Assembly (NCBI GenBank): GCA_934095845.1
Contig: CAKOKS010000001.1
Coordinates: 89,060 to 153,059, forward strand
From: an uncultured Bacilli bacterium
Lineage (GTDB): Bacteria > Bacillota_I > Bacilli_A > RF39 > UBA660
Direction: 5' to 3'
Length of the DNA stretch: 64,000 bases
Part shown: positions 1 through 64,000 of the stretch, piece by piece
Layout: every line of letters begins with the position of its first letter
Numbering within the stretch: position 1 is the first letter of the stretch
Notes under the pieces: model-generated
What the model saw: the letters and a program-made list of their open reading frames with translations, nothing else
Databases searched by the model: none
Told to the model about the DNA's origin: nothing
Program-made: the position numbers and the translations under genes

Positions 1-449
1 ATTCTTTAGAATCAAGAATTGGTTTAACAAGAAAAGTTGATTTATTATTACAAAATGGTGAATCTTTAGAAAAGTATTATGACATACTTAAAAATGTCGA
101 TTGTATACTTGTAGATGAGGCTCAATTTTTAGAAAAAGAAAGAGTAGATGAATTATTTTATATTACTAAAATGTTTAATGTTCCAGTTATTTGTTATGGA
201 TTAAGAACTGATTTTAGAAGTGAATTGTTTACTGGAAGTAAAAGACTTTTGGAACTTGCTGATGAGCTTGAGGAATTAATAACTATTTGTAGATGTGGTA
301 AAAGAGCTAAATTTAATGGTAGATACGTAAATGATGAATTTACACTTGACGGAGAAACAGTAAAAATAGATGGTTCAGATGATGTTGTTAAATATGTCCC
401 ATTATGTGGAAAATGTTATTTAGAAGAAATAGAAAAGAGGAAAAATTAA
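1..449 (+). CDS. tdk: thymidine kinase, 5' end outside window
   Basis: The frame is open from position 3. The translation contains ILVDEAQFL and a C-terminal CxxC...CxxC zinc-ribbon motif (ICRCGK...PLCGKCY), both typical of thymidine kinase. Confidence 0.85.
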   Translation, partial: SLESRIGLTRKVDLLLQNGESLEKYYDILKNVDCILVDEAQFLEKERVDELFYITKMFNVPVICYGLRTDFRSELFTGSKRLLELADELEELITICRCGKRAKFNGRYVNDEFTLDGETVKIDGSDDVVKYVPLCGKCYLEEIEKRKN

Positions 450-463
450 TTTCCTCTTTAACT

Positions 464-868
464 TTATTTTAAAAGTAATTCTTTTATTTGTTTCTTTAAT
501 TCTTCATTTGACATTTTTACAGGTGCTTCTGGAGCATTAATTGTGCGTACACATTCACTAATAAACTGATTTTTTATTTCTTCAACTTGTTGTTCAGTGA
601 ATCTTTCTAAATACTCGTGACCTGCAATAAATAGTTCGTCAATGTTTTCTTCTCTCATTGCTTTTAAAATAGTTCTTTGACCTGATTTATTACAGCAATA
701 AGTAGCAATATAAACAGTTAAAACATCATCCGCAGATTTAGATATTAAAGTCATATAGTCTTCATATTCTTGAAGTGTAAAAATACTTTTTTCATAATAA
801 CAAAAAGCATGAATTAAAACTTGTCTTTGCTCTATATCAGTATACTCATTCCAATTTTTTAATTCCAT
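464..868 (-). CDS. hypothetical protein (134 aa)
   Basis: Clean ORF convergent with tdk. No recognisable motif. Confidence 0.45.
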   Translation of the reverse strand: MELKNWNEYTDIEQRQVLIHAFCYYEKSIFTLQEYEDYMTLISKSADDVLTVYIATYCCNKSGQRTILKAMREENIDELFIAGHEYLERFTEQQVEEIKNQFISECVRTINAPEAPVKMSNEELKKQIKELLLK

Positions 869-940
869 ATATTTTATTCCTTTCGTGTGTTATTATTATA
901 TTGTATATATTTTATTTGTCAAGAGTAGAGGTGAGAATGC

Positions 941-1303
941 GTGTATACTGAAGATATTTTTACTAGACTTTCTAAGTCAAAATTTAGAAGTAGTTTTCAT
1001 CTTTCAAAAAAAGATTTTGATTATATAAAAAGTAAAGGAATTGATAAAGTTAGAAGCCATGCAATAGATTTTATTATAAAAAGACTTGCACCAATGAATC
1101 CTATTAATGATGGTAAACAAACACCTATGCATGGACATCCAGTATTTGTTGCTCAACATGCAACAGCAACATGTTGTAGAACTTGTCTTTATAAATGGCA
1201 TAAAATAAAAAATGATCATGATTTAACAAACGAAGAAATTGAATATGTAGTTAATTTAATAATGGATTATATAAATATAGAAATCAATAATGCTAAGGAG
1301 TAA
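941..1303 (+). CDS. small Cys-rich protein, DUF4186-like (GTG start)
   Basis: GTG start 7 nt after GAGGTGA. CCRTC...H motif. The stop lies 3 nt before the next start. Confidence 0.5.
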   Translation: MYTEDIFTRLSKSKFRSSFHLSKKDFDYIKSKGIDKVRSHAIDFIIKRLAPMNPINDGKQTPMHGHPVFVAQHATATCCRTCLYKWHKIKNDHDLTNEEIEYVVNLIMDYINIEINNAKE

Positions 1304-1306
1304 AAT

Positions 1307-2002
1307 ATGGATTTTGAAAATATTGGAAAATTGATAAAAGAATTAAGAATAAAAAATAATATGACTCAAAAAGAATTTGCAGAAAAATATAATGTTACAT
1401 TTCAAGCAGTTTCTAAATGGGAAAATGGTATAAATATTCCAGATGTTTCTTTACTTAAACAAATAAGTAGAGATTTTAATATTAGTTTAGATGAACTTTA
1501 TGAAGGTAAAATAAAATCCAAATCCAATAAAAATAAATTAATAGTTATATTAATAACAATTATAATAACTATTAGTTTAATAATTTTTGTAATTTGTCAT
1601 AAAAAAGATGATAATAAATTTAACTTTAAAACTTTATCTTCTACTTGTTCAAGTTTTACTATAAATGGAAATATTTCTTATAATAAAAGTCAATCTTCAA
1701 TTTATATTACTAATATAAATTACTGTGGAGGAGATAATAATTTAAAATATAAAAAATTTAACTGTGTTCTTTATCATAAAGAAAAAAATGAAGACAGAAT
1801 CATCAGTAGTTATGATTATGATGGAAAAGCAATTACTTTAGAAGAATTTTTAAAGAAAGTTACATTTATAAAATCGGATTTTAATAATAAATGTAATGAT
1901 TATAATAATCATAGTTTGTATTTAAAGATAGAAGTATTTTTAGATGATAATACTTCAACTTTATATAAAGTACCACTTGAATTAAATAAATGTGATAAGT
2001 AA
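1307..2002 (+). CDS. XRE-family HTH membrane protein (anti-sigma-like: N-terminal HTH, one TM, extracytoplasmic domain)
   Basis: N-terminal Cro/C1-type HTH (MTQKEFAEKYNVTFQAVSKWENG). Hydrophobic stretch LIVILITIIITISLIIFVI. The RBS AGGAG lies inside the upstream gene's end, indicating translational coupling. Confidence 0.6.
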   Translation: MDFENIGKLIKELRIKNNMTQKEFAEKYNVTFQAVSKWENGINIPDVSLLKQISRDFNISLDELYEGKIKSKSNKNKLIVILITIIITISLIIFVICHKKDDNKFNFKTLSSTCSSFTINGNISYNKSQSSIYITNINYCGGDNNLKYKKFNCVLYHKEKNEDRIISSYDYDGKAITLEEFLKKVTFIKSDFNNKCNDYNNHSLYLKIEVFLDDNTSTLYKVPLELNKCDK

Positions 2003-2091
2003 TTCTATTTATGGTCTAGTTAATTCAACTTTAAAGTTATTATAAATTTCTATTTTTAGTAGTAATATTTTTTCTAGAAAGGAAGGATATT

Positions 2092-2784
2092 ATGAAAAAG
2101 AAAATTTTATGGGGATGTGTATCTTTAGTTTTAATTGTTGTTGGAATAGTTATTGGTTATTTAATTAATACTACTAATAATAATAATCTTCAAAAGTTAC
2201 CTAAACCAGAAGTGACTGGAGGAGAAAGAGGTAAACTTGGAATAGATAAAAATATTAATGAAGAAACTATTGATAATTATCTAAATAGAAGTGATTCAGT
2301 TTATTATGATGTTAGAATGCTTAAAGATGATGCTAATTGGGAAAGTATTAATGGAGATTCATATTTAAGTGGATTTGTTAATGGATTTGAAGTTTTTCCT
2401 TATCCATTTATAGCTAATGATAGTATAAGTTCAGAACTAGAAAGTATTGTTGGTAAAGGCTATAATGGGCCATCTCTTTTTAATAACGAAGATGGTAAAT
2501 ATGTTGCTAACTATAAAGAGTCATTAGAAATACTAGAATTCTTATTTCCAAAAGATAAAAATATTTTCTTGATGTGTGGTGGCGGTGGATATGCTGGCCA
2601 AACAAAGAATTTGCTTGTTTCTCTTGGATGGGATGAAAATAAAATTTATGATGTTGGTGGATATTGGTATTATAATGGGAAAAATAATATAAATGTAAAA
2701 ACTTCTAGAAATGAAAAAACAGTATATGATTTCTGGAAAGTAAAATACCATTCAATAGATTTTAAAAGTTTAACAAAGGAATAA
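2092..2784 (+). CDS. hypothetical membrane-anchored extracytoplasmic protein
   Basis: RBS GGAAGGA. N-terminal TM/signal anchor. No recognisable domain. Confidence 0.5.
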   Translation: MKKKILWGCVSLVLIVVGIVIGYLINTTNNNNLQKLPKPEVTGGERGKLGIDKNINEETIDNYLNRSDSVYYDVRMLKDDANWESINGDSYLSGFVNGFEVFPYPFIANDSISSELESIVGKGYNGPSLFNNEDGKYVANYKESLEILEFLFPKDKNIFLMCGGGGYAGQTKNLLVSLGWDENKIYDVGGYWYYNGKNNINVKTSRNEKTVYDFWKVKYHSIDFKSLTKE

Positions 2785-2786
2785 AA

Positions 2787-3233
2787 ATGAAAAAGTTTGT
2801 TATTTTAATTATAATTTTATCAATTTTTATTGTAGGTTGTTCAGAAAAAAAGTTTTATTTAAGTGGTGAGTATTATAAAAGTGATGTACTTGAAATAAAT
2901 GACAATGATCTTGATAATTTAATTAATAATAAAAAGAGTTTTATTTTATTTGTATATAATCCCTTTTGTAACTTTAAAGTATCTTGTGAAGAGGTATTCG
3001 TTAATACTTTAAAGAATGAAAATATAACTTTACTAAAAATACCATTTAATAGTTTTAAATTATCAAGACTTTATAAAAAGGTAAAATATGGACCATCAAT
3101 TTTGATTATTAATAATGGTAAATTAGTTAAATACTTAGATGCATCTGATGATAATGATTATGATATTTATCAAGATGAAGATAAGTTTAAAGAGTGGTTA
3201 TCGCTTTACATTTATTTAAGTAAAAAGGACTAA
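2787..3233 (+). CDS. putative lipoprotein
   Basis: Lipobox ...FIVGC at the N-terminus. Tightly coupled to the upstream ORF. Confidence 0.5.
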   Translation: MKKFVILIIILSIFIVGCSEKKFYLSGEYYKSDVLEINDNDLDNLINNKKSFILFVYNPFCNFKVSCEEVFVNTLKNENITLLKIPFNSFKLSRLYKKVKYGPSILIINNGKLVKYLDASDDNDYDIYQDEDKFKEWLSLYIYLSKKD

Positions 3234-3279
3234 TAAATAAAAATCCTTATGGTATAATAATACAAGAAGGATGGTGTAT

Positions 3280-4161
3280 ATGGAAAAAACAAAAGTTTAT
3301 TTTACAAGTAAAATTACTCCAGAATCTTTAGTTGAAATTTATAAATCTTTAGGAGTAACTTTAAATGGCAATGTTGCAGTTAAACTTCATTCTGGTGAAG
3401 ATGGAAATCAAAACTATGTTAAGCCAGAATTTGTAAAAGACATTATTAACTATGTTAATGGTACTGTAGTTGAATGTAATACTGCCTATAATGGTGCTAG
3501 AAATGAAACTTCAAAGCATAAAGAATTAATGGAAAAACATGGATGGAATAAATATTTTAACGTAGACATTATGGATAGCGATGGATATGTTGAATTACCA
3601 ATAGAAAATGGAAAAGTAATAAAGAAAAATTATGTAGGAAAGTCTTTAAATAATTATGATTCTATGTTAGTGTTATCACATTTTAAAGGGCATCCAATGG
3701 GTGGATATGGTGGTGCTTTAAAACAACTTTCAATTGGAGTTGCTTCTAGTGAAGGAAAATCTTATATTCATTCAGCTGGAAAGATAATGGATCAGAATAA
3801 ACTATGGGATAATATTCCAGAACAAGATTTATTTTTAGAAAGTATGGCAGATGCTGCAAGTTCAGTTCATAATCACTTTAAAGATAATATTGCTTATATT
3901 AATATGATGGTAAATATGAGCGTTGATTGTGATTGTTGTGCAAAAGCAGAAGATCCTTGTATGAAAGATATTGGAATTTTTGCTTCCCTTGATCCAATTG
4001 CTATTGATCAAGCTTGTATAGATTTAGTAATGAAATCAAATGATCCTGGTAGAGATCATTTACTTGAAAGAATTAATTCTAGACATGGAATTCATACTAT
4101 AGAGGCTGCAAGTGAACTTGGTTTTGGTTCTAGAGAATATGAATTAATTAATATAGATTAA
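3280..4161 (+). CDS. DUF362-family protein (putative Fe-S binding)
   Basis: ATG at 3280 lies 8 nt after AAGAAGGA; the ORF-track start at 3271 is too close to the RBS. Cys cluster VDCDCC...C. Confidence 0.55.
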   Translation: MEKTKVYFTSKITPESLVEIYKSLGVTLNGNVAVKLHSGEDGNQNYVKPEFVKDIINYVNGTVVECNTAYNGARNETSKHKELMEKHGWNKYFNVDIMDSDGYVELPIENGKVIKKNYVGKSLNNYDSMLVLSHFKGHPMGGYGGALKQLSIGVASSEGKSYIHSAGKIMDQNKLWDNIPEQDLFLESMADAASSVHNHFKDNIAYINMMVNMSVDCDCCAKAEDPCMKDIGIFASLDPIAIDQACIDLVMKSNDPGRDHLLERINSRHGIHTIEAASELGFGSREYELINID

Positions 4162-4180
4162 GGCATTTTTGCCTTTTTTT
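4160..4180 (+). terminator. rho-independent terminator
   Basis: Hairpin aaggca-tttt-tgcctt followed by a T7 run, overlapping the stop codon. Confidence 0.6.
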
Positions 4181-4228
4181 TATTTTGTCTTTATTGTATA
4201 ATTATCTATAGAATAGGTGAGTGCGGAT

Positions 4229-5632
4229 ATGAAGAAAAAAATAATTTTTGGAGTAATTATGTTTGTATTAGGAGTAACAGCATCTTATGGAGCTGATTTA
4301 ATATTGGGTGAAGAGGTTAGTTTTAGTAATGGTACATCTAACTTAAAAGCAAATAATGTACAAGATGCAATAGAAGAAATATATAATAAAACAATAGACA
4401 ATTCATCATGTAAAAATGTAAGTGCACCAAAATTAGGTGAAAGCTTAGTTCCAGTAACAATAGAAAATGATGGAACAGTAAAATATGCAGATACATCAAA
4501 AAACTGGTATAACTATTGTGATAAAATATGGGCAAATGCAGTAATACTTGAAGATGGTGCAAGTTATAATGTTGGAGATACAATAAGTGAATCTGATATA
4601 CAATCATATTTTGTCTGGATACCAAAATATAAATATAAATTATGGAATACAGGAACTTCTAGCAAAGGAGTACATGAGATAGAAATAGTGTTTGATGAAA
4701 CAAATACAACGGATATAGAAGGAGTATCATGTAAAACACCAATGATAAGTGGGGAAAGTGGAAACTGTAATAATGGAGAATATATGACACATCCAGCATT
4801 TATAAGTATGAATACAAATGGATTTTGGGTAGGAAAGTTTGAAACAGGTTATAAAAGAGCAACAAGTGCGTCCGCAGCTCAAGTAAATGCAAATGATACA
4901 AGTAAAGTTATAATAAAACCAAATGTATATAGTTGGAGAAACATAAGTGTTTATAATGCGTTCCTAAATTCATATAATTATCAAAGAAATTTAGATTCAC
5001 ATTTGATGAAAAATACAGAATGGGGAGCAGTTGCATATCTTTCACATTCGTTATATGGGAAAGGGTTAGAAATAAATATCAATAATAATTCAAGTTTCAA
5101 GACTGGATATTCAGCATTACCTTCAACGAATCAACAAATATATCCAGGAACAAGTGGAGATGGAGCAACATACAACTCTTCATACAATACAGATATTGGA
5201 TATCTTGCAAGTACAAGTGGAAATATAAGTGGTGTTTATGATATGAGTGGTGGAGCTTGGGAATATGTATCTTCATATATAAGCGGAAAGTTAGGATCTA
5301 GTGGATTTAGTACAACAAATTTAGCAAATTATGATAGTAAGTATTTTGATGTTTATAATGTATCATCAGCAATTAGTACTTACCAATATAGAATTTTAGG
5401 AGATGCCACAGGAGAGATGGGACCATTTAAACAATACTTAGACGGAGACAATAACTCAAGATGGCATTCCAGTTGGTATGGCGACCATTCGGACTTTGTG
5501 GACTCTTCTTTCCCTTGGTTCAATCGAGGCGGGCATTACCCTATTGGCGTGCTTGCGGGGGCTTTCGTTTTCTCTAGGTACACTGGATGGACTAACAGCA
5601 ACGGTGGTTTCCGCCTAGTTCTAACTCCTTAA
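4229..5632 (+). CDS. secreted protein with C-terminal FGE-sulfatase (SUMF1/C-type-lectin fold)-like domain
   Basis: ATG at 4229 lies 7 nt after AGGTGAG; the ORF-track GTG at 4217 is less likely. N-terminal signal peptide MKKKIIFGVIMFVLGVTASYG. FGE-family motifs NTEWGAVAYL, VYDMSGGAWEYV, NRGGHY and a terminal GGFRLV. An extended -10 tgtataat lies at 4196-4203. Confidence 0.6.
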   Translation: MKKKIIFGVIMFVLGVTASYGADLILGEEVSFSNGTSNLKANNVQDAIEEIYNKTIDNSSCKNVSAPKLGESLVPVTIENDGTVKYADTSKNWYNYCDKIWANAVILEDGASYNVGDTISESDIQSYFVWIPKYKYKLWNTGTSSKGVHEIEIVFDETNTTDIEGVSCKTPMISGESGNCNNGEYMTHPAFISMNTNGFWVGKFETGYKRATSASAAQVNANDTSKVIIKPNVYSWRNISVYNAFLNSYNYQRNLDSHLMKNTEWGAVAYLSHSLYGKGLEININNNSSFKTGYSALPSTNQQIYPGTSGDGATYNSSYNTDIGYLASTSGNISGVYDMSGGAWEYVSSYISGKLGSSGFSTTNLANYDSKYFDVYNVSSAISTYQYRILGDATGEMGPFKQYLDGDNNSRWHSSWYGDHSDFVDSSFPWFNRGGHYPIGVLAGAFVFSRYTGWTNSNGGFRLVLTP

Positions 5633-5688
5633 GATATACAATTGTATATCTTTTTTTTGTCAAATAATATAAATATGTGCATATACTA

Positions 5689-5744
5689 TTGACAGTTGAA
5701 TAGTTATTCAACTATAATTAATTCAGTTGAACGATTATTCAACT
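5689..5744 (+). promoter_or_regulatory. cadC promoter with two ArsR/SmtB-type inverted-repeat operators
   Basis: -35 TTGACA at 5689-5694. Inverted repeat gTTGAATAgtTATTCAAc at 5695-5712 fills the spacer, followed by -10 TATAAT at 5713-5718. A second inverted repeat aGTTGAAcgattaTTCAACt lies at 5725-5744. Confidence 0.55.
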
Positions 5745-5755
5745 ATGGAGGAAAT

Positions 5756-6124
5756 ATGAAAGACATTGAAATATGTGATTGCAATGTTATACATGAAGCA
5801 ATTGTTAATCAAACAAAAGAAAAAATGCTTGATAATGATTTTATAAATGAAATATCTTTATTTTTTAAAATATTAGGAGATAATACAAGAGTTAAAATTT
5901 TATTTGCCTTAGATAATAACGAAATGTGTGTTTGTGATATAGCAAATGTTTTAAACATGACTAAATCATCTATATCACATCAATTAAGTTTCTTAAAACA
6001 AAATAACATTGTTAAATGTAATAGGGTTGGTAAAGAAGTTTATTATTCTTTAGATGATGAACATGTTAAAGAAGTATTTGAAGTTGCCATTTCACATATC
6101 AAACATAGAAAGGATAATTTATGA
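5756..6124 (+). CDS. cadC: ArsR/SmtB-family metalloregulator (CadC-like Cd/Pb/Zn sensor)
   Basis: ATG at 5756 lies 5 nt after GGAGG. N-terminal Cys pair (ICDCN) and alpha-4 CVCD metal site. Winged HTH TKSSISHQLSFLK. The stop overlaps the cadA start (ATGA). Confidence 0.8.
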   Translation: MKDIEICDCNVIHEAIVNQTKEKMLDNDFINEISLFFKILGDNTRVKILFALDNNEMCVCDIANVLNMTKSSISHQLSFLKQNNIVKCNRVGKEVYYSLDDEHVKEVFEVAISHIKHRKDNL

Positions 6125-8145
6125 AAAAATATAGATATAATATAAATAATCTTGACTGTGCTAACTGTGCTAGAGAAATAGAAGAACATATGAATTCTTT
6201 AGATGACTTTAATAATGTTGTCGTTAATTTTAGTACTTCAAAAGTTAGCTTTGAAAGTGATAAAAATTATAGCCTTAATGAGCTAAATAAGATTATTACT
6301 TCTGTAGAACCTGATGCATATTTAAGTGAAAATGAAGAAACAGAAAAAAGTGATTTTCATCTTAGTTTGCTTATTGTTGCTGTGTTAACAAGCGTTATTA
6401 CTTATACATCTAATATGCCAGATATTATAAAAACTATTTTATATATTATATGTTATATAATGCTTTTATATAAAACTACAATAAATGCCATTAATCTTTT
6501 GTTTAAAAGTCATACATTAAATGAAAATGCTTTAATAACAATTTCTTGTTTAGGTGCATTTTTTATTGGTGATGTTTTAGAAGGTGTTATGGTTATAGCA
6601 CTTTATACAGTTGGTAAAATTTTAGAAACAAAAGCTATAAATAATTCTAGAAAGTCTATTAAAGATTTGATAAATATTAAACAAAATTATGCTAATCTAC
6701 TTAAAGATGATGAAATAGTTAAAGTTGATGTAGAAAATATTAAAATTGATGATTTAATGGTTGTTAAAGTGGGAGAAAAAATACCGGTGGATGGAGTAGT
6801 TGTAGATGGAAAAAGTTTTTTAGATACATCTTCACTTACAGGTGAATCAGAATCATTATTAGTAAAACAAGGAGATAAAGTTTTATCTGGTTCTATTAAT
6901 GAAAATGATGTTTTAACTATTAAAGCAACAAATGTTTATTCAACTTCAACAGTGTTTAAAATTCTTGAACTTCTTGAAAGCGCAACTGATAAAAAAACTA
7001 AAACTGAAACAGTAGTAGCAAAAATAAGTAAAATTTATACACCAATTATTTTAATATTAGCTGTTCTTTTAGTAATGTTTTTACCACTTATAGGAATAGA
7101 ATTTTATGATGCTCTTTATAGAGGACTTACATTCTTAGTAATATCATGTCCTTGTGCAATAGCCATATCTGTTCCTTTATCTTATTTTACTGGAATAGGT
7201 TTATCTAGTAAAAATGGTATTTTAATAAAGGGTAGTAATTATTTAGATAATTTAAGTAATGCTAAAAATATTATATTTGATAAAACAGGAACAATTACTG
7301 ATGGAACTTTTAAAGTAACTGAAATAGATATTAAAGATAATAATTATACTTTAAAAAGTGTTACTGATATTTTAGTTTTAGGTGAAAGTTTTTCAACACA
7401 TCCAATTGCTAAATCTATTTTAAAATTAAATCACGGTAAAGTTGATAAAAAGAAAGTACTTAATTATAAAGAAAAAAGTGGGGCAGGAATAGAATTTGAT
7501 TATGAAGGTAAACATGTATCAATTGGTAATAAAAAATTATGTGGTTGCTCTTATATTTCAACACTACATTTAAATATAGATGGTAAACATATTGCATCAA
7601 TAAAAATAGATGATGGTATTAAAGATAATGCCGGTGAAGTTATCAAATATTTAAATAAAAAAAACATAAATACTTATATGTTTACTGGAGATAAACGTGA
7701 AGTTGCTACATTTATTGGAAAAAGTGTAGGGATTAAAAATATTGAATCAGAATTATTACCTACAGATAAATTTCATATGTATGAAAATGTATCAAAAAGT
7801 GGTATAACAATTTTTGTTGGAGATGGAATAAACGATGCTCCAGTTTTAAGAAGAGCAGATATTGGTATTTCTATGGGAAGTCTTGGATCTGATGCTGCTA
7901 TTGAAGCTAGTGATATAGTTTTAATAAGTGACGATTTAAGTAAGATTAAATCAGCTATTGAAATATCAAAATATACAAAGAAAATAATAAAAGAAAATTT
8001 AATATTCGCGTGCTTAGTTAAAGCAATAATTCTTTTATTAAGTGTTCTTGGGTTAGCAAATATGTGGTTAGCTGTATTTGCTGATACAGGAGTTACATTA
8101 CTTACAATTTTAAATACTCTTAGAATAATGAAGAAAAAATACTAA
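6121..8145 (+). CDS. cadA: heavy-metal (Cd/Zn) translocating P1B-type ATPase
   Basis: HMA domain with CANC. Signature motifs CPC, DKTGTIT and GDGINDAP. Confidence 0.9.
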   Translation: MKKYRYNINNLDCANCAREIEEHMNSLDDFNNVVVNFSTSKVSFESDKNYSLNELNKIITSVEPDAYLSENEETEKSDFHLSLLIVAVLTSVITYTSNMPDIIKTILYIICYIMLLYKTTINAINLLFKSHTLNENALITISCLGAFFIGDVLEGVMVIALYTVGKILETKAINNSRKSIKDLINIKQNYANLLKDDEIVKVDVENIKIDDLMVVKVGEKIPVDGVVVDGKSFLDTSSLTGESESLLVKQGDKVLSGSINENDVLTIKATNVYSTSTVFKILELLESATDKKTKTETVVAKISKIYTPIILILAVLLVMFLPLIGIEFYDALYRGLTFLVISCPCAIAISVPLSYFTGIGLSSKNGILIKGSNYLDNLSNAKNIIFDKTGTITDGTFKVTEIDIKDNNYTLKSVTDILVLGESFSTHPIAKSILKLNHGKVDKKKVLNYKEKSGAGIEFDYEGKHVSIGNKKLCGCSYISTLHLNIDGKHIASIKIDDGIKDNAGEVIKYLNKKNINTYMFTGDKREVATFIGKSVGIKNIESELLPTDKFHMYENVSKSGITIFVGDGINDAPVLRRADIGISMGSLGSDAAIEASDIVLISDDLSKIKSAIEISKYTKKIIKENLIFACLVKAIILLLSVLGLANMWLAVFADTGVTLLTILNTLRIMKKKY

Positions 8146-8202
8146 TTTAAGTATTTTTTTTGGTAATATAATAGGTGTAGTAATTTAAAAGGAAGTGTTG
8201 TT

Positions 8203-9108
8203 ATGCGCATTATAAGTTTTGGTAATCTTTACTGTGATTATTATATTAAAGATGGAAGTAATATATTTGTAAGTGGTGGAAAAAGCAATGCAAATATTTT
8301 AGCTAACTTAAGTAAATATTTTAAATGTGCATTTTATGGAATTAAAGGAAATGATCAAGAAGGAGAAATTTCTTTAAAAAGTTTAGAAGAAATGAATATA
8401 GAAACAAGTATTAGAACTATTAAAGAGGAAACTAAAACTCGATTTATAAATGGTAATAATTTTTCTAATATATGTCCTTATTGTAAAAAAGAATATGGTT
8501 ATGTTGGTAATAAAATGTCTTTAAATGATTTAGATGGACATATAGAAGAAGATGATTATTTTGTTATAGATAATTTAGATGATTTTACAATAAATGTTTT
8601 AAATAAATATTCTAATGAAGCATTTTTAAATTTAGAAGAAATTGATGATATAGAAACGTTTGGTTTTAAAGAACTTAGTGATATTTTAAATAAAAGATTT
8701 AATATAATTTGTTTAAATGAAGAAGTATATTATTATCTTAAAGATAAATTTTTAATAGATTCATATGATTTATATGATAGTTTTGAACCTAAAATTCTAA
8801 TCATTAATAGGTCTTTACGTGGATGTGATATTATCTATGATAATAATTTTATAAAAAAGACAATTGAAGAAAAAATAAAATATGTTGATTTAAATGGAAT
8901 AGGTGATGCTTTCTTTTCAGAATTTGTAAGAACTTTTATAGAAGAAAAAGAAACTACAGAAAAAATGATTAGTAAGGCTTTTATCAGAGCTTTAACAAGT
9001 ATAAGTGTGTGTGCTAAACATTTAGGTACTAGAGGACATTTAATTAAACCTTATAAAATAAAAAGTTATAATAAATGCATTTGTAAAGATATTGTTATAG
9101 ATAAATAA
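8203..9108 (+). CDS. PfkB-family carbohydrate-kinase-like protein (divergent)
   Basis: N-terminal GGKSNANIL resembles the PfkB GG motif. C-terminal NGIGDAF resembles the DTTGAGDAF anion hole. There is an inserted CPYC motif. Confidence 0.45.
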   Translation: MRIISFGNLYCDYYIKDGSNIFVSGGKSNANILANLSKYFKCAFYGIKGNDQEGEISLKSLEEMNIETSIRTIKEETKTRFINGNNFSNICPYCKKEYGYVGNKMSLNDLDGHIEEDDYFVIDNLDDFTINVLNKYSNEAFLNLEEIDDIETFGFKELSDILNKRFNIICLNEEVYYYLKDKFLIDSYDLYDSFEPKILIINRSLRGCDIIYDNNFIKKTIEEKIKYVDLNGIGDAFFSEFVRTFIEEKETTEKMISKAFIRALTSISVCAKHLGTRGHLIKPYKIKSYNKCICKDIVIDK

Positions 9109-9140
9109 ATAAACTTATTGTATAATATTAATACTTGGTG

Positions 9141-10694
9141 ATGTATATGATAGATTTGTTTAAATTAATTAATAAGAAAACAACATTTATGACAATATTT
9201 TTGAAAAGTTGTATTTATTTATGTTGGTACTTTTTTGCAATAGTTTTTTCGATATTTATATATGACTATTTAACTGATACTAAAATATTTTTAGTGCTTC
9301 TTTTTATAGGAATTATATATATATTTAGAAACATGCTAAAATATTTACATAATAAAGATGCTAATCAAGCACATTATAATGTAAAACATGAAATTGAAAT
9401 GTATTATTTTAAAAAGATACAAAGTAGTAAAGCATATTATAATGACTCAATATTAAAAAAATTAGATAAAGAAATACTTAATTTTTCTTATTTATTTACT
9501 AAGATAATATTTGATTTAGGAGAAGTTATTATTCCTTTTATTCTTGGTATGATAATTTTATATACCAAATTATTTGAAGTTAATTTTATTATGTCTTTAA
9601 TAAGTTTAATTTATATAAATTTATTACTTGTATTAAAGTATAAAAAAACAGATTTAAAATCTGGCGTTAATTATAATGATTTATTAAATGATTTTATATT
9701 TAAATTTGATACAATTAGAAAATTAAAAGTATTTGATTATTGTGTTAATAAGTTAGATGAAAACGAAGAAAATGACATAGTTATATTAAAAAAAGAAGCT
9801 GAAGATAATGATATTAAATTTTCAAATGGAATAATAATTTATTTTCTATTTATGTTACTAATTATATTTTTCTCAATTAAGAATAATGTAACTAAAGTTG
9901 GTTTATTAATTTTTGTTATAGTAATAATGATAAAATTACAAAATGTATTATATGATTTACCTAATACAATAAAAAGAATAATAAGTCTTAAATCAAGAAA
10001 AACGCATCTTGATAATATGTATGGAGAAAAGATATCTTTAAAAAGTGTTAAAAATTTTAAAGTTGTTACTTTAAATGAAGTAAAGGTTAATTATAAAGAT
10101 ACAAATACTTGTATAAGTATTCCATCGTTTGAACTTATAAAAGGTGACACGATTGGTATATTAGGAAAATCTGGTCAAGGTAAATCAACTGTATTAAATA
10201 TTTTAAGTGGTTTATCAAATATTAATGAAGGAAAAATATTAATTGATGGTGAAGAAAAGAGATATCCAATTGATGTCGTATATTTATCAACAAGCGTAAA
10301 AATGTTTTCTTTATCACTTCGCGATAATTTAACTTTAGGTAAAAAAATAGATGATAAAAAGGTAATTGAATTAATAAATGAAATTGGTCTTGAAGAATGG
10401 TTTAATAGTCTTGATAATGGACTTGAAACGATTATTAATGATGTAAGTGATACTGTACTTAGAAGATTAAATATTATAAGAGCAATTATTATGGATAAAG
10501 AAGTTTATTTGTTTGACGAGATTACTAGCGGATTAAATTTAGATAGTGAAAAGAAAGTTGTTTCTATGATAAAAAAATATTTTAAAGATAAAACGTTTAT
10601 TATTATTTCTGATAGACCTATTCTTAATAATATTTGTGGAAAACATTATTTTATTAAAAATCATACATTATTAGAGAAAGAATCGTTGTTATAG
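9141..10694 (+). CDS. ABC exporter, fused permease/ATP-binding protein with degenerate signature motif
   Basis: Six predicted TM helices followed by an NBD with Walker A GKSGQGKST. The LSGGQ signature is degenerate (VSDTVLRRL). The exact start is uncertain (TTG 9135, GTG 9138, ATG 9141 or ATG 9147). Confidence 0.6.
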   Translation: MYMIDLFKLINKKTTFMTIFLKSCIYLCWYFFAIVFSIFIYDYLTDTKIFLVLLFIGIIYIFRNMLKYLHNKDANQAHYNVKHEIEMYYFKKIQSSKAYYNDSILKKLDKEILNFSYLFTKIIFDLGEVIIPFILGMIILYTKLFEVNFIMSLISLIYINLLLVLKYKKTDLKSGVNYNDLLNDFIFKFDTIRKLKVFDYCVNKLDENEENDIVILKKEAEDNDIKFSNGIIIYFLFMLLIIFFSIKNNVTKVGLLIFVIVIMIKLQNVLYDLPNTIKRIISLKSRKTHLDNMYGEKISLKSVKNFKVVTLNEVKVNYKDTNTCISIPSFELIKGDTIGILGKSGQGKSTVLNILSGLSNINEGKILIDGEEKRYPIDVVYLSTSVKMFSLSLRDNLTLGKKIDDKKVIELINEIGLEEWFNSLDNGLETIINDVSDTVLRRLNIIRAIIMDKEVYLFDEITSGLNLDSEKKVVSMIKKYFKDKTFIIISDRPILNNICGKHYFIKNHTLLEKESLL

Positions 10695-10773
10695 ATTCTT
10701 TCTTATTATTTTCATAAACGTTTGATAAAATGAAAATTGTGCATATTATATGTAAGTAGGGAAGGAAATTTAT

Positions 10774-12912
10774 ATGAAAGATATATTAAAAAAATATACT
10801 GGTAAAATAATTTTAGTCGTGCTTTTACTTTTAGTTCAAGCCTATTGTGATCTTGCTTTACCAGATTATACATCAAAGATAATTAATGTTGGAATTCAAC
10901 AAAAGGGAATATCTTCTGAAGTAACTGATGTTTTAACTGATAAAACATTTGATAATTTATCTGCTTTAGATAACAAATTAAAAGGTTACTATGAAAAAGT
11001 GGATAAAACTGATAAGAATATAAAAAAATATCCATATTTAAAAGATGGAGATGTTTATAAGTTAATTGATTCAGTAAGTGAAGATGGTAAAAGTGAAATA
11101 GTAGATGCTACTGTTATTTACTCATTCTTAATAAGTAATGAGCAAATTAAAAAGAGTGGGATAGATATAAATCCAACTACTATAGAATATTATACAAAAA
11201 GTGATACTTTAAATATAAAAGAATATTTGGATAAGTTTAAAGATATTGATGATTCAATGAAAAAACAATATTCTATTAATTTTATTTCTAGTGAATATAA
11301 AAGTCTTGGTATTGACTTAGAAAACTTGCAAATGAAATATCTATTTAAAACTGGTACAATGATGGTTTTACTTTCACTTTTCATAATGGTAGTTATAATA
11401 TTAACGACATATCTTTCAGGAAAAATTGCCGCAATGTTTGCATTTGATTTAAGAGAAAAAGTTGTTAGAAAAATAATGAGCTTTTCAAAAAGTGAATTTA
11501 ATGAATTTGAAACTAGTAGTTTAATAACTAGATCTACAAATGATATAACTCAAATACAAAATATGTTTACAATGGTTCTTAGAATGGTATTATATGCACC
11601 AATAATTGGAATTGGAGCTTTAACAAAAATAATATCAATTAATATGGTTTGGATTTTAGGTATATCTATTGGAGCTATATGTTTACTAATGATTATACTT
11701 ATGTTATTTGGTCTTCCAAAATTTAAAATTATTCAAAGTTTAATTGATAAATTAAATTTAATAGTAAGAGAAACATTAAATGGATTACCTGTAATAAGAG
11801 CTTTTGCAAATGAAAAGAAAGAAATAGATAAGTTTGATAAAGCAAATACAGATTTAAAGAAAGTCAACTTATTTACTCAAAGGTTAATGTCATTAATGTC
11901 CCCATTAATGATGCTAATAATGAATGGTACAATTATTCTTATTTATTTTGTAGGAGCAAAACATATTGATACTGGGACAATGCAAGTTGGAACATTAACT
12001 GCTTTAATTAGTTATACAATGCAAGTTATTATGTCATTCTTGATGTTAAGTATGTTATCTATAATGGCTCCAAGAGCAATAATATCTATTAATAGAATTA
12101 AAGAAGTATTAAATAAAGAAAATAGTATTGAAGAAAGTAAAAATCCAGTTAAGTTAGATTCTAGTAGAAATGGTGAATTAGAGTTTAAAAATGTTTCATT
12201 TAAATATCCAGATGGAGATGAATATGTTTTAGAAGATGTTAATTTTAAAATAAATAAAGGTGAAACACTTGCAATAATTGGATCAACTGGTTCAGGAAAG
12301 AGTACAATTGTTAAATTAATTGATAGATTCTTTGATGTAACAAGTGGAGAAATACTTTTAAATGGAACGAATATTAAAGATTTAAGTTTTGAAGATTTAA
12401 GAAGTGAAATTGGTTTAGTACCTCAAAAAGGAATGCTATTTAGTGGAACAGTTGAATCTAATCTTAAATTTGGAAATGATTCATTAACTGAAGAAGAGAT
12501 GATTAATGCATTAAAAGTTTCTGAAGCTTATGAATTTGTTATGAATAAAGAAGAAAAACTTTTGTATCCAATTAATCAAGGTGGAACTAATGTATCTGGA
12601 GGTCAAAGACAAAGATTATGTATTGCAAGGGCTGTTGCTATGAATCCAAATATTTACGTATTTGATGATTCTTTTTCAGCACTTGATTATAAAACAGATG
12701 CTAAAGTAAGAAAAAATTTAAATGAAAATTGTAAAAATTCAACAAAAGTAATTATTGCTCAAAGAGTAGCAACAGTTATGAATGCTGATAAGATTTTAGT
12801 TTTAGATGAAGGTAAAGTTGTTGGCTTAGGAACTCATAAAGAACTTTATAAAAATTGTAAAGTATATAAAGAAATTGCTTTATCTCAATTAAGTGAGGAG
12901 GAACTTGCATGA
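10774..12912 (+). CDS. ABC exporter permease/ATPase, heterodimer partner 1, with large extracytoplasmic loop
   Basis: Walker A GSTGSGKST, signature SGGQRQR, Walker B VFDDSFSALD. About 160 aa are inserted between TM1 and TM2. Confidence 0.8.
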   Translation: MKDILKKYTGKIILVVLLLLVQAYCDLALPDYTSKIINVGIQQKGISSEVTDVLTDKTFDNLSALDNKLKGYYEKVDKTDKNIKKYPYLKDGDVYKLIDSVSEDGKSEIVDATVIYSFLISNEQIKKSGIDINPTTIEYYTKSDTLNIKEYLDKFKDIDDSMKKQYSINFISSEYKSLGIDLENLQMKYLFKTGTMMVLLSLFIMVVIILTTYLSGKIAAMFAFDLREKVVRKIMSFSKSEFNEFETSSLITRSTNDITQIQNMFTMVLRMVLYAPIIGIGALTKIISINMVWILGISIGAICLLMIILMLFGLPKFKIIQSLIDKLNLIVRETLNGLPVIRAFANEKKEIDKFDKANTDLKKVNLFTQRLMSLMSPLMMLIMNGTIILIYFVGAKHIDTGTMQVGTLTALISYTMQVIMSFLMLSMLSIMAPRAIISINRIKEVLNKENSIEESKNPVKLDSSRNGELEFKNVSFKYPDGDEYVLEDVNFKINKGETLAIIGSTGSGKSTIVKLIDRFFDVTSGEILLNGTNIKDLSFEDLRSEIGLVPQKGMLFSGTVESNLKFGNDSLTEEEMINALKVSEAYEFVMNKEEKLLYPINQGGTNVSGGQRQRLCIARAVAMNPNIYVFDDSFSALDYKTDAKVRKNLNENCKNSTKVIIAQRVATVMNADKILVLDEGKVVGLGTHKELYKNCKVYKEIALSQLSEEELA

Positions 12913-14708
12913 AAGGAAAAGGACATGGACCAAATCAAGAGGTAGAACGCGCAAAAGATTTTAAAGGGACATTAAAAAAATTATTTAATTCCTTAGGTAT
13001 GTATAAAATACCTATATTAATTGTTTTCTTATTCGCAGCTGCTTCAACTATTTTTGCAATAATTGGACCTAAAGTTTTAGGAAATGCAACTAATGAAATA
13101 TTTAATGGTATTGTTTCTAAAATAAGTGGTGGAAGTGGAATTGATTTTTCAAAAGTAAATGGTATTTTACTTACTTGTTTAATTCTTTATATTGTAAGTG
13201 CTATTTGTAATTATATTCAATCATTTATAATGTCAACAGTTACTCAAAAATATACTTATAAATTAAGAGGTGATTTAGATAAGAAAATTCATAGATTGCC
13301 TTTTAAATATTTTGACTCTAAAACTAATGGCGAAGTATTAAGTGTTATTACAAATGATGTTGATACATTACAAGTTAGTTTTAATCAAGCAATAACTCAA
13401 GCAATAACTTCTTTAACAACTGTTATTGGTATAGTTATTATGATGCTTTCTATAAATGTTAGTATGACTTTATGTGTACTTATACTTATTCCAATAAGTT
13501 TAGTATTTATGTCTTCAATCATTAAAAAAAGTCAAAGACACTTTAAAAATAATCAAGAGTATTTAGGACACGTAAATGGTAACATTGAAGAAATGTATTC
13601 AGGTCATGATATTGTTACATCATTTAACGCGACTGAAAAATATGTGAGTGTGTTTAATGAAAATAATAAGAAGCTTTATGAAGCAGGATGGAAGAGTCAA
13701 TTCTTATCTGGACTTATGCATCCAATTATGCAATTTATTGGTAATTTAGGATATGTATGTGTTGCTATTTTAGGTGGATATTTATGTATTAAAGGTAAAA
13801 TAAATGTAGGTAATATTCAATCATTTATATCTTATACTAAAAACTTTACTCAACCTTTAACAAGTCTTGCTCAAGTATTAAATCAAATTCAATCAATGAT
13901 TGCATCATCTGAAAGAATATTTGAATTCTTAGAAAGTGATGAAGAAACTTTTGGAGAAAAAGAATTAGATCATGAAGTTCTTGGTAATGTTAAATTTGAT
14001 CATGTAAGTTTTGGCTATGATGAAAATAAAACAATTATTAAAGACTTTAGTTTAAATGTTCATGCTGGAGAAAAAGTTGCTATAGTTGGACCAACTGGTG
14101 CAGGTAAAACAACTTTGGTAAAATTGTTAATGAACTTTTATAAAGTTAATTCTGGTGAAATAACAGTTGACGGAATGAACATTAATGATTATAAAATAGA
14201 TGAATTAAGAAAAAACTTTGGTATGGTCTTACAAGATACATGGTTATATAGTGGAACTATAATGGAGAACTTAAAATATGGTAAATTAGATGCCAGTGAT
14301 GAAGAAGTATATAAAGCTTGTAAGATAGCAAATGTTGATCATTTTATAAGAACTTTACCAGATGGATATAATATGCAAATAGATGAAGAAAACGCAAATA
14401 TTAGTCAAGGTCAAAAACAATTACTTACTATAGCAAGAGCAGTACTTGCTAATTCAAAAATTCTAATTCTTGATGAAGCAACTTCATCAGTAGATACTAG
14501 AACTGAAGAATTAATTCAAGATGCAATGGATAATCTTATGGAAGGAAGAACAAGTTTCATCATTGCTCATAGATTATCTACAATTAAAAATGCAGATACT
14601 ATTTTGGTAATTGATAATGGTGAAGTAGTAGAAATGGGTAACCATAAAGAATTATTAGAAAAAAATGGTTTTTATGCAAAACTATATAATAGTCAATTTG
14701 AAGTATAG
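12909..14708 (+). CDS. ABC exporter permease/ATPase, heterodimer partner 2
   Basis: Start overlaps the upstream stop (ATGA). Walker A GPTGAGKTT, signature SQGQKQ, Walker B ILDEATSSVD. Confidence 0.85.
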   Translation: MKGKGHGPNQEVERAKDFKGTLKKLFNSLGMYKIPILIVFLFAAASTIFAIIGPKVLGNATNEIFNGIVSKISGGSGIDFSKVNGILLTCLILYIVSAICNYIQSFIMSTVTQKYTYKLRGDLDKKIHRLPFKYFDSKTNGEVLSVITNDVDTLQVSFNQAITQAITSLTTVIGIVIMMLSINVSMTLCVLILIPISLVFMSSIIKKSQRHFKNNQEYLGHVNGNIEEMYSGHDIVTSFNATEKYVSVFNENNKKLYEAGWKSQFLSGLMHPIMQFIGNLGYVCVAILGGYLCIKGKINVGNIQSFISYTKNFTQPLTSLAQVLNQIQSMIASSERIFEFLESDEETFGEKELDHEVLGNVKFDHVSFGYDENKTIIKDFSLNVHAGEKVAIVGPTGAGKTTLVKLLMNFYKVNSGEITVDGMNINDYKIDELRKNFGMVLQDTWLYSGTIMENLKYGKLDASDEEVYKACKIANVDHFIRTLPDGYNMQIDEENANISQGQKQLLTIARAVLANSKILILDEATSSVDTRTEELIQDAMDNLMEGRTSFIIAHRLSTIKNADTILVIDNGEVVEMGNHKELLEKNGFYAKLYNSQFEV

Positions 14709-14735
14709 GAATATACTTCTTTTTTCATGAAAAAA

Positions 14736-14751
14736 AGACACTTATGTGTCT
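14736..14751. terminator. bidirectional hairpin between convergent genes
   Basis: Hairpin agacac-ttat-gtgtct, flanked by an A7 run upstream. Confidence 0.45.
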
Positions 14752-15547
14752 AAAGTAATTCAAGTGCCATCATAGCAATAAAACCTATTAATGTTACAAT
14801 ACCTATCATATTTTTATTATCATCGTTCATACATTCTGGTACTAATTCTTCTATTATTACAAATAACATTGCACCAGAAGCAAAAGCAAGTAGGATAGGG
14901 AGTATAACTTTTATTTTTAAAACAAGTATAACACCAAGAATAGCTGATAATGGTTCAACAATGCCTGAGAGTGAGCCAATTATAAATGCTTTTTTTCTAC
15001 TTAAGCCTTCTTTTCTTAAAGGTATTGATATTGCTGCTCCTTCAGGAATATTTTGCATACCAATTCCTATTGCAAGTGATATAGCTGCTATTAAAGTAGC
15101 CCCTTCGATATTGTAAATAATTGATCCAAAAGCAACACCAATAGCAAGTCCTTCTGGTATATTGTGTAAAACTATAGAAGTTACTAAAAGTAGAATTCTT
15201 CTAAAATTATTTTCTTCATTATCTATAAATTTTGACGAAATTTTATCTCCAATAATTAGTAAAAATGATCCACAAAGTAGGCCGATTGAAACCACCAAAA
15301 TCACATTCATATTTAAATTTTTTGCTTGTTCTATTGCTGGAAGTAATAGTGAAAATATGGCAGCTGACAACATTATTCCTGCAGATGCACCTAATAAATA
15401 ATTCATAACTTTATTGTTGATTTTTTTAAATAAAAAAACAAATGAAGAACCAATAGTAGTTAGAGTAAAAGTCATAGTAGATGCTATTATTGCTTGAATA
15501 AGCGGTGATAAATTACAAAAAAAATTAATCATATCATATCTCCTCAA
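14750..15547 (-). CDS. zupT: ZIP-family divalent metal (zinc) transporter
   Basis: Multi-TM protein with HNIPEGLAIG and QNIPEGAAIS motifs. Confidence 0.8.
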   Translation of the reverse strand: MRRYDMINFFCNLSPLIQAIIASTMTFTLTTIGSSFVFLFKKINNKVMNYLLGASAGIMLSAAIFSLLLPAIEQAKNLNMNVILVVSIGLLCGSFLLIIGDKISSKFIDNEENNFRRILLLVTSIVLHNIPEGLAIGVAFGSIIYNIEGATLIAAISLAIGIGMQNIPEGAAISIPLRKEGLSRKKAFIIGSLSGIVEPLSAILGVILVLKIKVILPILLAFASGAMLFVIIEELVPECMNDDNKNMIGIVTLIGFIAMMALELL

Positions 15548-15579
15548 GATATTCTATGATTAATAATTTAATGTGTTAA

Positions 15580-17250
15580 TTATTTTTTTATTTCCATTAT
15601 AACTGGTAGAATCATTGGTCTTCTTCCAGTTCTTTCGTTAATAAACATATTAAGTTCAAGTATTACTTGATTTTTTATATCTATTACATTATATTTTCCA
15701 CTTAAAGATTTATTAACTATTTCACTTACTTTATTTTCAATTTCTCTTATTAAAGAAGCATTTTCATTTACTAAAACAAATCCTCTAGTAGTTATATTTG
15801 GTTTTATAAGTAAGGTTTGTTTGTTAACATCAATATTTAATATAGCTATCAAAACACCATCTTTACTCATAAGTTTTCTATCTTTTATTACAACTGAGCC
15901 AATGTCTCCAATACGAGAACCATCAACGTATACATCTCCAGCGGTAATTCTTCTTCCTCTTCGGCATCCATTTTTATCCATTAAAACAACATCACCATTT
16001 TTACAAATAAAGATATTATTTTCTGGAACATCGCAGGAAACAGCTAAATCTTTATGAGCTTTTAACATATGATATTCTCCATGAATTGGCATTAAATATT
16101 CTGGTTTAATAAGTCTTAGCATCCATTTTAATTCTTCAGCTTTAGCATGACCAGATGTGTGAATATCTGATACATCAGAATTTGTATAAACTTTAACACC
16201 TTTTAAATAAAGTTTATTAATAATTCTATTAATGCTTTGTGAGTTACCTGGAATTGGGTTAGAAGAGAATACAATTATATCATCTGGCATTAGTTGAACT
16301 TGTTTATGAGTTCCGTTAGCTATTCTTGATAAAGCTGCTAGAGGTTCACCTTGAGAACCTGTACATAAAATACAAATTTCGTTTTTCTTTAAATCTTTTG
16401 CCTGATTAGCATCAATAAAAATTGTTGGATCTTTTATAAGATTGTTTTTTATTGCTATTTCTTTAGCTGATTCCATACTTCTTCCGAAAGTAATGATTTT
16501 TCTATTATTTTCACGACAAGTTTCAACAATATGTTTAATTCTATAAATATTTGATGCAAATGTAGCAAGTATAATTCTATTTGTACTTGAATTTGCAAAT
16601 ATATCACCTAGAGCTTCATCAACTATTGCTTCACTTGCTGAAAATCCTGGAGATAAAGCATTTGTACTTTCTGAAAGTAAAAGTTTAACTCCATGACTTC
16701 CTAAAGATGCCATTTTGTGAATATCGGCCATTGGACCAATTGGTGTTAAATCAAATTTAAAGTCACCAGTATGAATAATATCTCCATTTGGTGTATGAAC
16801 AACTATTGCAAATGAATCTGGGATTGAGTGTGTTGTTGTAATGAATTCAACACTTAAATTTTTAAACTTGATAACTGTGTCTTTATTATAAACTTCTAAA
16901 TTATCATATTTCATATTTTTGTCATCAAGTTTTTTTCTGATTAAATCACTTGCAATTTGTGATGCATAAATCTTTGGTATATTAACGTTTTGAAGTAAAA
17001 AAGTAATTCCACCTATATGATCTTCATGACCATGAGTAATTATTAAAGCTTTTATTTTATCTTCATTTTGTTTTAAGTAAGTCACATCTTGAATAACATA
17101 ATCTATACCTAATAAATCATCTTCTGGAAACATGACTCCAGCATCAATTATTATAATTTCTTTTCCATGTTCTATAACATACATGTTTTTTCCAACTTCG
17201 CCTAAACCGCCTAAAGCGAAAACAGACGTAGTTGTATCTGTTTCTTTCAT
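15580..17250 (-). CDS. rnj: ribonuclease J
   Basis: Metallo-beta-lactamase motif HGHEDHIGG plus beta-CASP and a C-terminal domain. RBS AGGAGG upstream. Confidence 0.9.
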   Translation of the reverse strand: MKETDTTTSVFALGGLGEVGKNMYVIEHGKEIIIIDAGVMFPEDDLLGIDYVIQDVTYLKQNEDKIKALIITHGHEDHIGGITFLLQNVNIPKIYASQIASDLIRKKLDDKNMKYDNLEVYNKDTVIKFKNLSVEFITTTHSIPDSFAIVVHTPNGDIIHTGDFKFDLTPIGPMADIHKMASLGSHGVKLLLSESTNALSPGFSASEAIVDEALGDIFANSSTNRIILATFASNIYRIKHIVETCRENNRKIITFGRSMESAKEIAIKNNLIKDPTIFIDANQAKDLKKNEICILCTGSQGEPLAALSRIANGTHKQVQLMPDDIIVFSSNPIPGNSQSINRIINKLYLKGVKVYTNSDVSDIHTSGHAKAEELKWMLRLIKPEYLMPIHGEYHMLKAHKDLAVSCDVPENNIFICKNGDVVLMDKNGCRRGRRITAGDVYVDGSRIGDIGSVVIKDRKLMSKDGVLIAILNIDVNKQTLLIKPNITTRGFVLVNENASLIREIENKVSEIVNKSLSGKYNVIDIKNQVILELNMFINERTGRRPMILPVIMEIKK

Positions 17251-17414
17251 TTTTTATCCTCCTAAAAAAAGTTTATAATAAAGCTCTCAGATAAGTAAGA
17301 TTATACTATAAATTTATTAAAAAGTCTATTGTACATAAAAATTTTACATAAATTTGAATAAAAAAGAAGTAATTTGAATCTTAATAGCAATATATATGTT
17401 TAGAAGGAGGAGAA

Positions 17415-18590
17415 ATGAAGAAAATTATATTGTATGTTTTAATTTTAATTATACTTTTTATGCCAACTTATGTTAAATCTTTAACTATTTATGGTGATTA
17501 TGAAAAATATAAGATGGGAGTTGATGAATTTTTACCAGAAAGTGATACGTTAAAGCGAGAAGAAATTACTTTATATAATACTTATGAAATAGAAAATAAT
17601 GATTTGGGATATTTAGAAGAATGTAATAAGTATGATGAAAATGATTATTTAGAAGAAACACTATATAGCAAAGATAAACTTAATGATTCTTATGGCTATC
17701 AACCAATTCTTACTAATGGTAAAAGACTACAAATGATTTCTTTATATGATTTTAAAGATGTAAACATTAAAGAAATTAATATTTATTATAAAGGAGAGTT
17801 AATTGAATATTACTTTTTGAAAAATAAAGACAAATTTAAAATCTTAAATGATCATGATCTAAATACAAATTTAATTTTGTCAGGGAATATGGAGATTACT
17901 ATATATTTTAGTGATAATAACTTAAATCCATTGGAATTAAGTGTTGAAGTAATTGGTGATGAAATAAATGTGTCAAGTTACTTTACCTTTTATGATGGAA
18001 ATACTTTTTTTGCTAAGACTAAGGGTAATTATATTTATTTTGTAGATAATGATGAATATGAAAACTTAAAGGAAAAGTATGGAGCTTATAACATTCAAAA
18101 TACAGTTAGTAGTTATACTAATGTAAAAAATTATTATAAAAAAAATATTCGTAAGTATCATTGTTACAAAGAAGAAAAGGTTAAAACAAATGAATATGTT
18201 TTAGATGGAGAAAATTTAATTAAAGATGATTTTATTAAAAAATATAATTATTATATACGTTCCAAAAATATAATTGAAGATAATGTTGAAGAAATTAAAA
18301 ATATAGTTTCAGAAAATAATGATATTGTTAAAAGTGAAAATCCAAAAACAAATGAAACTAAGATAAAAAGTAAAACATCTATAAAAAAAGAAAAAAAACT
18401 TTCAAATATAGATAATGATGAAATAGAAGATGATCAAAGTACTCAAGAAGAAATAGTAAAAGTTGAGCCTTTAGTAAATAAAGTTAAGGTTAATCCAAAT
18501 AAAAAATTTAAATTTAGATATTTGTTTTTAATTATAATTTTATTCTTTATTTTACACATTTTATTACATTGTTTACATAGAAAAAAGTAA
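17415..18590 (+). CDS. hypothetical secreted protein with C-terminal TM anchor
   Basis: RBS GGAGGAG. N-terminal signal peptide, acidic Asp/Glu-rich region, and a C-terminal hydrophobic tail. Confidence 0.5.
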   Translation: MKKIILYVLILIILFMPTYVKSLTIYGDYEKYKMGVDEFLPESDTLKREEITLYNTYEIENNDLGYLEECNKYDENDYLEETLYSKDKLNDSYGYQPILTNGKRLQMISLYDFKDVNIKEINIYYKGELIEYYFLKNKDKFKILNDHDLNTNLILSGNMEITIYFSDNNLNPLELSVEVIGDEINVSSYFTFYDGNTFFAKTKGNYIYFVDNDEYENLKEKYGAYNIQNTVSSYTNVKNYYKKNIRKYHCYKEEKVKTNEYVLDGENLIKDDFIKKYNYYIRSKNIIEDNVEEIKNIVSENNDIVKSENPKTNETKIKSKTSIKKEKKLSNIDNDEIEDDQSTQEEIVKVEPLVNKVKVNPNKKFKFRYLFLIIILFFILHILLHCLHRKK

Positions 18591-18661
18591 GATAGTAGGC
18601 CTTTTTGTCGAATCTCTTTTTTAGAATATTTATTTAAGATATAACAAAGGTGGGTGATAAA

Positions 18662-18979
18662 ATGTTAAAGATTAATTTGGAGTATAGAAAGGGAATATTA
18701 TTTGTAAGATTAAAAGGAAATTTAAACAAGAATACAGCTCAAAAATTTATGGATTACACTTTACCAATTATTGAAGATTATGGAATTAAGTATATGGTAT
18801 ACAATTTAGATGGACTTATGTCAATAGACTCAATTGGAGAAAATGCACTTTTAAGTGGAGGACAAAGTGTTAAAGAAAATGATGGAAGAGTTTTATTAAT
18901 AAATAATCGAGTAAATACATGTTTAAGATTTGATAAAATAACTGATGAATTAGTAGCTTTGGATCTTTTAAAAGTATAG
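18662..18979 (+). CDS. spoIIAA: STAS-domain anti-sigma-factor antagonist (SpoIIAA-like)
   Basis: ATG at 18662 lies after AAGGTGGGTGA. A STAS fold with conserved Ser is present in DSIG. Confidence 0.7.
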   Translation: MLKINLEYRKGILFVRLKGNLNKNTAQKFMDYTLPIIEDYGIKYMVYNLDGLMSIDSIGENALLSGGQSVKENDGRVLLINNRVNTCLRFDKITDELVALDLLKV

Positions 18980-19593
18980 TGTTAGATTTAATAAGTGAAA
19001 ATGAATGGTTAATTTATAGTATTGCTAAAAAGTTTTATAATGTAGAAAGAGAAGACCTTTATCAAGCTGGTTGTTTGGGACTAATAAAAGCAAATAATAA
19101 TTATAAAGAGGAGTTTGGACCTTTTTCAAGTTATGCTTATAAATACATATTTGGGGAAATGTATGAATTATCAGTTAAATGTCGAAATATTAAATTAAAT
19201 AAGTATTATTTGAAACTATATAAACTAATAATAAAAGCTCATAGTTATTTAACACAGGTTTTAAGTAAAGAACCTACATTTGAAGAAATAAGTGAATATA
19301 TTGGGTATCCATCTTCTGAAATTGAGTATGTAAGTATATTATGTGAGGATATGTTTAGTTTGGATGATGAATATCAAAATATACAAGTAGGTGTTAATTC
19401 TATAAATGATGATGATTTACTTTTATCCGAATCAATAGAATCTTTAGACCCAATATCATCTTTAGTAATTAAATATCGTTTTAAAGAAGATATGACACAA
19501 AGTGAAGTTGCTCAAAAACTTGGAATGTCCCAGGTAAAAGTGTCAAGAATTGAAAGTAAAAGTAAAAAACAAATTCTTGAATATATTTCTTAA
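18979..19593 (+). CDS. sporulation-type sigma-70 family factor (SigF/SigG-like), short, 204 aa
   Basis: GTG start overlaps the upstream TAG. Region 2 (LIYSIAKKF...DLYQAGCLGLIKA) and region 4 HTH (MTQSEVAQKLGMSQVKVSRIE) are present. Confidence 0.7.
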   Translation: MLDLISENEWLIYSIAKKFYNVEREDLYQAGCLGLIKANNNYKEEFGPFSSYAYKYIFGEMYELSVKCRNIKLNKYYLKLYKLIIKAHSYLTQVLSKEPTFEEISEYIGYPSSEIEYVSILCEDMFSLDDEYQNIQVGVNSINDDDLLLSESIESLDPISSLVIKYRFKEDMTQSEVAQKLGMSQVKVSRIESKSKKQILEYIS

Positions 19594-19625
19594 AAAATCT
19601 CCATAATATAAATGGAGGTTTTTAT

Positions 19626-20027
19626 ATGGATTATAAAAAATTAGTTGATTCTTTAACTCCTAAAGAAAATAAGTTAAAAAATATATTATATGCATTTATT
19701 TCTGGTGGAGTTATTGGAAGTATTTCAGAGATTCTTGTTAAGTGTTTTCAAGTAGAAAATATGTTAGTTATTTGGATTGTCATTGCTTCAATTTTAACTG
19801 GTGCTCATGTGTTTGATAACATTGTTGAAAAATTTAAAATGGGTGTAATTATTCCAATTACTGGTTTTTCACATTCAGTTACTGCTAGTGAATTAGAATA
19901 TAAAAGTGAAGGATTAATAACTGGTATTGGTTCTAATTATTTTAAGTTAGCTGGAAGTGTAATACTTTATGGAATATTATCAGCAAGTATTCTTGCTTTA
20001 TTGAAAGGACTAATATGGTTACTATAA
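19626..20027 (+). CDS. spoVAC: stage V sporulation protein AC
   Basis: Multi-TM protein of about 130 aa in the SpoVAC/SpoVAEB family, with PITGF and GIGSN motifs. First gene of a coupled triplet. Confidence 0.75.
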   Translation: MDYKKLVDSLTPKENKLKNILYAFISGGVIGSISEILVKCFQVENMLVIWIVIASILTGAHVFDNIVEKFKMGVIIPITGFSHSVTASELEYKSEGLITGIGSNYFKLAGSVILYGILSASILALLKGLIWLL

Positions 20028-20974
20028 AATATAATAATGTGTTTATAAATAATTGGTTTTCAGTATGTGGTGAAGATGAAGCGAATGGAAATATAAAAAA
20101 TGTTAATATGGTTTTAAAAGACTTGTATTACGGAGAAAAAACTTTAGAAGAAGCTGAAATAAAAATGCAAAAAACAGTTCTAAATAACTTATCAAGTATA
20201 AGTGATTTTAACTTGGTTATTGGAGGAAATTTATCTAATCAACTTGGTAGTATGAATGCAAGTTTAAAAAATACAGGTAAATCTTTTTTAGGAGTTTATA
20301 ATGCCTGTGCAAGTTTTGTTGAAGGTATGATTATTGGTGCTAATATGATTTCTTCTAATGAAATTGATAAAACTTGTGTTTTAACTAGTTCTCATGAATT
20401 AACGAGTGAAAGACAATTTAGATTTCCAATAGAATATGGATCTTTAAAAGCAAATTACACAACTATAACAGCAACAGGAAGTGTAGGTGTAATTATTTCA
20501 AATGATAAAACAAAATGTAAAATAGTTTCTTCAACTATTGGCTCAGTTGTAGACTACTCAATAACTGATGTTAATAACATGGGAGCTATAATGGCTCCTG
20601 CTGCTATGAATACAATTATTAATCATTTAAAAAATATGAATAAAAACATCAATGATTATGACATTATATTAACTGGAGATTTAGGTAAACTTGGGTTAGA
20701 AATATTAAAAACGATTCTTTATAAAGAATATAATTTAAAAACTAATAAACTTACAGATGCTGGTTCTATTTTATATAAGGATGAACAAAACAAGTATCAA
20801 GGCGGAAGTGGACCAGTTGTTTTACCATTAGTCTTATTTAATAAAATTTTATTAAGCAAAAAATATAAACATATTCTTATTGTTGGAACTGGAGCATTAC
20901 ATAATACAACTTTAGTTAATCAAAAGAAATCTATTCCAGCAATAGCTCATGCTATAGAAATAGAGGTGCAATAA
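20015..20974 (+). CDS. spoVAD: stage V sporulation protein AD
   Basis: 319-aa thiolase-like fold protein located between spoVAC and spoVAEB. Start overlaps the upstream gene. Confidence 0.75.
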   Translation: MVTIKYNNVFINNWFSVCGEDEANGNIKNVNMVLKDLYYGEKTLEEAEIKMQKTVLNNLSSISDFNLVIGGNLSNQLGSMNASLKNTGKSFLGVYNACASFVEGMIIGANMISSNEIDKTCVLTSSHELTSERQFRFPIEYGSLKANYTTITATGSVGVIISNDKTKCKIVSSTIGSVVDYSITDVNNMGAIMAPAAMNTIINHLKNMNKNINDYDIILTGDLGKLGLEILKTILYKEYNLKTNKLTDAGSILYKDEQNKYQGGSGPVVLPLVLFNKILLSKKYKHILIVGTGALHNTTLVNQKKSIPAIAHAIEIEVQ

Positions 20975-21297
20975 TGATTATAAAATCATTTATATTTACA
21001 GGAATTGTATGTGCAATAGCTCAAATAATTAAAGATAATACTAAACTTACAAATGGTCATATTACTAGTATCTTTGTAAGTGTTGGAGCGCTTTTAGGAT
21101 TCTTTAATATATATGATAAACTTGTATCATTTTTTGGAGGAGGTGCAAGTGTAGTTATTATGTCATTTGGTAATACTCTTTATAAAGGAGCAATTGAAAA
21201 AGGTATTTTAAATATGCTTGGAAATGTTTCAACTGGAATTGTTGCGTCTATTTTAATTGCTACTATTGTAACTTTTATTTTTAAAGTAAAAGACTAG
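20974..21297 (+). CDS. spoVAEB: stage V sporulation protein AEB
   Basis: 107-aa membrane paralog of SpoVAC. Start overlaps the upstream stop. Confidence 0.7.
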   Translation: MIIKSFIFTGIVCAIAQIIKDNTKLTNGHITSIFVSVGALLGFFNIYDKLVSFFGGGASVVIMSFGNTLYKGAIEKGILNMLGNVSTGIVASILIATIVTFIFKVKD

Positions 21298-21347
21298 CAT
21301 ATTGTTAAAAATGCTTTTTTTTTATATAATTATTATAGGTGAGGCAT

Positions 21348-22547
21348 ATGAAAAATAAACTATTTGTACTTATTTTAACTATTGTAATAGTTTTATTAAT
21401 AAGTATTCCTTTACTATTTATAAAAAGTAAGAGTTTAAAAAACTATACTGAAGATGTTGAAAAAACGATAGTTATTAACAATAAAAACATAAATATTTTA
21501 TATAAAGATGGAAATATGATAGATGTATCTTTAACTTATGGAAATACATTAGAAAAAATAATTGAATTAAGAAATGAAAATGATGAAGATGAAGTTGTTT
21601 CTATTAATCTTAAAGATTTAAAAGTAAGTAACGAAATTTCTACTTATAAAATATATTATTCAATTAATGGAGAAGAATTTAAAGTATTAAAAGATGAACA
21701 AAAATTAACAGATAAATTAGTATATAATTTAGTTAATTATAAAAATTCAGGAATGACTTTAAAAATTATTTTTAAAGGTTTGTCTGAAGAAAGTGATACA
21801 CATATTTCAGGTGAATTAAGTGTTGATAATAATTTAAGTAAGAAAGATATATTTTTAAATAAGTTAGTCGATGTCCATAATAAAATAACTGAGAAAATTA
21901 AATCTTTAAATGGTATAAATGAATCAGGAATATATTACTTAAAAGTAAGCGAAGAAGATATTAATGGGTATGCTTTAATTGATGCTCAAAATATAAGTGA
22001 AATTAAATATATTTATTCTCTTTATAATGAAAATTACATGATTTTAAATTATAAATATAAAGGTTCTTTTAGCAAAAAAGAGGTTAAAGAAAATGATTCA
22101 AGTATTAATAATTTGAATGAAGCAGATATATGTAAATTATATAGTAAAAAAAGTTGTAATGATTTTTCTTCTTTAAATTATTCTTCAGTAGGTAAAAATG
22201 ATTTTTATCAAGAGACTTTGCATGTTATAGAAGAAGTAAAAAATAGAACTTATGATAAAAATGTATTTATAATAGATGTTGCAAATGATTTAAACAGTCA
22301 AAATATTAGAGGCTATGTTTTAGTTAATAATATAGATGGAAATAATGAAATATATTTATATTTAACAAATGATTTATTTATGATATCTGGATATAATTTA
22401 ACTAAACTTGGTAATTTTGATGAAAATTCAACAACTATAAGGGCATATAATGAAAGTGCATTTAATTTATCTAGTAAAGATATGAGAACAGTTTGTTCAT
22501 TTAGTGGCTTTAATCAATGTTTCAATTTACAAAACGAATTAGTATAA
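21348..22547 (+). CDS. hypothetical membrane-anchored protein
   Basis: ATG at 21348 lies after AGGTGAGG. Single N-terminal TM. No recognisable domain. Confidence 0.5.
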   Translation: MKNKLFVLILTIVIVLLISIPLLFIKSKSLKNYTEDVEKTIVINNKNINILYKDGNMIDVSLTYGNTLEKIIELRNENDEDEVVSINLKDLKVSNEISTYKIYYSINGEEFKVLKDEQKLTDKLVYNLVNYKNSGMTLKIIFKGLSEESDTHISGELSVDNNLSKKDIFLNKLVDVHNKITEKIKSLNGINESGIYYLKVSEEDINGYALIDAQNISEIKYIYSLYNENYMILNYKYKGSFSKKEVKENDSSINNLNEADICKLYSKKSCNDFSSLNYSSVGKNDFYQETLHVIEEVKNRTYDKNVFIIDVANDLNSQNIRGYVLVNNIDGNNEIYLYLTNDLFMISGYNLTKLGNFDENSTTIRAYNESAFNLSSKDMRTVCSFSGFNQCFNLQNELV

Positions 22548-22615
22548 AGTTCCTTTATACTTTTTTTTTTTATTTTTTATTGATATAATGATGAATAGAT
22601 AATAAGGGTGATAAA

Positions 22616-23497
22616 ATGAGAAAAGTCGAGAATTTTATATTTGTGTTATTTTCAATTGTAGCAAGTTTTATTTGCTTATATAACATATATAATGATGAAG
22701 AGAAAATTAAAAGTGATGTAATAGACTCAATAAATAAAAATATATCTTTAATTTCTGAATATGCTAGAAATTTAAGTATTAACTTTGATAAATCAGGAAC
22801 AGTTAAATTAAATGCTCTTTATAAAGGAGCTCATGGAGAAAGTAATCCAAATGAATTTAATTATAATTTTAAAATGGATAATGGAATTATTACTCTTGAA
22901 AATGAACAAGGGTTTGTTAACTATGATTTATCTAAAATTTATAATTTAGTTAATACTTTTTCAAGTATTAAAAGTTTTGCCAAAGAACTTATAGTTGATA
23001 AAAATGTAAAATATAGTAAAACTACTTATAAAGTTGATCAATACTTAATCAATGAAATATATAATACTAACTTTTCAGAAGTTTTAATAGAAGTAAATAC
23101 AACTGGTTTTATAAAAAAAGTAAAAGAATATGTAATTGTTTTAGATGATTATAAAATATCAACTAGAAAAAATAAAATAGTTATTCAAGGAAAAGATAAC
23201 AAAATAACTTTAACGACTTCTAATAAAGGATATTCACTTAATATAAATAATAAATTAAAAGTAAATGTAATAGATTTCTATCAATATAATATATTCATAA
23301 ACGGAACATCTTTATTTATGGAGTTAACTGATAATAATTTTTATTTAAATGCTCTTACTACTCATGCTATTTATAATGCTTTAGAAATAACTGGAACTTA
23401 TGATAATGTTTCAATTAGTAAAACTCAAGAAGCTAAAAAAGAAGAAAATCCAATAAATAGATACTTTAATGAAGTGGATTTTGGTATTTGGGAGTAA
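22616..23497 (+). CDS. hypothetical membrane-anchored protein
   Basis: RBS AAGGGTGA. Single N-terminal TM. Confidence 0.5.
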   Translation: MRKVENFIFVLFSIVASFICLYNIYNDEEKIKSDVIDSINKNISLISEYARNLSINFDKSGTVKLNALYKGAHGESNPNEFNYNFKMDNGIITLENEQGFVNYDLSKIYNLVNTFSSIKSFAKELIVDKNVKYSKTTYKVDQYLINEIYNTNFSEVLIEVNTTGFIKKVKEYVIVLDDYKISTRKNKIVIQGKDNKITLTTSNKGYSLNINNKLKVNVIDFYQYNIFINGTSLFMELTDNNFYLNALTTHAIYNALEITGTYDNVSISKTQEAKKEENPINRYFNEVDFGIWE

Positions 23498-23499
23498 AT

Positions 23500-25398
23500 A
23501 TGAGAAAAATAACTTACGTAACTTTAATAATTATTTTATTAATAGGTGTAGTTTTAGTTTATGGAATAAATGAAACAAGAAAAATAAGTGAATATTTTAA
23601 TGTAAAAAGTGAAAGTGCAATTATAGATCAAGTTCAAAGTCAAAAAGAAATTAATCGAGAATTAGCGAGTATTTCTAATGATAAGAAATATACAATCGAT
23701 AACCCTTATATAAAATTAAATCCTTATTCTATAAGTCCACTTTCAGCTATAATTATTTTTAAAACTGAAGAAGATATAGATGTAGATGTTTATATAAATG
23801 GTGAATATTTTACTAAAATGGAGAGTAGTAAAAAACATGTAATTCCAATTTATGGATTATATGATGATTATGATAATGTTATAACTTTAAAAACTTCTGA
23901 TAAAGAATATTCTTATAATATCAAAACTTTAAAATCTAATATGGAATATCCTTTAGAAATACTTGAAAATAAGAGTGGTGTAAATAAAAATGATATTATT
24001 TTTACAGTAGCATCATATAAAACATATTTAACTGGATGGGATAAAGAAGGAAAACTTAGATTTTATTTAACTGTTGATAATAGAATGGATGTTGAATGGC
24101 TTGATAATGGACATTTTATTATTGGTACATCTGAAGGTCAATTTAGAGAAAATTTTGTTGGTTTAGTAGAAATGGATTATCTTGGTAAAATATATAATTA
24201 TTATAATTTAGAGCACGGAAATGGATTTGAATTGCAAGTTTTAGATAATGGTAATTATATGACAGCAGGTGGAGAAGAAGCAATTTATTTTAATTATCAA
24301 TATATTTATGAAATGAATCCTAAAGATGGAAGTGTTATATCATATTTGGATATATATGATGTTATAAAAAAAATAGATGAATCTTTTCCAGATGAGTATT
24401 TAGGTCCAAAGGCAATTAGAAATGGTTTCTATTATGATGAAAATACTGATACATTAGTCGTGTCTTTTAGAGAAATAAATACAATTTTTAATTTTAATTA
24501 TAAAGAAAAAAAATTAAATTATGTTTTTACTAGTGAAGATAATGACTTATTCTCTTCATCAATATGGGATAAATATCGAATTAAAGTAAATAAAGGAAGG
24601 TATCCGTTGGGTCAACATACTCCAACTATAACTAAAGATGGATATTTAGCATTTTTCAATAATGATTATGATAGATATGGAGTAGCTTTTAAAAACAAAA
24701 GTAATAACGTAGGAAGTTATAAAGATAATTATACTTCTGTTGAAATATATGATATTAAAGAGAATGTTGCTAATTTAGTTTGGAATTATGACTTTAATAA
24801 AAAATATTTTTCAATTAAGTATGGCTTATTTAATGTATTAGAAAATAATCATAAATTTATTGATTTAGGTTATATTTTAAAGGATGATTTTAGAAAAAAA
24901 GATGATAATTCTTTAGTAGAAGTAGAAAAAGATGTTAAAGATATTTATAGTTTAATTATCGAATTAGATGAAAATGATAATGTTATATTTAAAGCAAAAT
25001 CAGAAGAGGGCAAATATAGAGCATTTAATCATGATTTATATAATAAAGAGACAAAAAATGTTTCAGTAAAAGAACTTAATATAATCGATACAGTTAAAAA
25101 AGATAAGATTTCTGAAACATCTATTAAGAAACTTAATGTATCTGAATCTATGGAATGGATAAATACTTTTGAATTTACTAAACATACATTTACAACTGAC
25201 TATAAAATAAAAGAAAATGATGAGGTTAAGTTATATTTCTTAAATAGTAAAGGTAAAATATTTACATTTACTTATAAAAATAAAGATAATAATAAAATAA
25301 ATCGAGTATTTAATGTAGATTTAAAAAGTGGAAATTACCGATTATATATTTCTATAAACGATAATCTTTATGATACAAAAAAAGTATATAGTTTTTAG
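23500..25398 (+). CDS. hypothetical membrane-anchored protein, possibly beta-propeller (arylsulfotransferase-like?)
   Basis: ATG 2 nt after the previous stop, RBS GGGAG inside the upstream gene. N-terminal TM. Weak resemblance to ASST-type repeats (LDNGHFIIGTSEG, QHTPTITKDGYLAFFNND). Confidence 0.45.
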   Translation: MRKITYVTLIIILLIGVVLVYGINETRKISEYFNVKSESAIIDQVQSQKEINRELASISNDKKYTIDNPYIKLNPYSISPLSAIIIFKTEEDIDVDVYINGEYFTKMESSKKHVIPIYGLYDDYDNVITLKTSDKEYSYNIKTLKSNMEYPLEILENKSGVNKNDIIFTVASYKTYLTGWDKEGKLRFYLTVDNRMDVEWLDNGHFIIGTSEGQFRENFVGLVEMDYLGKIYNYYNLEHGNGFELQVLDNGNYMTAGGEEAIYFNYQYIYEMNPKDGSVISYLDIYDVIKKIDESFPDEYLGPKAIRNGFYYDENTDTLVVSFREINTIFNFNYKEKKLNYVFTSEDNDLFSSSIWDKYRIKVNKGRYPLGQHTPTITKDGYLAFFNNDYDRYGVAFKNKSNNVGSYKDNYTSVEIYDIKENVANLVWNYDFNKKYFSIKYGLFNVLENNHKFIDLGYILKDDFRKKDDNSLVEVEKDVKDIYSLIIELDENDNVIFKAKSEEGKYRAFNHDLYNKETKNVSVKELNIIDTVKKDKISETSIKKLNVSESMEWINTFEFTKHTFTTDYKIKENDEVKLYFLNSKGKIFTFTYKNKDNNKINRVFNVDLKSGNYRLYISINDNLYDTKKVYSF

Positions 25399-26142
25399 CT
25401 ATATACTTTTAAATTGACCATTTTTTATAATGCCTGGAGTTAAGTTTAATACTTTTGTTTCATTTACAGCTTCAGGTATTCCGTCATATAACTCATTTTC
25501 TTTGTGAGCATCACTTCCAAAAGTGATTTTTTTACCACCAAATTCAGAATATTTAGTTAATATATCTATACTTGGAAACATACTTCCACATCTTCTATAT
25601 CCACTTGTGTTAACTTCCAGTGTTAGTTTCTTTTCAATGATAATATTTAATATTTCATCAATTAGTTTTTCGTCTAGTTTTAAAGCAGTTCCATATTTTT
25701 TAATATAATCTAAATGAGCAACTGTATCAAATTCTCCATATTCAACCATTTTTAAAATACTTCTTAAATATTCATTGACACTGTCTTTATGAAACCTAAA
25801 AGACTCTCCATTTAAATGATGAATACTTCCAATAATGTATTCGATTAAATTTAGTTCTTTAAAAAATTTCATTGCTTCTTTATGTAAATGTGGTTCAGAT
25901 ACTTCAATACCTTTTATAATTGATATTGCATATCTTTCTTCTAAAGAGTTAATTTCTGCATTTCTTTTAACTAACTTATTAATTACAGTAATCAAAGATT
26001 CACAATCTAATTCTACATGGTCAGTTACAGCAATTACTTTTACTCCGTTTTCAATTTCTTTTTTTACAATATTTTCTAAAGGCATTTTACAGTCAAAAGA
26101 ATAATTTGAATGAATGTGCATGTCAGCAGTGTATTTTTTCAT
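25399..26142 (-). CDS. PHP-domain phosphoesterase (HisJ/YcdX-like)
   Basis: N-terminal MHIHSNYSFD...TDHVE metal-binding His/Asp pattern of the PHP family. Confidence 0.7.
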   Translation of the reverse strand: MKKYTADMHIHSNYSFDCKMPLENIVKKEIENGVKVIAVTDHVELDCESLITVINKLVKRNAEINSLEERYAISIIKGIEVSEPHLHKEAMKFFKELNLIEYIIGSIHHLNGESFRFHKDSVNEYLRSILKMVEYGEFDTVAHLDYIKKYGTALKLDEKLIDEILNIIIEKKLTLEVNTSGYRRCGSMFPSIDILTKYSEFGGKKITFGSDAHKENELYDGIPEAVNETKVLNLTPGIIKNGQFKSI

Positions 26143-26186
26143 AAGTTTTTTCCTTTCTTTATAAGTTTAGAATAAAAAAACAGCAA

Positions 26187-26357
26187 TTAAGCTGCATCCT
26201 TATTCAAAGTTTTCCACTCGCGTGTAGATAAAGTAACTTTAACACCATCAATTTTCTTTGTTTGTGTATTCAATTTTTGTTTTCTTCTAGAATGATTTAA
26301 TGCATGTGATCTAGAGTTTCCAAATAAAGGTTTTCTATCAGTTAATTTCTTTGCCAT
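26187..26357 (-). CDS. rpmB: 50S ribosomal protein L28 (not in ORF track, 56 aa)
   Basis: Manual translation gives MAKKLTDRKPLFGNSRSHALNHSRRKQKLNTQTKKIDGVKVTLSTREWKTLNKDAA, which has the bL28 signature. AGGAGGG lies upstream. Confidence 0.8.
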   Translation of the reverse strand: MAKKLTDRKPLFGNSRSHALNHSRRKQKLNTQTKKIDGVKVTLSTREWKTLNKDAA

Positions 26358-26529
26358 AGTTTTCCCTCCTTTAAAGAATTCTTTAAGATTATATCAAGAT
26401 AAATGACATAAGTCAACAAAAGAATAGGTAAAATCATTTGATTTTTGCTTAAAGTTTAAAATATATAGAAAAAACGTTTGATTTTTATTAAATAATTGAG
26501 GTAGGTATTGTATAATATCTATAGGTGAT

Positions 26530-29388
26530 ATGATGTTTGCAACATTAGGCGTAAAAACTGATTTTAGTTTACTTAAAAGTCTTATTAAAGTTGAAGACTA
26601 TGTTTCTTATGCCTTAAATAACAAACTTACTTGTATTGGTATTTTAGATGATAATCTATCTTGTTCACATCTTTTTTATACTCTTTGTAAAAAAAATAAT
26701 ATAAAACCTATTATTGGTTTAGATATAACTCTTGAAGAAGTAAATTTATATTTATATCCTAAAAACTACAATGGTCTTCTTAATTTGTTTAAAATCACTA
26801 GTTTAGATAATATTAGTTTAGAAAGTATTAAAGAATACTCTAAAGATATTATATGTGTTTTAAATTATGAAAATGTTAATATTTTTGAAAAAATGAATGA
26901 AATTTTTGAAGATGTTTTCTTATCATATAAAAATGAACATGAATATATGAATTTAAAATTAATTAGTAATAATTTAGTATATATAAATCCAACATTATGT
27001 TTAGATAATAAAATTTCTAAATATATAAATTATTTAGAATTAATTAAAAATAATAAAAAATTAGGAACTATATCTTTAAAAGATTATTCAACTTCAGTTA
27101 TAGAAATAAAAAATATTGACACTACTAATTTTACAGATTTAATTAATATAGAATATCCAGATCCAGTTAAACATATACCAGTTTTTATGGAAAATAGTTT
27201 TGAATATTTAAAAAATTTAACTATTAAAGGGTTAAGTAAAAGACTTAATAATGATGTTCCTGAAGTTTATAAAGAAAGACTTCTTTATGAATTAGATGTA
27301 ATAAATAAAATGGGATTCACTGATTATTTCTTGATTGTATTTGATTATGTTAGATTTGCCAAAAAAAGTGGAATTTTAATTGGTGCAGGAAGAGGAAGTG
27401 CAGCTGGTTCACTTGTATCATATTCTTTAGGTATAACAGAAATTGATCCAATAAAATATAATTTGCTTTTTGAAAGATTTTTAAATCCTGAAAGAGTTAC
27501 TATGCCAGATATAGATATTGATTTTGAATATACAAGAGTAAATGAAGTATTTAACTATGTAAAAGAAAAATATGGAGAAAAACGTGTTTCTAGAATTATT
27601 ACTTATGGAACTTTTCAAGCAAGAGAAGCAATAAGAACAATTGGAAATATAAATGATGTTAATGAAAAAAGTATTGCATCTCTTTTAAATCATATCGATA
27701 GTAAAAAATCATTAAGAGAAAATTTAAATAATGAAGTTAAAGATATTTTAAAAAGAAATTCAGTGTTAAAAAAAGTATATGAAGAAGCTCTTATTATTGA
27801 AGGGTTGAAAAAGAATACTAGCATTCATGCTGCCGGAGTAGTTATTTCAAGTATTGATTTAAATAATATTATTCCAGTTTATAAAAAAGAAGATTTTTTA
27901 ATTGCTGGTTACACGATGAATGAACTTGAAAGTTTAGGATTATTAAAAATGGATTTTCTTGCTTTAAGAAATTTAACAGTTATTTTAAATATAATAAATT
28001 CCATAGATAAAAAAATTGATATTAATAAATTACCTTTAGATGATGTAAAAGTTTATAGATTATTTTCTAATGCATCTACAGTTGGAATATTTCAGTTTGA
28101 GTCCTTTGGTATTAAAAGTTTCTTAAAAAAATATCAACCTAAAACATTTTCAGATTTAGTATTAACAATTGCTTTTTATAGACCAGGTCCAATGCAAAAT
28201 ATTGATTTACTTCTTTCTAGAAAAAATAAAAACACTAGATATGATATTATCAATGAAGATGTTAATAATATTTTAAAAGATACTTATGGAATAATTGTTT
28301 ATCAAGAGCAAATAATGGAAATACTAAAAGTAATGGCAAGTTATAGTTATGCTAAAGCTGATATAGTAAGAAGAGCAATTAGCAAAAAGAAACTTGATGA
28401 TATATTATCAGAAGAAAATGATTTTATTTTATCTTCTATAAAAAACGGTTATAGTGAAAAAACTGCTAAATTAGTTTTTGATTCAATAGTTAAATTTGCT
28501 TCTTTTGGTTTTAATAAATCACATTCAGTTGCTTATGCAATGATAGCTTATCAAATGGCTTATTTAAAAGTGCATTATCCTTATGAATTTTATGTTAGTC
28601 TTTTAAACACTAATATTGGTGGTGAAGTAAAATTAAAAGAATATATAAGTGAAGCTAAAGAAAATGGTATAGTTATTTTAAAACCAGATATTAATTTATC
28701 TACTAAAGAATATAAACTTGAAAAAGATGGGATTCGTTTACCTTTAAGATGTATAAAAGGATTAGGCATTCAATCAATTGATTTAATATTGTCTGAAAGA
28801 GAAAATGGTGAGTTTAAAAGTATATATGACTTTATGTCTAGATGTTATGGAAAAAATATTAATAAAAAAATATTAGAAACTCTTATTTATTCAGGTGTAT
28901 TTGATAATTTTTCTTATAATCGAAATACATTAATTAATAATATGAATTCAATGATTACTTATGCAGAACTTACACATGAAATAGATTCATCTTTGGTAAG
29001 TGAACCAGAAATGAAAATATATGATGAACTTGATGATGTTACTTTAATGAATAAAGAAATATCATTATTTGGTTTTTATTTATCAATGCATCCAGCAAGT
29101 AAATATCCAAATGTTTTTAAACAAATAAATATTAAATCTTATTTTGATAAAGTAATTGATACAGTTGTTTTAGTAGATAAAATAACTAAACTAAAAACTA
29201 AGAATAATGATGATATGGCATTCTTACTTGGAAGTGATGAAACTGCATCAAATGAATTTGTTTTATTTAAAACTGTATTTAATAAACTTGATAATATTAA
29301 AGCAGGGGATATGGTTAAAATTCGTGGAAGAGTAGAAAAAAGACTTGATAAATATCAAATAGTTGTAAGTAATATAGATAAACTCTAG
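26530..29388 (+). CDS. dnaE: DNA polymerase III alpha subunit, DnaE-type, with degenerate PHP domain
   Basis: Polymerase core motifs are present (GAGRGSAAGS, PDIDIDF). The N-terminal PHP histidines are replaced (MMFATLGVKTDFS instead of HLHVHSxxS). The start could be ATG 26533. Confidence 0.85.
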   Translation: MMFATLGVKTDFSLLKSLIKVEDYVSYALNNKLTCIGILDDNLSCSHLFYTLCKKNNIKPIIGLDITLEEVNLYLYPKNYNGLLNLFKITSLDNISLESIKEYSKDIICVLNYENVNIFEKMNEIFEDVFLSYKNEHEYMNLKLISNNLVYINPTLCLDNKISKYINYLELIKNNKKLGTISLKDYSTSVIEIKNIDTTNFTDLINIEYPDPVKHIPVFMENSFEYLKNLTIKGLSKRLNNDVPEVYKERLLYELDVINKMGFTDYFLIVFDYVRFAKKSGILIGAGRGSAAGSLVSYSLGITEIDPIKYNLLFERFLNPERVTMPDIDIDFEYTRVNEVFNYVKEKYGEKRVSRIITYGTFQAREAIRTIGNINDVNEKSIASLLNHIDSKKSLRENLNNEVKDILKRNSVLKKVYEEALIIEGLKKNTSIHAAGVVISSIDLNNIIPVYKKEDFLIAGYTMNELESLGLLKMDFLALRNLTVILNIINSIDKKIDINKLPLDDVKVYRLFSNASTVGIFQFESFGIKSFLKKYQPKTFSDLVLTIAFYRPGPMQNIDLLLSRKNKNTRYDIINEDVNNILKDTYGIIVYQEQIMEILKVMASYSYAKADIVRRAISKKKLDDILSEENDFILSSIKNGYSEKTAKLVFDSIVKFASFGFNKSHSVAYAMIAYQMAYLKVHYPYEFYVSLLNTNIGGEVKLKEYISEAKENGIVILKPDINLSTKEYKLEKDGIRLPLRCIKGLGIQSIDLILSERENGEFKSIYDFMSRCYGKNINKKILETLIYSGVFDNFSYNRNTLINNMNSMITYAELTHEIDSSLVSEPEMKIYDELDDVTLMNKEISLFGFYLSMHPASKYPNVFKQINIKSYFDKVIDTVVLVDKITKLKTKNNDDMAFLLGSDETASNEFVLFKTVFNKLDNIKAGDMVKIRGRVEKRLDKYQIVVSNIDKL

Positions 29389-29419
29389 ACTTTATAGTAT
29401 AATTAAGAAGGTGGTTTTT

Positions 29420-30070
29420 TTGAAAGATAAATCTAAACTTATAATGCTTATATCAATTATTATTTTTATAGTTGTTCTTATAATTTCATTTTCTTTAATT
29501 ACTTATTTTAATATAAAAAGAGAAAATAATAATAAAGAGAATAAGACAAGTGAAGTATCTCAAACAACAACTAGTACTGAACTAACAACTACTGAAGAAG
29601 TTATAACAACAACAGAAAAGGTTAATATAACAACTACTAAGATTAAAGAAACTATGAAAGCGACAACAAAAGAAAAAGAAACTACTGGGTTAACAACTGA
29701 ACTTGTAAATGATATAATAAATCCTAATTCTTTAGGTTCTTGGGACTTATTAATATATAATTTAATTAATGAAGAGAGAATAAGAAATGGGCTTAATACT
29801 TTAAGTGTTAGATCCTCATTATATAATTTAACTATATCAGCTGTTGATAAATGGCCAAGTATACATGATGAAGGATTAAAAGAATATTTAAATACTTACA
29901 ATTATTATGGATATCAAAGTAATATTTTAAGTAGTAGTAATGGTTATAAAGAAATTGCTTCAGAAGTATTTAAAAATACTGATGTTGAAACTAATGCTTA
30001 TTTAAATTATATTGGACTTTATACTAAAAAAATTGATAATAGATATTATTTTATAATTATGTACGAATAA
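29420..30070 (+). CDS. hypothetical membrane-anchored Thr-rich protein
   Basis: Probable TTG start after AAGAAGGTGG. TM followed by a T/E-rich linker. The start is uncertain. Confidence 0.45.
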   Translation: MKDKSKLIMLISIIIFIVVLIISFSLITYFNIKRENNNKENKTSEVSQTTTSTELTTTEEVITTTEKVNITTTKIKETMKATTKEKETTGLTTELVNDIINPNSLGSWDLLIYNLINEERIRNGLNTLSVRSSLYNLTISAVDKWPSIHDEGLKEYLNTYNYYGYQSNILSSSNGYKEIASEVFKNTDVETNAYLNYIGLYTKKIDNRYYFIIMYE

Positions 30071-30088
30071 ATTAGAGGAGATGATTAT

Positions 30089-31396
30089 ATGTTTGAATAC
30101 ATGGGAGATAGATTAAGTAATGCCATTAGAAATATTAAAGGTATGGGTAAGATTACTGAAGAAAATATTGGAGATGCAATAAGAGAAATAAGAACTGCAC
30201 TTTTAGAAGCTGATGTTAACTATGAAGTAGTAAAAGAATTTACTAAAAATGTCAAAGAAAAAGCTTTAGGAATGGAAGTATCTAAATCTTTAAAACCAGA
30301 AGAGTTATTTATAAAAATAGTTAAAGACGAATTAGTTTCTTTATTAGGTGGAGATTATGTTCCACTTGAAACTGAAAAAAATCCAACAGTTATAATGATG
30401 GTTGGTCTTCAAGGTAGTGGTAAAACTACTACTTCAGGTAAAATAGCAGCTTTAGTTAGAAAAAAACACAAGAAAAATCCTTTATTAGTCGCATGTGATA
30501 TCTATAGACCTGCAGCAATTGAGCAATTAAAAGAAATTGGAAAACAACTTAATATTCCAGTTTTTGAAGAAGGAACTAAACCAGTAAAAGAAATAGTGAA
30601 TGATGCTCTTAATTATGCAAAAGAAAACAAACATGATTTTATTATTTTAGATACAGCAGGTAGACTTCATATAGATGAATCCTTAATGGACGAATTAAAA
30701 ACTGTTGAAAATGAATTTAAACCAAATGAAATTCTTTTAGTAATTGATGCGATGATGGGTCAAGATGCAATAAATGTTATAAATGGATTTAATGATTCAC
30801 TTCATTTAACTGGTGCAATCTTAACTAAAATGGATGGGAACACTAAGGGTGGTGTTGCATTATCTGTAAGACATTTAACAAATATTCCAATTAAGTTTAT
30901 TGGTGATTCTGAAAAACTTGATGGATTAAGTGAATTTTATCCTGAAAGAATGGCTGAAAGAATTTTAGACATGGGTGATATTTTATCAATTGCTGAAAAA
31001 GTTGAAAATGTAGTTTCTGAAGATGAAGCAACTGATTTAGCAAAGAAAATGAAAAAAGGAGAATATACTTTAGAAGATTTCTTAACTAATATGAAACAAA
31101 TTAGAAAACTTGGACCTTTAGAAAATTTATTAAAAATGATACCAGGTGCAAGAAAAATGGGACTTAATAATATTAATATTGATCCAAAAGATATGGCTCA
31201 TGTAGAAGCAATAGTTTTATCAATGACTCCTTATGAAAGAAGACATCCAGAAGTTATAAAAAATTCTAGAAAGTTGCGTATTTCAAAAGGCTGCGGAAGA
31301 AGTGTTGAAGAAATTAATAGACTTTTAAAACAATTTGAAAGTATGAAAACTATGATGAAACAAATGAGTAATGGAAATATGAAACTACCTTTTTAG
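30089..31396 (+). CDS. ffh: signal recognition particle protein
   Basis: N domain, GTPase motifs GLQGSGKTT and DTAGR, and a Met-rich M domain. Confidence 0.9.
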   Translation: MFEYMGDRLSNAIRNIKGMGKITEENIGDAIREIRTALLEADVNYEVVKEFTKNVKEKALGMEVSKSLKPEELFIKIVKDELVSLLGGDYVPLETEKNPTVIMMVGLQGSGKTTTSGKIAALVRKKHKKNPLLVACDIYRPAAIEQLKEIGKQLNIPVFEEGTKPVKEIVNDALNYAKENKHDFIILDTAGRLHIDESLMDELKTVENEFKPNEILLVIDAMMGQDAINVINGFNDSLHLTGAILTKMDGNTKGGVALSVRHLTNIPIKFIGDSEKLDGLSEFYPERMAERILDMGDILSIAEKVENVVSEDEATDLAKKMKKGEYTLEDFLTNMKQIRKLGPLENLLKMIPGARKMGLNNINIDPKDMAHVEAIVLSMTPYERRHPEVIKNSRKLRISKGCGRSVEEINRLLKQFESMKTMMKQMSNGNMKLPF

Positions 31397-31406
31397 GTAG
31401 TTTTTT
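31385..31406 (+). terminator. rho-independent terminator of ffh
   Basis: Hairpin ctacct-tttt-aggtag followed by a T-run. Confidence 0.55.
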
Positions 31407-31414
31407 AGTTTTAA

Positions 31415-31480
31415 AATCAGCAATTAACCGAACAAAAATCATCAATTAACCGAAAAATAATCAGCAATTAACCGAAAATC
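31415..31480. repeat. three tandem 22-bp direct repeats (aatcaKcaattaaccgaaMaaa)
   Basis: Direct reading: 31415-31436, 31437-31458 and 31459-31480 share the core caattaaccgaa. Confidence 0.6.
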
Positions 31481-31533
31481 TTTGATATTTTCAAATTAAA
31501 TGTGTATAACTAAGTTAATAAGAAGGTATTTTT

Positions 31534-31698
31534 TTGAAAAATTGCAAAAGGAAAATTCAAGATAAAATACTCGAAAAAAAGCTAAAAGGAAAAGGATACT
31601 ATATTAATCGAAGAACCAAAATGGTGTGGAAAAACTACAACAGCAGAGCAAATATTTAAAAGCGTTTTGTATATGGCAAAAAAGGATTTGAAAAATTA
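31534..31698 (+). pseudogene. frameshifted 5' remnant of an AAA-family ATPase (DUF4143-type)
   Basis: Frame 1 reads (M)KNCKRKIQDKILEKKLKGKG. After a +1 shift it reads ILIEEPKWCGKTTTAEQIFKSVLYM (Walker-A-like GKTT), then a stop. Only about 55 aa of a protein normally about 400 aa remain. Confidence 0.5.
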
Positions 31699-31811
31699 AA
31701 AGAGCTATGTGAAAAGTCACATAGTTTTAAATTGCACAAAAAATGTATCTTTTAACTTGCAAAAATCAGTGTAAAATAATTTGTAAAATCGCAAATTTTC
31801 AACAAGAAAAT

Positions 31812-31840
31812 TTGACAATCGGGGGGGGTATTATATACTA
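31812..31840 (+). promoter_or_regulatory. putative sigma-A promoter with G8 homopolymer in the spacer
   Basis: -35 TTGACA at 31812-31817. G8 at 31821-31828. Candidate -10 tatact at 31834-31839 (16-nt spacer). RBS AGAGGAG at 31856-31862, ATG at 31872. Confidence 0.45.
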
Positions 31841-31871
31841 AAAATGTAAAAAAATAGAGGAGTTGTGAACA

Positions 31872-33395
31872 ATGAAAAAGAAAGCAAGTATAGTAATAGC
31901 TGTACTATTATTGGCGGTAGGATTTGCTGCCGTATCGACAACATTGATAATAAACGGAAGTGTGAATATCGGAGAAAATACAGATGACTTTTCTGTAATC
32001 TTTACAAAGGCAACATTAGATGGAACTGATGTATATGCAAATGTAATAGATGATACAAAAAAGATAATTACATTTGAAACAAGTGATTTAAAGACTTTAA
32101 ATCAAACATCAGTATTAAATTATGAAGTAACAAATAATTCAAGTAATTATGATGCTGAAGTGCAAGTAAATTGTAAAACAAAAGAAAATACAACAGCAAA
32201 ATATACAAGTATCAAAAATGAATTAGAAGGAAATGCAACAGTTATAAAAGCAAAAGAAACATTAAATGGAACATTAACAGTAACATTAAACAAGACTGCA
32301 ACTGAGGAAGTAAGAGAAGAGTATATATGTGAACTAACATTTAATGCTGTAGAAAGAGATACAATTGCAGCAAGTGAACCAACTTTATATGATTTAATAA
32401 AGTCTAAAGCAGATACAACAACAGTAATAAATTATAAAGTGCGTTCTGGAGTAAGTGGAACAAATGGAATATATACAACTACTGCAACTAATGGAAACGT
32501 TCCAGTATATTACTATAGAGGAGATGCAGATAAAGTAAATAACAATATAATATTTAATAATATGTGTTGGAAGATAATAAGAACAACAGAAACAGGTGGA
32601 ATAAAGTTAATTTATAATGGAACACCAACAGATGGAAAATGTGAAACTCAAACAGGTGAAAACACTCAAATAGGAACAAACGTATATAATGCTATTTCAA
32701 ATGATAATACATATGTTGGGTATATGTATGGAACAGCAGGAAGTACAACGTATGAAGCAACACATGAAAACAAGAATGAATCAACAATAAAAGCGTATAT
32801 AGATAATTGGTATGGTCAAAATTTTGATGAAACTGCAACAAATAAATTAGAAGATACATTATTTTGTAATGATAGAAGTACAAAAGCATATGATGCAAAT
32901 ACAATAGGAGATACAAAAATGTCATCCTATGGAGCATTAGGATATGGCAAAAATGCAACATTTTATGGAACAGCACATCGAGCATCATATTATTCCAATA
33001 ATCCAAATCCAAGTTTAGTATGTATTCAAAATAACGATAAATTTACAGTGGATAGTAAAAATGGAAACGGAAAACTTAAATATCCGATAGGACTAATAAC
33101 ATTAGATGAAGTAGTACTTGCCGGATTTAATACAAAGTATTCCAATGCAAGTAATTATAAAGATACAACGAATTATTTGTATACAAATAAAGATTATTGG
33201 ACATTTTCTCCTGTTGAGATGGGGTATTATGGTGATGCTTATGTTTTTGTTGGTTTTGTCGATAGTACTGGTCTTGTGAGTGCTGGCTCTGTGGGCTATG
33301 CTCGTGGTGTCCGTCCTGTAGTTTCGCTTGCAGATAGCACACTTGTAAATGCTAATGGAGAAGGAACAAGTACAAATCCATATGTTGTAAAATAA
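31872..33395 (+). CDS. secreted protein with signal-anchor N-terminus and divergent FGE/DUF1566-like C-terminal domain; paralog of 4229-5632
   Basis: N-terminus MKKKASIVIAVLLLAVGFAAVS. C-terminal YPIGLITLDEVVLAG, YWTFSP and GVRPVV parallel the FGE motifs. The 3' end has a raised GC codon bias. Confidence 0.6.
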   Translation: MKKKASIVIAVLLLAVGFAAVSTTLIINGSVNIGENTDDFSVIFTKATLDGTDVYANVIDDTKKIITFETSDLKTLNQTSVLNYEVTNNSSNYDAEVQVNCKTKENTTAKYTSIKNELEGNATVIKAKETLNGTLTVTLNKTATEEVREEYICELTFNAVERDTIAASEPTLYDLIKSKADTTTVINYKVRSGVSGTNGIYTTTATNGNVPVYYYRGDADKVNNNIIFNNMCWKIIRTTETGGIKLIYNGTPTDGKCETQTGENTQIGTNVYNAISNDNTYVGYMYGTAGSTTYEATHENKNESTIKAYIDNWYGQNFDETATNKLEDTLFCNDRSTKAYDANTIGDTKMSSYGALGYGKNATFYGTAHRASYYSNNPNPSLVCIQNNDKFTVDSKNGNGKLKYPIGLITLDEVVLAGFNTKYSNASNYKDTTNYLYTNKDYWTFSPVEMGYYGDAYVFVGFVDSTGLVSAGSVGYARGVRPVVSLADSTLVNANGEGTSTNPYVVK

Positions 33396-33414
33396 GTAAA
33401 AAAATATCAAAAAA

Positions 33415-33439
33415 TTAACATATTTTTTGAATATGTTAA
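33415..33439 (-). terminator. AT-rich hairpin terminator for ger operon (minus strand)
   Basis: 10-bp arms ttaacatatt / aatatgttaa with a 5-nt loop, followed on the minus strand by a T-run. Confidence 0.4.
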
Positions 33440-33492
33440 GAAAATTGAAAAATTTTAACATATTTTCTAATGAACAAATTTTAAAAATAATT

Positions 33493-33519
33493 AAAGCCAC
33501 TTTATTCGTGGCTTTTTTT
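33493..33519 (+). terminator. rho-independent terminator of the 31872 gene
   Basis: Hairpin aaagccac-tttattc-gtggcttt followed by TTTT. It overlaps the gerAB stop. Confidence 0.6.
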
Positions 33520-34452
33520 CTTGTAATTATAATTAAAAATTATGAATATTAATGCTGTTATACCTAATATAAATGGTTCATATTTATACATTGTAATCAT
33601 CGCTACATAATATTTATTTACAAGGCTTGCTAGTATAAATAAAACTGGTACTATGAAATTTATTATTTTTTTATTATTTAAACAATTCTTTATATTATTT
33701 GTTAAATAAAGTAAACTTATTATAATATTAAATAACCATATGAATGACACAAAGTTTTCTATATTTTGAATGAAACCTCCAATTGATATTTTCTTCAATA
33801 ATACATATTCTGGATATCTAATGGATTCAACAAGTGGATATGAAAATATTCCATAAATCATTACACAATCTATTATTAAAAATATAGTTGCCATTGTATA
33901 TGTTTTAAGAATACTTTTATCTTTTTTTTGATTTTCTTTAGTCATAAGTACAATTGAAGTTGATAGAATTGTATAGTTTAATCCTGAAGTTAAAATGTTT
34001 ATTGATTTGGTATTTGAATAAACAAAATTTGATATATCAAAGTAGGGAAGTAAGCAAAATAAAGCAAAAAGATATAAACATATATTTATAATTAATATAA
34101 TATTACTTACTCTATATAAAACTATTTCTTTTTTATTTAAAACATAGAGCATTAAAAGAAGAAGAGGAATACTAATCATTGATTTACTCATTAAATTTAA
34201 ATACATAGTTGATGCCATATTTATTAGAATAACTAAAGCATAAACTGATATAATTGAATAAAGTATGATGTTAAATATATTATTTTTTTTCTTTATATCT
34301 AAAAAATATAAAAGAATCATGCCTAAAATATAACCTATTAAAATAGAGAATAGAAAATTTTCTTTAGAAGAAATAAGTATTTTTGAAAAACCAATTGCTA
34401 GAAATAAACCTTGCATATTAAAAAAGTTAATAATGTTCCATTCTTTTTTCAT
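33502..34452 (-). CDS. gerAB: spore germination protein, GerAB-type permease subunit
   Basis: Polytopic membrane protein, last gene of an A-C-B receptor operon. Start overlaps the gerAC stop. Confidence 0.65.
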   Translation of the reverse strand: MKKEWNIINFFNMQGLFLAIGFSKILISSKENFLFSILIGYILGMILLYFLDIKKKNNIFNIILYSIISVYALVILINMASTMYLNLMSKSMISIPLLLLMLYVLNKKEIVLYRVSNIILIINICLYLFALFCLLPYFDISNFVYSNTKSINILTSGLNYTILSTSIVLMTKENQKKDKSILKTYTMATIFLIIDCVMIYGIFSYPLVESIRYPEYVLLKKISIGGFIQNIENFVSFIWLFNIIISLLYLTNNIKNCLNNKKIINFIVPVLFILASLVNKYYVAMITMYKYEPFILGITALIFIIFNYNYKKKSHE

Positions 34453-35414
34453 TTTATTAAAAGTCCTTTCTTATTTATATGAGTGTTTACTTCAATAGAA
34501 AAATCATAATCGTAAAAGTGTTTATCTAAATTATGATACTTATTTAATAACATATTATTAATTCCTAAAACATCACTTTGGTATTCTTTTAGTTTAGTCA
34601 TTAATGAATAAATATTATTTTCTATTTCTTTATTATATCTTTCTTGTATTTTTTGTACATCTTTTATATTATTTGCTTCTTCTCCTGTAGTAATTTGTTT
34701 AACTGTTGTTTCTAAATCTAAACTTATCTTTATTTTATTTTTTATATCAATTTTTTTATCTATTTTATTTATGCTTAATTCAATATAATTATCTTTACCA
34801 TTTTTTATATAAATTTCATCATAACCAAATATTAGTTTTAAAGTATTAAGTTCATTATTATTTAAAGTACCAACAAATCTATTATCTTTATATAAGTTTA
34901 ATTTACTTACTTTTAAATTTTCATCTAATATTGGTAAAACAAAATCAGTATTTTTATCTTTTAATTTTTTTACAGTTTCAAAGAAATTATCTTTATAAAC
35001 TCTTTCTAATATGTTTTTTAAAGTTTCACCCATGTTTTTTTCTTGATCATAAATATCTGTTTTTTCAGTTATACATAAGTAAAAAGTATTATTAGTTTCA
35101 GGGCTTCTTAAAAAGTAATTTAAAGTTGTTTCAATTGGCGTATTGTTCGTTAAAATGACAGCGTTTAAATGAGCATAATAAAGATATTTACTTGAACCTA
35201 TTAAAGCATTATTAAAAGCATTTGTTAAAGTAGAACCTGTACCAGTATAGGTTTTAAAGTTTTCCTCATCTATTACTTCTAATGTTGTGTAATATAAATT
35301 ATCTTTATAATCAATTAATATTGAAGAAACTATTCCAAGTTCATTTAATTCATGATAGTTTGCACATCCTGTTAAGAAAAATAAACTTATAAGTATTAAA
35401 AATAATTTTTTCAT
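34449..35414 (-). CDS. gerAC: spore germination lipoprotein, Ger(x)C family
   Basis: Lipobox LTGC followed by ANYHELNELGIVSSILID, typical of GerAC-family N-termini. Confidence 0.75.
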   Translation of the reverse strand: MKKLFLILISLFFLTGCANYHELNELGIVSSILIDYKDNLYYTTLEVIDEENFKTYTGTGSTLTNAFNNALIGSSKYLYYAHLNAVILTNNTPIETTLNYFLRSPETNNTFYLCITEKTDIYDQEKNMGETLKNILERVYKDNFFETVKKLKDKNTDFVLPILDENLKVSKLNLYKDNRFVGTLNNNELNTLKLIFGYDEIYIKNGKDNYIELSINKIDKKIDIKNKIKISLDLETTVKQITTGEEANNIKDVQKIQERYNKEIENNIYSLMTKLKEYQSDVLGINNMLLNKYHNLDKHFYDYDFSIEVNTHINKKGLLIK

Positions 35415-36790
35415 GGAGCCTCCTTATATCTATTTTTACTTAGTAATTTACTTCTTTTTTTTGTTTTCATTTTAAATAAGGTTTGTTTTATATAAGTAAA
35501 ATCAAATGGAGATAAAGGATAAAAATATGGTTTATTAAATACTTCATAACTGGTAAGTGAAGTAAATAATGCGATTATAGCGATTCCTATACCAAATAAA
35601 CCATAAATAGAAGCAATAAATAAAAAGAAAAATCTCCAATGTCTTATGGAATTAATTACCTCTAAATCAGTAAATATTAAACTTGATATGAATGTTATAG
35701 CAACAATTATTATCATTATAGGTGAAACTATACCGGCGGAAACAGCTGCTTCTCCTAAAACAAGAGCGCCTAAAATAGAAGTTGCTGAACCATAATTTGA
35801 TGGAAACCTTATATCACTTTCTCTTAATATTTCACATATTATTAAAGTAACGATACATTCAACTACGGCAGGGAAAGGTACTTTACTTCTTTGTTCTTGA
35901 AAGTTAATTAATATAGTTGTTGGTATAGTTTCTTGATTATAAGTTGTAATTGCAATATATATTGCTGGTGTTAGGATAGCTAAAAAGAAACAAAAAAATC
36001 TTAAAACTTTTATAAAATTAATATTTATGGCTTTTTCATAATGATCGGCAATTGGGTTAATAAAATCGGCTAAGAATGATGGAACGATTAAGGCGTCACT
36101 TGAATTATCTAAAATAATTACTATTTTTCCTTCTAAAAGGGCAGAAGCTACTACATCAGGTCGTTCAGTTAATTTAAATGCCGGGAATGGATTAGTTGAT
36201 TTATCACCTAAGTATTTTTTTAATTGGTTAATGTCATTTACTCCATCACGATCAATACTTTCTAATTTTTTTATTACGTTTTCAAATATTTCTTTTTCAG
36301 CAATTGAATCAATATATAAAACACTTGCCATATTTTTAGTATATCTTCCAATATAAATATCTTTGTTTTTTAGGTCTTTAGATTTTATTCTTCTTTTAAT
36401 TAATCCTAAATTAACTTGATAATTTTCTATAAATGATTCTTTTGGTCCATATATTGTTCCTTCAGTATTAGGAGTAGATATACTTCTTGATAAGTTACCC
36501 CTAGTTTCAACTGCTATTACTTGATGTCGGTTGATTATTATAGTAAAACCAGATTCAAGATATAAACTTAATGTGTCATAGTCAGATACATCTTTTATAT
36601 TCGGACTTGGAATAAGTTCTTTTATATTTCTTGGAATATGACTTTTAGGAATTATTTTTAAAATATAATCATTTATTTTATCTTGATCAATAATAGATTC
36701 TAAATAAATAATATAGATATTTTTTATTTTTTTTATGTTTAAATCTGTAATGTTTTCATAATCAGTTTTTATTTTTTTTAAATAATCCAT
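35411..36790 (-). CDS. gerAA: spore germination protein, GerAA-type subunit
   Basis: GerA-family soluble N-domain (STPNTEGTIYGPKESFIENYQVNLGLIKRRI) with C-terminal TM helices. Confidence 0.8.
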   Translation of the reverse strand: MDYLKKIKTDYENITDLNIKKIKNIYIIYLESIIDQDKINDYILKIIPKSHIPRNIKELIPSPNIKDVSDYDTLSLYLESGFTIIINRHQVIAVETRGNLSRSISTPNTEGTIYGPKESFIENYQVNLGLIKRRIKSKDLKNKDIYIGRYTKNMASVLYIDSIAEKEIFENVIKKLESIDRDGVNDINQLKKYLGDKSTNPFPAFKLTERPDVVASALLEGKIVIILDNSSDALIVPSFLADFINPIADHYEKAININFIKVLRFFCFFLAILTPAIYIAITTYNQETIPTTILINFQEQRSKVPFPAVVECIVTLIICEILRESDIRFPSNYGSATSILGALVLGEAAVSAGIVSPIMIIIVAITFISSLIFTDLEVINSIRHWRFFFLFIASIYGLFGIGIAIIALFTSLTSYEVFNKPYFYPLSPFDFTYIKQTLFKMKTKKRSKLLSKNRYKEAP

Positions 36791-36883
36791 ATTATCACCG
36801 TTTTTAGTTTAACCAAAAATGAAAATTATATGTTCTTTTATATCAAAATAATATATAATATTTTTTTAAAGGAGTAAAAGCTT

Positions 36884-38314
36884 ATGAAATTTTACTATCA
36901 ACTAATGTGTGCTTTAATAAAAAAGTTTGTTTTTAGAAAATCTACTGGTGAAGTTGTTCTTAATTTTGCGACAAATATGGGTATAGTTTATATAAAACTT
37001 GCTCAGATACTTTCAACTCACGAATTTCAAAATTATTTTAATGAAGAAGATAGAAAAACTTTATCAAGTATATGTGATAATATATCTCCAGTTGAATTTA
37101 GTCTGATAGAAAAAACTTTAATTGATAATTATGGAGAAAATTACAAAGATTTATTTCTATCTATTGATGAAACGCCAATTGGATCAGCTTCTATTTCTCA
37201 AGTATATAAAGCTGTTTTAAAAAGCGGAAAAGAAGTTGTTATTAAAGTAAAAAGAAAAGATATTGAAAAAAATATAGAAAAACAAATTGAAGAATTAAAA
37301 AAATTGATGCATAAGTTTGGGAAATTTATTAAATTTCAAAATTTTTTTGGAGGAGAACATGCATTGAATTTATATTTAAAATGGATAAGTGAAGAAACAG
37401 ATTTTGAAAGAGAAATAGAAAATATAAAACTATATAGAAATTTTGCTCAAAAAGTCAATGGAACTGTTAATGATACAACCAATATTTATATTCCAAATGT
37501 TTATGAAAAATTATCTTCTAAAGATATAATAATTATGGATTATGTTAATTATAAAACTGTTAATAATATTCCTTTAACTGATGAAAATAAAAAATTAATA
37601 AAAAAAGCAATTAATAGTTATTTGAAATTAAGTTTTAATTCTCTTTTAGAAAATGATTCTGTTATATTTCATGGTGATCCTCACAGTGGTAACATTTGTG
37701 TTGATTCTGTAGGTAATATATATTTTTTAGACATGGGTTTATTGTTTGTTTTAGGCAAAAAAGAAATTGAATTTTGTAAAAAATTTTTCTTTGCTGCTTA
37801 TACTGGTGATTATGAAAAAATATTTGATATAGTAAATAATTGTGGAAGATTAGATAGTAAGCAACAATATGAATTAAAAGAAGATTGTAAAAACTATTGT
37901 GAAACTATTAAAAATAAAGAAATTACAAATTACTTTATGGATATGGTTATGGTTTTTACGAAATATGAATTAGATCCACCAGAATTTTTGTTTAACATGG
38001 CTAAAGCTTTTGTATGCTTAAATGGAGTAGGTAAATTTACTCAAAACTATGTAAGTTGTAATTCATTATTAAAAGAAATTTTATTAGAATATATTTTAAA
38101 AGAACAAATAAAAAGCACGATTAATGTATCGGTTTCAGCTTTAAAAATTTTTCCGAAAATTATTTTAGGAATAAAAAGATATAATCTAAATAATTTTATA
38201 TTTAAAGATGAGAAGTGTTCAGAGTTTATAGAAGACATTTCAGAATTTATTTCTGTCACAGATCAAAATATTAATATACTCAAGAAAACTCTAAAGGATT
38301 ATAGCAAAAAATAA
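36884..38314 (+). CDS. ABC1/UbiB-family atypical protein kinase
   Basis: Motifs ISQVYKAVLKSGKEVVIKVKR and HGDPHSGNI...DMG. Confidence 0.7.
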   Translation: MKFYYQLMCALIKKFVFRKSTGEVVLNFATNMGIVYIKLAQILSTHEFQNYFNEEDRKTLSSICDNISPVEFSLIEKTLIDNYGENYKDLFLSIDETPIGSASISQVYKAVLKSGKEVVIKVKRKDIEKNIEKQIEELKKLMHKFGKFIKFQNFFGGEHALNLYLKWISEETDFEREIENIKLYRNFAQKVNGTVNDTTNIYIPNVYEKLSSKDIIIMDYVNYKTVNNIPLTDENKKLIKKAINSYLKLSFNSLLENDSVIFHGDPHSGNICVDSVGNIYFLDMGLLFVLGKKEIEFCKKFFFAAYTGDYEKIFDIVNNCGRLDSKQQYELKEDCKNYCETIKNKEITNYFMDMVMVFTKYELDPPEFLFNMAKAFVCLNGVGKFTQNYVSCNSLLKEILLEYILKEQIKSTINVSVSALKIFPKIILGIKRYNLNNFIFKDEKCSEFIEDISEFISVTDQNINILKKTLKDYSKK

Positions 38315-38368
38315 TAACTTTTATTTACAAAAAGTTAAATATTCTTTATAATTGATATAGGTGATACT

Positions 38369-39583
38369 ATGAAAAAATTATTGGACAATAAAGTAGTACA
38401 AATTGGTGTAACTGCATTTTTAGTTATAGCAGCTGGAATATTATTTTCATTTATAATTTATAATATGAGTGCTATTTTTAAATTTTTAGGTAAAATTTTA
38501 TCAATAATGATGCCTTTAATTTATGGACTTGTTCTTGCATATATAATGCATCCAATTGTAAATTTATTTGAAAGAAAAGTTTTCAATAAAATTGAAAAAG
38601 AAAAAACAAAGAGAAATTTAAGTATATTATGTACTTTTGTTGTTATAATTGGTTTATTAGTTGCTTTAATAAGTATAATTATTCCTCAATTATTAACAAG
38701 TATTCAATCTCTTCTAGTTAATGTACCTGATTACTTAAAAGATTTAGAAAGTGCAATAACTAATTGGCTTTCAAATAATAAAGAGTTGTCTGCTGATGTT
38801 TTAGAAAAATATGATGAGATATCAAAATCTTTAATAAATGCAATAAATACAGTAATATCTCCACTTACACAATCTGCTTTAGATAAGGTTAGAAGTGGAG
38901 TATTTGGGTTCTTAACATTTATATTTAACTTTGCTATAGGTGCTGTATTTGCTGTTTATATTTTAGCTAATACTAAAAATTTTGGAGCAGGTATAAGAAA
39001 GACTTTATATTCTTTCTTTGATATAAAACCTGTAGATGCGTTTATTGATGAAGTTAAACATGTTAATCATGTGTTCTGTCAATTTATGATAGGTAAGATA
39101 TGTGATTCATTTGGATTCGTATTTACTTGTACACTTTTATTCTTACTTATTTGTAAATATCCATATGCACTTTTAATAGCTACTTTAGTGGGGTTAACTG
39201 ATTTAATTCCATATTTTGGACCATATATTGGAACTATTCCATCAGCTCTTCTGATATGTATGATTTCTCCAGTTAAAGCAATAACATTTGTGTTATTTAT
39301 AGTTGTCTTACAACAAATTGATGGTAACTTTGTTACTCCTGCTATACAAAAACAAGCAACTGGACTTCCATCTTTCTGGGTATTATTTGCAATTACTTTA
39401 TTTGGAGGATTATTTGGGCTAGTTGGACTTTTAATAGCAGTTCCATGTTTTACAATCATATATGAGCTTATTGTTGATCTTGTAAATCAAAGATTAAAAA
39501 CAAAAAAATTACCAACAAATACAGATGCTTATACATTAGACAAGATTGTAAAACCTAAAACATTGAAAAAAGATAATAGTTAA
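38369..39583 (+). CDS. AI-2E family transporter (PerM/YtvI-like)
   Basis: 8-TM protein with DLIPYFGPYIGTIPSAL motif. Confidence 0.75.
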   Translation: MKKLLDNKVVQIGVTAFLVIAAGILFSFIIYNMSAIFKFLGKILSIMMPLIYGLVLAYIMHPIVNLFERKVFNKIEKEKTKRNLSILCTFVVIIGLLVALISIIIPQLLTSIQSLLVNVPDYLKDLESAITNWLSNNKELSADVLEKYDEISKSLINAINTVISPLTQSALDKVRSGVFGFLTFIFNFAIGAVFAVYILANTKNFGAGIRKTLYSFFDIKPVDAFIDEVKHVNHVFCQFMIGKICDSFGFVFTCTLLFLLICKYPYALLIATLVGLTDLIPYFGPYIGTIPSALLICMISPVKAITFVLFIVVLQQIDGNFVTPAIQKQATGLPSFWVLFAITLFGGLFGLVGLLIAVPCFTIIYELIVDLVNQRLKTKKLPTNTDAYTLDKIVKPKTLKKDNS

Positions 39584-39640
39584 TTCTATTATTTTTTTGT
39601 GTTTTTTGATATAATTTTTATATGATATAGAAGGTGAAGC

Positions 39641-40663
39641 ATGAAAAGTATATTTGATTTAAAACTTGATGATTTAACTTTATATTTAGAAAGTCATGGA
39701 TATTCTAAATTTGTTTCTAAACAAATATATGACTGGATATATAAAAAACGTGTATTTGATTTTGATAAAATGAGTAACTTAAAACTTGATTTAAGAGAAT
39801 TATTGAAAAAAGATTTTGATATAAGCATGCTTACTTTAAAAAGAAAACAAACAAGTGATTTAACAAATAAATATTTATTTGAATTAGCTGATGGTAATTT
39901 AATTGAAAGTGTACTTATGAGACATGATTATGGAATAAGCGTATGTGTCTCAAGTCAAATTGGTTGTAATATGGGATGCTCTTTTTGTGAATCTGGAAGA
40001 CTAAAAAAAGTAAGAGATTTATTACCTGGAGAAATAGTAAGACAAATTCTTATGATTGAAGAAGATATTGGGATGCGTATTTCTAGTGTAGTTATAATGG
40101 GAATAGGAGAACCTTTTGATAATTATGATAATATAATGGATTTTATAAGAATAATTAATTCTCCATTTGGAATTGCTATTGGTGCAAGACATATAACAGT
40201 TTCAACCAGTGGACTTGTTCCAAAAATAATGAAATATGCGAATGAAGATTTACAAACAAATTTAGCAATAAGCTTACATGCACCTAATGATGAACTTAGA
40301 AATAAGATTATGAAAGTTAATAAAGCATATAACATAAGTGAATTAATTAATGCAATTAAGTATTATATTGAAAAAACTAATAGACGAGTTACTATAGAAT
40401 ATGTTATGCTTAATATGGTAAATGATAGTGAAGATAATGCAATGGAACTTGCAAATTTACTTCGAGGAATGAATGTTTATGTTAACTTAATTCCTTATAA
40501 TGAAACTAGTCATATTGAATATAAAAAATCAAGTAATGAACGAGTAATGAAATTCTATGATACATTAAAACGTTGTGGAATAAACGTTACAGTAAGACGT
40601 GAATTTGGTGGAAATATAGATGCTGCCTGTGGGCAACTAAGAGCAAATGAGGTGGAAAAATGA
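39641..40663 (+). CDS. rlmN: 23S rRNA (adenine2503-C2)-methyltransferase, radical SAM
   Basis: Radical SAM motif CNMGCSFC (CxxxCxxC) and RlmN-like N-terminus. Located in the conserved block with stp and prkC. Confidence 0.85.
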   Translation: MKSIFDLKLDDLTLYLESHGYSKFVSKQIYDWIYKKRVFDFDKMSNLKLDLRELLKKDFDISMLTLKRKQTSDLTNKYLFELADGNLIESVLMRHDYGISVCVSSQIGCNMGCSFCESGRLKKVRDLLPGEIVRQILMIEEDIGMRISSVVIMGIGEPFDNYDNIMDFIRIINSPFGIAIGARHITVSTSGLVPKIMKYANEDLQTNLAISLHAPNDELRNKIMKVNKAYNISELINAIKYYIEKTNRRVTIEYVMLNMVNDSEDNAMELANLLRGMNVYVNLIPYNETSHIEYKKSSNERVMKFYDTLKRCGINVTVRREFGGNIDAACGQLRANEVEK

Positions 40664-41409
40664 AATCATTTTATATTACTGATTCAGGAAGAGTTAGAAG
40701 TCATAATGAAGACTCAGTTACAATAGTAAAAAATTCTTCAAGTGAACACTTAATGATTGTGGCTGATGGTATGGGAGGACATCGTGCTGGTGAAATAGCA
40801 TCAAGTATGGCTGTTACTCAAATAGGTTCACGTTTCCAAGCTTTATCAACAATAGGAACTAAAATAGATGCTGTTAATTGGATAAGAGAAAATTTGAATG
40901 AAGTTAATGCTAGTATTTTAAAATATAGTGATGAACATCCTGAAGCAATGGGACTTGGAACTACATGCGTTATGGCTCTTTTGACTAAAGATTTCCTAAT
41001 GTTTGTTAATATTGGAGATTCAAGTGGATTTGTATTTAAAAATGGAAAATTGAAAAAAATCACGAATGACCATACTTTAGTTAACTTCTTAGTTGAAACT
41101 GGAGATTTATCTGAAAGAGAAGCAAAAAATCATCCAAAAAGAAATGTTCTTATGCGTGCATTAGGGGCAGCGGATACATGTGAATTTGATATTTTTGAGG
41201 TAGAAACTGATATTGATGCAATTATGCTTTCAAGTGATGGTTTAACAAATATGTTAACTCAAGATCAAATTGAAAAAGTTTTAAATGAAGAAAATATAAG
41301 TATAGAAGATAAACTAATTAAGTTAGTAAAAAAATGTAATGTTCGTGGTGGACAAGATAATATTTCAATTGCTTATTTAGTTAAAGATGATAGAATTGGG
41401 GATGTGTAG
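40660..41409 (+). CDS. stp: PP2C-family Ser/Thr phosphatase
   Basis: VADGMGGHRAGE and DGLTN motifs. Start overlaps the rlmN stop. Confidence 0.85.
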   Translation: MKSFYITDSGRVRSHNEDSVTIVKNSSSEHLMIVADGMGGHRAGEIASSMAVTQIGSRFQALSTIGTKIDAVNWIRENLNEVNASILKYSDEHPEAMGLGTTCVMALLTKDFLMFVNIGDSSGFVFKNGKLKKITNDHTLVNFLVETGDLSEREAKNHPKRNVLMRALGAADTCEFDIFEVETDIDAIMLSSDGLTNMLTQDQIEKVLNEENISIEDKLIKLVKKCNVRGGQDNISIAYLVKDDRIGDV

Positions 41410-41410
41410 T

Positions 41411-43180
41411 ATGATAATGAAAGGTCAAAAGATAAATGACCGTTACCAAATCATCAAAACTATTGGTGAAGGTGGAATGGCCAATGTTTATCTAGCATAT
41501 GATACCATCCTTGATAGAAATGTTGCTGTAAAAGTATTAAGAGGAGATTTAGCAACAGATGAAAAATTTGTTAGAAGATTTCAAAGAGAAGCTTTATCAG
41601 CATCAAGTTTATCCCATCCAAATATTGTTGAAGTATATGATGTAGGTGAAGATAATGGATCTTACTACATTGTAATGGAATATATTGATGGAAAACACTT
41701 AAAGCAACTTCTAAAAAAACGTGGAAGTTTAACATTAACTGAAGTAGTTGATATTATGCTTCAAGTAACTGATGGAATGAGTGCTGCTCATGATTCTTAT
41801 ATAATACATCGTGATATTAAACCACAAAACATAATGATATTAGAAAATGGTTTAATTAAAATAACTGATTTTGGTATAGCAATGGCACTTAATTCTACTC
41901 AACTTACTCAAACAAATTCAGTTATGGGAAGTGTTCATTATTTACCACCAGAACAAGCAAGTGGTAAAGGTGCTACTATTCAAAGTGATGTTTATTCTAT
42001 GGGAATTCTTATGTATGAACTTTTAACTGGAACTCTTCCATTTAAAGGTGATAACGCGGTAGAAATTGCTTTAAAACATATTAAAGAAAGTGTTCCATCA
42101 GTAAGAGAGATGTTACCAAATATTCCTCAATCTATTGAAAATATTATAATGAAGGCTACTGCTAAAAATGTTAAAAACCGTTACCAAGATGCAAAGGAAA
42201 TGCATGATGATTTAAAAACCGCTTTAGATGATTCAAGAATAAATGAACCAAAATATGTTTTTGAATATCCAGAGGATGATGCGGACATAATAAAGAAAAA
42301 GCCAGAAAAAAATATTGAACTTCCTGCTGAAGAAAAAGAAGTTAAGAAAAATAAAATAAATGAAGTGAATGTTGAAAAGAAAGAAGATGTCGAGATAAAA
42401 ACTAAAAAGATAACTGAAAAAGATTTAAGAAAAAGAGAAAATAAATTTTTACTAGTTCTTGCAATAATTTTTACAGGTTTAATTTTAATTGTAACTACTT
42501 TAGTATTCTTAATACCTAGAGTAACTAAAGTAAAAGATATTAAAGTTCCTGATGTTACAGGTATGAGTGTAAGTGAAGCTGAAGATAAATTAATTAAAGC
42601 AGGATTTACGATTTCTGAAGAACAAAAAAGTGAAGCTTCTTCAACTATTAAAGAAGGAAATGTAACAAAAACATATCCATCAAATGGTAGTACAAGAAAA
42701 AAAGGTGCTTCAGTAGTTATTTATGTATCAACTGGAGAAAATGCTTATACATTAGAAGACTTAACTGGTAAAAATTATGTTGAAGAAAAAGCTATTCTAG
42801 AAAAAATGTATAACTTATATGTTAAAGTAGAGAAAATGGAAGATAAAGGAAATCATAAGAGTGATGAAATATTAAAAACAGAACCTGCAGCTGGAGCTAA
42901 ATTGGTTGAAGGAGATACAATTATTCTTTATATTTCTGATATGTCAACAACTTATCCAGATTTCACTAAAGGAAGTTATTCTTTAAAACAAATAGAAGAA
43001 TGGTGTGAAAAATATGGAGTAAAATTAACTACTACATATGTTGCTACTGATGAATATCCAGCTGGTACTATTTTTGAACAAAGTCAAAAAGCTGATGATA
43101 ATGTTATGAATGGTCAATCACTAACAATAAAAATTTCTGAAGAAGTAAGTGATAATGGAGTAGAAGATCAAATAGACTAG
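41411..43180 (+). CDS. prkC: Ser/Thr protein kinase with PASTA domains
   Basis: GEGGMANVY, HRDIKPQNIM and DFGIA motifs. TM helix and C-terminal PASTA repeats. The start was chosen just after the stp stop. Confidence 0.85.
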   Translation: MIMKGQKINDRYQIIKTIGEGGMANVYLAYDTILDRNVAVKVLRGDLATDEKFVRRFQREALSASSLSHPNIVEVYDVGEDNGSYYIVMEYIDGKHLKQLLKKRGSLTLTEVVDIMLQVTDGMSAAHDSYIIHRDIKPQNIMILENGLIKITDFGIAMALNSTQLTQTNSVMGSVHYLPPEQASGKGATIQSDVYSMGILMYELLTGTLPFKGDNAVEIALKHIKESVPSVREMLPNIPQSIENIIMKATAKNVKNRYQDAKEMHDDLKTALDDSRINEPKYVFEYPEDDADIIKKKPEKNIELPAEEKEVKKNKINEVNVEKKEDVEIKTKKITEKDLRKRENKFLLVLAIIFTGLILIVTTLVFLIPRVTKVKDIKVPDVTGMSVSEAEDKLIKAGFTISEEQKSEASSTIKEGNVTKTYPSNGSTRKKGASVVIYVSTGENAYTLEDLTGKNYVEEKAILEKMYNLYVKVEKMEDKGNHKSDEILKTEPAAGAKLVEGDTIILYISDMSTTYPDFTKGSYSLKQIEEWCEKYGVKLTTTYVATDEYPAGTIFEQSQKADDNVMNGQSLTIKISEEVSDNGVEDQID

Positions 43181-43189
43181 GTAATAAAT

Positions 43190-44014
43190 ATGCAAGGTAT
43201 AATAGTTAGAATAATAAGTAATTTATATACAGTTAAAACTGAAGTTGATTTAAGATTATGCCGTAGTAGGGGTAAGTTTCGTAATATGGGACTTACTCCT
43301 TTAGTCGGTGATAAGGTTATAATTGATGAAAAAAATAATTACATTTTAAAAATAGAGGAAAGAAAAAATGAGTTATTAAGACCAAGAGTTGCTAATATTG
43401 ATACTTGTTTAATTGTAACTAGTTTAAAGCATCCTGATTTTTCATCTTTTCTATTAGATAAAATGATTGTTAATATTAGTTCTAATAATATAGAACCAAT
43501 AATAGTTTTTTCTAAATACGATTTATTAACAGATGAAGAAAAAAAGGAAATGGACTCTATAATTTATTATTATAAAAATGTTGGTTATAAAGTTATTATC
43601 AATACAGAATATGACAAAATTCTTCGATATTTAAAAGGCAAAGTTGTTGCTTTAACTGGTCAAACAGGTGCTGGTAAAAGTACTCTTTTAAATAAAATAT
43701 GTCCTGATTTAAACTTAAAAACTGATGATATAAGTGAAGCTTTAGGACGTGGTAAACATACAACAAGACATGTGGAATTATTTGATGTTGATGGTATATA
43801 TTTTGTAGATACTCCTGGTTTTTCTGCTTTAGATTTAAATGTTGAAGATAAAGAAAATATCAAATTTGCATTTAAAGAATTTAACAATGATGGTTGTAAA
43901 TTTAGAGATTGTAAGCATATAAATGAGAGTGGTTGTCAAGTTATTAAAGATGTAGAAGAAGAAAATATTTTAAGAAGTAGATATGAAAATTATAAAAAGA
44001 TGGTGGTAGAGTGA
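43190..44014 (+). CDS. rsgA: ribosome small-subunit-dependent GTPase A
   Basis: GQTGAGKSTLLN motif and a C-terminal zinc finger (CKFRDCKH...C). Confidence 0.85.
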   Translation: MQGIIVRIISNLYTVKTEVDLRLCRSRGKFRNMGLTPLVGDKVIIDEKNNYILKIEERKNELLRPRVANIDTCLIVTSLKHPDFSSFLLDKMIVNISSNNIEPIIVFSKYDLLTDEEKKEMDSIIYYYKNVGYKVIINTEYDKILRYLKGKVVALTGQTGAGKSTLLNKICPDLNLKTDDISEALGRGKHTTRHVELFDVDGIYFVDTPGFSALDLNVEDKENIKFAFKEFNNDGCKFRDCKHINESGCQVIKDVEEENILRSRYENYKKMVVE

Positions 44015-44634
44015 AAATAGCAGTTTCATTTTTAAAAAGTAATGTTGATTTAAAAAGTACTTTAAAGAAAATAGAAAATACTGATGCCGATTTTATTCAT
44101 GTAGATATAATGGATGGAATATTTGTTCCGGAAAAAACTAATGACGCATCATTTTTTTATAATAATTTAAAAGACATAAAAAAACCATTAGATATACATT
44201 TAATGGTAGAAAATCCTAAAGAATATATTGATGTATTAAAAAATTTGAATCCAGAATTTATAACTATTCATTCTGAAATTGAAAAAAGTGAATCTTTAAT
44301 AGATTTGATTCATTCTTATGGTATTAAAGCTGGACTTGCTATAAATCCAAATACTAGAGTGGGAAATATAACTTACCTAGATAAGCTTGATTATGTCCTT
44401 GTAATGGGTGTTAATCCTGGTTTAGGTGGGCAAAAGATGATTATGGATACAACATTAAAATTAGAGGTTTTAAGTAAATTAAGAATTGATCATAACTACA
44501 AGTATTTAATATCTTTTGATGGTGGAGTAAATTTAGAAACAAGGAATTTTTTAGATTATTCGGATATATTAGTAAGTGGATCATTTATATGTATGAGTGA
44601 TGATTATCAAGAAAAAATAAATTTGTTAAGATAA
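44011..44634 (+). CDS. rpe: ribulose-phosphate 3-epimerase
   Basis: HVDIMDG.FVP, DIHLMV and MGVNPGLGGQ motifs. Confidence 0.8.
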   Translation: MKIAVSFLKSNVDLKSTLKKIENTDADFIHVDIMDGIFVPEKTNDASFFYNNLKDIKKPLDIHLMVENPKEYIDVLKNLNPEFITIHSEIEKSESLIDLIHSYGIKAGLAINPNTRVGNITYLDKLDYVLVMGVNPGLGGQKMIMDTTLKLEVLSKLRIDHNYKYLISFDGGVNLETRNFLDYSDILVSGSFICMSDDYQEKINLLR

Positions 44635-44642
44635 CATAAAAT

Positions 44643-44668
44643 AAGTACCCAATTTTGGGTACTTATTT
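44643..44668. terminator. bidirectional terminator between rpe and DUF378 gene
   Basis: 8-bp stem aagtaccc / gggtactt flanked by A/T runs on both sides. Confidence 0.55.
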
Positions 44669-44868
44669 TAATCTTCATCTAAATGAGTGAATAAAATACC
44701 AACATTTATTAGTCCAGTTAAACCGACAAGGGAATAAATTATTCTTGAAACAACAGATCCTGCTCCAAATAATAAATCTACTAAATTAATATCTAGTAAC
44801 CCTACAAACCCCCAGTTAAGCGCACCAATAATGGTAACAACTAAACACACTTTTTGTAATGTATTCAT
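44668..44868 (-). CDS. DUF378-family small membrane protein
   Basis: 66-aa, two-TM protein with the ALNWG motif. Confidence 0.65.
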   Translation of the reverse strand: MNTLQKVCLVVTIIGALNWGFVGLLDINLVDLLFGAGSVVSRIIYSLVGLTGLINVGILFTHLDED

Positions 44869-44997
44869 GCCTTCACCTCATTTCTAATATTATTTTGTCT
44901 TAAATTTATAATTTTATACATTATAAATAAATTAATTTTTTATTTGTATTTTAGTTATTTAATTGCCCAAATAAACATAGTAATTAATTAAGAAAGG

Positions 44998-46167
44998 GTG
45001 ATTAAGATAAAAAAGGCAGTAGTTATAATATTAAGTGTATTTCTTCTAACTGGATGTATGAGTAATACTAAAGATATGATGAAATCATTTAAAGATTATA
45101 ATAGTAAAAAGAGTAGTTATGAATTAACTGGAGAGATGGTTATTGTTAGTAATGAAGATGAATTTACTTACAATATAAAAGTTGGAGTTGATAATAATAC
45201 TAATTATAAAGTTAGTTTAATTAATACAATAAATAATCATGAACAAGTTATATTAAAAAATTCTGAGGGGGTTTATGTTGTTACACCTAACTTAAATAAA
45301 AGTTTTAAATTTATGAGTGAATGGCCAAGTAATTCAAGTCAAGCTTATTTAATTGAATCTCTTGTAAATGATATAAATACTGATTCTAAGTCAACAATCA
45401 AGGAAACTAACAGTGGTTATGAAATTGAATCGTTAGTTAATTATCCTAATAATCAAAAACTTGAAAAAGAAACTATTATAACTGATAAAAAATTTAATAT
45501 AAAAGAAGTTGATGTAAAAAATAGTGAAGGTGCAACATTATTAAAAGTTAAAGTAAGTAATATAGATTACTCTCCAAAATTTGGAGGAGACTATTTTAAA
45601 TTAGATACTTTAGTTAAAGAAAATACAAATACAAAAAATGAAGAAAAAACTACAACAAAAGCAAAAGCAAAAGATAATAATGAAAATAAAACTGAAGAAT
45701 CTAATAATCAAGAAAATAAAACTACTGGTGAAACTACTGATAGTTGCATGAATAAATGTGAAACTCAAGAATGTAAGGATGAATGTAAACAAGATACTAC
45801 AACTACTTCTAATGTTTTAGATGATATTATTTATCCATTATATGTTCCAGAAGATACCTATCTTCATTCTAAAGATACAGTAAGTACAGATAATGGAAAT
45901 AGAGTTATATTAACATTTGCTGGAACAGATCCATTTATTCTAGTTGAAGAAAAATCAACAATGAATGAAGATATGGAAATTATTCCAGTTAATGGGGAAC
46001 CTTTATTAATAGGGAATACAATTGGTGCAATAGGAGATAATTCAGTTTATTGGACTAGCAATGGAGTTGATTTCTATTTAACAAGTAATACTCTTAATTC
46101 AAATGAAATGATGACAATTGCAGAAAGTATTACTAATGGAACATCCCTAGTTGCTAATACAAAATAG
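44998..46167 (+). CDS. lipoprotein with Cys-rich segment
   Basis: Lipobox LLTGC. Internal CMNKCETQECKDECK segment. GTG start is uncertain. Confidence 0.5.
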   Translation: MIKIKKAVVIILSVFLLTGCMSNTKDMMKSFKDYNSKKSSYELTGEMVIVSNEDEFTYNIKVGVDNNTNYKVSLINTINNHEQVILKNSEGVYVVTPNLNKSFKFMSEWPSNSSQAYLIESLVNDINTDSKSTIKETNSGYEIESLVNYPNNQKLEKETIITDKKFNIKEVDVKNSEGATLLKVKVSNIDYSPKFGGDYFKLDTLVKENTNTKNEEKTTTKAKAKDNNENKTEESNNQENKTTGETTDSCMNKCETQECKDECKQDTTTTSNVLDDIIYPLYVPEDTYLHSKDTVSTDNGNRVILTFAGTDPFILVEEKSTMNEDMEIIPVNGEPLLIGNTIGAIGDNSVYWTSNGVDFYLTSNTLNSNEMMTIAESITNGTSLVANTK

Positions 46168-46272
46168 AAATTTTTAAGAAAATGACTAATTATGGTCATT
46201 TTTTTTAATAGAATAAAAGTAATCGACTATTCTTTTCAATATATATATTATTGAAAGGAGAGTTAATTTTTT

Positions 46273-47106
46273 ATGTATAATCAAAATAAAATGCATTTAG
46301 TAAATAAAATATTTAACGATGAAACTATAAGAACTGTTTGGGATAAAGAAACAGAAAAATACTATATTAGTGTTGTAGATATAGTTCATATTTTATCGGG
46401 TAGTAATAATCCTAGAAACTATTGGAAAGTATTAAAACATAGACTAAAAAATGAAGGAAATGAGTCGGTTACAAATTGTAACCAACTGAAATTAAAAGCT
46501 CCTGATGGAAAGTATTACAATACTGATGTTGTTGATATTGAAGGAATGTTTAGAATTATAGAATCAATACCAAGTAAGAATGCCGAACCAATAAAACTTT
46601 GGTTAGCAAAATTAGGTAGTGAAAGAATAGATGAAGTGTTTGATCCATCACTTGCTATTCAAAGGTCAATAGATTTATATCGCACTAAAGGTTATGATGA
46701 AGTTTGGATAGCTAAAAGGATAAAATTTTTACAAGATAGGAAAGAACTTACAGACATTTGGAAAGAAAGTGGTTTAGAAAATAATTTAGATTATGCAATT
46801 TTAACAAATGAAATATATAAAACATGGTCAGGGTTTACTGCTAAAGAATATAAACAACACAAGGGTTTAAGAAAAGAATCTTTAAGAGATAATATGAGTG
46901 ACATTGAGCTAACTTTAGCTGATCTAGGAGAAATCGCTACTCGTGAAATTGCCAAAGAAAAACAACCATATGGTTTAGTAGAAAATCTTGAAATCGCTAA
47001 GCAGGGTGGAGATGTTGCCAGAAATGCAAGAATTGATTTAGAAAGTAAAATTGGAAAAAGTATAATTTCTAAAAATAATTCTTTAAATTATAAATATAAA
47101 AAATAA
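46273..47106 (+). CDS. Bro-N domain / DinD-like (DNA-damage-inducible protein D family) protein
   Basis: N-terminal Bro-N-like segment (IRTVWDKETEKYYISVVDIVHIL) and a C-terminal part resembling DinD (KGLRKESLRDNMSDIELTLADLGEIATREI). Confidence 0.5.
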   Translation: MYNQNKMHLVNKIFNDETIRTVWDKETEKYYISVVDIVHILSGSNNPRNYWKVLKHRLKNEGNESVTNCNQLKLKAPDGKYYNTDVVDIEGMFRIIESIPSKNAEPIKLWLAKLGSERIDEVFDPSLAIQRSIDLYRTKGYDEVWIAKRIKFLQDRKELTDIWKESGLENNLDYAILTNEIYKTWSGFTAKEYKQHKGLRKESLRDNMSDIELTLADLGEIATREIAKEKQPYGLVENLEIAKQGGDVARNARIDLESKIGKSIISKNNSLNYKYKK

Positions 47107-47187
47107 TAATTTATATAAATTAATAAAAAGTTATTGTATAAAAAAAATAGATTTAGTATAATAGAAAGCATTAAATGAGGTGGAAGT

Positions 47188-47361
47188 ATGAACGACAATA
47201 AAATAAAAGATATAAATGCTTTACTTACAGCTTTTGAATCAAGAAATGAATTACTTAATGAAGAAATCAAGCAAAATGAAGAAGCAATTAAAGAAATGAA
47301 AAAGGAACTTTCTCTCATACTGGAAGATGAAGAAGAACATAAACTAAAAATGGTAGGATAA
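47188..47361 (+). CDS. small coiled-coil protein (57 aa, not in ORF track)
   Basis: RBS GAGGTGG 6 nt upstream. Translation MNDNKIKDINALLTAFESRNELLNEEIKQNEEAIKEMKKELSLILEDEEEHKLKMVG. Followed by the hairpin atggta-ggataaa-taccat plus a T8 run. Confidence 0.45.
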   Translation: MNDNKIKDINALLTAFESRNELLNEEIKQNEEAIKEMKKELSLILEDEEEHKLKMVG

Positions 47362-47411
47362 ATACCATTTTTTTTAATATTATTTCCTATTATGTGTTAT
47401 AATGTTACTAG

Positions 47412-47948
47412 GTGGTTAAAATGAAAAAGGAAGTAAAAAAATTTGAAACAAAAGAAATTAAAAAATCTAAATATATGAATGATGATGTAAGTAAAATTAT
47501 AAGTTTCATTATAGTTTTAGTAATAGTTGGTTTATTTATTGGAGCATTGTTTTTTATAAATGGAAAATATGTTACAAAAGATGAATTTCAAGATAACAAA
47601 ACTACAGAAAGTGTTACAATTGATCAAAAATTAGTAACTTTAGATGGTATTTTTAAGGTTAGTAAAAGTGAATATTATGTACTTGCGTATAGCTTAAAAG
47701 ATACAAAAGTTGGTTCAACATTAACAAGTTTAAAAAATAGTTATTCTGGTGATATATATGTTGCTAATTTAGATGAAACAGTTAATAAAAATCATTATGA
47801 TACAACTAAAGAAGAAAAAGTAAATGTAAAAAATATTAAAGAATTAAACATAACAAAACCAACACTTATTAAAATTAAAGATAAAAAAATAATATCTTAT
47901 ACAACTGATATTGATGAGATGATTAATCTTCTTTCTAAAAAGGCTTAA
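47412..47948 (+). CDS. hypothetical membrane-anchored protein
   Basis: RBS AGGTGG. Single TM after a Lys-rich N-terminus. Confidence 0.5.
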   Translation: MVKMKKEVKKFETKEIKKSKYMNDDVSKIISFIIVLVIVGLFIGALFFINGKYVTKDEFQDNKTTESVTIDQKLVTLDGIFKVSKSEYYVLAYSLKDTKVGSTLTSLKNSYSGDIYVANLDETVNKNHYDTTKEEKVNVKNIKELNITKPTLIKIKDKKIISYTTDIDEMINLLSKKA

Positions 47949-47972
47949 TTAAGTCTTTTTTTAGGAGGGTTT

Positions 47973-49163
47973 ATGAATAAGATACGAAAAATATTTAAAA
48001 TAAAAAACAAAAATACAACTTATACTTTTAAAGAACTATTAATAGTTACTATTTTTGTTACTTTAATTGTTAGTACTATAACCGGAATTGTAGTTTATAA
48101 AGTTATATCTAGTAATGAACTTATAAAGTTAGAGTCATCTTACAATAAAATTAAAAATGAATACTATAGTGATATTAATAAAGAAGAATTAGAAAATGCA
48201 GCTATTGATGGAATGATGAAATATCTAAATGAAAAATATTCTTTATTTATGGATCAAGAAGAAACATCTTCTTTAAATGATAAATTAGAAGGTAATTATG
48301 ATGGTATAGGTATTGAGATTGGTATTAAAGATAAAAAAATAATGGTTTTAAATGTTTATGAAAATACTCCTGCAAGTGTAGCTGGTTTAAAAGTAAATGA
48401 TGAACTTGTTAAAGTAGAAGATTTAACAATTAACGAATCTACAACATTAAAAGATGTTACAAGTTTAATAAAGGATAAAAGATCTGTTAAATTATCTATT
48501 AAAAGAGATAATGAAGTAAAAGAATTTAGTATTGATATTAAAAAAATTGATAAACCAGTTGTTACAGAAAAAATATTTGAAAGAAACAATAAAAAAGTAG
48601 GTTATATTTATCTTTCTACTTTTAGTGAAAATGCTGGAACTCAAGTAAAAGAGGCATTAAAAAAATTAGATGAGGAAAATATTGATAGTTTGATATTTGA
48701 TGTAAGAAGTAATACCGGTGGTTATTTAACAAGTGTAACTGAAATTTTAAATATGTTCTTAAAAAAAGGACATTTAATGTATTCATTAGAAGAAAAAGAT
48801 AAAAAGAAAATGTATTATGATACAACTAAAGAAGAATATGATAAAGATATAGTTGTTTTAATAGATAGAAAAACAGCATCAGCATCTGAAATACTTGCAT
48901 CTTCTTTAAAAGAAAGTTATGGAGCAACTATTGTAGGAACAACTTCTTATGGTAAGGGAAAAGTTCAAAGTACTTATAAATTATCAAAAGATACAATGCT
49001 AAAATATACGACTGCTAAATGGTATACACCTAATGGAAATTCAATTGATGAAGTAGGAATCACTCCTGGAATATATGTTACTTTGGGTAAAGAATATGTT
49101 TTAAATCCATGTGATGAAACTGATTCTCAACTACAAAAAGCAGTAGATTTATTGACACAATAA
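47973..49163 (+). CDS. S41 carboxyl-terminal processing protease (CtpA/CtpB-like) with PDZ domain
   Basis: PDZ domain (TPASVAGLKVNDELVKV). S41 motifs RSNTGGYL, TASASE and GKGKVQ. Immediately upstream of spo0A. Confidence 0.8.
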   Translation: MNKIRKIFKIKNKNTTYTFKELLIVTIFVTLIVSTITGIVVYKVISSNELIKLESSYNKIKNEYYSDINKEELENAAIDGMMKYLNEKYSLFMDQEETSSLNDKLEGNYDGIGIEIGIKDKKIMVLNVYENTPASVAGLKVNDELVKVEDLTINESTTLKDVTSLIKDKRSVKLSIKRDNEVKEFSIDIKKIDKPVVTEKIFERNNKKVGYIYLSTFSENAGTQVKEALKKLDEENIDSLIFDVRSNTGGYLTSVTEILNMFLKKGHLMYSLEEKDKKKMYYDTTKEEYDKDIVVLIDRKTASASEILASSLKESYGATIVGTTSYGKGKVQSTYKLSKDTMLKYTTAKWYTPNGNSIDEVGITPGIYVTLGKEYVLNPCDETDSQLQKAVDLLTQ

Positions 49164-49189
49164 TGTAAAATGTGTCATTTTTTTTGCTT

Positions 49190-49230
49190 TTCGACATTAC
49201 TCGACAATACTTGACGTAAATTGACATATT
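49190..49230 (+). promoter_or_regulatory. tandem Spo0A-box-like repeats upstream of spo0A
   Basis: TTCGACA at 49190 is the exact complement of the 0A box TGTCGAA. It is followed by CTCGACA at 49200, TTGACGT at 49211 and TTGACAT at 49221, at roughly 10-bp phasing. Confidence 0.45.
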
Positions 49231-49305
49231 TTACTCTTTATCTTTACATTTATTTATAATATAATGTTTTTAGCAGTTGAATAATTATTAGAAAAAGGAG
49301 ATATT

Positions 49306-50040
49306 ATGGCGATACGTGTAATGATGATTGATGAAGACATCAATCAAATAAATGCAGTAGAGAAGTATTTCAGTAGTTCTAGTAGTATCAATGTTGTAAA
49401 AGTAATTAGTAATAAGGAAGAAGCATTAAATTCATTAAATGAAGATTATGATGTTTTAGTGGTTAACTTATTATTAAGTGGTTGTTTATGTAATTTAATT
49501 CTTGCAAAAATGAAAGAAATGGGAATTAGTAAAAAAGTAATTGTTACAAGTGAATTTGTAAGCCCTGATATGATGAATAGCTTGAATGATTACACATTGA
49601 ATTATTTATTAAAGAAACCTTATTCATGTAATGAACTTGAAAGAGTTATTGCATCAATTTATGTTAAAGAAGAAAAACATATAGATAAAAAACTTAAATT
49701 AAAGATTACAGATATGTTACATAATTTAGGAATACCTTCTAATATAAAAGGATATACTTATATAAGAGATGGAATCGAAATGATGTATAATGATACTTCT
49801 CTTATGGGAGCAATTACTAAAGAATTATATCCTAAACTTGCAAGAAGTTATGATACAACATCTTCAAGAGTAGAAAGAGCAATTAGACATGCAATTGAAA
49901 TTTCTTGGAGTAGAGGAGATTATGACCTTATGGAAGAAATATTTGGTAATTCAGTTGACTGTGATAAGTCAAAACCTACTAATGGAGAATTTATTGTAAC
50001 ATTAGCTGATAGATTAAAATTAGAAAGTAAGTATGTATAA
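49306..50040 (+). CDS. spo0A: Spo0A sporulation master regulator, with Asn at the phospho-acceptor position
   Basis: The C-terminal domain carries canonical Spo0A motifs (IKGYTYIRDGIEMMYND...SSRVERAIRHAIEISWSRG...KPTNGEFI). The receiver domain aligns with B. subtilis Spo0A, but the D56 position reads VLVVNLLL (codon aac). Confidence 0.85.
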   Translation: MAIRVMMIDEDINQINAVEKYFSSSSSINVVKVISNKEEALNSLNEDYDVLVVNLLLSGCLCNLILAKMKEMGISKKVIVTSEFVSPDMMNSLNDYTLNYLLKKPYSCNELERVIASIYVKEEKHIDKKLKLKITDMLHNLGIPSNIKGYTYIRDGIEMMYNDTSLMGAITKELYPKLARSYDTTSSRVERAIRHAIEISWSRGDYDLMEEIFGNSVDCDKSKPTNGEFIVTLADRLKLESKYV

Positions 50041-50085
50041 TATTAGTTAAATATCCTCATATAATTAATAGGAGGATATTTTTTT

Positions 50086-51903
50086 ATGAATGATAATTTT
50101 AATTATGAAGTAAAAAAAATATTAAAGAATGCAGAAAAAGAATGTATGAATTTAAAACATCCTTATGTTGGAACAGAACATTTACTTTTAAGCTTACTTA
50201 AAAATAAAGATGTGTTAGAAGTAGCTTCTCATTATGGATTAACATATGAAATATTTAGAGATGAACTTATTAATATAGTAGGTCTTTCAAATAAAAAAAG
50301 TGAAGTAATATTATATACACCTCTTTTAAGAATGGTTATTGAAATGAGTACTAAAGAAGAAAATGTTACTGCTAAAAACATAATGAAAAATTTACTTTCA
50401 AGTGATGATGGAATTGCTTTAAGGCTTCTCATGGGTTTAAATATTGACATTGAAAGTATGTATAAAGAATTAAGTGAAGATGATATAAGTGAATTAAGCG
50501 TTATTGGGGAACAAATAAAAAGTGATAACATTTTAATTGGAAGAGATAAAGAGATAAATGAAATAATTCAAATTCTTTTAAGAAAAAATAAAAATAATCC
50601 AATATTAATAGGTGAAGCTGGTGTTGGAAAATCAGCAATAGTTGAAGAACTATCAAGAAGAATTGATGCCAATCTTGTACCACCTAAGTTAAAAGGTAAA
50701 AAAATTATTTCTCTTGATATGGCTAGTATGCTTTCAAATACTAAATATAGAGGAGAATTTGAAACAAGACTTAATAACATAATAAAAGAAGTTAAAAAGA
50801 ATAAAAATATTATTCTATTTATAGATGAAATACATACAATCGTTAAAACGGGTGGTGGAGAAGGTAGCATTGATGCAGCTAATATTTTAAAACCATATCT
50901 TGCTAATGATAAAATAAAAATTATAGGTGCAACAACTACTTATGAATACGAAAAATTTATATCTCCTGATAAAGCATTAAAAAGAAGATTTCAAAGTGTT
51001 ATGGTTGTTGAACCTAATGAATTAGAAACAAAAAATATTTTATTAGGTGTAAAAAAAATATACGAGGATTTTCATAATGTTAAAATAACTGAAAGCAATA
51101 TAGATTATATTGTTAGTCTTGCTAATAAATATATTTATACAAATCATAATCCAGATAAATCATTAGATGTACTTGATATGGTCGCATCTAAAGTAAATAT
51201 GGAAAGTGAATTACAAGAAAATAGTTTTAAATGTAATGAATATTTAAATAATAAAGATTATAAAAATGCATACTATTTAAGGAAAAATAATAAAAAGAAA
51301 TTGACTATAAAAAATAAAGATATAGAAGAAACAATTATGTCTATAACAGGTATTAATTTAATTAAACAAAAGGATATTGATAATTTATGTCATATTTTAA
51401 ATAATAGGTTTGGAATTAATAATATGAATAGAATTTTTGAAAATAGGTTAAATAGTAATAAAGTTTTAAGTTTTACTTTAAAAGGTAAAGATAAAGATAT
51501 TAAAGAAAAAATAGTTAAGACAATTGTGTCTACATTAAAATATAATTATTTAGAGCTTGATTTAAAAGATTACGTAAGTGATACATCAATAAATAGAATT
51601 GTAGGAAGTGATCCTGGATATATTGGTTATAATGATGTTAACTTATTAAGTAAAATAAAATATAAACCGTATTCATTAATATATTTAAAAAATGCAGACG
51701 CTTCTTCTTATAAAGTATTAGAGTTATTTAAATCAATAATTGATAAAAGTTATATAAGAGATAATAAAAATGAATTAGTAGTTTTTGATAATTGTGTTAT
51801 TATTATGGATAAATTAAAAGAAACTCCAATAGTTGGATATGAACATCATGAAGAAAATACTAATTTTGAAGTAGACACTGATTTAATAATTACTAATGCA
51901 TGA
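50086..51903 (+). CDS. ClpC-like AAA+ protein with intact D1 and catalytically degenerate D2
   Basis: Clp-N domain. D1 has Walker A GEAGVGKS and Walker B ILFIDEIH. D2 retains RIVGSDPGYIGY and VVFDNCVIIM but lacks Walker A and B. Confidence 0.6.
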   Translation: MNDNFNYEVKKILKNAEKECMNLKHPYVGTEHLLLSLLKNKDVLEVASHYGLTYEIFRDELINIVGLSNKKSEVILYTPLLRMVIEMSTKEENVTAKNIMKNLLSSDDGIALRLLMGLNIDIESMYKELSEDDISELSVIGEQIKSDNILIGRDKEINEIIQILLRKNKNNPILIGEAGVGKSAIVEELSRRIDANLVPPKLKGKKIISLDMASMLSNTKYRGEFETRLNNIIKEVKKNKNIILFIDEIHTIVKTGGGEGSIDAANILKPYLANDKIKIIGATTTYEYEKFISPDKALKRRFQSVMVVEPNELETKNILLGVKKIYEDFHNVKITESNIDYIVSLANKYIYTNHNPDKSLDVLDMVASKVNMESELQENSFKCNEYLNNKDYKNAYYLRKNNKKKLTIKNKDIEETIMSITGINLIKQKDIDNLCHILNNRFGINNMNRIFENRLNSNKVLSFTLKGKDKDIKEKIVKTIVSTLKYNYLELDLKDYVSDTSINRIVGSDPGYIGYNDVNLLSKIKYKPYSLIYLKNADASSYKVLELFKSIIDKSYIRDNKNELVVFDNCVIIMDKLKETPIVGYEHHEENTNFEVDTDLIITNA

Positions 51904-51941
51904 AACACCCATTTGTGATATAATCAACTTAGAATAAGAGG

Positions 51942-52811
51942 GTGCTTATGAACAATGATGAATTACCAAATGTAAAACAAATTAATAGAATTGCTAAAGT
52001 AATTAAAGTAGATGAATCTGGTAATGTAAAGGAAAGTAATGAGATTTTACCAGAAGAACCTATTAAAAATGAAAATGTTGAAAAATTAGAAAGTATTCAA
52101 GATAAGAATGTTTCTCATGATTCATCAACAGCCATTTTTATTACTGTTATTTTAATCATTATTGCATGTGTAGCATTTTTTATAGTATATATATATCTAC
52201 CAAATAATTATCATGGAGTAACTGGGAATGAAGGAACGCCAACAACTAAAACTCCAGAATATTATTTTGATATATTTGATTTAAGTGATAATGATATTGA
52301 TTTTCAAACTGAAGTAAAATTAAATGATAAATTTACTTTAAAAGTAGAAGATTTAAATGCTAAAAAGAATATTAAAGTTAATGATATAACGATTGCAACT
52401 GCTAATAAAGTTTATAAAAAAGCATCAATTGTAGATAATATTTTATTTATATTTTTGATAAATAATGAACCAAGACAAAATAGAGTTATTGGAGTAACAA
52501 GTGACGGTAAAATACTAGCTGATATTTCATCTATTAAAAATATGTCTGGCATGAGTGTAAATGAAGTTGTGTTTAATCCAACTGGAATTACTTTAATGGC
52601 ATCAAGAGTATATAATAATAAATTAATTCTTTCATCTAATTTTGGAGATGTAAATGGTTCTGATATATGTAATTCTTCATCTTCTGAAGAAATGCTTGCT
52701 ACTGGTAACTTTGAAATTAGTTATAAAGGAAATAATGAATTAAGTGATGCTAAAAAAATAAGTGGTGAAACTATAAAAGAATACGTTAAAAACAACAATA
52801 TGTGTCAATAA
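51942..52811 (+). CDS. hypothetical membrane-anchored protein
   Basis: Single TM (AIFITVILIIIACVAFFIVYIYL). No recognisable domain. Confidence 0.5.
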   Translation: MLMNNDELPNVKQINRIAKVIKVDESGNVKESNEILPEEPIKNENVEKLESIQDKNVSHDSSTAIFITVILIIIACVAFFIVYIYLPNNYHGVTGNEGTPTTKTPEYYFDIFDLSDNDIDFQTEVKLNDKFTLKVEDLNAKKNIKVNDITIATANKVYKKASIVDNILFIFLINNEPRQNRVIGVTSDGKILADISSIKNMSGMSVNEVVFNPTGITLMASRVYNNKLILSSNFGDVNGSDICNSSSSEEMLATGNFEISYKGNNELSDAKKISGETIKEYVKNNNMCQ

Positions 52812-52863
52812 TATTGCTTAAAATAAAACAAATTAGTATAATAAAATGTAAGCAGGTGATAAA

Positions 52864-54255
52864 ATGAAATTTTATAATACATTAACTAAAAAAGTTGACA
52901 ACTTTGTTCCAATTCATGAAGATATAGTAAATATGTATACTTGTGGTCCAACCGTTTATCATTATGCTCATATTGGAAATATGCGTAATTACATTGGACA
53001 TGATATACTTGAAAAAACTTTATTATATTTAGGATACAATGTTAAAAGAGCTATGAATATTACAGATGTTGGTCATCTTACAAGCGATGCTGATACTGGT
53101 GAAGATAAAATGGAAGTTGCATCAAAAAGAGAAGGTAAAAGTGCTTATGAGATTGCTGATTTTTATACAGAAGCTTTCTTTAAAGACTTTAATAGTTTAA
53201 ATTGTAAGATGCCAGAAATTGTTTCTAAAGCAACAGATAATATTGATATGTATATTAAAATAATAGAAGATTTACTTAAAAAAGATATTGCTTATATAAG
53301 TGGTGGAAACGTTTATTTTGATATATCTAAAGTAGATGATTATTATAAATTATCTAATCATTCTTTAGAAGGAAATATGGTTGGTATAAGAGAAACAGTT
53401 ACAAGTGATGAAAAGAAACGTAACCAAGCAGATTTTGTTTTATGGTTTACTAAATCTAAATTTGAAAATCATGAAATGGTTTGGAATTCACCATTTGGTG
53501 TTGGTTATCCAGGATGGCATATTGAATGTTCTGGTATATCAATTAAATATTTAGGTGAATACTTAGATATTCATGGTGGTGGAGTAGACAATATATTCCC
53601 ACATCATACTAATGAAATTGCTCAAAGTGAGGCTTATTTAGGTCATAAATGGTGTAATTATTGGTTCCATAATGAACATTTACTTGATTCAACTGGAAAA
53701 ATGAGCAAAAGTAAAGGTGACTTTTTAACAGTAACTTTACTTATTGAAAAAGGATACGATCCATTAAGTTTTAGATTTATGTGTTTAAATAGCCATTATA
53801 GAAAACAATTGGTTTTTACTTATGAAGCACTTAATCAAGCAGAAGCAACTTTAAAAAAACTTAGAAATAAAATATCTAATATAGTTGATGAAGGAGAACT
53901 TGATGAAGGAGAATTCAGTACTTATAATGATAGATTTATTAAAGAAATATCTAATGATTTAAATACTGCAAATGCTTTATCTGTTATGTATGAACTTATT
54001 AAAGATGAACAAGTTAATGGTCATACAAAATTAGAATTAATTAAAAAATTTGATAAGGTCTTTAGTATCAATTTAATAAATGAAAAAAATAAAAATGATG
54101 ATAAAGAAATATTAGATTTAATTGAAAAGAGAAGTGAAGCAAAGAAAAATAAAGACTTTGAACTTGCTGATTCAATTAGAAGCGAACTTGAAAGTAGAGG
54201 AATTATTCTAGTTGATACTAGAGAAGGAACGACTTATAAAATTGTAGGAGAGTAG
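52864..54255 (+). CDS. cysS: cysteine--tRNA ligase
   Basis: HIGH motif (HIGNMRNY) and KMSKS motif. Confidence 0.9.
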   Translation: MKFYNTLTKKVDNFVPIHEDIVNMYTCGPTVYHYAHIGNMRNYIGHDILEKTLLYLGYNVKRAMNITDVGHLTSDADTGEDKMEVASKREGKSAYEIADFYTEAFFKDFNSLNCKMPEIVSKATDNIDMYIKIIEDLLKKDIAYISGGNVYFDISKVDDYYKLSNHSLEGNMVGIRETVTSDEKKRNQADFVLWFTKSKFENHEMVWNSPFGVGYPGWHIECSGISIKYLGEYLDIHGGGVDNIFPHHTNEIAQSEAYLGHKWCNYWFHNEHLLDSTGKMSKSKGDFLTVTLLIEKGYDPLSFRFMCLNSHYRKQLVFTYEALNQAEATLKKLRNKISNIVDEGELDEGEFSTYNDRFIKEISNDLNTANALSVMYELIKDEQVNGHTKLELIKKFDKVFSINLINEKNKNDDKEILDLIEKRSEAKKNKDFELADSIRSELESRGIILVDTREGTTYKIVGE

Positions 54256-54257
54256 TT

Positions 54258-54926
54258 ATGGATTTAATAATAATTTTTTTACTAATGCTAATTATTCCAA
54301 TTTATGCATCAATTAAAGTTAATGTAAATTACAAAAAATATAAAAAAGTAACAAATGAAAAGGATTTAACTGGATTTGATGTTGCAAGAAGAATATTAGA
54401 TGAATTTGGACTTGGAGATATTTATGTTGTTGAAACTAAAGGAGTTATGAGTGACCATTATGACTCTAGAAGAAAAACTGTTAGGCTTTCAACTGAAGTA
54501 TTTCATGGAACAAGTGTTGCTTCTGTTGCAATAGCAGCTCATGAATGTGGACACGCTATTCAAGATAAAGAAGGTTATACTTGGATGAAATTAAGAAATA
54601 TTATTTTCCCAATTGTAAATATTGGTCAAAGAATCGCTTATATTGTAATGATTATTGGTTTATTCTTAAGTTATATGGATTATGTTTATGCAGCAATTGG
54701 ATTTACATTTCTAGGACTTTTATTTGAACTTGTAACATTACCAGTTGAGTTTGATGCTTCTAAAAGAGCAAAAGATATAATTTTAAAAGATGGTATGATT
54801 AATGATAAAGAGAAAAAAGGCGTTGATGCTGTTTTAAACAGTACAGCTTTAACATATGTTGCTGCAGTTGTGTCATCAATGTTAGAAATCCTTTATTTAT
54901 TAATTCAATTAAACGATCGCGATTAA
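54258..54926 (+). CDS. membrane zinc metallopeptidase, YugP-like
   Basis: HECGHAIQ zinc-binding motif. Two TM segments. Confidence 0.65.
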   Translation: MDLIIIFLLMLIIPIYASIKVNVNYKKYKKVTNEKDLTGFDVARRILDEFGLGDIYVVETKGVMSDHYDSRRKTVRLSTEVFHGTSVASVAIAAHECGHAIQDKEGYTWMKLRNIIFPIVNIGQRIAYIVMIIGLFLSYMDYVYAAIGFTFLGLLFELVTLPVEFDASKRAKDIILKDGMINDKEKKGVDAVLNSTALTYVAAVVSSMLEILYLLIQLNDRD

Positions 54927-54994
54927 CAAGCTTATGCTTGTTTTTTTGTGAAAATTAGTTATAATATGTATTTGAGAAAACGGGTGATAGTTAT

Positions 54995-56044
54995 ATGAAT
55001 TTAGAAGAAATATTTGCAATTTATGAAAAAGATAATCAAACAGGAGTTAAATTGTTAGAAGAATATTTAAAATATAATATGTTAAATACTAAAGTGGTTT
55101 ATACATTATTTGCTTATTATGTAAATAATAAAAGTTATGGTAAAGCAGCATATTATTTAGATTTATTACGTCAAACAAATATAAATATGTATGATTATTA
55201 TACTTATTTAATTTTAATGTATGATTTATTAGATTTAGATATTGATTTATCAAATGTAAAAGTTACTGATTTATTAATTTCTAAAAGCAATAAAAAATAT
55301 GATGATGTTAAAGGAAACAATGAAGTAAGAAAAGAAATATTTAATGGATCTTATTTTAGAGCTAAAAAAGCAAATAGTAAAATTTTTCATAAAAAAGGAA
55401 AGATGACTTTAGAAGAATCAATTATAACAAATTTAATAAATGCAAATGTTAAAAAAGTGGTTGATATAATAGTTAAATATATTGAAGAAGGTAATTATGA
55501 TTATGCTTATGATTTAGTGTTTGATATGAATAATATACCAGATGAGGAAACTTTGATTGATGGATTAACAACCTTAATATTACAAAGTGATGGTATGCCT
55601 TTAACAAGAGAAAAACTAGAAGAGCTAAAGAAAGTTAAAAAAATTGACGATAGAATTGCATCATCAATTATAAAACAAGCAAAGTTAGAAGATAATGTTA
55701 ATAAAACAGTATATTATGATAATAATACAAATTATTTTTATGATTTTATTGAAAAGATGGATAGGTTTTATGATAATGAACCTGCAATGAAAAGCTTAAT
55801 TCATGATTATTTAGAAGCTTATTCAAAAACAGAGTATTATAATTTTATAATGAAGATATATGAATATTTATCAAAAGATGTATTCTTTGATTATATATAT
55901 ACAATTCTTTATGGTGTTGATAGAAGTTATCTTATTACTAAATATGAAGAAACAAATGATGAAGTATATGCTGAATTAATTGGATTAGCACCAATAAAAG
56001 AAAGAGAAGACATTGTAAAAAAAATAGAGAAGTTATTAAGTTAA
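54995..56044 (+). CDS. hypothetical cytoplasmic protein
   Basis: Clean ORF with no recognisable motif. Confidence 0.45.
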   Translation: MNLEEIFAIYEKDNQTGVKLLEEYLKYNMLNTKVVYTLFAYYVNNKSYGKAAYYLDLLRQTNINMYDYYTYLILMYDLLDLDIDLSNVKVTDLLISKSNKKYDDVKGNNEVRKEIFNGSYFRAKKANSKIFHKKGKMTLEESIITNLINANVKKVVDIIVKYIEEGNYDYAYDLVFDMNNIPDEETLIDGLTTLILQSDGMPLTREKLEELKKVKKIDDRIASSIIKQAKLEDNVNKTVYYDNNTNYFYDFIEKMDRFYDNEPAMKSLIHDYLEAYSKTEYYNFIMKIYEYLSKDVFFDYIYTILYGVDRSYLITKYEETNDEVYAELIGLAPIKEREDIVKKIEKLLS

Positions 56045-56056
56045 CCTCTCTATTTT

Positions 56057-57052
56057 TTATTTTGTTGTATTTCTGCTTTGATTAATTAAGTAATTTATAT
56101 ATTTGTTATAAGCACTTTCAATATCACTGTCATTGAATGTAACACCATATTCTTTTCTTAATTCAACCATTGCATTAACTGCCATTGTAGAATCTTTTTC
56201 AATTTTTTCATTTGCAAGTGTTTCTTTAATTTTATCTTTAAGATTTTCAAGTGTATCTTTTTCTTTTTCATCAACTTTTAAGATAACATGATATCCATAA
56301 GTAGTTTTAACTGGTGATTTTGAATATTCACCTTTTTTTAATTTGTAAGCTGCTGTCTCAAAAGCTTCTACCATGTCACCATGATTGAAGAAACCTAAAT
56401 CTTGATAAGTAACTTCATCATTATTTTCATATTTTTTAAATGCATCTGCTGCTGAAGTTCCAGCTTTTATATCATCAGTAATTGCTGTAATAATTTCTTT
56501 AGCTTTGTTTTCAGCGTTAGTAGAATCTTGATCACTTGAAGATGCAGGTTTTACTAAGATGTGTACACAACTAATATCACCTTTTTGTTCATTCTTATAA
56601 TATTTTTCAATTTCTTTATCAGTAACTAAACTTTTAGCATAACTTTCCTTTTGCATATTTTCCATATAAGATACTCTTTGTTGCTTTAAAAGTTGTTCTA
56701 AAGAAGAATAACCATATTGACTTAATGCACTTAAAAGTGAAGTTTCATCATATTTACCATTTTTATCAACATAATTAGCTTTTAAAGACGTTTCATAATT
56801 TTTAATATATTCATCAATATCATCTTTTTTATCTTTAAATTTATCTTCTAATATTTTATTGTCGACTTTTTCAAGAAGTACGTTAAGTCCATAAGAATCT
56901 TTTACTTCGTTCCATACTTCATTAACACTTATTTTATCTCCATTTTTAAAATCAACTATTGATTCTTCACCATTACTTAATTTAGGAATAGTTTTACCAC
57001 ATCCAGTTAGCATAACACTTGCCATAACTACAACTAATAATTTCTTTTTCAT
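56057..57052 (-). CDS. prsA: foldase lipoprotein PrsA (parvulin PPIase)
   Basis: Lipobox LTGC. Parvulin domain (CVHILVKP...YGYHVILKVDE). Confidence 0.8.
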   Translation of the reverse strand: MKKKLLVVVMASVMLTGCGKTIPKLSNGEESIVDFKNGDKISVNEVWNEVKDSYGLNVLLEKVDNKILEDKFKDKKDDIDEYIKNYETSLKANYVDKNGKYDETSLLSALSQYGYSSLEQLLKQQRVSYMENMQKESYAKSLVTDKEIEKYYKNEQKGDISCVHILVKPASSSDQDSTNAENKAKEIITAITDDIKAGTSAADAFKKYENNDEVTYQDLGFFNHGDMVEAFETAAYKLKKGEYSKSPVKTTYGYHVILKVDEKEKDTLENLKDKIKETLANEKIEKDSTMAVNAMVELRKEYGVTFNDSDIESAYNKYINYLINQSRNTTK

Positions 57053-57177
57053 TTATATCCTCCCTAATAGGTATTATATCACGTATATAAAAAAATTAAT
57101 ATTAATTTCTTTAAAACAGGCACAAAAATGGATATTTTACCATACAATAAAGTGAGTAATGAAAAGGAGGGAGAATA

Positions 57178-57270
57178 ATGAATAAATGTTGCAATAATAA
57201 TATTTCTGGTGCTGCTTTCATATTAGTTCTATTTATTTTATTAATTATTATAGTAGGAGCATTTATCTAA
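57178..57270 (+). CDS. YjcZ-family sporulation micro-protein (30 aa, not in ORF track)
   Basis: RBS AAGGAGGGAG. Translation MNKCCNNNISGAAFILVLFILLIIIVGAFI, which fits the YjcZ-like family pattern (Gly/Cys-rich N-terminus followed by FxLIVVLFILLIIVGA). Confidence 0.6.
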   Translation: MNKCCNNNISGAAFILVLFILLIIIVGAFI

Positions 57271-57287
57271 AAAGGAGGTGTTAAGGC

Positions 57288-57404
57288 ATGAATTGTAATA
57301 CTAAACCCTCAATAAATAATCAAGGTTATGGTAATACATTCTTCATCATTCTTGTATTATTTATTCTGCTTGCAATTATTGTTAGTTCAATATATGCATA
57401 TTAA
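57288..57404 (+). CDS. YjcZ-family sporulation micro-protein (38 aa, not in ORF track)
   Basis: RBS AAGGAGGTG. Translation MNCNTKPSINNQGYGNTFFIILVLFILLAIIVSSIYAY. Followed by the terminator agagga-tttt-cctct plus a T-run. Confidence 0.6.
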   Translation: MNCNTKPSINNQGYGNTFFIILVLFILLAIIVSSIYAY

Positions 57405-57594
57405 GAGGATTTTCCTCTTTTTTTTGTAAACAAAATGCCTAAAAAGTGTTGTTTTTACTAGACAGTATGTAATATTTGTTATAATAAATATAGAATACTT
57501 AATTGTTTTTGTTCAAAAATTTGCATTTTTTCTCTTTTTATGTTAGTATAGTTGTCAATTCAAGACGTAGGGGACATAAAAAAGGGGTAAGGTT

Positions 57595-58248
57595 ATGAAC
57601 GAAGGAAGTATTGCAGTAACAGAAAGTATTACTGTTGCTAATTCAATTTATTTATTTGTAAAACGAGTATTTGATTTAATTATTAGTGCTTTTTTACTAA
57701 TAGTTTTATCGCCATTATTTTTAGTAATAATTTTAGCTATAAAACTTGATTCTAAAGGTAAAGCTATATATACTCAAACACGTATAGGTCAAAATGGTAA
57801 AACTTTTAAACTTTATAAATTTAGATCAATGATTGTTGATGCTGATAAAGTTTTATTTGAACTTTTGGAGAAAAATCCAGAAATGAAAATGGAATATGAT
57901 ATTCATAAGAAATTAAAAAATGATCCACGTGTTACAAAAGTAGGTAAAATTATTAGAAAATTATCTATGGATGAATTACCACAACTTCTTAATGTCTTTA
58001 ATGGTGAAATGTCTTTAATCGGTAATAGACCATATTTAGAAAGAGAAATTAAAGATATGGGTAAATATTACGATGAAATAGTTAAAACTAAACCAGGTAT
58101 AACAGGATATTGGCAAGTTAATGGTAGAAGTAAAACAACATTTAGATCAAGATGCAAAATGGAAGCAGATTATTCTAAACGTGCAAGTTTAAAATTGGAT
58201 ATGCAAATTTTCTTAAAAACATTTAAAGTATTAATTAAAGGTTTATAA
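57595..58248 (+). CDS. sugar phosphotransferase (bacterial sugar transferase family, WbaP/EpsL C-terminal type)
   Basis: KPGITGYWQ and DELPQLLNVFNGEMSLIGNRP motifs. Confidence 0.8.
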   Translation: MNEGSIAVTESITVANSIYLFVKRVFDLIISAFLLIVLSPLFLVIILAIKLDSKGKAIYTQTRIGQNGKTFKLYKFRSMIVDADKVLFELLEKNPEMKMEYDIHKKLKNDPRVTKVGKIIRKLSMDELPQLLNVFNGEMSLIGNRPYLEREIKDMGKYYDEIVKTKPGITGYWQVNGRSKTTFRSRCKMEADYSKRASLKLDMQIFLKTFKVLIKGL

Positions 58249-58323
58249 GAAAATATAAAATACCAAGTAAACTATATACAAAGGTGTTTTGTATATAGTT
58301 TTTTTATAGTAGAGGTGAAATTC

Positions 58324-59163
58324 ATGAAAATAGATATTATTTGCCCACTTTATAATGCAAGTAGATATATAATTGATTTAAATAATTCTTTCTTAATGCA
58401 AGAAAATGTTATACTAAATAAAATAAGATATGTCCTAACTGAGTCAAATGATAATACTAAAGAAATAATGGATAATGCAAATATTCAATATAAATTGATT
58501 AAAAAAAGTGAATTTTCACATAGTTTAGTTAGAGAAAAAGAAGCAATGGAAAGTGATGCAGACATAGTTGTATATGTAACTCAAGATGTTGTTATTACTG
58601 ATAAATTGTGGCTTTATAATTTAACAAAAGATATTAATGATGAAGTTGTAGCTACTTATTCAAGACAAATATCCAAATATAATAATATTGAAAAATATAC
58701 TAGAGAATTTAATTATCCAAATAAATCGAGAATTGTTTCGAAAAATGATATTAATGAATTAGGTTTGAAAACATTCTTTTTCTCTGATGCAGCTTCTGCT
58801 ATAAAGAAAAGTGTTTTTGTTGAGTTAAATGGATATGATAATAAAAATTTACCTATAAGTGAAGATATGTATATAGCTTATAAAATAATAATGAATAATT
58901 ATAAGATAAAGTATTGTGCTGATTCGGTAGTTAATCATTCTCATAAATTTAAGTTAAAAGAAATATATGATAGATATAAATTAACTGGTAAATTTTTTAA
59001 GGAAAACTCTTATTTAGATAAATTTGGAACAACAGGAAGTGGAGCAAAACTTGCAAAATATGTATTAAAACGTATTATAACGGATTTTAAATGGCATTTA
59101 ATTTTTAGATATCCATTTGATATGGGAGCAAGATTTTTAGGAATGAAAGCGGGGAAAAAGTAA
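58324..59163 (+). CDS. glycosyltransferase (GT2-like)
   Basis: ATG at 58324 lies after AGAGGTGA. N-terminal IDIICPLYN, typical of GT-A fold. Confidence 0.55.
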   Translation: MKIDIICPLYNASRYIIDLNNSFLMQENVILNKIRYVLTESNDNTKEIMDNANIQYKLIKKSEFSHSLVREKEAMESDADIVVYVTQDVVITDKLWLYNLTKDINDEVVATYSRQISKYNNIEKYTREFNYPNKSRIVSKNDINELGLKTFFFSDAASAIKKSVFVELNGYDNKNLPISEDMYIAYKIIMNNYKIKYCADSVVNHSHKFKLKEIYDRYKLTGKFFKENSYLDKFGTTGSGAKLAKYVLKRIITDFKWHLIFRYPFDMGARFLGMKAGKK

Positions 59164-60101
59164 TGGAACGAGATTTAATAAGTATAATAGTACCTGTTTA
59201 TAATGTTCAAGAATATTTAAAAAATTGTATTAATTCAATTTTAAATCAATCTTATAAAAATATAGAAATCATTTTAGTAGATGATGGTTCAACAGATGAA
59301 AGTAGTTCAATATGTGATTTATATGTAAAAAAAGATAATAGAATTAAAGTAATTCATAAAGAAAATGGTGGTCTTTCTGACGCTAGAAACATGGGTATTA
59401 AAAGTGCTAGAGGAAAATATATTACTTTTGTTGATAGTGATGATTATTTAGATGAAAACTATGTTAAAGCATTATATATTTTAATTACGGAAAATAATTC
59501 AGATATTGCGTGTTCTAGGATGAAAAAAACTGATTCCTTGAACGATAAAATAATAAATAAAAATGAAAAGATAAATATCTATAACTCAATTGATGCAATT
59601 AAAGAAATACTTTATCAGAGAAATATTGATAATTCAGCACCGAGTAAACTTTTTAATAAAGATCTTTTTGAGAATATCCTTTTTCCAGTTGGATATGCTT
59701 TTGAAGATTTGGATACAATGTATAAATTGTTTTTACAAGCAAACAAGATAGTATCTACTACTAATAATTATTATTTATATTATCAAAGGCAAGGTAGCAT
59801 TCTTCATACTGTTAAAGATAAAACGATAAATGATCTTTTAACAATAATTGATAATATGAATAAAAATTTAATAAACTATGGTGAGTTAAAGGCTCCGTTA
59901 ATGGCAAGAACTTTAAATGCAAATTTTTATATTTATAATCATTCAACTAATAAAGATATAAAAGAAAACAGTAAAAAGTATATTATTGAGAATAGAAAAA
60001 ACGTTTTGAAAGATAGTAATATAAGTAAAAAAACAAAATATGGAATAATTATTAGTTTAGTAAGTTTTAAACTAGTAAATTTATTAGATAAAATGAGGTG
60101 A
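59163..60101 (+). CDS. family 2 glycosyltransferase
   Basis: ISIIVPVYNV...LVDDGSTDES and DSDD motifs. Confidence 0.8.
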   Translation: MERDLISIIVPVYNVQEYLKNCINSILNQSYKNIEIILVDDGSTDESSSICDLYVKKDNRIKVIHKENGGLSDARNMGIKSARGKYITFVDSDDYLDENYVKALYILITENNSDIACSRMKKTDSLNDKIINKNEKINIYNSIDAIKEILYQRNIDNSAPSKLFNKDLFENILFPVGYAFEDLDTMYKLFLQANKIVSTTNNYYLYYQRQGSILHTVKDKTINDLLTIIDNMNKNLINYGELKAPLMARTLNANFYIYNHSTNKDIKENSKKYIIENRKNVLKDSNISKKTKYGIIISLVSFKLVNLLDKMR

Positions 60102-60105
60102 GGTA

Positions 60106-61278
60106 ATGAATAAAATTAACTTAAGAATTAAACAATTATGGATAATTTTAAAATATTTATTTATAAAAATTATTAATATTTTTACTTCAAACAAAAAATA
60201 TAATGACATATGGTTAATAGCTGAAAGAGGCGATGAAGCTAGGGACAATGGATATGCCTTCTATAAATATATGGAAGAAAATCATCCAGGAAAAAATTTT
60301 TATTATATTATTAAAAAGAATTCTCCTGATGTTTATAAAATAGATCCAGCTAGAAGAATTTACTATCAATCTATTAAACACATAAAATATTATATGAATG
60401 CAAAATATTTACTTAGCACTCATATTTTAGGATTTTCTCCTGAATTTAGAAGTTTTGGAAAATTAGTTAAGAGATTTAAAATATTTGATTGTAAAGGTAA
60501 AAAAGTATTTCTTCAACATGGTATTATTCAAAGCTATACAGAATATTTAACAAGTTCGTCTATTGATTTGGATTTGTTTATATGTGGTGCAAAAAAAGAG
60601 TATGATTTTATACTTAAAAATTTTGGCTTTGATGAAAGTGTTGTTAAATATACTGGACTTGCTAGATATGATTACTTGAAAAATTCACAAAAGAAAAATG
60701 AAAAAGAAATTTTATTTATGCCAACTTGGAGAAAGGAGTTATTTTATTTATCTGACTCTGATTTTATTAAATCTGATTATTATAAAAATATAATTAATAT
60801 TCTAAATAATGAAAAGCTTCAAGAAAAACTTAAGAACAATAATATTAAATTAATCTTTTATCCACATTATGAAATACAAAAACGAATTAGTCTTTTTAAC
60901 ATTAAAAATGAAAATATTATTATTGCATCTTCTAAAGAATATGATGTTTCTGAATTGTTAAAAAGTGTTGATATGTTAATAACGGATTATTCAAGTGTAT
61001 TTTTTGATGTTGCTTATCAATATAAACCAATATGTTATTTTCAATATGATTATGAACATTTCAGAAAGAACCAATATGGTGAGGGATATTTTGATTTCAA
61101 AACTTTAGGATTTGGTGATGTTTCTACAAATGTAAGTGATTTAGTTGATAATATAATAAGAGTAATAGATAGAAATTTTGTAATGGAAGATAATTATAAA
61201 AAAAGGGTTAATAATTTTTTTGTTTATAATGATACACATAATTGTGATAGAATATATAATGAAATAATAAAAAAATAG
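60106..61278 (+). CDS. CDP-glycerol glycerophosphotransferase (TagB/TagF family)
   Basis: C-terminal ITDYSSVFFDVAYQYKPICYF pattern, characteristic of TagF-family transferases. Confidence 0.65.
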   Translation: MNKINLRIKQLWIILKYLFIKIINIFTSNKKYNDIWLIAERGDEARDNGYAFYKYMEENHPGKNFYYIIKKNSPDVYKIDPARRIYYQSIKHIKYYMNAKYLLSTHILGFSPEFRSFGKLVKRFKIFDCKGKKVFLQHGIIQSYTEYLTSSSIDLDLFICGAKKEYDFILKNFGFDESVVKYTGLARYDYLKNSQKKNEKEILFMPTWRKELFYLSDSDFIKSDYYKNIINILNNEKLQEKLKNNNIKLIFYPHYEIQKRISLFNIKNENIIIASSKEYDVSELLKSVDMLITDYSSVFFDVAYQYKPICYFQYDYEHFRKNQYGEGYFDFKTLGFGDVSTNVSDLVDNIIRVIDRNFVMEDNYKKRVNNFFVYNDTHNCDRIYNEIIKK

Positions 61279-61290
61279 GTGGTGATGAAT

Positions 61291-62448
61291 ATGAAGATAA
61301 TGATAAATAAAAAAAGCATAATGCTAACTTTGTTTTATATTTTAATGTTATTTTCATATTTTCAATTTGATAGTTTAAATTATTTATATACATCTTTATT
61401 ACCAATATATAAAATGTTTCATTATATCAGCTTTTTTATAATTGTATTGTTATTTTTTAAAAATAAAAATATGTCTAAAATAATAATTTATGTATTAATT
61501 TATTTGTTTATTCTTTTTATATCATCAATAATTAATGGCCAACAATTTTTGCAGATATTAAATTATATGATGATGGTAATGAGCTTTTGCTTAATAACTG
61601 ATTATGGAATAAAAAATAATACAAAAGAATATTTATATGCTATTTCAATTTTTTTGAATTTTATGGTTATTATTAATTTTATAACAATTTTGTTATATCC
61701 AAATGGAATGTATATTAATTCAACTTTATATAAACAAAATTGGATATTTGGTTATAAAAATGCTCATATTTTGTATTTATTACCATGTGTTGCAGTTAAT
61801 GCAATTAGATCATTAAAGTTTAAAGGACATTTGGATTATAAATTTTATTTAATATTCTTTATTAGTTTTTTATCAATTGTAATTGTAAATAGCAGTACGG
61901 GAATAGTTGGATTATTAATTATCTTGATTTATTTAGTATTTAAGAAATTGCTTGATAAAGTTAATTTAGTAAATAGTTATTCAAGTATGGGTTTATATTT
62001 ATTAAGCTTTGTTTCTATTATGATATTAAAAATTCAAAATTTATTTAAATTTTTAATTGTTGACATATTAAAAAAAGATTTAACATTTACCGGTAGAACT
62101 TATATTTGGGATAGTGTTTTAAAAAGTATAAAAAGTCATCCTTTACTTGGATATGGTAATGTAACTTTTCAATATAACAAGTATATATTTACAACACATA
62201 ATACGATTTTAGATATTTTGTATAAGACTGGTATAGCTGGTTTTACTTTATATTTTTTGATAATATTTGAAACTTGCAAAGCTTTATATGCTTGTAAACA
62301 AAACAAAATTTCCAAATTTTTATCAATTATTTTATTGTCTTATTTTGTAATAATGTTAACTGAGGCATACACGATAAACTATTATTTCTTTATTTTAGTT
62401 ATTTGTTGTAATATAAAATATTTAAGGAGAAGTGAAGATGATGAATGA
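61291..62448 (+). CDS. O-antigen ligase/polymerase-like (Wzy/WaaL family) polytopic membrane protein
   Basis: About 10 TM helices with a periplasmic-loop pattern. The start was chosen at ATG 61291, after AGGTGG. Confidence 0.55.
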   Translation: MKIMINKKSIMLTLFYILMLFSYFQFDSLNYLYTSLLPIYKMFHYISFFIIVLLFFKNKNMSKIIIYVLIYLFILFISSIINGQQFLQILNYMMMVMSFCLITDYGIKNNTKEYLYAISIFLNFMVIINFITILLYPNGMYINSTLYKQNWIFGYKNAHILYLLPCVAVNAIRSLKFKGHLDYKFYLIFFISFLSIVIVNSSTGIVGLLIILIYLVFKKLLDKVNLVNSYSSMGLYLLSFVSIMILKIQNLFKFLIVDILKKDLTFTGRTYIWDSVLKSIKSHPLLGYGNVTFQYNKYIFTTHNTILDILYKTGIAGFTLYFLIIFETCKALYACKQNKISKFLSIILLSYFVIMLTEAYTINYYFFILVICCNIKYLRRSEDDE

Positions 62449-63433
62449 TTTAATAAGTATTGTTATACCAATTTATAATGCTTCAAAATATCTGGAAAAA
62501 TGTATTAATTCAGTTATAAATCAGACATATAAAAATTTAGAAATAATTTTGGTAAATGATGGCTCAATTGATAATTCTTTAGATATCTGCAATGATTTTA
62601 AAGATAAAGATAATAGAATTAAAGTTATAAGTAAGAAAAATGAAGGAGTATCTAAAACAAGAAATATTGGAATAGATAAATGTAAGGGAAAGTATTTAAT
62701 GTTTCTTGATAGTGATGACTATATTGATGAAATTTATGTAGAAAAGATGTATACATATTTGACTAAAAATAATTTATCGATGGTTACATCAAGTATGACA
62801 TTAGTTGATGTAAATTATAATGTTTTAAAAGTTTCTTCATATAAAGATAAAAGTGATATATTACAAGTTAAAGATATCTATAAAGATATCGTTAATACAT
62901 CTTATTTTTGCCCAATTTGGAAAAATATAATAAAAGTTTCTTTAATAAAAGATAATAGTATTTATTTTGATGATTCTTTAAAATTTGGAGAAGATTTATT
63001 ATTTTCTTTTAAAATAATTCAATCATGTGAAAAGATAGGGTATTTAAGCTTTCCAGGTTATTTTTATGTTCAAAATAATGCGAGTATTACTCATAATAAT
63101 TCTTTTGATATTGTAAAAAAATATGTTGAGGATAATAAGCATGTTTATAGTATTTTAAATGAATATATTAACGATGATGTTTTAATAACAAATAGATTGT
63201 TTTCTAAATATAATTTTGCACTTTTGAAATTGATTAAAAATTGTAAATATGGAGAATTTAAACATTATGCAACTTTATTATATAAAATTATGTTTAATAA
63301 AGATGACATTATAAAAGTTTGTGAAATAAATTATGAATCTAAATCAAATACTATATTAATGAATATCTTGGTAAAAAAACATTATTTCATTTATTATCTT
63401 GTTGCTAAAACATATTATTCAATTAAAAAGTAG
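62438..63433 (+). CDS. family 2 glycosyltransferase
   Basis: ISIVIPIYNA...LVNDGSIDNS and DSDD motifs. Confidence 0.8.
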   Translation: MMNDLISIVIPIYNASKYLEKCINSVINQTYKNLEIILVNDGSIDNSLDICNDFKDKDNRIKVISKKNEGVSKTRNIGIDKCKGKYLMFLDSDDYIDEIYVEKMYTYLTKNNLSMVTSSMTLVDVNYNVLKVSSYKDKSDILQVKDIYKDIVNTSYFCPIWKNIIKVSLIKDNSIYFDDSLKFGEDLLFSFKIIQSCEKIGYLSFPGYFYVQNNASITHNNSFDIVKKYVEDNKHVYSILNEYINDDVLITNRLFSKYNFALLKLIKNCKYGEFKHYATLLYKIMFNKDDIIKVCEINYESKSNTILMNILVKKHYFIYYLVAKTYYSIKK

Positions 63434-63440
63434 GTGAAAC

Positions 63441-64000
63441 ATGAAAAGTGAAAGAAAGAAAAGTTCAATAAAAAATATGTTAACTGCAGTTGGATCAAAT
63501 ATTATTACAATTATAGTTGGTTTAGTTGCTCAAGCGATATTTATTAAAATATTAGGATCTGAATATTTAGGATTAAATGGACTTTTTTCCAATATTATAT
63601 CAATGCTTGGTATAGTTGAATTAGGTATAGGTTCAGCAATAATTTATAATATGTATAAACCTATAGCTGAAAAAGATACTGAGAAAATAAAATCTTTAAT
63701 GAAATTTTATAAGAAAAGTTATAATATTATAACTTTGATAATTGCTTGTATTGGAATTTTAATAATACCTTTTATTAAATATATTGTTGATATAAAAAGT
63801 GTAACAGCAGATATTAATGTTTATATAGTTTATTTATTATTCTTATCTGAAACTATTTGTTCTTATATATTATCTTATAAAAGAAGTATTTTATATGCTG
63901 ATCAAAAAGAATATATTACAAATATTACTCATATAGGATATACAATAGTAGTTAATACATTACAATTAATTTCTTTATATTTAACTCATAATTATTATTT
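63441..64000 (+). CDS. polysaccharide flippase (Wzx/MOP family), 3' end outside window
   Basis: MKSERKKSSIKNMLTAVGSNIITIIVGLVAQAIFIKILG... has a typical Wzx N-terminus. Confidence 0.7.
   Translation, partial: MKSERKKSSIKNMLTAVGSNIITIIVGLVAQAIFIKILGSEYLGLNGLFSNIISMLGIVELGIGSAIIYNMYKPIAEKDTEKIKSLMKFYKKSYNIITLIIACIGILIIPFIKYIVDIKSVTADINVYIVYLLFLSETICSYILSYKRSILYADQKEYITNITHIGYTIVVNTLQLISLYLTHNYY

Follow-up and report, generated by a model that had tools for sequence, protein, structure and literature searches.

The question raised by this locus is how two genes of a very AT-rich genome came to end in short stretches of a quite different base composition. The genes, ORF1 and ORF2, lie in a window of 64 kb (the whole stretch of DNA that was analysed). 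They were regarded in the preliminary description as paralogues encoding secreted proteins, whose C-terminal modules of an FGE-sulfatase/DUF1566-like type had been acquired or converted from a donor of higher G+C content. Both reading frames are real, every motif that had been quoted was found in their translations and both proteins look secreted or surface-exposed. The genes and the sites around them are the following.

4185..4214, + strand: promoter-like site upstream of ORF1, TTGTCT-18-TAGAAT, a consensus match only
4229..5632, + strand: ORF1, 467 aa, with an N-terminal signal/anchor and an FGE-sulfatase-like domain (weak match)
5633..5658, + strand: candidate terminator of ORF1, an AT-rich hairpin (GATATAC-AATT-GTATATC) and then T8, directly after the stop codon
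31812..31839, + strand: promoter-like site upstream of ORF2, TTGACA-16-TATACT
31872..33395, + strand: ORF2, 507 aa, with a signal/anchor, an Ig-like beta-sandwich at aa 40-160 and a weak C-terminal DUF6273 match
33493..33515, either strand: bidirectional terminator-like hairpin between ORF2 and the convergent gene

ORF1 starts with the ATG at 4229, which has AGGTGAG 8 nt upstream, and its stop codon is at 5632. The hairpin behind it is probably its terminator. It was read from the sequence, since the terminator scan needs at least 3 G-C pairs and this stem, with 2, was left unreported by the scan. The spacer of the promoter-like site of ORF2 holds a G8 run (31821-31828), the window's only G/C run of at least 7 bases. 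ORF2 is chromosomal and is situated between ffh and the gerA operon.

The mean G+C content of the 64 kb in 150-nt sliding windows was 24.4% (sd 4.8%), and the two highest peaks, at 5469-5618 (53%) and 33197-33346 (46%), were the 3' ends of ORF1 and ORF2. The claim that these ends have about twice the G+C content of the background was thereby borne out. The same two 3' ends were the most adenine-poor 120-nt windows of the + strand: their A content was 12.5% and 10%, and the strand averaged 40% (sd 6%). Adenine fell from 41% in the body of ORF1 to 15% in 5477-5613, and from 45% in the body of ORF2 to 10% in about 33210-33332. The two ends differed at the wobble position. In ORF1 GC3 rose in sliding windows from about 0.1 upstream to 0.5-0.57 in the 3' end, whereas in the 3' end of ORF2 it was at most 0.27 and the G+C increase was due to codon positions 1 and 2 (0.35 to 0.65). 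The rare GC-ending codons that had been attributed to both genes are thus a property of ORF1 and not of ORF2. Adenine loss is a more specific property of both islands than G+C gain.

More than 7700 homologues of ORF1 were retrieved from gut metagenomes, and no entry identical to its protein is on record. Among the best 120 of these homologues (75-98% identical) entropy was low along the protein except at about aa 409-460. There W, R, G and F were invariant at some columns, and the columns that alternated with these had 9-15 residue types. All 11 columns with an entropy of at least 2.5 bits were inside aa 409-459. In this family the residues K, E, Q, M and W made up 1.7% at the hypervariable columns versus 16% elsewhere. 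These five are exactly the residues that an AAY codon cannot yield as long as its third base is fixed. When the DNA was aligned with that of metagenome loci, a G+C-rich nucleotide scaffold was found to be common to the tails of the window gene, L006, L007, L008, L009, L015 and L025. These seven tails varied almost only where the least-changed copies have A, in AAC and AAT codons. In L005, the positional orthologue, and in other homologues the same scaffold residues were encoded by ordinary AT-rich codons.

From the aligned variable regions a pattern specific for the template (TR) was made (TTCAATAGNAACACTGGANNGACTAACANNAANNANGNTTTCC), in which A was kept at the variable sites, and one genome per species was scanned with it. 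The sole match fell in L046, which is the MAG of an uncultured bacterium of the Bacilli and stems from gut samples of the Hadza; it was accompanied by the following features.

1891-3303 of L046: ORF1 homologue
3489-3639 of L046: TR, an intergenic repeat of the 3' end of the ORF1 homologue
L046: MutS-like (MSL) gene, MutS_I match at 1e-11
L046: bAvd gene, Pfam match at 3e-12, above the cut-off
L046: reverse transcriptase (RT), RVT_1 match at 2e-13, with YMDD and IGNYTSQFFAN

With the gene order target, TR, MutS-like gene, bAvd and reverse transcriptase, L046 contains a complete diversity-generating retroelement (DGR). The same order was present in L008, L047-L052, L054-L056 and L058-L061, and in every cassette locus the RT-adjacent target was of the ORF1 type. 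In L008 and L025 VR and TR appear fused, which may reflect a collapsed assembly. ORF1 itself is 78% identical to the DGR-adjacent target in L046, and as judged from these loci its family is the target gene of MSL-bAvd-RT DGRs. MSL accessory genes, FGE-type C-lectin targets and remote targets of DGRs have been described before (PMC5758913). For the 3' end of ORF1 the comparison with L046 and with the positional orthologue gave the following subdivision.

5029..5613, + strand: recombinant 3' tract of ORF1, nearest to the DGR-adjacent targets of L008/L046 and not to L005
5477..5613, + strand: VR1, putative DGR variable region, 52.6% GC and 15% A, encoding aa 417-462, with a gapless alignment to the TR of L046
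5614..5632, + strand: native 3' end of ORF1, AGTTCTAACTCCTTAA, before which the TR homology ends; like L005, L009 and L015

In the ungapped alignment of VR1 (5477-5613) with the L046 TR (3489-3625), a TR that belongs to another assembly and was found with a pattern derived in part from VR1, mismatches occurred at 11 of the 32 TR adenines versus 3 of the 105 other positions (Fisher p = 5e-6). Among the three non-A differences one, a TAC/TAT polymorphism, recurs between TR-like copies. There is little doubt, on this adenine-specific relation, that VR1 is DGR-derived, and it would descend from a TR of the L046/L008 type. The same bias was seen in eight TR/VR pairs of related loci, which had 11-16 A mismatches and 0-2 others (p from 1e-5 to 1e-9). 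The TRs of the family contain 46-52% GC and 21-26% A in host loci of 26-29% GC. In L046, the one locus that was measured gene by gene, the RT has 22% GC and the Avd gene 27%, and RT, Avd and target are all AT-rich. L047 and L051, two loci of different samples, are identical in RT protein and TR; over the first about 14.9 kb they showed 17 differences, 16 of which were within the VR. In this pair diversification has been caught between samples, which shows that the DGR family is active in these relatives.

Neither the TR nor the RT was found near ORF1. In the 64-kb window the TR was absent in an adenine-tolerant sliding comparison, and a YxDD reverse transcriptase was absent in all six frames, so that neither is present within the 4 kb upstream or the 58 kb downstream of the gene. 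A repeat search of the window yielded chance AT-rich families only, and an exact TR guess gave nothing in viral contigs.

How VR1 reached this locus can be read from the rest of the gene. Synteny with the window extends over positions 1-5631 in L005 and over the upstream region in L029 and L041. By sliding identity ORF1 was 89-94% identical to L005 over 4229-5028 (about 93% over the 5' 800 nt) and 61-81% identical over 5029-5628. To the targets of L008/L046, in contrast, this latter part was 81-96% identical, with 93-96% in 5129-5228 and 5329-5428 and 82-90% in the two bins holding VR1; leaving VR1 aside, roughly the last 500 nt match these targets at 93-96%. ORF1 is a true mosaic with a breakpoint near 5030. 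Of the domain-swapping mosaic that had been proposed, the converted cassette and the mosaic structure of ORF1 (L005-like 5' part, DGR-target-like 3' part) stood, and the horizontal acquisition of a module did not. The donor of the 3' tract would be a paralogue of the same clade. Because the converted tract of about 600 nt is 4 times as long as the TR, recombination with a DGR-adjacent paralogue is the simplest route. Homologous recombination of this kind is the most likely way in which VR1 arrived, and direct retrohoming in trans is less likely. At the end of the tract the CTCGTCCTTTCCG segment, which is common to VR and TR in L046, was missing from ORF1 after VR1. No 3' (IMH-like) homology was found there either: the 13 nt after 5613 (AGTTCTAACTCCT) are unlike the CGTCCTTTCCG.. 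of the VR and TR of L046, in which the counterpart of ORF1 5614-5626 is CGTCCTTTCCGTA.

ORF2 has more than 4600 homologues and carries an island of the same kind.

33210..33332, + strand: VR2, putative DGR variable region, aa 447-487, about 48% GC and 10% A

In this family 18 columns within aa 441-478 are hypervariable, with 11-18 residue types each, and invariant V/G/A columns stand between them. The residues K/E/Q/M/W amounted to 4.9% at the hypervariable columns versus 24% in other variable columns, and about half of the 4.9% came from one ATG-type column. The AAY footprint is present in both families. L062 is the positional orthologue of ORF2, since there too the gerA operon lies downstream, and its protein is 83% identical. 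Between the two genes 34, 34 and 18% of codon positions 1, 2 and 3 differed in VR2, versus 8, 8 and 19% in the rest of the gene.

If both islands were written by a DGR, it may be asked whether they are still being rewritten. P0001, which is 98% identical to ORF1, had 7 residue differences, none of which was in VR1. P0121, 98% identical to ORF2, had 9 residue differences and none in VR2. ORF2 was moreover identical on 7 contigs from different samples. Because the VRs were unchanged in the closest relatives and ORF2 was the same on all 7 contigs, they appear to be frozen in this lineage. This suggests that VR1 and VR2 are currently inactive.

The strongest alternative also accepts a DGR origin. 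It holds that both VRs are live remote targets, diversified in trans by a DGR elsewhere in the genome, and that they look static owing to the sampling. For remote targets a distance of more than 100 kb from the RT is documented (PMC5758913), and most differences between VR2 and its counterpart in L062 fall on codon positions 1 and 2. In the ORKV01 metagenome a contig that is 95% identical to the upstream region of ORF1 (L029, coverage 4.6) and the L008 DGR contig (coverage 4.1) occur together at similar depth. This co-occurrence hints that the lineage still carries a DGR, and one presumably exists in the source genome. The alternative is nevertheless unlikely, though its chance is appreciable, because the VRs remained identical in the closest relatives despite 7-9 substitutions elsewhere in each protein, because ORF2 did not vary over 7 contigs and because VR1 is without the L046-type 3' homology segment.

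A second alternative, which matters most for VR2, does without a retroelement and ascribes the variation to ordinary diversifying selection and recombination in a large family of surface proteins. Both families are indeed large and multi-copy, with several paralogues on one contig, and the mosaicism of ORF1 demonstrates that recombination occurs. The TR of VR2 was, besides, not found in the 64-kb window, in 64 fetched loci or in viral contigs. The scans of the fetched loci were adenine-tolerant, covered all of these loci and used as queries the VR2 of the window, L057, L062, L064, L053 and L009. In the viral contigs two guesses of this TR had been tried, ORF2 family relatives were absent from the viral contigs searched, and the adjacent target of five further RT homologues, examined for an ORF2-type gene, was in each case of the ORF1 type. 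Selection of this ordinary kind leaves unexplained, however, the near-absence of K/E/Q/M/W at the 18 hypervariable columns. It also does not account for the wobble bases of VR2, which in 7 aligned rows (6 distinct) were T 139, C 43, G 34 and A 3, i.e. 1.4% adenine (3/219) in a coding strand of about 40% A. Neither does it explain why scaffold codons are nucleotide-invariant between species whose proteins are 83% identical: the 3' scaffold of VR2, GGTGTCCGTCCTGTAGTTTCGCTT, was identical in the window, L062, L053 and L064. For VR1, finally, a TR has been identified. This alternative is improbable, and the footprint suggests that VR2 is likely to be DGR-derived as well, somewhat less firmly than VR1, with a TR of its own that would differ from that of VR1.

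The origin that had been proposed at first, in which acquisition or conversion from an organism of higher GC, through horizontal transfer or domain swapping, gave rise to the terminal modules, fits the local doubling of G+C and the breakpoint near 5030, but it was rejected as very improbable, since the sequence closest to VR1 is a TR in loci of 26-29% GC whose neighbours in L046 are AT-rich, since VR1 differs from that TR adenine-specifically, since the T-rich wobble bases and the low GC3 of VR2 (at most 0.27) point to adenine avoided and not to GC gained, and since the donor of the ORF1 tract would be a same-clade paralogue of 93-96% identity.

The preferred explanation can be put as a sequence of steps that follows the established DGR model. 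A chromosomal cassette of target, TR, MutS-like gene, bAvd and RT would transcribe the TR, which would be copied into cDNA with misincorporation opposite the template adenines, and the mutagenised cDNA would overwrite the 3' end of the target gene. The adenines of the TR are kept almost only in AAY-type codons at the positions to be varied and are avoided elsewhere. The TR and every VR written from it would consequently form an adenine-poor, G+C-rich patch in a genome of 24% GC, from which mutagenesis of the VR would strip further adenines. Because the TR avoids adenine at scaffold positions and mutagenesis removes more of it, a sharp G+C-rich island would result in a coding strand of about 40% A. 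A cassette from an L046/L008-type TR would then have entered ORF1 by recombination between paralogues over a tract of about 600 nt, and VR2 would bear the same footprint from a different TR. The compositional anomaly is in this way explained without horizontal transfer.

What the islands encode was approached with profile and structure searches. In Pfam, ORF1 matched FGE-sulfatase with 17.5 bits (E = 0.0035), which is below the gathering threshold of 23.3 bits. Of 10 distant homologues 7 matched it at 16-20 bits, all sub-threshold, and a Pfam profile search gave no DUF1566 match for ORF1. The top PDB sequence match was 5vf4 (E = 0.098), which we take to be the Thermus aquaticus DGR variable protein; the PDB sequence and profile searches were near noise. 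The AF2 model of ORF1, from a shallow alignment, had a pLDDT of 34 and was unusable for the variable domain. ORF2 matched DUF6273 with 21.3 bits (E = 2.6e-4; gathering threshold 23.5 bits) at aa 421-487, which includes VR2 and corresponds to residues 244-310 of the scanned ORF2 fragment. Precomputed PF19789 (DUF6273) hits were present for the ORF2 homologue P0171 and for neighbouring paralogues. DUF6273 is a C-lectin-like domain that is diversified as a DGR target in gut phages (PMC10743442). No match of ORF2 to DUF1566 was obtained at E up to 1, nor at E up to 0.1 with the C-terminal part, and the Pfam profile search gave no FGE match. Its AF2 model (shallow alignment) reached a pLDDT of 76-90 for aa 40-160 only and of 43 for the variable domain, and Foldseek with this model returned just generic Ig-like sandwiches for the N-terminal domain. 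Of the FGE/DUF1566 assignment there is left a sub-threshold FGE-sulfatase match for ORF1 and neither domain for ORF2. With poor AF2 models and sub-threshold Pfam matches the C-type-lectin fold is unconfirmed for both proteins. On the whole it is likely that both islands are DGR variable regions in the ligand-binding tips of two different secreted proteins, which are probably C-type-lectin-like.

The system is of a known kind, with FGE-like and DUF6273-like targets, MSL and non-adjacent targets, in an undescribed host lineage. The Treponema denticola DGR has TvpA-type targets of the CLec1 / FGE-sulfatase class, category 'b' (Wu et al., 2018, PMC5758913). As in that DGR, the VR occupies the C-terminal part of an FGE-sulfatase-like domain with a GFR-type motif at its end, the element is borne by a cell and not by a phage, the targets are multi-copy and some are non-adjacent or remote, and the mismatches are A-to-N. 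Unlike in Treponema denticola, the FGE match is sub-threshold here, the accessories are MSL and bAvd, the host belongs to a low-GC lineage of uncultured gut Bacilli and the ORF1 copy is without TR or RT within 58 kb and apparently static. With the Legionella pneumophila DGR (LdtA) it shares an Avd gene and a small MutS-like (MutS_I) gene upstream of the RT and a surface-exposed target. In Legionella, however, a lipoprotein bears the VR, which is of the CLec2 / DUF1566 type, whereas every RT-adjacent target found here is FGE-like and ORF2 is without a DUF1566 match. ORF2 resembles the DUF6273 targets of gut phages (tentaclins, Faecalibacterium prophages; PMC10743442, PMC11792537) in that DUF6273 is the sole Pfam match of its VR domain, and differs from them in that it is chromosomal, that the match is sub-threshold and that neither a TR/RT partner nor viral-contig relatives were found. 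A TR RNA, a cDNA that is mutagenised at adenines and a VR replaced at the 3' end of the target gene are assumed here by analogy with the DGR of Bordetella phage BPP-1 (Mtd, Avd, bRT), in comparison with which the targets are not a phage tail fibre and the MSL gene is additional.

The two families appear to be connected by their modules and not by their variable domains. Paralogy of ORF1 and ORF2, as it had been supposed, found no support in the variable domain, since BLASTP gave E = 0.19 with an alignment limited to the signal-peptide region. The N-terminal 170 aa of ORF2 (Ig-like) are, on the other hand, 40% identical to a small secreted protein whose gene immediately precedes the DGR target in L046 and L008, and L054 has an ORF1-type body to which an N-terminal domain of the ORF2 type is directly fused. 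This indicates that both families share modules and genomic neighbourhoods. A wider scheme, which is doubtful at present, would have one MSL-bAvd-RT retroelement, or a pair of them, service a dispersed family of surface proteins with FGE-like and DUF6273-like tips, the VR cassettes of which would recombine to distant loci and be fixed there. If this is true, variation would have two layers, hypermutation and cassette shuffling, with interchangeable N-terminal modules, ORF1 would be a captured example and VR2 would depend on a TR/RT type not yet catalogued.

ORF1 is an apparent case of a DGR-written cassette that was moved to another locus by recombination and then frozen, and it bears on the fixation of DGR-generated diversity. 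In very AT-rich genomes short adenine-poor, GC-rich 3' ends of genes can flag DGR variable regions, even if the retroelement is distant or off the available contig. Here they mark two abundant, unannotated families of human-gut Bacilli as hypervariable surface proteins that would bind ligands.

Exchange of modules between the families of ORF1 (window 4229-5632, + strand) and ORF2 (31872-33395, + strand) is seen in L054, one of the relative loci that carry a diversity-generating retroelement (DGR). The DGR target of this locus (5014-6762, 582 aa) has an N-terminal Ig-like domain resembling that of ORF2, followed by an ORF1-like body and variable region (VR). The N-terminal domain is 42% identical to ORF2 aa 3-181 over 187 aligned residues. 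This fusion target shows an exchange of modules between the two families.

In L005 (8820-10588), which is syntenic with window 1-5631, additional ORF1 paralogues lie in tandem downstream of the ORF1 orthologue, where the window has ArsR and P-type ATPase genes (5696-8145). The contigs L029 and L041, syntenic with the region upstream of ORF1, both break within the ORF1 gene. This suggests that the ORF1 locus has expanded and that the assembly breaks are repeat driven. In the target genes of L008 (11249-11437), also a DGR locus, and of the relative locus L025 (291-479), a VR-like 5' part is joined directly to the 3' part of the template repeat (TR) with its downstream flank, and approximately 370 nt from between VR and TR are absent. 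This could be either a real deletion by VR/TR recombination or a collapse of the two repeats in assembly.

ORF2 is separated from ffh by an unusually long spacing of 475 nt (window 31397-31871) in an otherwise compact region; its + strand is devoid of any ORF of at least 60 aa. The following elements were recorded in the window:

31812-31839, upstream of ORF2: promoter-like site TTGACA-16-TATACT, the best such site there
59172-59297 and 62447-62572: direct repeat of 126 nt, copies 79% identical and 3.3 kb apart

The 16-nt spacer of the promoter-like site contains a G8 run (31821-31828), the sole G or C homopolymer of at least 7 bases in the 64 kb window. This run is kept at the same position in the relative loci L001-L004 and L062/L063, and is also present upstream of the ORF2 homologue in L057. 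No variation in its length was seen among the assemblies compared. It is conceivable that this site is a phase-variable promoter.

The DGR target genes are repeatedly adjoined by the following genes:

L047 15513-15728, L060 1309-2445; L046 474-1891: signal peptidase S26 / small secreted protein with an ORF2-like N-terminus

The recurrence of these neighbours hints that the variable proteins are part of a dedicated surface structure, either secreted or resembling a fibre.

What the first reader, a model, noticed from the sequence alone, without database searches (positions are those of the whole stretch)
31812..33395. G8 homopolymer inside the promoter spacer of a secreted-protein gene: candidate phase-variation switch
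In a roughly 27% G+C genome, the only G-run of four or more bases outside coding sequence (and the longest anywhere) in the window is 8 G at 31821-31828. It sits exactly between a consensus -35 (TTGACA, 31812-31817) and the best -10 candidate (tatact, 31834-39, spacer 16). It is about 45 bp upstream of the RBS and ATG of a signal-peptide protein with an FGE/DUF1566-like C-terminal domain. Gain or loss of one G by slipped-strand mispairing would change the spacer between 15, 16 and 17 nt, which is the classic mechanism of promoter-strength phase variation (for example Neisseria porA and opa). A Sec-secreted lectin-fold protein is the kind of target usually subject to phase variation.
Basis: partly seen in the sequence, partly recalled or inferred. 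Interest (0 to 1): 0.7.

Follow-up and report, generated by a model that had tools for sequence, protein, structure and literature searches.

The report
Conserved poly-G promoter of surface-protein family
The run of eight G's is real. It is a strictly conserved, naturally length-variable part of a promoter shared by a large family of secreted binding proteins in uncultured human-gut Bacilli. These proteins are also rewritten by a reverse-transcriptase mutagenesis system, so the microbe may combine on/off-type switching with protein hypermutation, although switching itself has not been shown.

Summary
TTGACA (31812-17), a 16-nt spacer containing G8 (31821-28), TATACT (31834-39), an RBS and ATG 31872 are all present. 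G8 is the longest G/C run in the window, with about 0.02 expected by chance.

It is not a one-off. The 28-nt core TTGAMA-ATC-G8-TATWATAWAMT sits upstream of about 100 genes for related secreted proteins in uncultured gut Bacilli. One assembly carries at least 10 copies, and the flanks of the core are unalignable.

Tract lengths across 95 trustworthy loci are G8 x86, G7 x4, G9 x3 and G6 x2. Among 22 contigs taken from seven groups, each group encoding one identical protein, two carry G9. Among close strains these are the only 1-nt indels, against none at 51 A/T runs of 7 or more.

The tract is therefore selected and slippage-prone. This fits a promoter-spacer contingency switch (spacer 15/16/17). 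However, the strong G8 mode and the lack of read or transcript data leave real switching unproven.

An unexpected result: the gene's 3' end (33204-33325) is a DGR (diversity-generating retroelement) variable region. A paralog with the same G8 promoter sits next to a complete DGR (template repeat, Avd-position ORF, reverse transcriptase). No part of that machinery is in the window.

Verdict: a new variant of a known kind, of moderate to high interest.

The parts
31770..31789 (+). Two direct TGTAAAAT boxes (31770-77 and 31782-89). A TGTAAA(C) motif recurs about 20 nt upstream of the -35 in most paralogs. Possible regulator or UP-like site, function unknown.
   Evidence: Read. Moderately conserved column block 'TGTAAAC' in the anchored consensus and in alignment A2.
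31793..31813 (+). Imperfect inverted repeat AAATTTTC-N5-GAAAATTT that overlaps the first two bases of the -35. Possible operator; partly conserved in the TATACT promoter subclass.
   Evidence: Read. Similar TTTTCAACAGAAAA in L006, L009, L014 and L036. Inference only.
31812..31817 (+). -35 hexamer TTGACA (TTGAAA in most paralogs).
   Evidence: Invariant TTGA.A in A2 and in about 19 of 30 protein-selected paralog upstreams.
31818..31833 (+). 16-nt promoter spacer ATC-G8-TATTA.
   Evidence: The whole spacer is conserved across paralogs, which is unusual for sigma-A/sigma-70-type spacers.
31821..31828 (+). G8 homopolymer, the candidate slipped-strand site.
   Evidence: Lengths across 95 trustworthy family loci: G8 x86, G7 x4, G9 x3, G6 x2. 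G8/G9 polymorphism occurs at two loci that encode identical proteins.
31834..31839 (+). -10 hexamer TATACT (TAAAAT in most paralogs, same register).
31856..31862 (+). Ribosome-binding site AGAGGAG, 9 nt before the ATG.
   Evidence: Read.
31872..33395 (+). CDS of 507 aa. It has an N-terminal signal peptide or membrane anchor (residues 1 to about 23, MKKK + hydrophobic + GFA/A), an Ig-like beta-sandwich (about 40-160) and a C-terminal DUF6273-like ligand-binding domain (about 170-507). It belongs to a family with more than 4,600 database relatives.
   Evidence: ORF; 4,694 hits; AF2 pLDDT 70-94 only for residues 41-160; generic beta-sandwich matches, none at E<=1e-3; DUF6273 in 13 of 34 homologs. 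Signal peptide is inferred from the sequence.
33204..33325 (+). DGR-type variable region (VR). It is A-depleted: 8% A in the 100 nt from 33231, against a window mean of 40%. Across the family it shows NNT codons whose first two positions are hypervariable.
   Evidence: most A-poor 100 nt of the whole window, z=-4.9; column counts; against the TR of L011: 24 of 34 mismatches at TR adenines versus 11 of 84 elsewhere, p=2e-9.
33493..33515 (.). Bidirectional terminator-like hairpin shared with the convergent ger operon.

Best explanation
The G8 run is the spacer core of a sigma-A-type promoter cassette, TTGAMA-ATC-G8-TATWATAWAMT. Uncultured spore-forming gut Bacilli (relatives of 'Firmicutes bacterium CAG:582') place this cassette in front of many dispersed genes for secreted or surface-anchored proteins.

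The window's gene is one of these. It is a positional ortholog held between ffh and a gerA-type operon. Its C-terminal lectin-like domain carries a DGR variable region.

Proposed mechanism: slipped-strand mispairing at the G tract during replication adds or removes one G. That changes the -35/-10 spacing between 15 (G7), 16 (G8) and 17 nt (G9), and so changes transcription of that family member independently of the others. This would be a contingency locus, or 'volume control'. G8 (16 nt) is the prevailing, probably active state; G9 is probably as strong or stronger; G7 and G6 are probably weak or off.

Shown: the sequence anatomy, conservation of the cassette, tract purity, natural length polymorphism, and DGR-target status.

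Inferred: that these hexamers are the promoter, that tract length changes expression, and that variation is frequent and adaptive.
For: 1. Conservation. About 19 of 30 paralog upstream regions chosen only by protein similarity carry the same core with G8 or G9, while their flanks are unalignable. An anchored consensus of 70 distinct loci and alignment A2 show an island of invariance running exactly from the -35 to just past the -10.
2. Purity. 95 pure tracts against 3 interrupted or replaced ones (L046, L117, L038). Every one of the 80 G/C runs of 8 or more in 780 kb of related low-GC DNA lies in this cassette.
3. Slippage in nature. G6 to G9 are all seen. At two loci, contigs that encode the identical protein and have identical flanks differ only by G8 versus G9 (L156/L157; L159-162/L163). 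Among close strains these are the only 1-nt indels in about 34 kb of aligned same-protein sets: 2 of 5 G8 sites against 0 of 51 A/T runs of 7 or more (p=0.006).
4. Locked variants keep workable spacing: L038 has a 16-nt non-G spacer, L046 has 17 nt, L117 has 18 nt.
5. One assembly holds at least 10 cassettes (9 G8, 1 G7). One MAG holds at least 9 (8 G8, 1 G9). So individual family members differ in tract length.
6. Precedent. G8 tracts in Campylobacter jejuni mutate at 1e-4 to 1.6e-3 per division with an insertion bias (PMC8355987). Promoter-spacer tracts control porA and opc (references in PMC5084427).
7. The targets are surface ligand-binding proteins that are also diversified by a DGR. That is the class of gene expected to be under fluctuating selection.
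Against: - Length is strongly modal: 86 of 95 loci are G8, none is G10 or longer, and 20 of 22 same-protein contigs are G8. All copies of the window's own locus are G8. Classic contingency loci show broader length spreads.
- Assemblies are consensus sequences, so no within-population heterogeneity has been seen.
- A 16-nt and a 17-nt spacer are both usually functional, so G8 to G9 may change expression only modestly.
- The hexamer match itself is at chance frequency in this AT-rich window, and no transcription start is known.
- The two G9 calls come from contigs of low or unknown coverage (L157 has coverage 7.5), so assembly error cannot be fully excluded.
- Whether the organism has mismatch repair is unknown; no mutS or mutL was found among the window ORFs I scanned.
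Confidence: 0.5

Rival explanations
1. The G tract is a fixed-length, sequence-specific promoter element. It could be a contact for a family-specific regulator or for RNA polymerase, or a rigid G/C spacer that makes the promoter activator-dependent. The cassette would then define a co-regulated surface-protein regulon. The occasional G7 or G9 variants would be mildly deleterious slippage, not an evolved switch.
For: Near-invariant length (86 of 95 G8) and invariant flanking ATC and TAT. The same cassette fronts several different protein architectures of 200, 283, about 400, about 505 and about 720 aa, as a regulon signal would. Upstream TGTAAA(C) motifs and an inverted repeat over the -35 hint at protein binding.
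Against: No known factor binds such a site, and nothing here identifies one. A sequence-specific site would be safer if it were not a slippage-prone homopolymer. Variants with an interrupted or replaced tract persist in front of ORFs that read on: 408 aa in L046, and open to the contig end in L038. Length variants reach consensus frequency at about 9% of loci.
Confidence: 0.3
2. The G8 is a passenger. The promoter, 5' UTR and signal-peptide block is homogenised among paralogs by gene conversion (concerted evolution). The tract and its length are then copied around with no function of their own beyond filling the spacer.
For: The 5' UTR and signal-peptide coding sequence are also very similar among paralogs and fall into a few mix-and-match classes. 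Many contigs break at this repeated block. Within 90% clusters, most differences lie in the signal peptide and N-terminal domain and appear in contiguous runs, which suggests recombination.
Against: The upstream edge of conservation coincides exactly with the -35 hexamer in all classes, whatever the 5' UTR class. That points to selection on promoter function rather than to conversion tracts. The cassette is kept at one orthologous locus (ffh-gene-ger) in species whose proteins are only about 75% identical.
Confidence: 0.12
3. Chance occurrence or a sequencing or assembly artefact.
For: Poly-G can be miscalled. One metagenome project (VOFC01) shows only G6, G7 or an interrupted tract, together with broken ORFs, which is typical of error-prone assemblies.
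Against: The same G8 appears in four independent assemblies of this locus and in about 85 further loci from many projects and assemblers. Chance expectation is about 0.02 per window.
Confidence: 0.02

Closest known systems
Mycoplasma hyorhinis vlp system (variable lipoprotein multigene family with a poly-A tract between the -35 and -10 of each gene)
   Same: A multigene family of surface proteins. Each copy has its own highly conserved promoter, 5' UTR and signal-peptide block, with a homopolymer in the promoter spacer, so each copy could be switched independently. The host is a low-G+C member of the Bacilli/Mollicutes radiation. Basis: my own knowledge of Yogev, Citti, Rosengarten and Wise; only the Rosengarten & Wise references were seen here (PMC11868660).
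   Different: Here the tract is poly-G of 8, not poly-A of about 17-20. Tract length is almost uniform across copies. The proteins are not lipoproteins with tandem repeats; they are Ig-like plus lectin-like proteins with a DGR variable region. The host carries spore-related genes (GerA-type germination operon, SpoVAD). No switching has been demonstrated.
Neisseria meningitidis porA (poly-G) and opc (poly-C) promoter-spacer tracts; Bordetella fim poly-C; Haemophilus hifA/B TA repeats
   Same: A G/C homopolymer lies between the -35 and -10, and one-nucleotide slippage grades expression through spacer length (references van der Ende 1995 and Sarkari 1994, listed in PMC5084427).
   Different: Those are single loci in Gram-negative pathogens with tracts of 9-15 and wide length variation between isolates. 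Here there is a shorter tract and a fixed modal length. It is one cassette repeated at 10 or more loci per genome in a gut commensal known only from metagenomes.
Campylobacter jejuni poly-G contingency loci
   Same: A low-G+C genome in which long G/C runs are confined to a specific set of surface-related loci. In C. jejuni, G8 tracts are mutable with an insertion bias (PMC8355987), which matches the G8/G9 pairs seen here.
   Different: Most Campylobacter tracts are inside coding sequences and centre on G9-G10. C. jejuni lacks functional mismatch repair; the status here is unknown.
Diversity-generating retroelements with remote targets (Treponema denticola TvpA, Legionella LdtA; survey in PMC5758913)
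   Same: The gene downstream of the G8 has a C-terminal variable region with adenine-specific differences from a template repeat. A paralog sits in a complete cassette: VR, TR, an Avd-position ORF, RT and a MutS-like ORF. The DUF6273 domain is a reported DGR target.
   Different: The window itself has no TR, Avd or RT. The VR is stable across samples. The number of candidate remote targets per genome (more than 8) would exceed the maximum of seven cited in PMC5758913. That survey never uses the word 'promoter', and my searches found no paper linking DGR targets to a homopolymer promoter.

Membership tests
Simple-sequence-repeat contingency locus (promoter-spacer type) | Homopolymer or short repeat located between the -35 and -10 elements of a promoter | tested here: met
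   G8 lies in the 16-nt spacer between TTGACA and TATACT. The hexamers and register are conserved in paralogs. The promoter is predicted, not mapped.
Simple-sequence-repeat contingency locus (promoter-spacer type) | Tract length varies between and within strains at a rate far above background | tested here: inconclusive
   Between strains: G8/G9 at 2 of 5 same-protein loci against 0 of 51 A/T runs of 7 or more, and G6-G9 across 95 loci. However, 86 of 95 are G8, and no read-level (within-population) data are available.
Simple-sequence-repeat contingency locus (promoter-spacer type) | Tract length changes expression reversibly | not testable with these tools
   Needs reporter fusions, RT-qPCR or transcriptomes of length variants.
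Simple-sequence-repeat contingency locus (promoter-spacer type) | Controlled gene encodes a surface or host-interaction determinant | tested here: met
   N-terminal signal/anchor sequence, Ig-like domain, and a DUF6273-like domain with a DGR variable region.
Diversity-generating retroelement target gene | Variable region at the 3' end that differs from a template repeat almost only at TR adenines | tested here: met
   L011 paralog against its own TR: 23 of 34 mismatches at A positions, 6 of 82 at non-A positions (p=6e-11). Window VR against that TR, which comes from another species: 24 of 34 against 11 of 84 (p=2e-9). Caveat: no TR from the window's own genome was available, and the alignment scoring did not penalise mismatches at TR adenines.
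Diversity-generating retroelement target gene | Cognate TR, reverse transcriptase and accessory gene in the same genome | tested here: inconclusive
   Absent from the 64-kb window. Present in related genomes: L011 has a TR at 4722-4838, a 128-aa ORF in the Avd position that has no Pfam hit, an RT with RVT_1 at 5e-19, and a MutS_I-like ORF. L085 has a bAvd hit and an RT. The rest of this genome could not be searched.
Diversity-generating retroelement target gene | Ongoing diversification (VR differs among otherwise identical genes) | tested here: not met
   The window protein is identical in at least four samples, and the 98%-identical allele has the same VR. In five of six 90% clusters the VR is not the main variable region; one cluster shows two VR alleles. 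Diversification is therefore rare or past at this locus.
Pfam DUF6273 / Lcl_C (DUF1566) lectin-like domain | Significant match to the family HMM | tested here: inconclusive
   The window protein has no Pfam hit at E<=1. 13 of 34 close homologs hit DUF6273 (best E 6e-6) and one hits Lcl_C at 0.07. A shorter paralog hits DUF6273 at 5e-24. The AF2 model of the C-terminal domain failed, with pLDDT below 50.
Invertible-promoter or shufflon-type phase variation | Inverted repeats flanking the promoter, with a nearby site-specific recombinase | tested here: not met
   No convincing flanking inverted repeats. Neighbouring genes are dnaE, ffh and the ger operon.

The most novel reading that the evidence does not exclude
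Uncultured spore-forming gut Bacilli run a two-layer surface-variation system. The first layer is a family of 10 or more dispersed lectin-fold proteins whose binding sites are rewritten by one or two DGRs acting in trans. The second layer is a separate hypermutable poly-G 'dial' in a shared promoter cassette in front of each copy. Together these would let a population vary both which paralogs are expressed and what each one binds. This coupling of slipped-strand promoter switching with DGR hypermutation did not turn up in my literature searches.
Probability: 0.3. Interest if true: 0.8.

Novelty: new variant of a known kind. Interest (0 to 1): 0.62.

Why it matters
Phase variation through promoter homopolymers is known mainly from a handful of pathogens and mycoplasmas. 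Here the same design appears as a family-wide, strictly conserved cassette in abundant but uncultured human-gut commensals, seen in Hadza and other cohorts. It is attached to genes that are also DGR targets.

If the tract really tunes expression, it gives a simple, sequence-readable marker of which surface-protein paralogs are active. That marker could be read directly from metagenomic reads across hosts and over time. It would also link two independent diversification mechanisms in one gene family.

Even if the tract is a fixed regulatory signal instead, it defines a previously unrecognised surface-protein regulon and a promoter signature for an unstudied lineage.

Tried and rejected
- Pfam and NCBIfam on the window protein gave nothing useful. 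A PDB profile search gave nothing.
- The AF2 model built from 34 close homologs was confident only for the N-terminal beta-sandwich. A Foldseek search against PDB gave only generic Ig-like matches, none at E<=1e-3. The C-terminal fold therefore could not be confirmed structurally.
- Rfam and tRNA scans of the window found no hits, so the intergenic region holds no known RNA.
- Invertible-promoter idea: no flanking inverted repeats.
- Paralogs, TR, RT or Avd in the window: none.
- Cassette in viral contigs: none, so it is not phage-borne.
- Seven VOFC01 loci (six G6/G7, one interrupted) were discarded. That assembly also has frameshifted ORFs and altered A-runs.
- Pairs of loci with at least 97% identical flanks within the pattern-scan set: 23 pairs, none differing in tract length. 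Variation was seen only after same-protein look-ups.
- Three same-protein look-ups (P0111, P0110, P0124) and two others (P0079, P0085) landed on paralogs with a different promoter that lacks the G tract (…TTGTATAMT…AGAATGGTGTGTG…). They gave no tract data.
- Sporulation-sigma consensus sequences were compared by eye with the cassette and did not fit. This was from memory, not a formal test.
- The literature search found no description of this cassette or of CAG-582 biology.
Full report
**1. The observation.** The sequence is as described.
- TTGACA is at 31812-17, followed by the spacer ATC-GGGGGGGG-TATTA (G8 at 31821-28), then TATACT at 31834-39. The spacer is 16 nt.
- AGAGGAG is at 31856-62 and the ATG at 31872. 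The ORF runs to 33395 and encodes 507 aa.
- The window is 24.4% G+C. G8 is the longest G/C run, and a first-order Markov model expects about 0.02 such runs per window.
Non-coding G4 runs also exist at 57570-87. The promoter match is not significant by itself: 10 sites in the window match at least 11 of 12 positions, against 10.1 expected.

**2. It is a family-wide cassette, not a single curiosity.**
- The protein has more than 4,600 relatives in public metagenomes, mostly human gut.
- A scan of one genome per species found 40 loci in only about 10 genomes, labelled 'uncultured Bacilli bacterium' and 'Firmicutes bacterium CAG:582'. One MAG held at least eight copies.
- Of 30 upstream regions chosen by protein similarity alone, about 19 carry TTGA(C/A)A-ATC-G8-TAT(T/A)ATA(A/T)A(A/C)T, while everything upstream of the -35 is unalignable.
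- A DNA-pattern scan of metagenome contigs that allowed any tract of 5-19 nt added about 80 more loci.
- An anchored consensus of 70 distinct loci shows an island of near-invariance from the -35 to a few bases past the -10. Part of that set was selected with the pattern, so its hexamers are fixed by construction. The protein-selected set is the unbiased one.
- In 780 kb of related low-GC DNA, all 80 G/C runs of 8 or more lie in this cassette.
- The cassette fronts several architectures that share the N-terminal MKKK…GFAA(I/V)STTLIING segment: 283, about 400, about 505 and about 720 aa proteins. It also fronts a 200-aa membrane-anchored protein and a few others.
- It is absent from viral contigs.

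**3. Does the tract vary?**
- I excluded seven VOFC01 contigs, whose ORFs are frameshifted and whose A-runs are also altered.
- The remaining 95 loci are G8 x86, G7 x4, G9 x3 and G6 x2. None is G10 or longer. Three further loci have an interrupted or replaced tract but keep a spacer of 16-18 nt (L038, L046, L117).
- Exact-protein look-ups gave 22 independent contigs in seven same-protein sets. Twenty are G8 and two are G9.
- L157 differs from L156 and L158, and L163 differs from L159-162, essentially only by the extra G.
- Across about 34 kb of aligned same-protein sets, these are the only 1-nt indels among close strains: 2 of 5 G8 sites against 0 of 51 A/T runs of 7 or more (p=0.006).
- The tract is therefore the most indel-prone site in these loci, as expected for G8. 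In Campylobacter, G8 tracts mutate at 1e-4 to 1.6e-3 per division with an insertion bias (PMC8355987).
- Against a highly active switch: every copy of the window's own locus is G8, the G8 mode is strong, and assemblies cannot show minority variants.

**4. What the gene is.**
- The neighbours are dnaE, a small membrane protein and ffh upstream, and a convergent gerA-type operon downstream. The same ffh-gene-ger arrangement, with the same cassette, occurs in related species whose protein is about 75% identical. This is a stable orthologous locus.
- AF2 gives a confident beta-sandwich only for residues 41-160, and its matches in PDB are generic.
- The C-terminal half matches DUF6273 in 13 of 34 homologs. 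A shorter paralog matches at 5e-24.
- The last part of the gene (33204-33325) is the most adenine-poor 100 nt of the whole window: 8% A against 40%, z=-4.9. Across 39 distinct family sequences it consists of NNT codons with hypervariable first and second positions. This is the signature of a DGR variable region.
- In L011, a paralog driven by the same G8 promoter is followed by a template repeat in which 25 of 29 variable positions are A. After that come a 128-aa ORF in the Avd position (no Pfam hit), a reverse transcriptase (RVT_1, 5e-19) and a MutS_I-like ORF.
- VR/TR mismatches in L011 are 23 of 34 at TR adenines and 6 of 82 elsewhere (p=6e-11). The window's VR against that TR, which comes from another species, gives 24 of 34 and 11 of 84 (p=2e-9). 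The alignment scoring did not penalise mismatches at TR adenines, which favours this pattern somewhat.
- A second DGR (bAvd plus RT) follows a G8-driven 283-aa gene in L085.
- The window contains no TR, Avd or RT. The VR is stable among strains; only one of six 90% clusters shows two VR alleles. The window gene is therefore a remote, rarely rewritten or former DGR target.

**5. Mechanism and rivals.**
- Best explanation (0.5): a slipped-strand promoter-spacer switch or rheostat, with G7/G8/G9 giving spacers of 15/16/17 nt, acting separately on each family member.
- The key argument is the purity of the tract. Flanking non-functional positions have diverged to saturation, yet 95 tracts are pure and only three are interrupted. 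Each G is therefore selected. A simple need for a 16-nt spacer does not explain that.
- What cannot be separated here is selection for mutability from selection for a G-specific contact by a regulator or by RNA polymerase (rival 1, 0.3). The strong G8 mode, the invariant ATC and TAT flanks, and the upstream TGTAAA(C) motif keep that rival alive.
- Concerted evolution of the 5' block (0.12) explains the uniformity but not the sharp boundary at the -35.
- Artefact is excluded in practice (0.02).

**6. Comparison with known systems.**
- In function it most resembles the Mycoplasma hyorhinis vlp family and the porA, opc and fim promoter tracts (references).
- It differs in four ways: it is a short tract with a strongly modal length, it is one cassette repeated at 10 or more loci per genome, it is in a gut commensal lineage that carries spore-related genes, and it is attached to DGR targets.
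- A large DGR survey never mentions promoters and reports at most seven non-adjacent targets (PMC5758913).
- My searches found no paper linking DGR targets to homopolymer promoters.

**7. Verdict.** The feature is real, conserved and mutable. It is best described as a new variant of promoter-spacer contingency control, with expression switching unproven. Interest is 0.62.

Noticed in passing
window 33204-33325 (3' end of the finding's gene): An A-depleted DGR-type variable region with NNT codons. Related loci carry the full DGR: L011 has a TR at 4722-4838, an Avd-position ORF at 5014-5400, an RT at 5360-6295 and a MutS_I-like ORF at 6361-6843. L085 has bAvd at 1233-1628 and an RT at 1612-2739. 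No TR or RT is in the window.
   Followed up: yes
window 4217-5632 (+), especially 5471-5600: A second secreted protein (471 aa). Its C-terminus (…RGGHYPIGVLAGAFVFSRYTGWTNSNGGFRLVLTP) looks like an FGE-sulfatase/C-type-lectin DGR target, with a weak PF03781 hit at 0.004. Its 3' end is the second most A-depleted stretch of the window (12% A). The 766-aa G8-driven paralog in L118 ends in a similar domain. No TR was found in the window, and there is no G-tract promoter.
   Followed up: partly
window 31413-31478: Three tandem copies of a 22-nt unit (AAAATCAGCAATTAACCGAACA) lie just after the ffh terminator. The copy number varies between strains: 3 in the window and L001-L003, 2 in L164, 1 in L004. 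Function unknown.
   Followed up: partly
window 31770-31813; family loci upstream of the -35: A conserved TGTAAA(C) motif lies about 20 nt upstream of the -35 in both the G8 promoters and the G-less 'class B' promoters, where it forms the palindrome TGTAAAC-N-TTTACA. In the window an 8-nt inverted repeat, AAATTTTC-N5-GAAAATTT, overlaps the -35. Possible regulator sites.
   Followed up: no
L007, L016, L018, L035, L037, L139-L144, L166-L168, L172-L176 (upstream of family genes): About a third of family members use a different conserved promoter without a G tract (…AAAATATTGTATACTT(A/G)…TATAGAATGGTGTGTG…). Some family genes are the second gene of an operon (L148-L155). Only part of the family is under the poly-G cassette.
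   Followed up: partly
L178 versus L177 and L169, 5' UTR about 12 nt before the ATG: A one-G difference (GTAGGAAAT versus GTAGGGAAAT) in the purine-rich RBS region separates contigs that encode the same or a nearly identical protein. A similar GG/GGG difference is seen among paralogs.
   Followed up: no
window 18979-20974 and 33502-36790: A sporulation-type sigma factor next to spoVA genes (SpoVAD hit at 1e-86), and a gerA/gerB/gerC-type germination operon. This 24% G+C, apparently small-genome gut lineage therefore carries spore-formation and germination genes.
   Followed up: partly
window 31500-31730: The 475-nt ffh-gene intergenic region contains short ORF fragments. One is a 58-aa ORF called in L164 at the matching position. 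There is also a terminator-like hairpin on the minus strand (31724-31705). This may be a gene remnant.
   Followed up: no
L135, L138, L113, L116, L072, L092 (metagenome contigs): The exact cassette also occurs in front of genes outside the core family. L138 encodes a protein with a TasA/camelysin-like N-terminus (judged by eye). L135 encodes an ABC substrate-binding lipoprotein on what looks like a higher-GC contig. It is unclear whether these reflect a wider lineage distribution, transfer or chance.
   Followed up: no

Follow-up and report, generated by a model that had tools for sequence, protein, structure and literature searches.

An asparagine at the phospho-acceptor position of Spo0A in a clade of gut Bacilli, and its probable meaning for phosphorelay-independent control

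Spo0A is the textbook end-point of the phosphorelay. In the literature that we searched, it is described as controlled by phosphorylation of a conserved aspartate in all endospore formers, and no naturally occurring Spo0A without this Asp was found described there. The stretch of DNA analysed here (the window, 64 kb) comes from the very AT-rich genome (24.4% GC) of an uncultured gut bacterium belonging to the Bacilli and contains a spo0A gene in which an initial annotation read Asn in place of the acceptor Asp. Does this residue reflect an error, a defective allele, or a Spo0A that works in another way? To answer this question, we compared the gene and its product with a clade of 119 homologues (about 54–99% identity) and with more distant Spo0A proteins. 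The relevant parts of the gene are the following:

49306..50040, plus strand: spo0A gene, 244 amino acids plus stop codon (ORF list, Pfam, TIGR02875)
49306..49662, plus strand: receiver (pseudo-receiver) domain, residues 1–119, (beta-alpha)5 fold intact (AF2, Foldseek, dN/dS)
49330..49335, plus strand: Asp9-Glu10, the 'DD' positions; D9 invariant in the clade, position 10 varying between E, S, N, A, G and Q (clade alignment)
49465..49467, plus strand: AAC, Asn54, replacing the phospho-acceptor Asp (B. subtilis D56) (alignments, structure model)
49477..49479, plus strand: Ser58 at D+4, Pro60 in canonical Spo0A (clade S73/N43, canonical P39-40)
49549..49554, plus strand: Ser82, invariant at the 'T' position, and Glu83 at T+1 (clade alignment)
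49612..49617, plus strand: Lys103-Lys104; the second is the conserved 'K', the first a clade-specific invariant Lys in place of Leu (clade alignment)
49687..50037, plus strand: C-terminal DNA-binding and transactivation domain, residues 128–244, with the recognition-helix segment TTSSRVERAIRHAIE conserved (Pfam, phmmer, Foldseek)

The C-terminal domain had been called Spo0A from the outset, and this assignment was borne out. Residues 134–237 matched the complete Pfam Spo0A_C model (positions 1–104 of 104) with 134.7 bits (cut-off 25) and an E-value of 1.4e-39. A phmmer search of the PDB returned the C-domains of B. subtilis and G. stearothermophilus Spo0A (1lq1 and 1fc3) at ~1e-40, and Foldseek superimposed the domain onto these structures with a TM score of 0.9 at 53% identity. 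The full-length protein scored 188.9 bits against the TIGR02875 equivalog model and thus missed the cut-off of 200, because its receiver has diverged and its linker is short.

Three alignment procedures (phmmer against the PDB, MAFFT, and an HMM of 80 canonical Spo0A proteins) all placed B. subtilis D56 on Asn54, within the segment VLVVNLLLS. In the AlphaFold2 model of the protein (pLDDT 87.4), beta-3 spans residues 50–54 and N54 occupies its C-terminal end, where the acceptor Asp is expected; D9 follows beta-1, S82 ends beta-4 and K104 follows beta-5. The initial reading of an Asn at the D56 position is thereby confirmed. Its codon, aac, had also been given correctly, but was located at 49468–49470, one codon (3 nt) downstream of its true position at 49465–49467. 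A shifted register offers no escape from this result, as residues 52–56 read V-V-N-L-L and no Asp lies within two residues. In the CheY D57N mutant, the adjoining residue Ser56 serves as an alternative acceptor. A neighbouring acceptor of this kind was rejected for the present active site, where residue 53 is Val or Ile.

The receiver is predicted to retain the (beta-alpha)5 secondary structure, with a pLDDT of about 90 over the domain, and it superimposes onto the Spo0A receiver 5wq0 with a TM score of 0.85 and an rmsd of 1.8 at an identity of 22%. Its sequence relationship to known receivers is distant: it scored 29.7 bits against Pfam Response_reg (PF00072), just under the cut-off of 30.2, and matched B. 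subtilis Spo0A-N in the PDB with an E-value of only 5e-5. To call the receiver "otherwise conserved" was therefore incorrect, given an identity of ~22% to solved Spo0A receivers, a score below the Pfam cut-off, several changes of the pseudo-receiver type, and the loss of the second metal-binding acidic residue in most members of the clade. At this second DD position most of them carry S, N, A, G or Q, and this includes the subclade that has Asp at position 54. The acidic pocket, T/S and Lys positions had likewise been described as retained, which is true for S82 and K104 but not for the second acidic residue, which in the window protein is Glu10 instead of Asp. At T+1, 116 of the 119 clade members have Glu, whereas canonical Spo0A has Ala or Ser.

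A receiver fold without the acceptor Asp brings the window protein under the definition of a pseudo-receiver (Maule 2015, PMC12632262). Trends that accompany this state, though not strict criteria, are the loss of Pro at D+4, the loss of Ala or Gly at T+1, where a small residue is normally required for access to the phosphorylation site, and a more acidic beta4-alpha4 loop (PMC12632262). Judged by sequence, Ser at D+4 and Glu at T+1 are changes typical of pseudo-receivers, and both are present here as S58 and E83. The active site of the window protein reads D9, E10, N54, S82 and K104 and hence departs from a complete DD-D-T-K site. We note that, apart from position 54, it is nearly complete, which leaves room for deamidation of the Asn followed by phosphorylation.

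Comparison with sister spo0A genes revealed that the Asn is shared by most of the clade: position 54 is Asn in 94 of the 119 homologues, Asp in 25 and no other residue in any. D9, S82 and K103 show no variation in the clade, and K104 hardly any. The codon for residue 54 is AAC in the window gene, AAT in five relatives and GAT in one relative of the D type. The receiver is under purifying selection, with dN/dS values of 0.08–0.26 against relatives and still lower values for the C-domain. In a neighbour-joining tree, parsimony required six Asp/Asn changes at position 54, and in at least four cases a D-type and an N-type protein were each other's nearest relative (90%, 80%, 74% and 70% identity). 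Such swaps between near relatives indicate that either residue can stand in for the other; were phospho-Asp essential, this would not be tolerated. An apparent covariation between positions 11 and 54 (D11-N54, N11-D54) was rejected, since it traced to a single monophyletic D-type subclade, and isolated D-type proteins have D11. In the same type of tree, the clade is the sister of the canonical Spo0A proteins of gut metagenome-assembled genomes (MAGs). As canonical outgroup we took 80 Spo0A relatives of at most 48% identity among the matches listed in the genome-contig scan; the acceptor Asp is kept in all 80 and the Asp-Asp pair in 77 of them. The loss is thus specific to this clade with respect to these distant proteins.

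We then asked which sites and genes the conserved DNA-binding domain could act upon. The candidate regulatory elements are:

49190..49226, plus strand: four 0A-box-like repeats upstream of spo0A in 10-bp phase, TTCGACA, CTCGACA, CTTGACG and ATTGACA (sequence)
49260..49305, plus strand: TATAAT -10 element (49260–49265) and conserved short leader with ribosome-binding site (TAGCAGTT...AGAAAAAGGAGAT) (cross-species alignment)
18606..18612, plus strand: 0A box in its exact form (TGTCGAA), lying some 50 nt ahead of the spoIIAA-like gene (motif search, alignment)

The first of the four repeats corresponds to an exact 0A box, TGTCGAA, on the minus strand (49190–49196), and the phased array is kept in seven loci, down to a protein identity of 57%. 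The box at 18606–18612 is followed 27 nt downstream by a TATAAC -10-like element, and in four species it occurs in the same register, as an island within otherwise diverged intergenic DNA. The predicted 0A boxes before spoIIAA and before spo0A are therefore both exact and conserved across species. Over the whole 64 kb the motif is not enriched (TGTCGAA, 3 versus 2.0 expected; TGNCGAA, 8 versus 6.2), so that the argument draws only on the position of the boxes and their cross-species conservation. A promoter and terminator scan near spo0A was uninformative, and an Rfam scan of the window gave no match at the gathering score.

The gene downstream of the box at 18606–18612 heads a putative Spo0A target operon, and further sporulation and germination genes, all intact open reading frames, are found in the window:

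18650..21297, plus strand: putative Spo0A target operon, spoIIAA-like gene to SpoVAEB (Pfam, NCBIfam)
18650–18979, plus strand: STAS/SpoIIAA-like (Pfam; NCBIfam best match spore_II_AA, below cut-off)
18979–19593, plus strand: SigF-like sigma factor, 204 amino acids (Pfam; NCBIfam best match spore_sigF, below cut-off)
19626–20027, plus strand: SpoVAC (Pfam)
20015–20974, plus strand: SpoVAD (Pfam)
20974–21297, plus strand: SpoVAEB (Pfam)
33502..36790, minus strand: GerA-type germinant receptor operon (Pfam GerA 8.5e-131, Spore_GerAC)
35411–36790, minus strand: GerAA (Pfam GerA 8.5e-131)
34449–35414, minus strand: GerAC (Pfam Spore_GerAC)
33502–34452, minus strand: GerAB, probable (GerA-type operon)
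47973..49163, plus strand: membrane-anchored CtpB-like S41/PDZ peptidase directly upstream of spo0A, position kept clade-wide
50086..51903, plus strand: short ClpC-like AAA+ ATPase, 605 amino acids, directly downstream of spo0A, position kept clade-wide

The spoIIAA-like/sigF-like/spoVA operon is conserved in the related loci L093–L095. A tblastn search with a B. subtilis SpoIIAB query returned no SpoIIAB in the window, L093 or L095. Profile scans and a precomputed Pfam table showed no HisKA/HATPase_c kinase among the open reading frames of the window; histidine kinases, Spo0F or Spo0B may be encoded in other parts of the genome. The S41 peptidase was considered as a Spo0A-processing enzyme and rejected, as its N-terminal membrane anchor would probably place it outside the cytoplasm.

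How, then, is Asn54 to be explained? A sequencing or assembly error at 49465, with GAC as the true codon, would need just one G-to-A change, in a genome that is very AT-rich. Against it stands the identical 244-residue protein on 22 independently assembled metagenome contigs from different samples, and in its 90% cluster, which has 37 members, each of the 15 variants listed keeps N54 as well. Together with Asn in 94 clade members and the AAT codons of relatives, this refutes the base-call error that had been offered as one explanation, and we consider its probability negligible. A recent loss-of-function allele of one strain, spontaneous or acquired during domestication, would have precedents, as laboratory strains often carry defective spo0A alleles. 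The D56A exchange in C. difficile lowers sporulation more than 1000-fold (bioRxiv 10.1101/2022.02.07.479450). The present sequences, however, come from uncultured gut metagenomes, the Asn persists down to about 55% identity, both domains evolve at the low dN/dS values given above, and promoter, 0A boxes and synteny are kept across species. An asporogenous strain, which had also been suggested, is consequently refuted as well and must be considered very improbable. Conserved and under selection across the clade, Asn54 is neither an error nor a laboratory mutation.

Two further explanations accept the residue as natural. Asn54 might be deamidated post-translationally to Asp and then be phosphorylated by a kinase, the Asn being a precursor of an ordinary acceptor or a means of delay; according to Maule et al. 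(PMC4395418), a receiver with an Asn acceptor is able to revert rapidly to Asp. The presence of D9, E10, S82 and K104 and the restriction of position 54 to D or N would fit such a scheme. However, the residue after position 54 is always bulky and hydrophobic in the clade alignment (L, M or Y), and spontaneous deamidation of an Asn in this context is slow. The S, N, A, G or Q at the second DD position in most of the clade is unfavourable for phosphotransfer, as are the bulky Glu at T+1 and the absence of Pro at D+4 (PMC12632262), and no kinase is encoded within the 64 kb. We therefore judge deamidation to be improbable, though less so than either error or strain mutation. Alternatively, the window protein could be a paralogue or a relic, with a canonical Spo0A encoded elsewhere, or with sporulation lost and the protein repurposed as a transcription factor. 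Our reading covered 64 kb of the genome and, beyond it, loci of 20 kb; none of the genes beside this spo0A recurs beside canonical spo0A in other gut Bacilli MAGs, so that position lends no support to orthology; odd Spo0A_C proteins, including multi-domain ones, are common in metagenomes; and in related reduced-genome orders some members, certain families among them, are predicted to be non-sporulating (PMC10868615). Yet the contigs of relatives reach only 1.06–1.44 Mb, a hint of small genomes in which a duplicate master regulator would less likely be kept. The sister relationship of the clade to canonical gut-MAG Spo0A proteins is that of an orthologue, exact predicted 0A boxes before the spoIIA operon and spo0A are kept in four to seven species, and the sporulation and germination genes are intact. 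This explanation appears unlikely to us, but it is the most plausible of the four.

What the evidence favours is the remaining suggestion of the initial annotation, a lineage in which Spo0A would be regulated without Asp phosphorylation. We consider it probable that Spo0A occurs naturally throughout this clade of gut Bacilli as an aspartate-less pseudo-receiver protein that acts independently of the phosphorelay, where we infer both the absence of phosphorylation and the mode of activation. Recognition of canonical 0A boxes has most likely been preserved in the intact DNA-binding domain, and predicted boxes precede spo0A itself and the spoIIAA-sigF-spoVA operon. The receiver appears to have kept its fold while its active site was rebuilt (Asn/Asp acceptor, second DD residue mostly lost, Ser at D+4, Glu at T+1, extra Lys), and a site rebuilt in this manner would be unable to act as a His-Asp phosphotransfer switch. 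How much of the protein is made may instead determine its activity, with Spo0A activating its own gene at the phased 0A array and further control exerted at the promoter and leader. Additional input could come from the receiver, if its conformation leans towards the active or dimeric state, or from a partner protein. Activation of this Spo0A would then be constitutive or driven by concentration, and the protein may serve in real sporulation. That this small-genome clade starts endospore formation without any His-Asp phosphotransfer, with the autoregulated pseudo-receiver protein as its sole Spo0A, is a bolder proposal, which we put forward tentatively and with some doubt. Under this proposal, the clade-invariant Glu at T+1, together with the extra Lys, might imitate phosphorylation from within the protein itself.

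The proposed regulator combines features of several known systems. It resembles Spo0A of B. subtilis and C. difficile in its receiver and Spo0A_C architecture, in a C-domain of 53% identity with the same recognition helix, and in the predicted TGTCGAA boxes before spo0A and the spoIIA operon; it differs in the Asn for Asp56, in the altered second DD, D+4 and T+1 positions, and in a receiver of only ~22% identity. With ALR/pseudo-receivers such as RitR of Streptococcus pneumoniae (Asn53), it shares a receiver fold with an Asn acceptor, the loss of Pro at D+4 and of a small residue at T+1, and an activity presumably independent of the acidic triad (PMC4395418, PMC12632262). RitR, in contrast, has an OmpR-type output and Asp at the T position, whereas the window protein has a Spo0A_C output together with S82 and K104. 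RitR is described as redox-controlled through Cys. A similar control via Cys60, Cys62 and Cys109 was rejected here, as these residues occur only in close relatives of the window protein (29 of 119). The Streptomyces regulators BldM and WhiI likewise direct a sporulation-type development through phosphorylation-free receivers, controlled by expression level and partners (PMC12632262). Unlike the window protein, they carry NarL/FixJ-type outputs and belong to actinomycetes, which form exospores; homology is confined to the receiver fold. Laboratory Spo0A alleles of the sad67 type show in principle that Spo0A can switch on sporulation genes independently of the phosphorelay, provided that inhibition by the receiver is relieved. 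They arose by engineering or selection, through deletions and substitutions in a canonical receiver, whereas the present receiver is natural, full-length and under purifying selection.

If the proposal holds, kinases need not be part of the circuit by which a cell decides to sporulate. This bears on the transmission of reduced-genome gut bacteria between hosts, on the prediction of sporulation from MAGs, in which the presence of spo0A counts as evidence of a functional pathway, and on the activation of pseudo-receivers, a question still open (PMC12632262). A small protein with predicted DNA sites makes the idea directly testable in vitro and in B. subtilis.

In a broader survey with clustering at 50%, 18 of 95 receiver-bearing Spo0A-like representatives lacked the acceptor Asp, which hints that Asp-less Spo0A-like proteins may have arisen repeatedly. 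Metagenomes also contain numerous odd Spo0A_C proteins, some of them multi-domain.

The window encodes a Spo0A protein in which the phospho-accepting aspartate is replaced by asparagine. The gene and the codon concerned are as follows:

49306..50040, plus strand: spo0A open reading frame, 244 aa (open reading frame list and Pfam)
49465-49467, plus strand: AAC codon of Asn54 (window sequence)

Its output domain and predicted targets place the protein in the Spo0A family. As the initial annotation had stated, the C-terminal domain is that of Spo0A: residues 134-237 matched the Pfam Spo0A_C domain over its full length (1.4e-39), and among PDB sequences the Spo0A-C structures 1lq1 and 1fc3 were matched at ∼1e-40 (Foldseek TM ∼0.9; 53% identity). 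The recognition-helix region (TTSSRVERAIRHAIE) nearly matches that of B. subtilis letter for letter. The match of the receiver to B. subtilis Spo0A-N in the PDB sequences was weak (5e-5), and its Response_reg score was just under the Pfam gathering score (29.7 versus 30.2 bits); the whole protein scored just below the cut-off of the NCBIfam Spo0A equivalog TIGR02875 (188.9 versus 200). In an AlphaFold2 model based on a 78-sequence alignment (mean pLDDT 87.4), the receiver forms a regular (βα)5 fold, and Foldseek comparison with the Spo0A receiver 5wq0 yielded a TM of 0.85 at 22% identity.

PDB-sequence alignment, MAFFT alignments and an HMM of 80 canonical Spo0A proteins all placed D56, the B. 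subtilis phospho-acceptor, on Asn54 (DVLVVNLLLS). Because β3 covers residues 50-54 in the model, Asn54 marks its C-terminal end; D9 follows β1, S82 lies at the end of β4 and K104 follows β5. The flanks read V-V-N-L-L, with no Asp within two residues. The substitution first noticed in the sequence is thus real, its codon lying one codon ahead of the original estimate.

Twenty-two contigs, assembled independently and drawn from several gut metagenome projects, encode exactly the same Spo0A, and the 90% cluster of the protein comprises 37 sequence variants, with N54 kept in 15 of the 15 listed. A search of 5.8 billion proteins yielded 120 homologues of 54-99% identity, nearly all MAG proteins; the few carrying labels read 'Bacilli bacterium'. 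Among the 119 full-length clade members (the window protein and its close homologues), the acceptor residue is Asn in 94 (N-type), Asp in 25 (D-type) and any other in none. At this codon the window has AAC, five relatives have AAT and one D-type relative has GAT. Nei-Gojobori dN/dS values, calculated against relatives with unsaturated dS only, were 0.08, 0.26 and 0.19 for the receiver and 0.08, 0.12 and 0.07 for the C-domain; the receiver evolves faster than the C-domain, yet is clearly under purifying selection. The contig copies, the AAT codons and the dN/dS values, together with the prevalence of Asn in the clade, exclude both a base-call error and a spontaneous asporogenous or domesticated strain. 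The remaining reading offered by the initial annotation, a lineage in which Spo0A is regulated without phosphorylation, is the one supported.

Receiver positions in canonical Spo0A and in the clade
DD2 (B. subtilis D11): canonical Asp; clade Glu, Ser, Asn, Ala, Gly or Gln, the main D-type subclade having Ser
D+4 (P60): canonical Pro; clade Ser or Asn
T+1 (A87): canonical Ala or Ser; clade Glu (116/119)
Residue preceding the conserved Lys: canonical Leu; clade Lys, invariant
Residues 25-27: canonical variable; clade Ser-Ser-Ser, nearly invariant

Pseudo-receivers tend to lose Pro at D+4 and Ala or Gly at T+1 and to carry more negatively charged β3-α3 and β4-α4 loops, and an ALR domain is defined as a receiver without the D residue (PMC12632262); the window Spo0A is such a pseudo-receiver response regulator. 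Since clade-wide changes of the published kind are present, the receiver is not 'otherwise conserved', as had been supposed, but a remodelled, constrained pseudo-receiver. The window protein has no acceptor Asp, and throughout the clade the other parts of the phosphotransfer site are degraded. Maintained are the fold and a number of site residues (D9, S82, K103/K104). In the Spo0A of a named Erysipelotrichales species, Thomasclavelia cocleata DSM 1551 (L064, 5324-6082), Glu-Glu replaces Asp-Asp and the Lys is seemingly displaced by one position (FKQPF versus ILKPF), with the acceptor Asp kept. Receiver remodelling may thus reach beyond the studied clade.

In a neighbour-joining tree computed with the D56 column left out, all close homologues formed one clade, whose sister group is made up of canonical Spo0A from MAGs of other gut Bacilli, 'Tenericutes' and 'Mollicutes'; the Bacillales fall outside. 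Among the 80 more distant matches listed, all keep the acceptor Asp, Ser or Thr at T and Lys at or beside K, and 77 keep the Asp-Asp pair (exceptions L026, L032 and L064). Parsimony gave six Asp/Asn changes within the clade. A tree-free check agreed: for each of four D-type proteins, an N-type came out as closer than every other D-type, namely for P0045 (90% identical to P0042), P0043 and P0064 (80% and 74% to P0033) and P0120 (70% to P0119). Free swapping limited to Asp and Asn argues for a structural role of the side chain and against a continuing need for phospho-acceptance. AT mutational pressure (window GC 24.4%) would favour the change from GAT to AAT.

Exact 0A boxes (TGTCGAA) occur three times in the whole window, which is not above chance; two of them fall in the promoters of two classic Spo0A targets:

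49190-49196, minus strand: exact predicted 0A box upstream of spo0A, beginning a repeat array
49190-49226: four 10-bp-phased repeats (TTCGACA, CTCGACA, CTTGACG, ATTGACA) upstream of spo0A
18606-18612: exact predicted 0A box ∼50 nt upstream of the spoIIAA-sigF-spoVA operon (STAS/SpoIIAA-like protein, 204-aa SigF-like sigma factor, SpoVAC, SpoVAD, SpoVAEB)

The phased array precedes a TATAAT and a conserved leader, and is kept in seven loci, one of them D-type, down to 57% protein identity. The leader (TAGCAGTTnAAnAATTATTAGAAAAAGGAGAT, 49271-49305) is almost invariant in the upstream alignment A4 (L085, L088-L092), in which Spo0A is only 57-66% identical, suggesting a post-transcriptional or transcription-start element. 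The operon recurs in three further species (L093, L094, L095; sigma factor 65-78% identical), where TGTCGAA keeps its register as an identity island in intergenic DNA that has otherwise diverged, and a TATAAC 27 nt downstream of it is conserved as well. At the sequence level, DNA-binding determinants and predicted target sites are thus conserved, and the link from Spo0A to spoIIA/sigF is likely to be conserved too. Together with a GerA-type germinant receptor operon inside the window, these genes indicate that the organism carries intact sporulation and germination genes.

In all four species, the stop of the spoIIAA-like STAS gene overlaps the start of the sigF-like gene that directly follows it (window 18650-19593; L093-L095 ∼5684-6618), and the anti-sigma kinase gene spoIIAB is absent between them. 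SigF control must therefore differ from the SpoIIAA/SpoIIAB/SpoIIE partner switch. At 108.7, the score of the SigF-like protein falls well short of the cut-off for the SigF equivalog (321).

We infer that activation of this Spo0A does not proceed by His-Asp phosphotransfer. What probably sets its output is the concentration of the protein, via autoregulation at the 0A array and via the promoter and leader, which are conserved. A further contribution may come from a receiver that is under the control of a partner or biased to an active or dimeric state. More speculatively, the phosphoryl group could be mimicked by Glu83 (T+1) acting with Lys103/Lys104 and Ser82, and the distal Ser25-27 run could form a new regulatory surface. 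In related reduced-genome orders, perhaps not the window's own, spo0A is present and Bacillus-type sporulation sensor kinases are absent (PMC10868615). Genes for a PrpC-like PP2C phosphatase and a PrkC-like PASTA Ser/Thr kinase (40660-43180) form part of the usual rlmN-prpC-prkC-rsgA-rpe cluster and lie 6 kb upstream of spo0A; this pair is a possible, if speculative, alternative input to a Spo0A with a near-invariant Ser25-27 run.

Deamidation of Asn54 to a phosphorylatable Asp, an idea already raised for Asn-type ALRs (PMC4395418), would agree with the strict Asp/Asn pattern and with the retention of D9, E10, S82 and K104 in the window protein. Against it stand the bulky residue that follows the Asn, a DD2 position lost in most clade members, and the changes at T+1 and D+4. 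It also appears improbable that the protein is a paralogue or relic: its locus lacks synteny to other gut-MAG spo0A loci, but the clade branches at the place of an orthologue, predicted 0A boxes are conserved at sporulation promoters, and the longest contigs with relatives reach only 1.06-1.44 Mb, which hints at small genomes.

No natural Asp-less Spo0A was described in the literature searched in full text. Current papers describe every Spo0A studied as regulated by phosphorylation, and D56A lowers C. difficile sporulation more than 1000-fold (bioRxiv 10.1101/2022.02.07.479450). The window protein differs from the family in lacking the acceptor Asp, its mechanistic hallmark. Its nearest functional analogues are RitR, an ALR with Asn53 (PMC4395418), and two phosphorylation-independent regulators of Streptomyces development, BldM and WhiI (PMC12632262). 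Among 95 Spo0A-like representatives with a receiver, from the 50% clusters closest to the query, a sample skewed to relatives of an Asp-less query and possibly including paralogues, 18 lack the acceptor Asp (8 Asn, window protein included; 7 Glu; 1 Ser; 1 Gly; 1 Cys) and only 40 have a complete canonical site. Asp loss may therefore be recurrent. Four proteins of the representative library (P0138, P0139, P0140 and P0142; 390-450 aa) carry three or four tandem Spo0A_C domains, an architecture of which we know no description; as their listed Spo0A_C matches start near the N-terminus, an N-terminal receiver seems unlikely.

The gene block around spo0A is kept across the clade (window 44998-54926; L085-L092). 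Upstream it comprises a ∼360-390-aa hypothetical protein with a weak GerS-like match (E 2e-4), a 57-aa ORF, a ∼175-aa protein and a CtpB-like S41/PDZ peptidase; downstream of spo0A follow a short ClpC-like ATPase (577-662 aa), a ∼290-aa hypothetical protein, cysS and a Zn_peptidase_2 gene. A gene for a phage-associated Bro-N domain (277 aa; window 46273-47106) is inserted between the gene for the 389-aa protein and the 57-aa ORF; of the loci compared, it is confined to those of the window's species and its 95%-identity relative L091, and is absent from L085, L088, L089, L090 and L092. The S41/PDZ protease holds the position of spoIVB, the PDZ serine protease gene that adjoins spo0A in Bacillus and Clostridioides.
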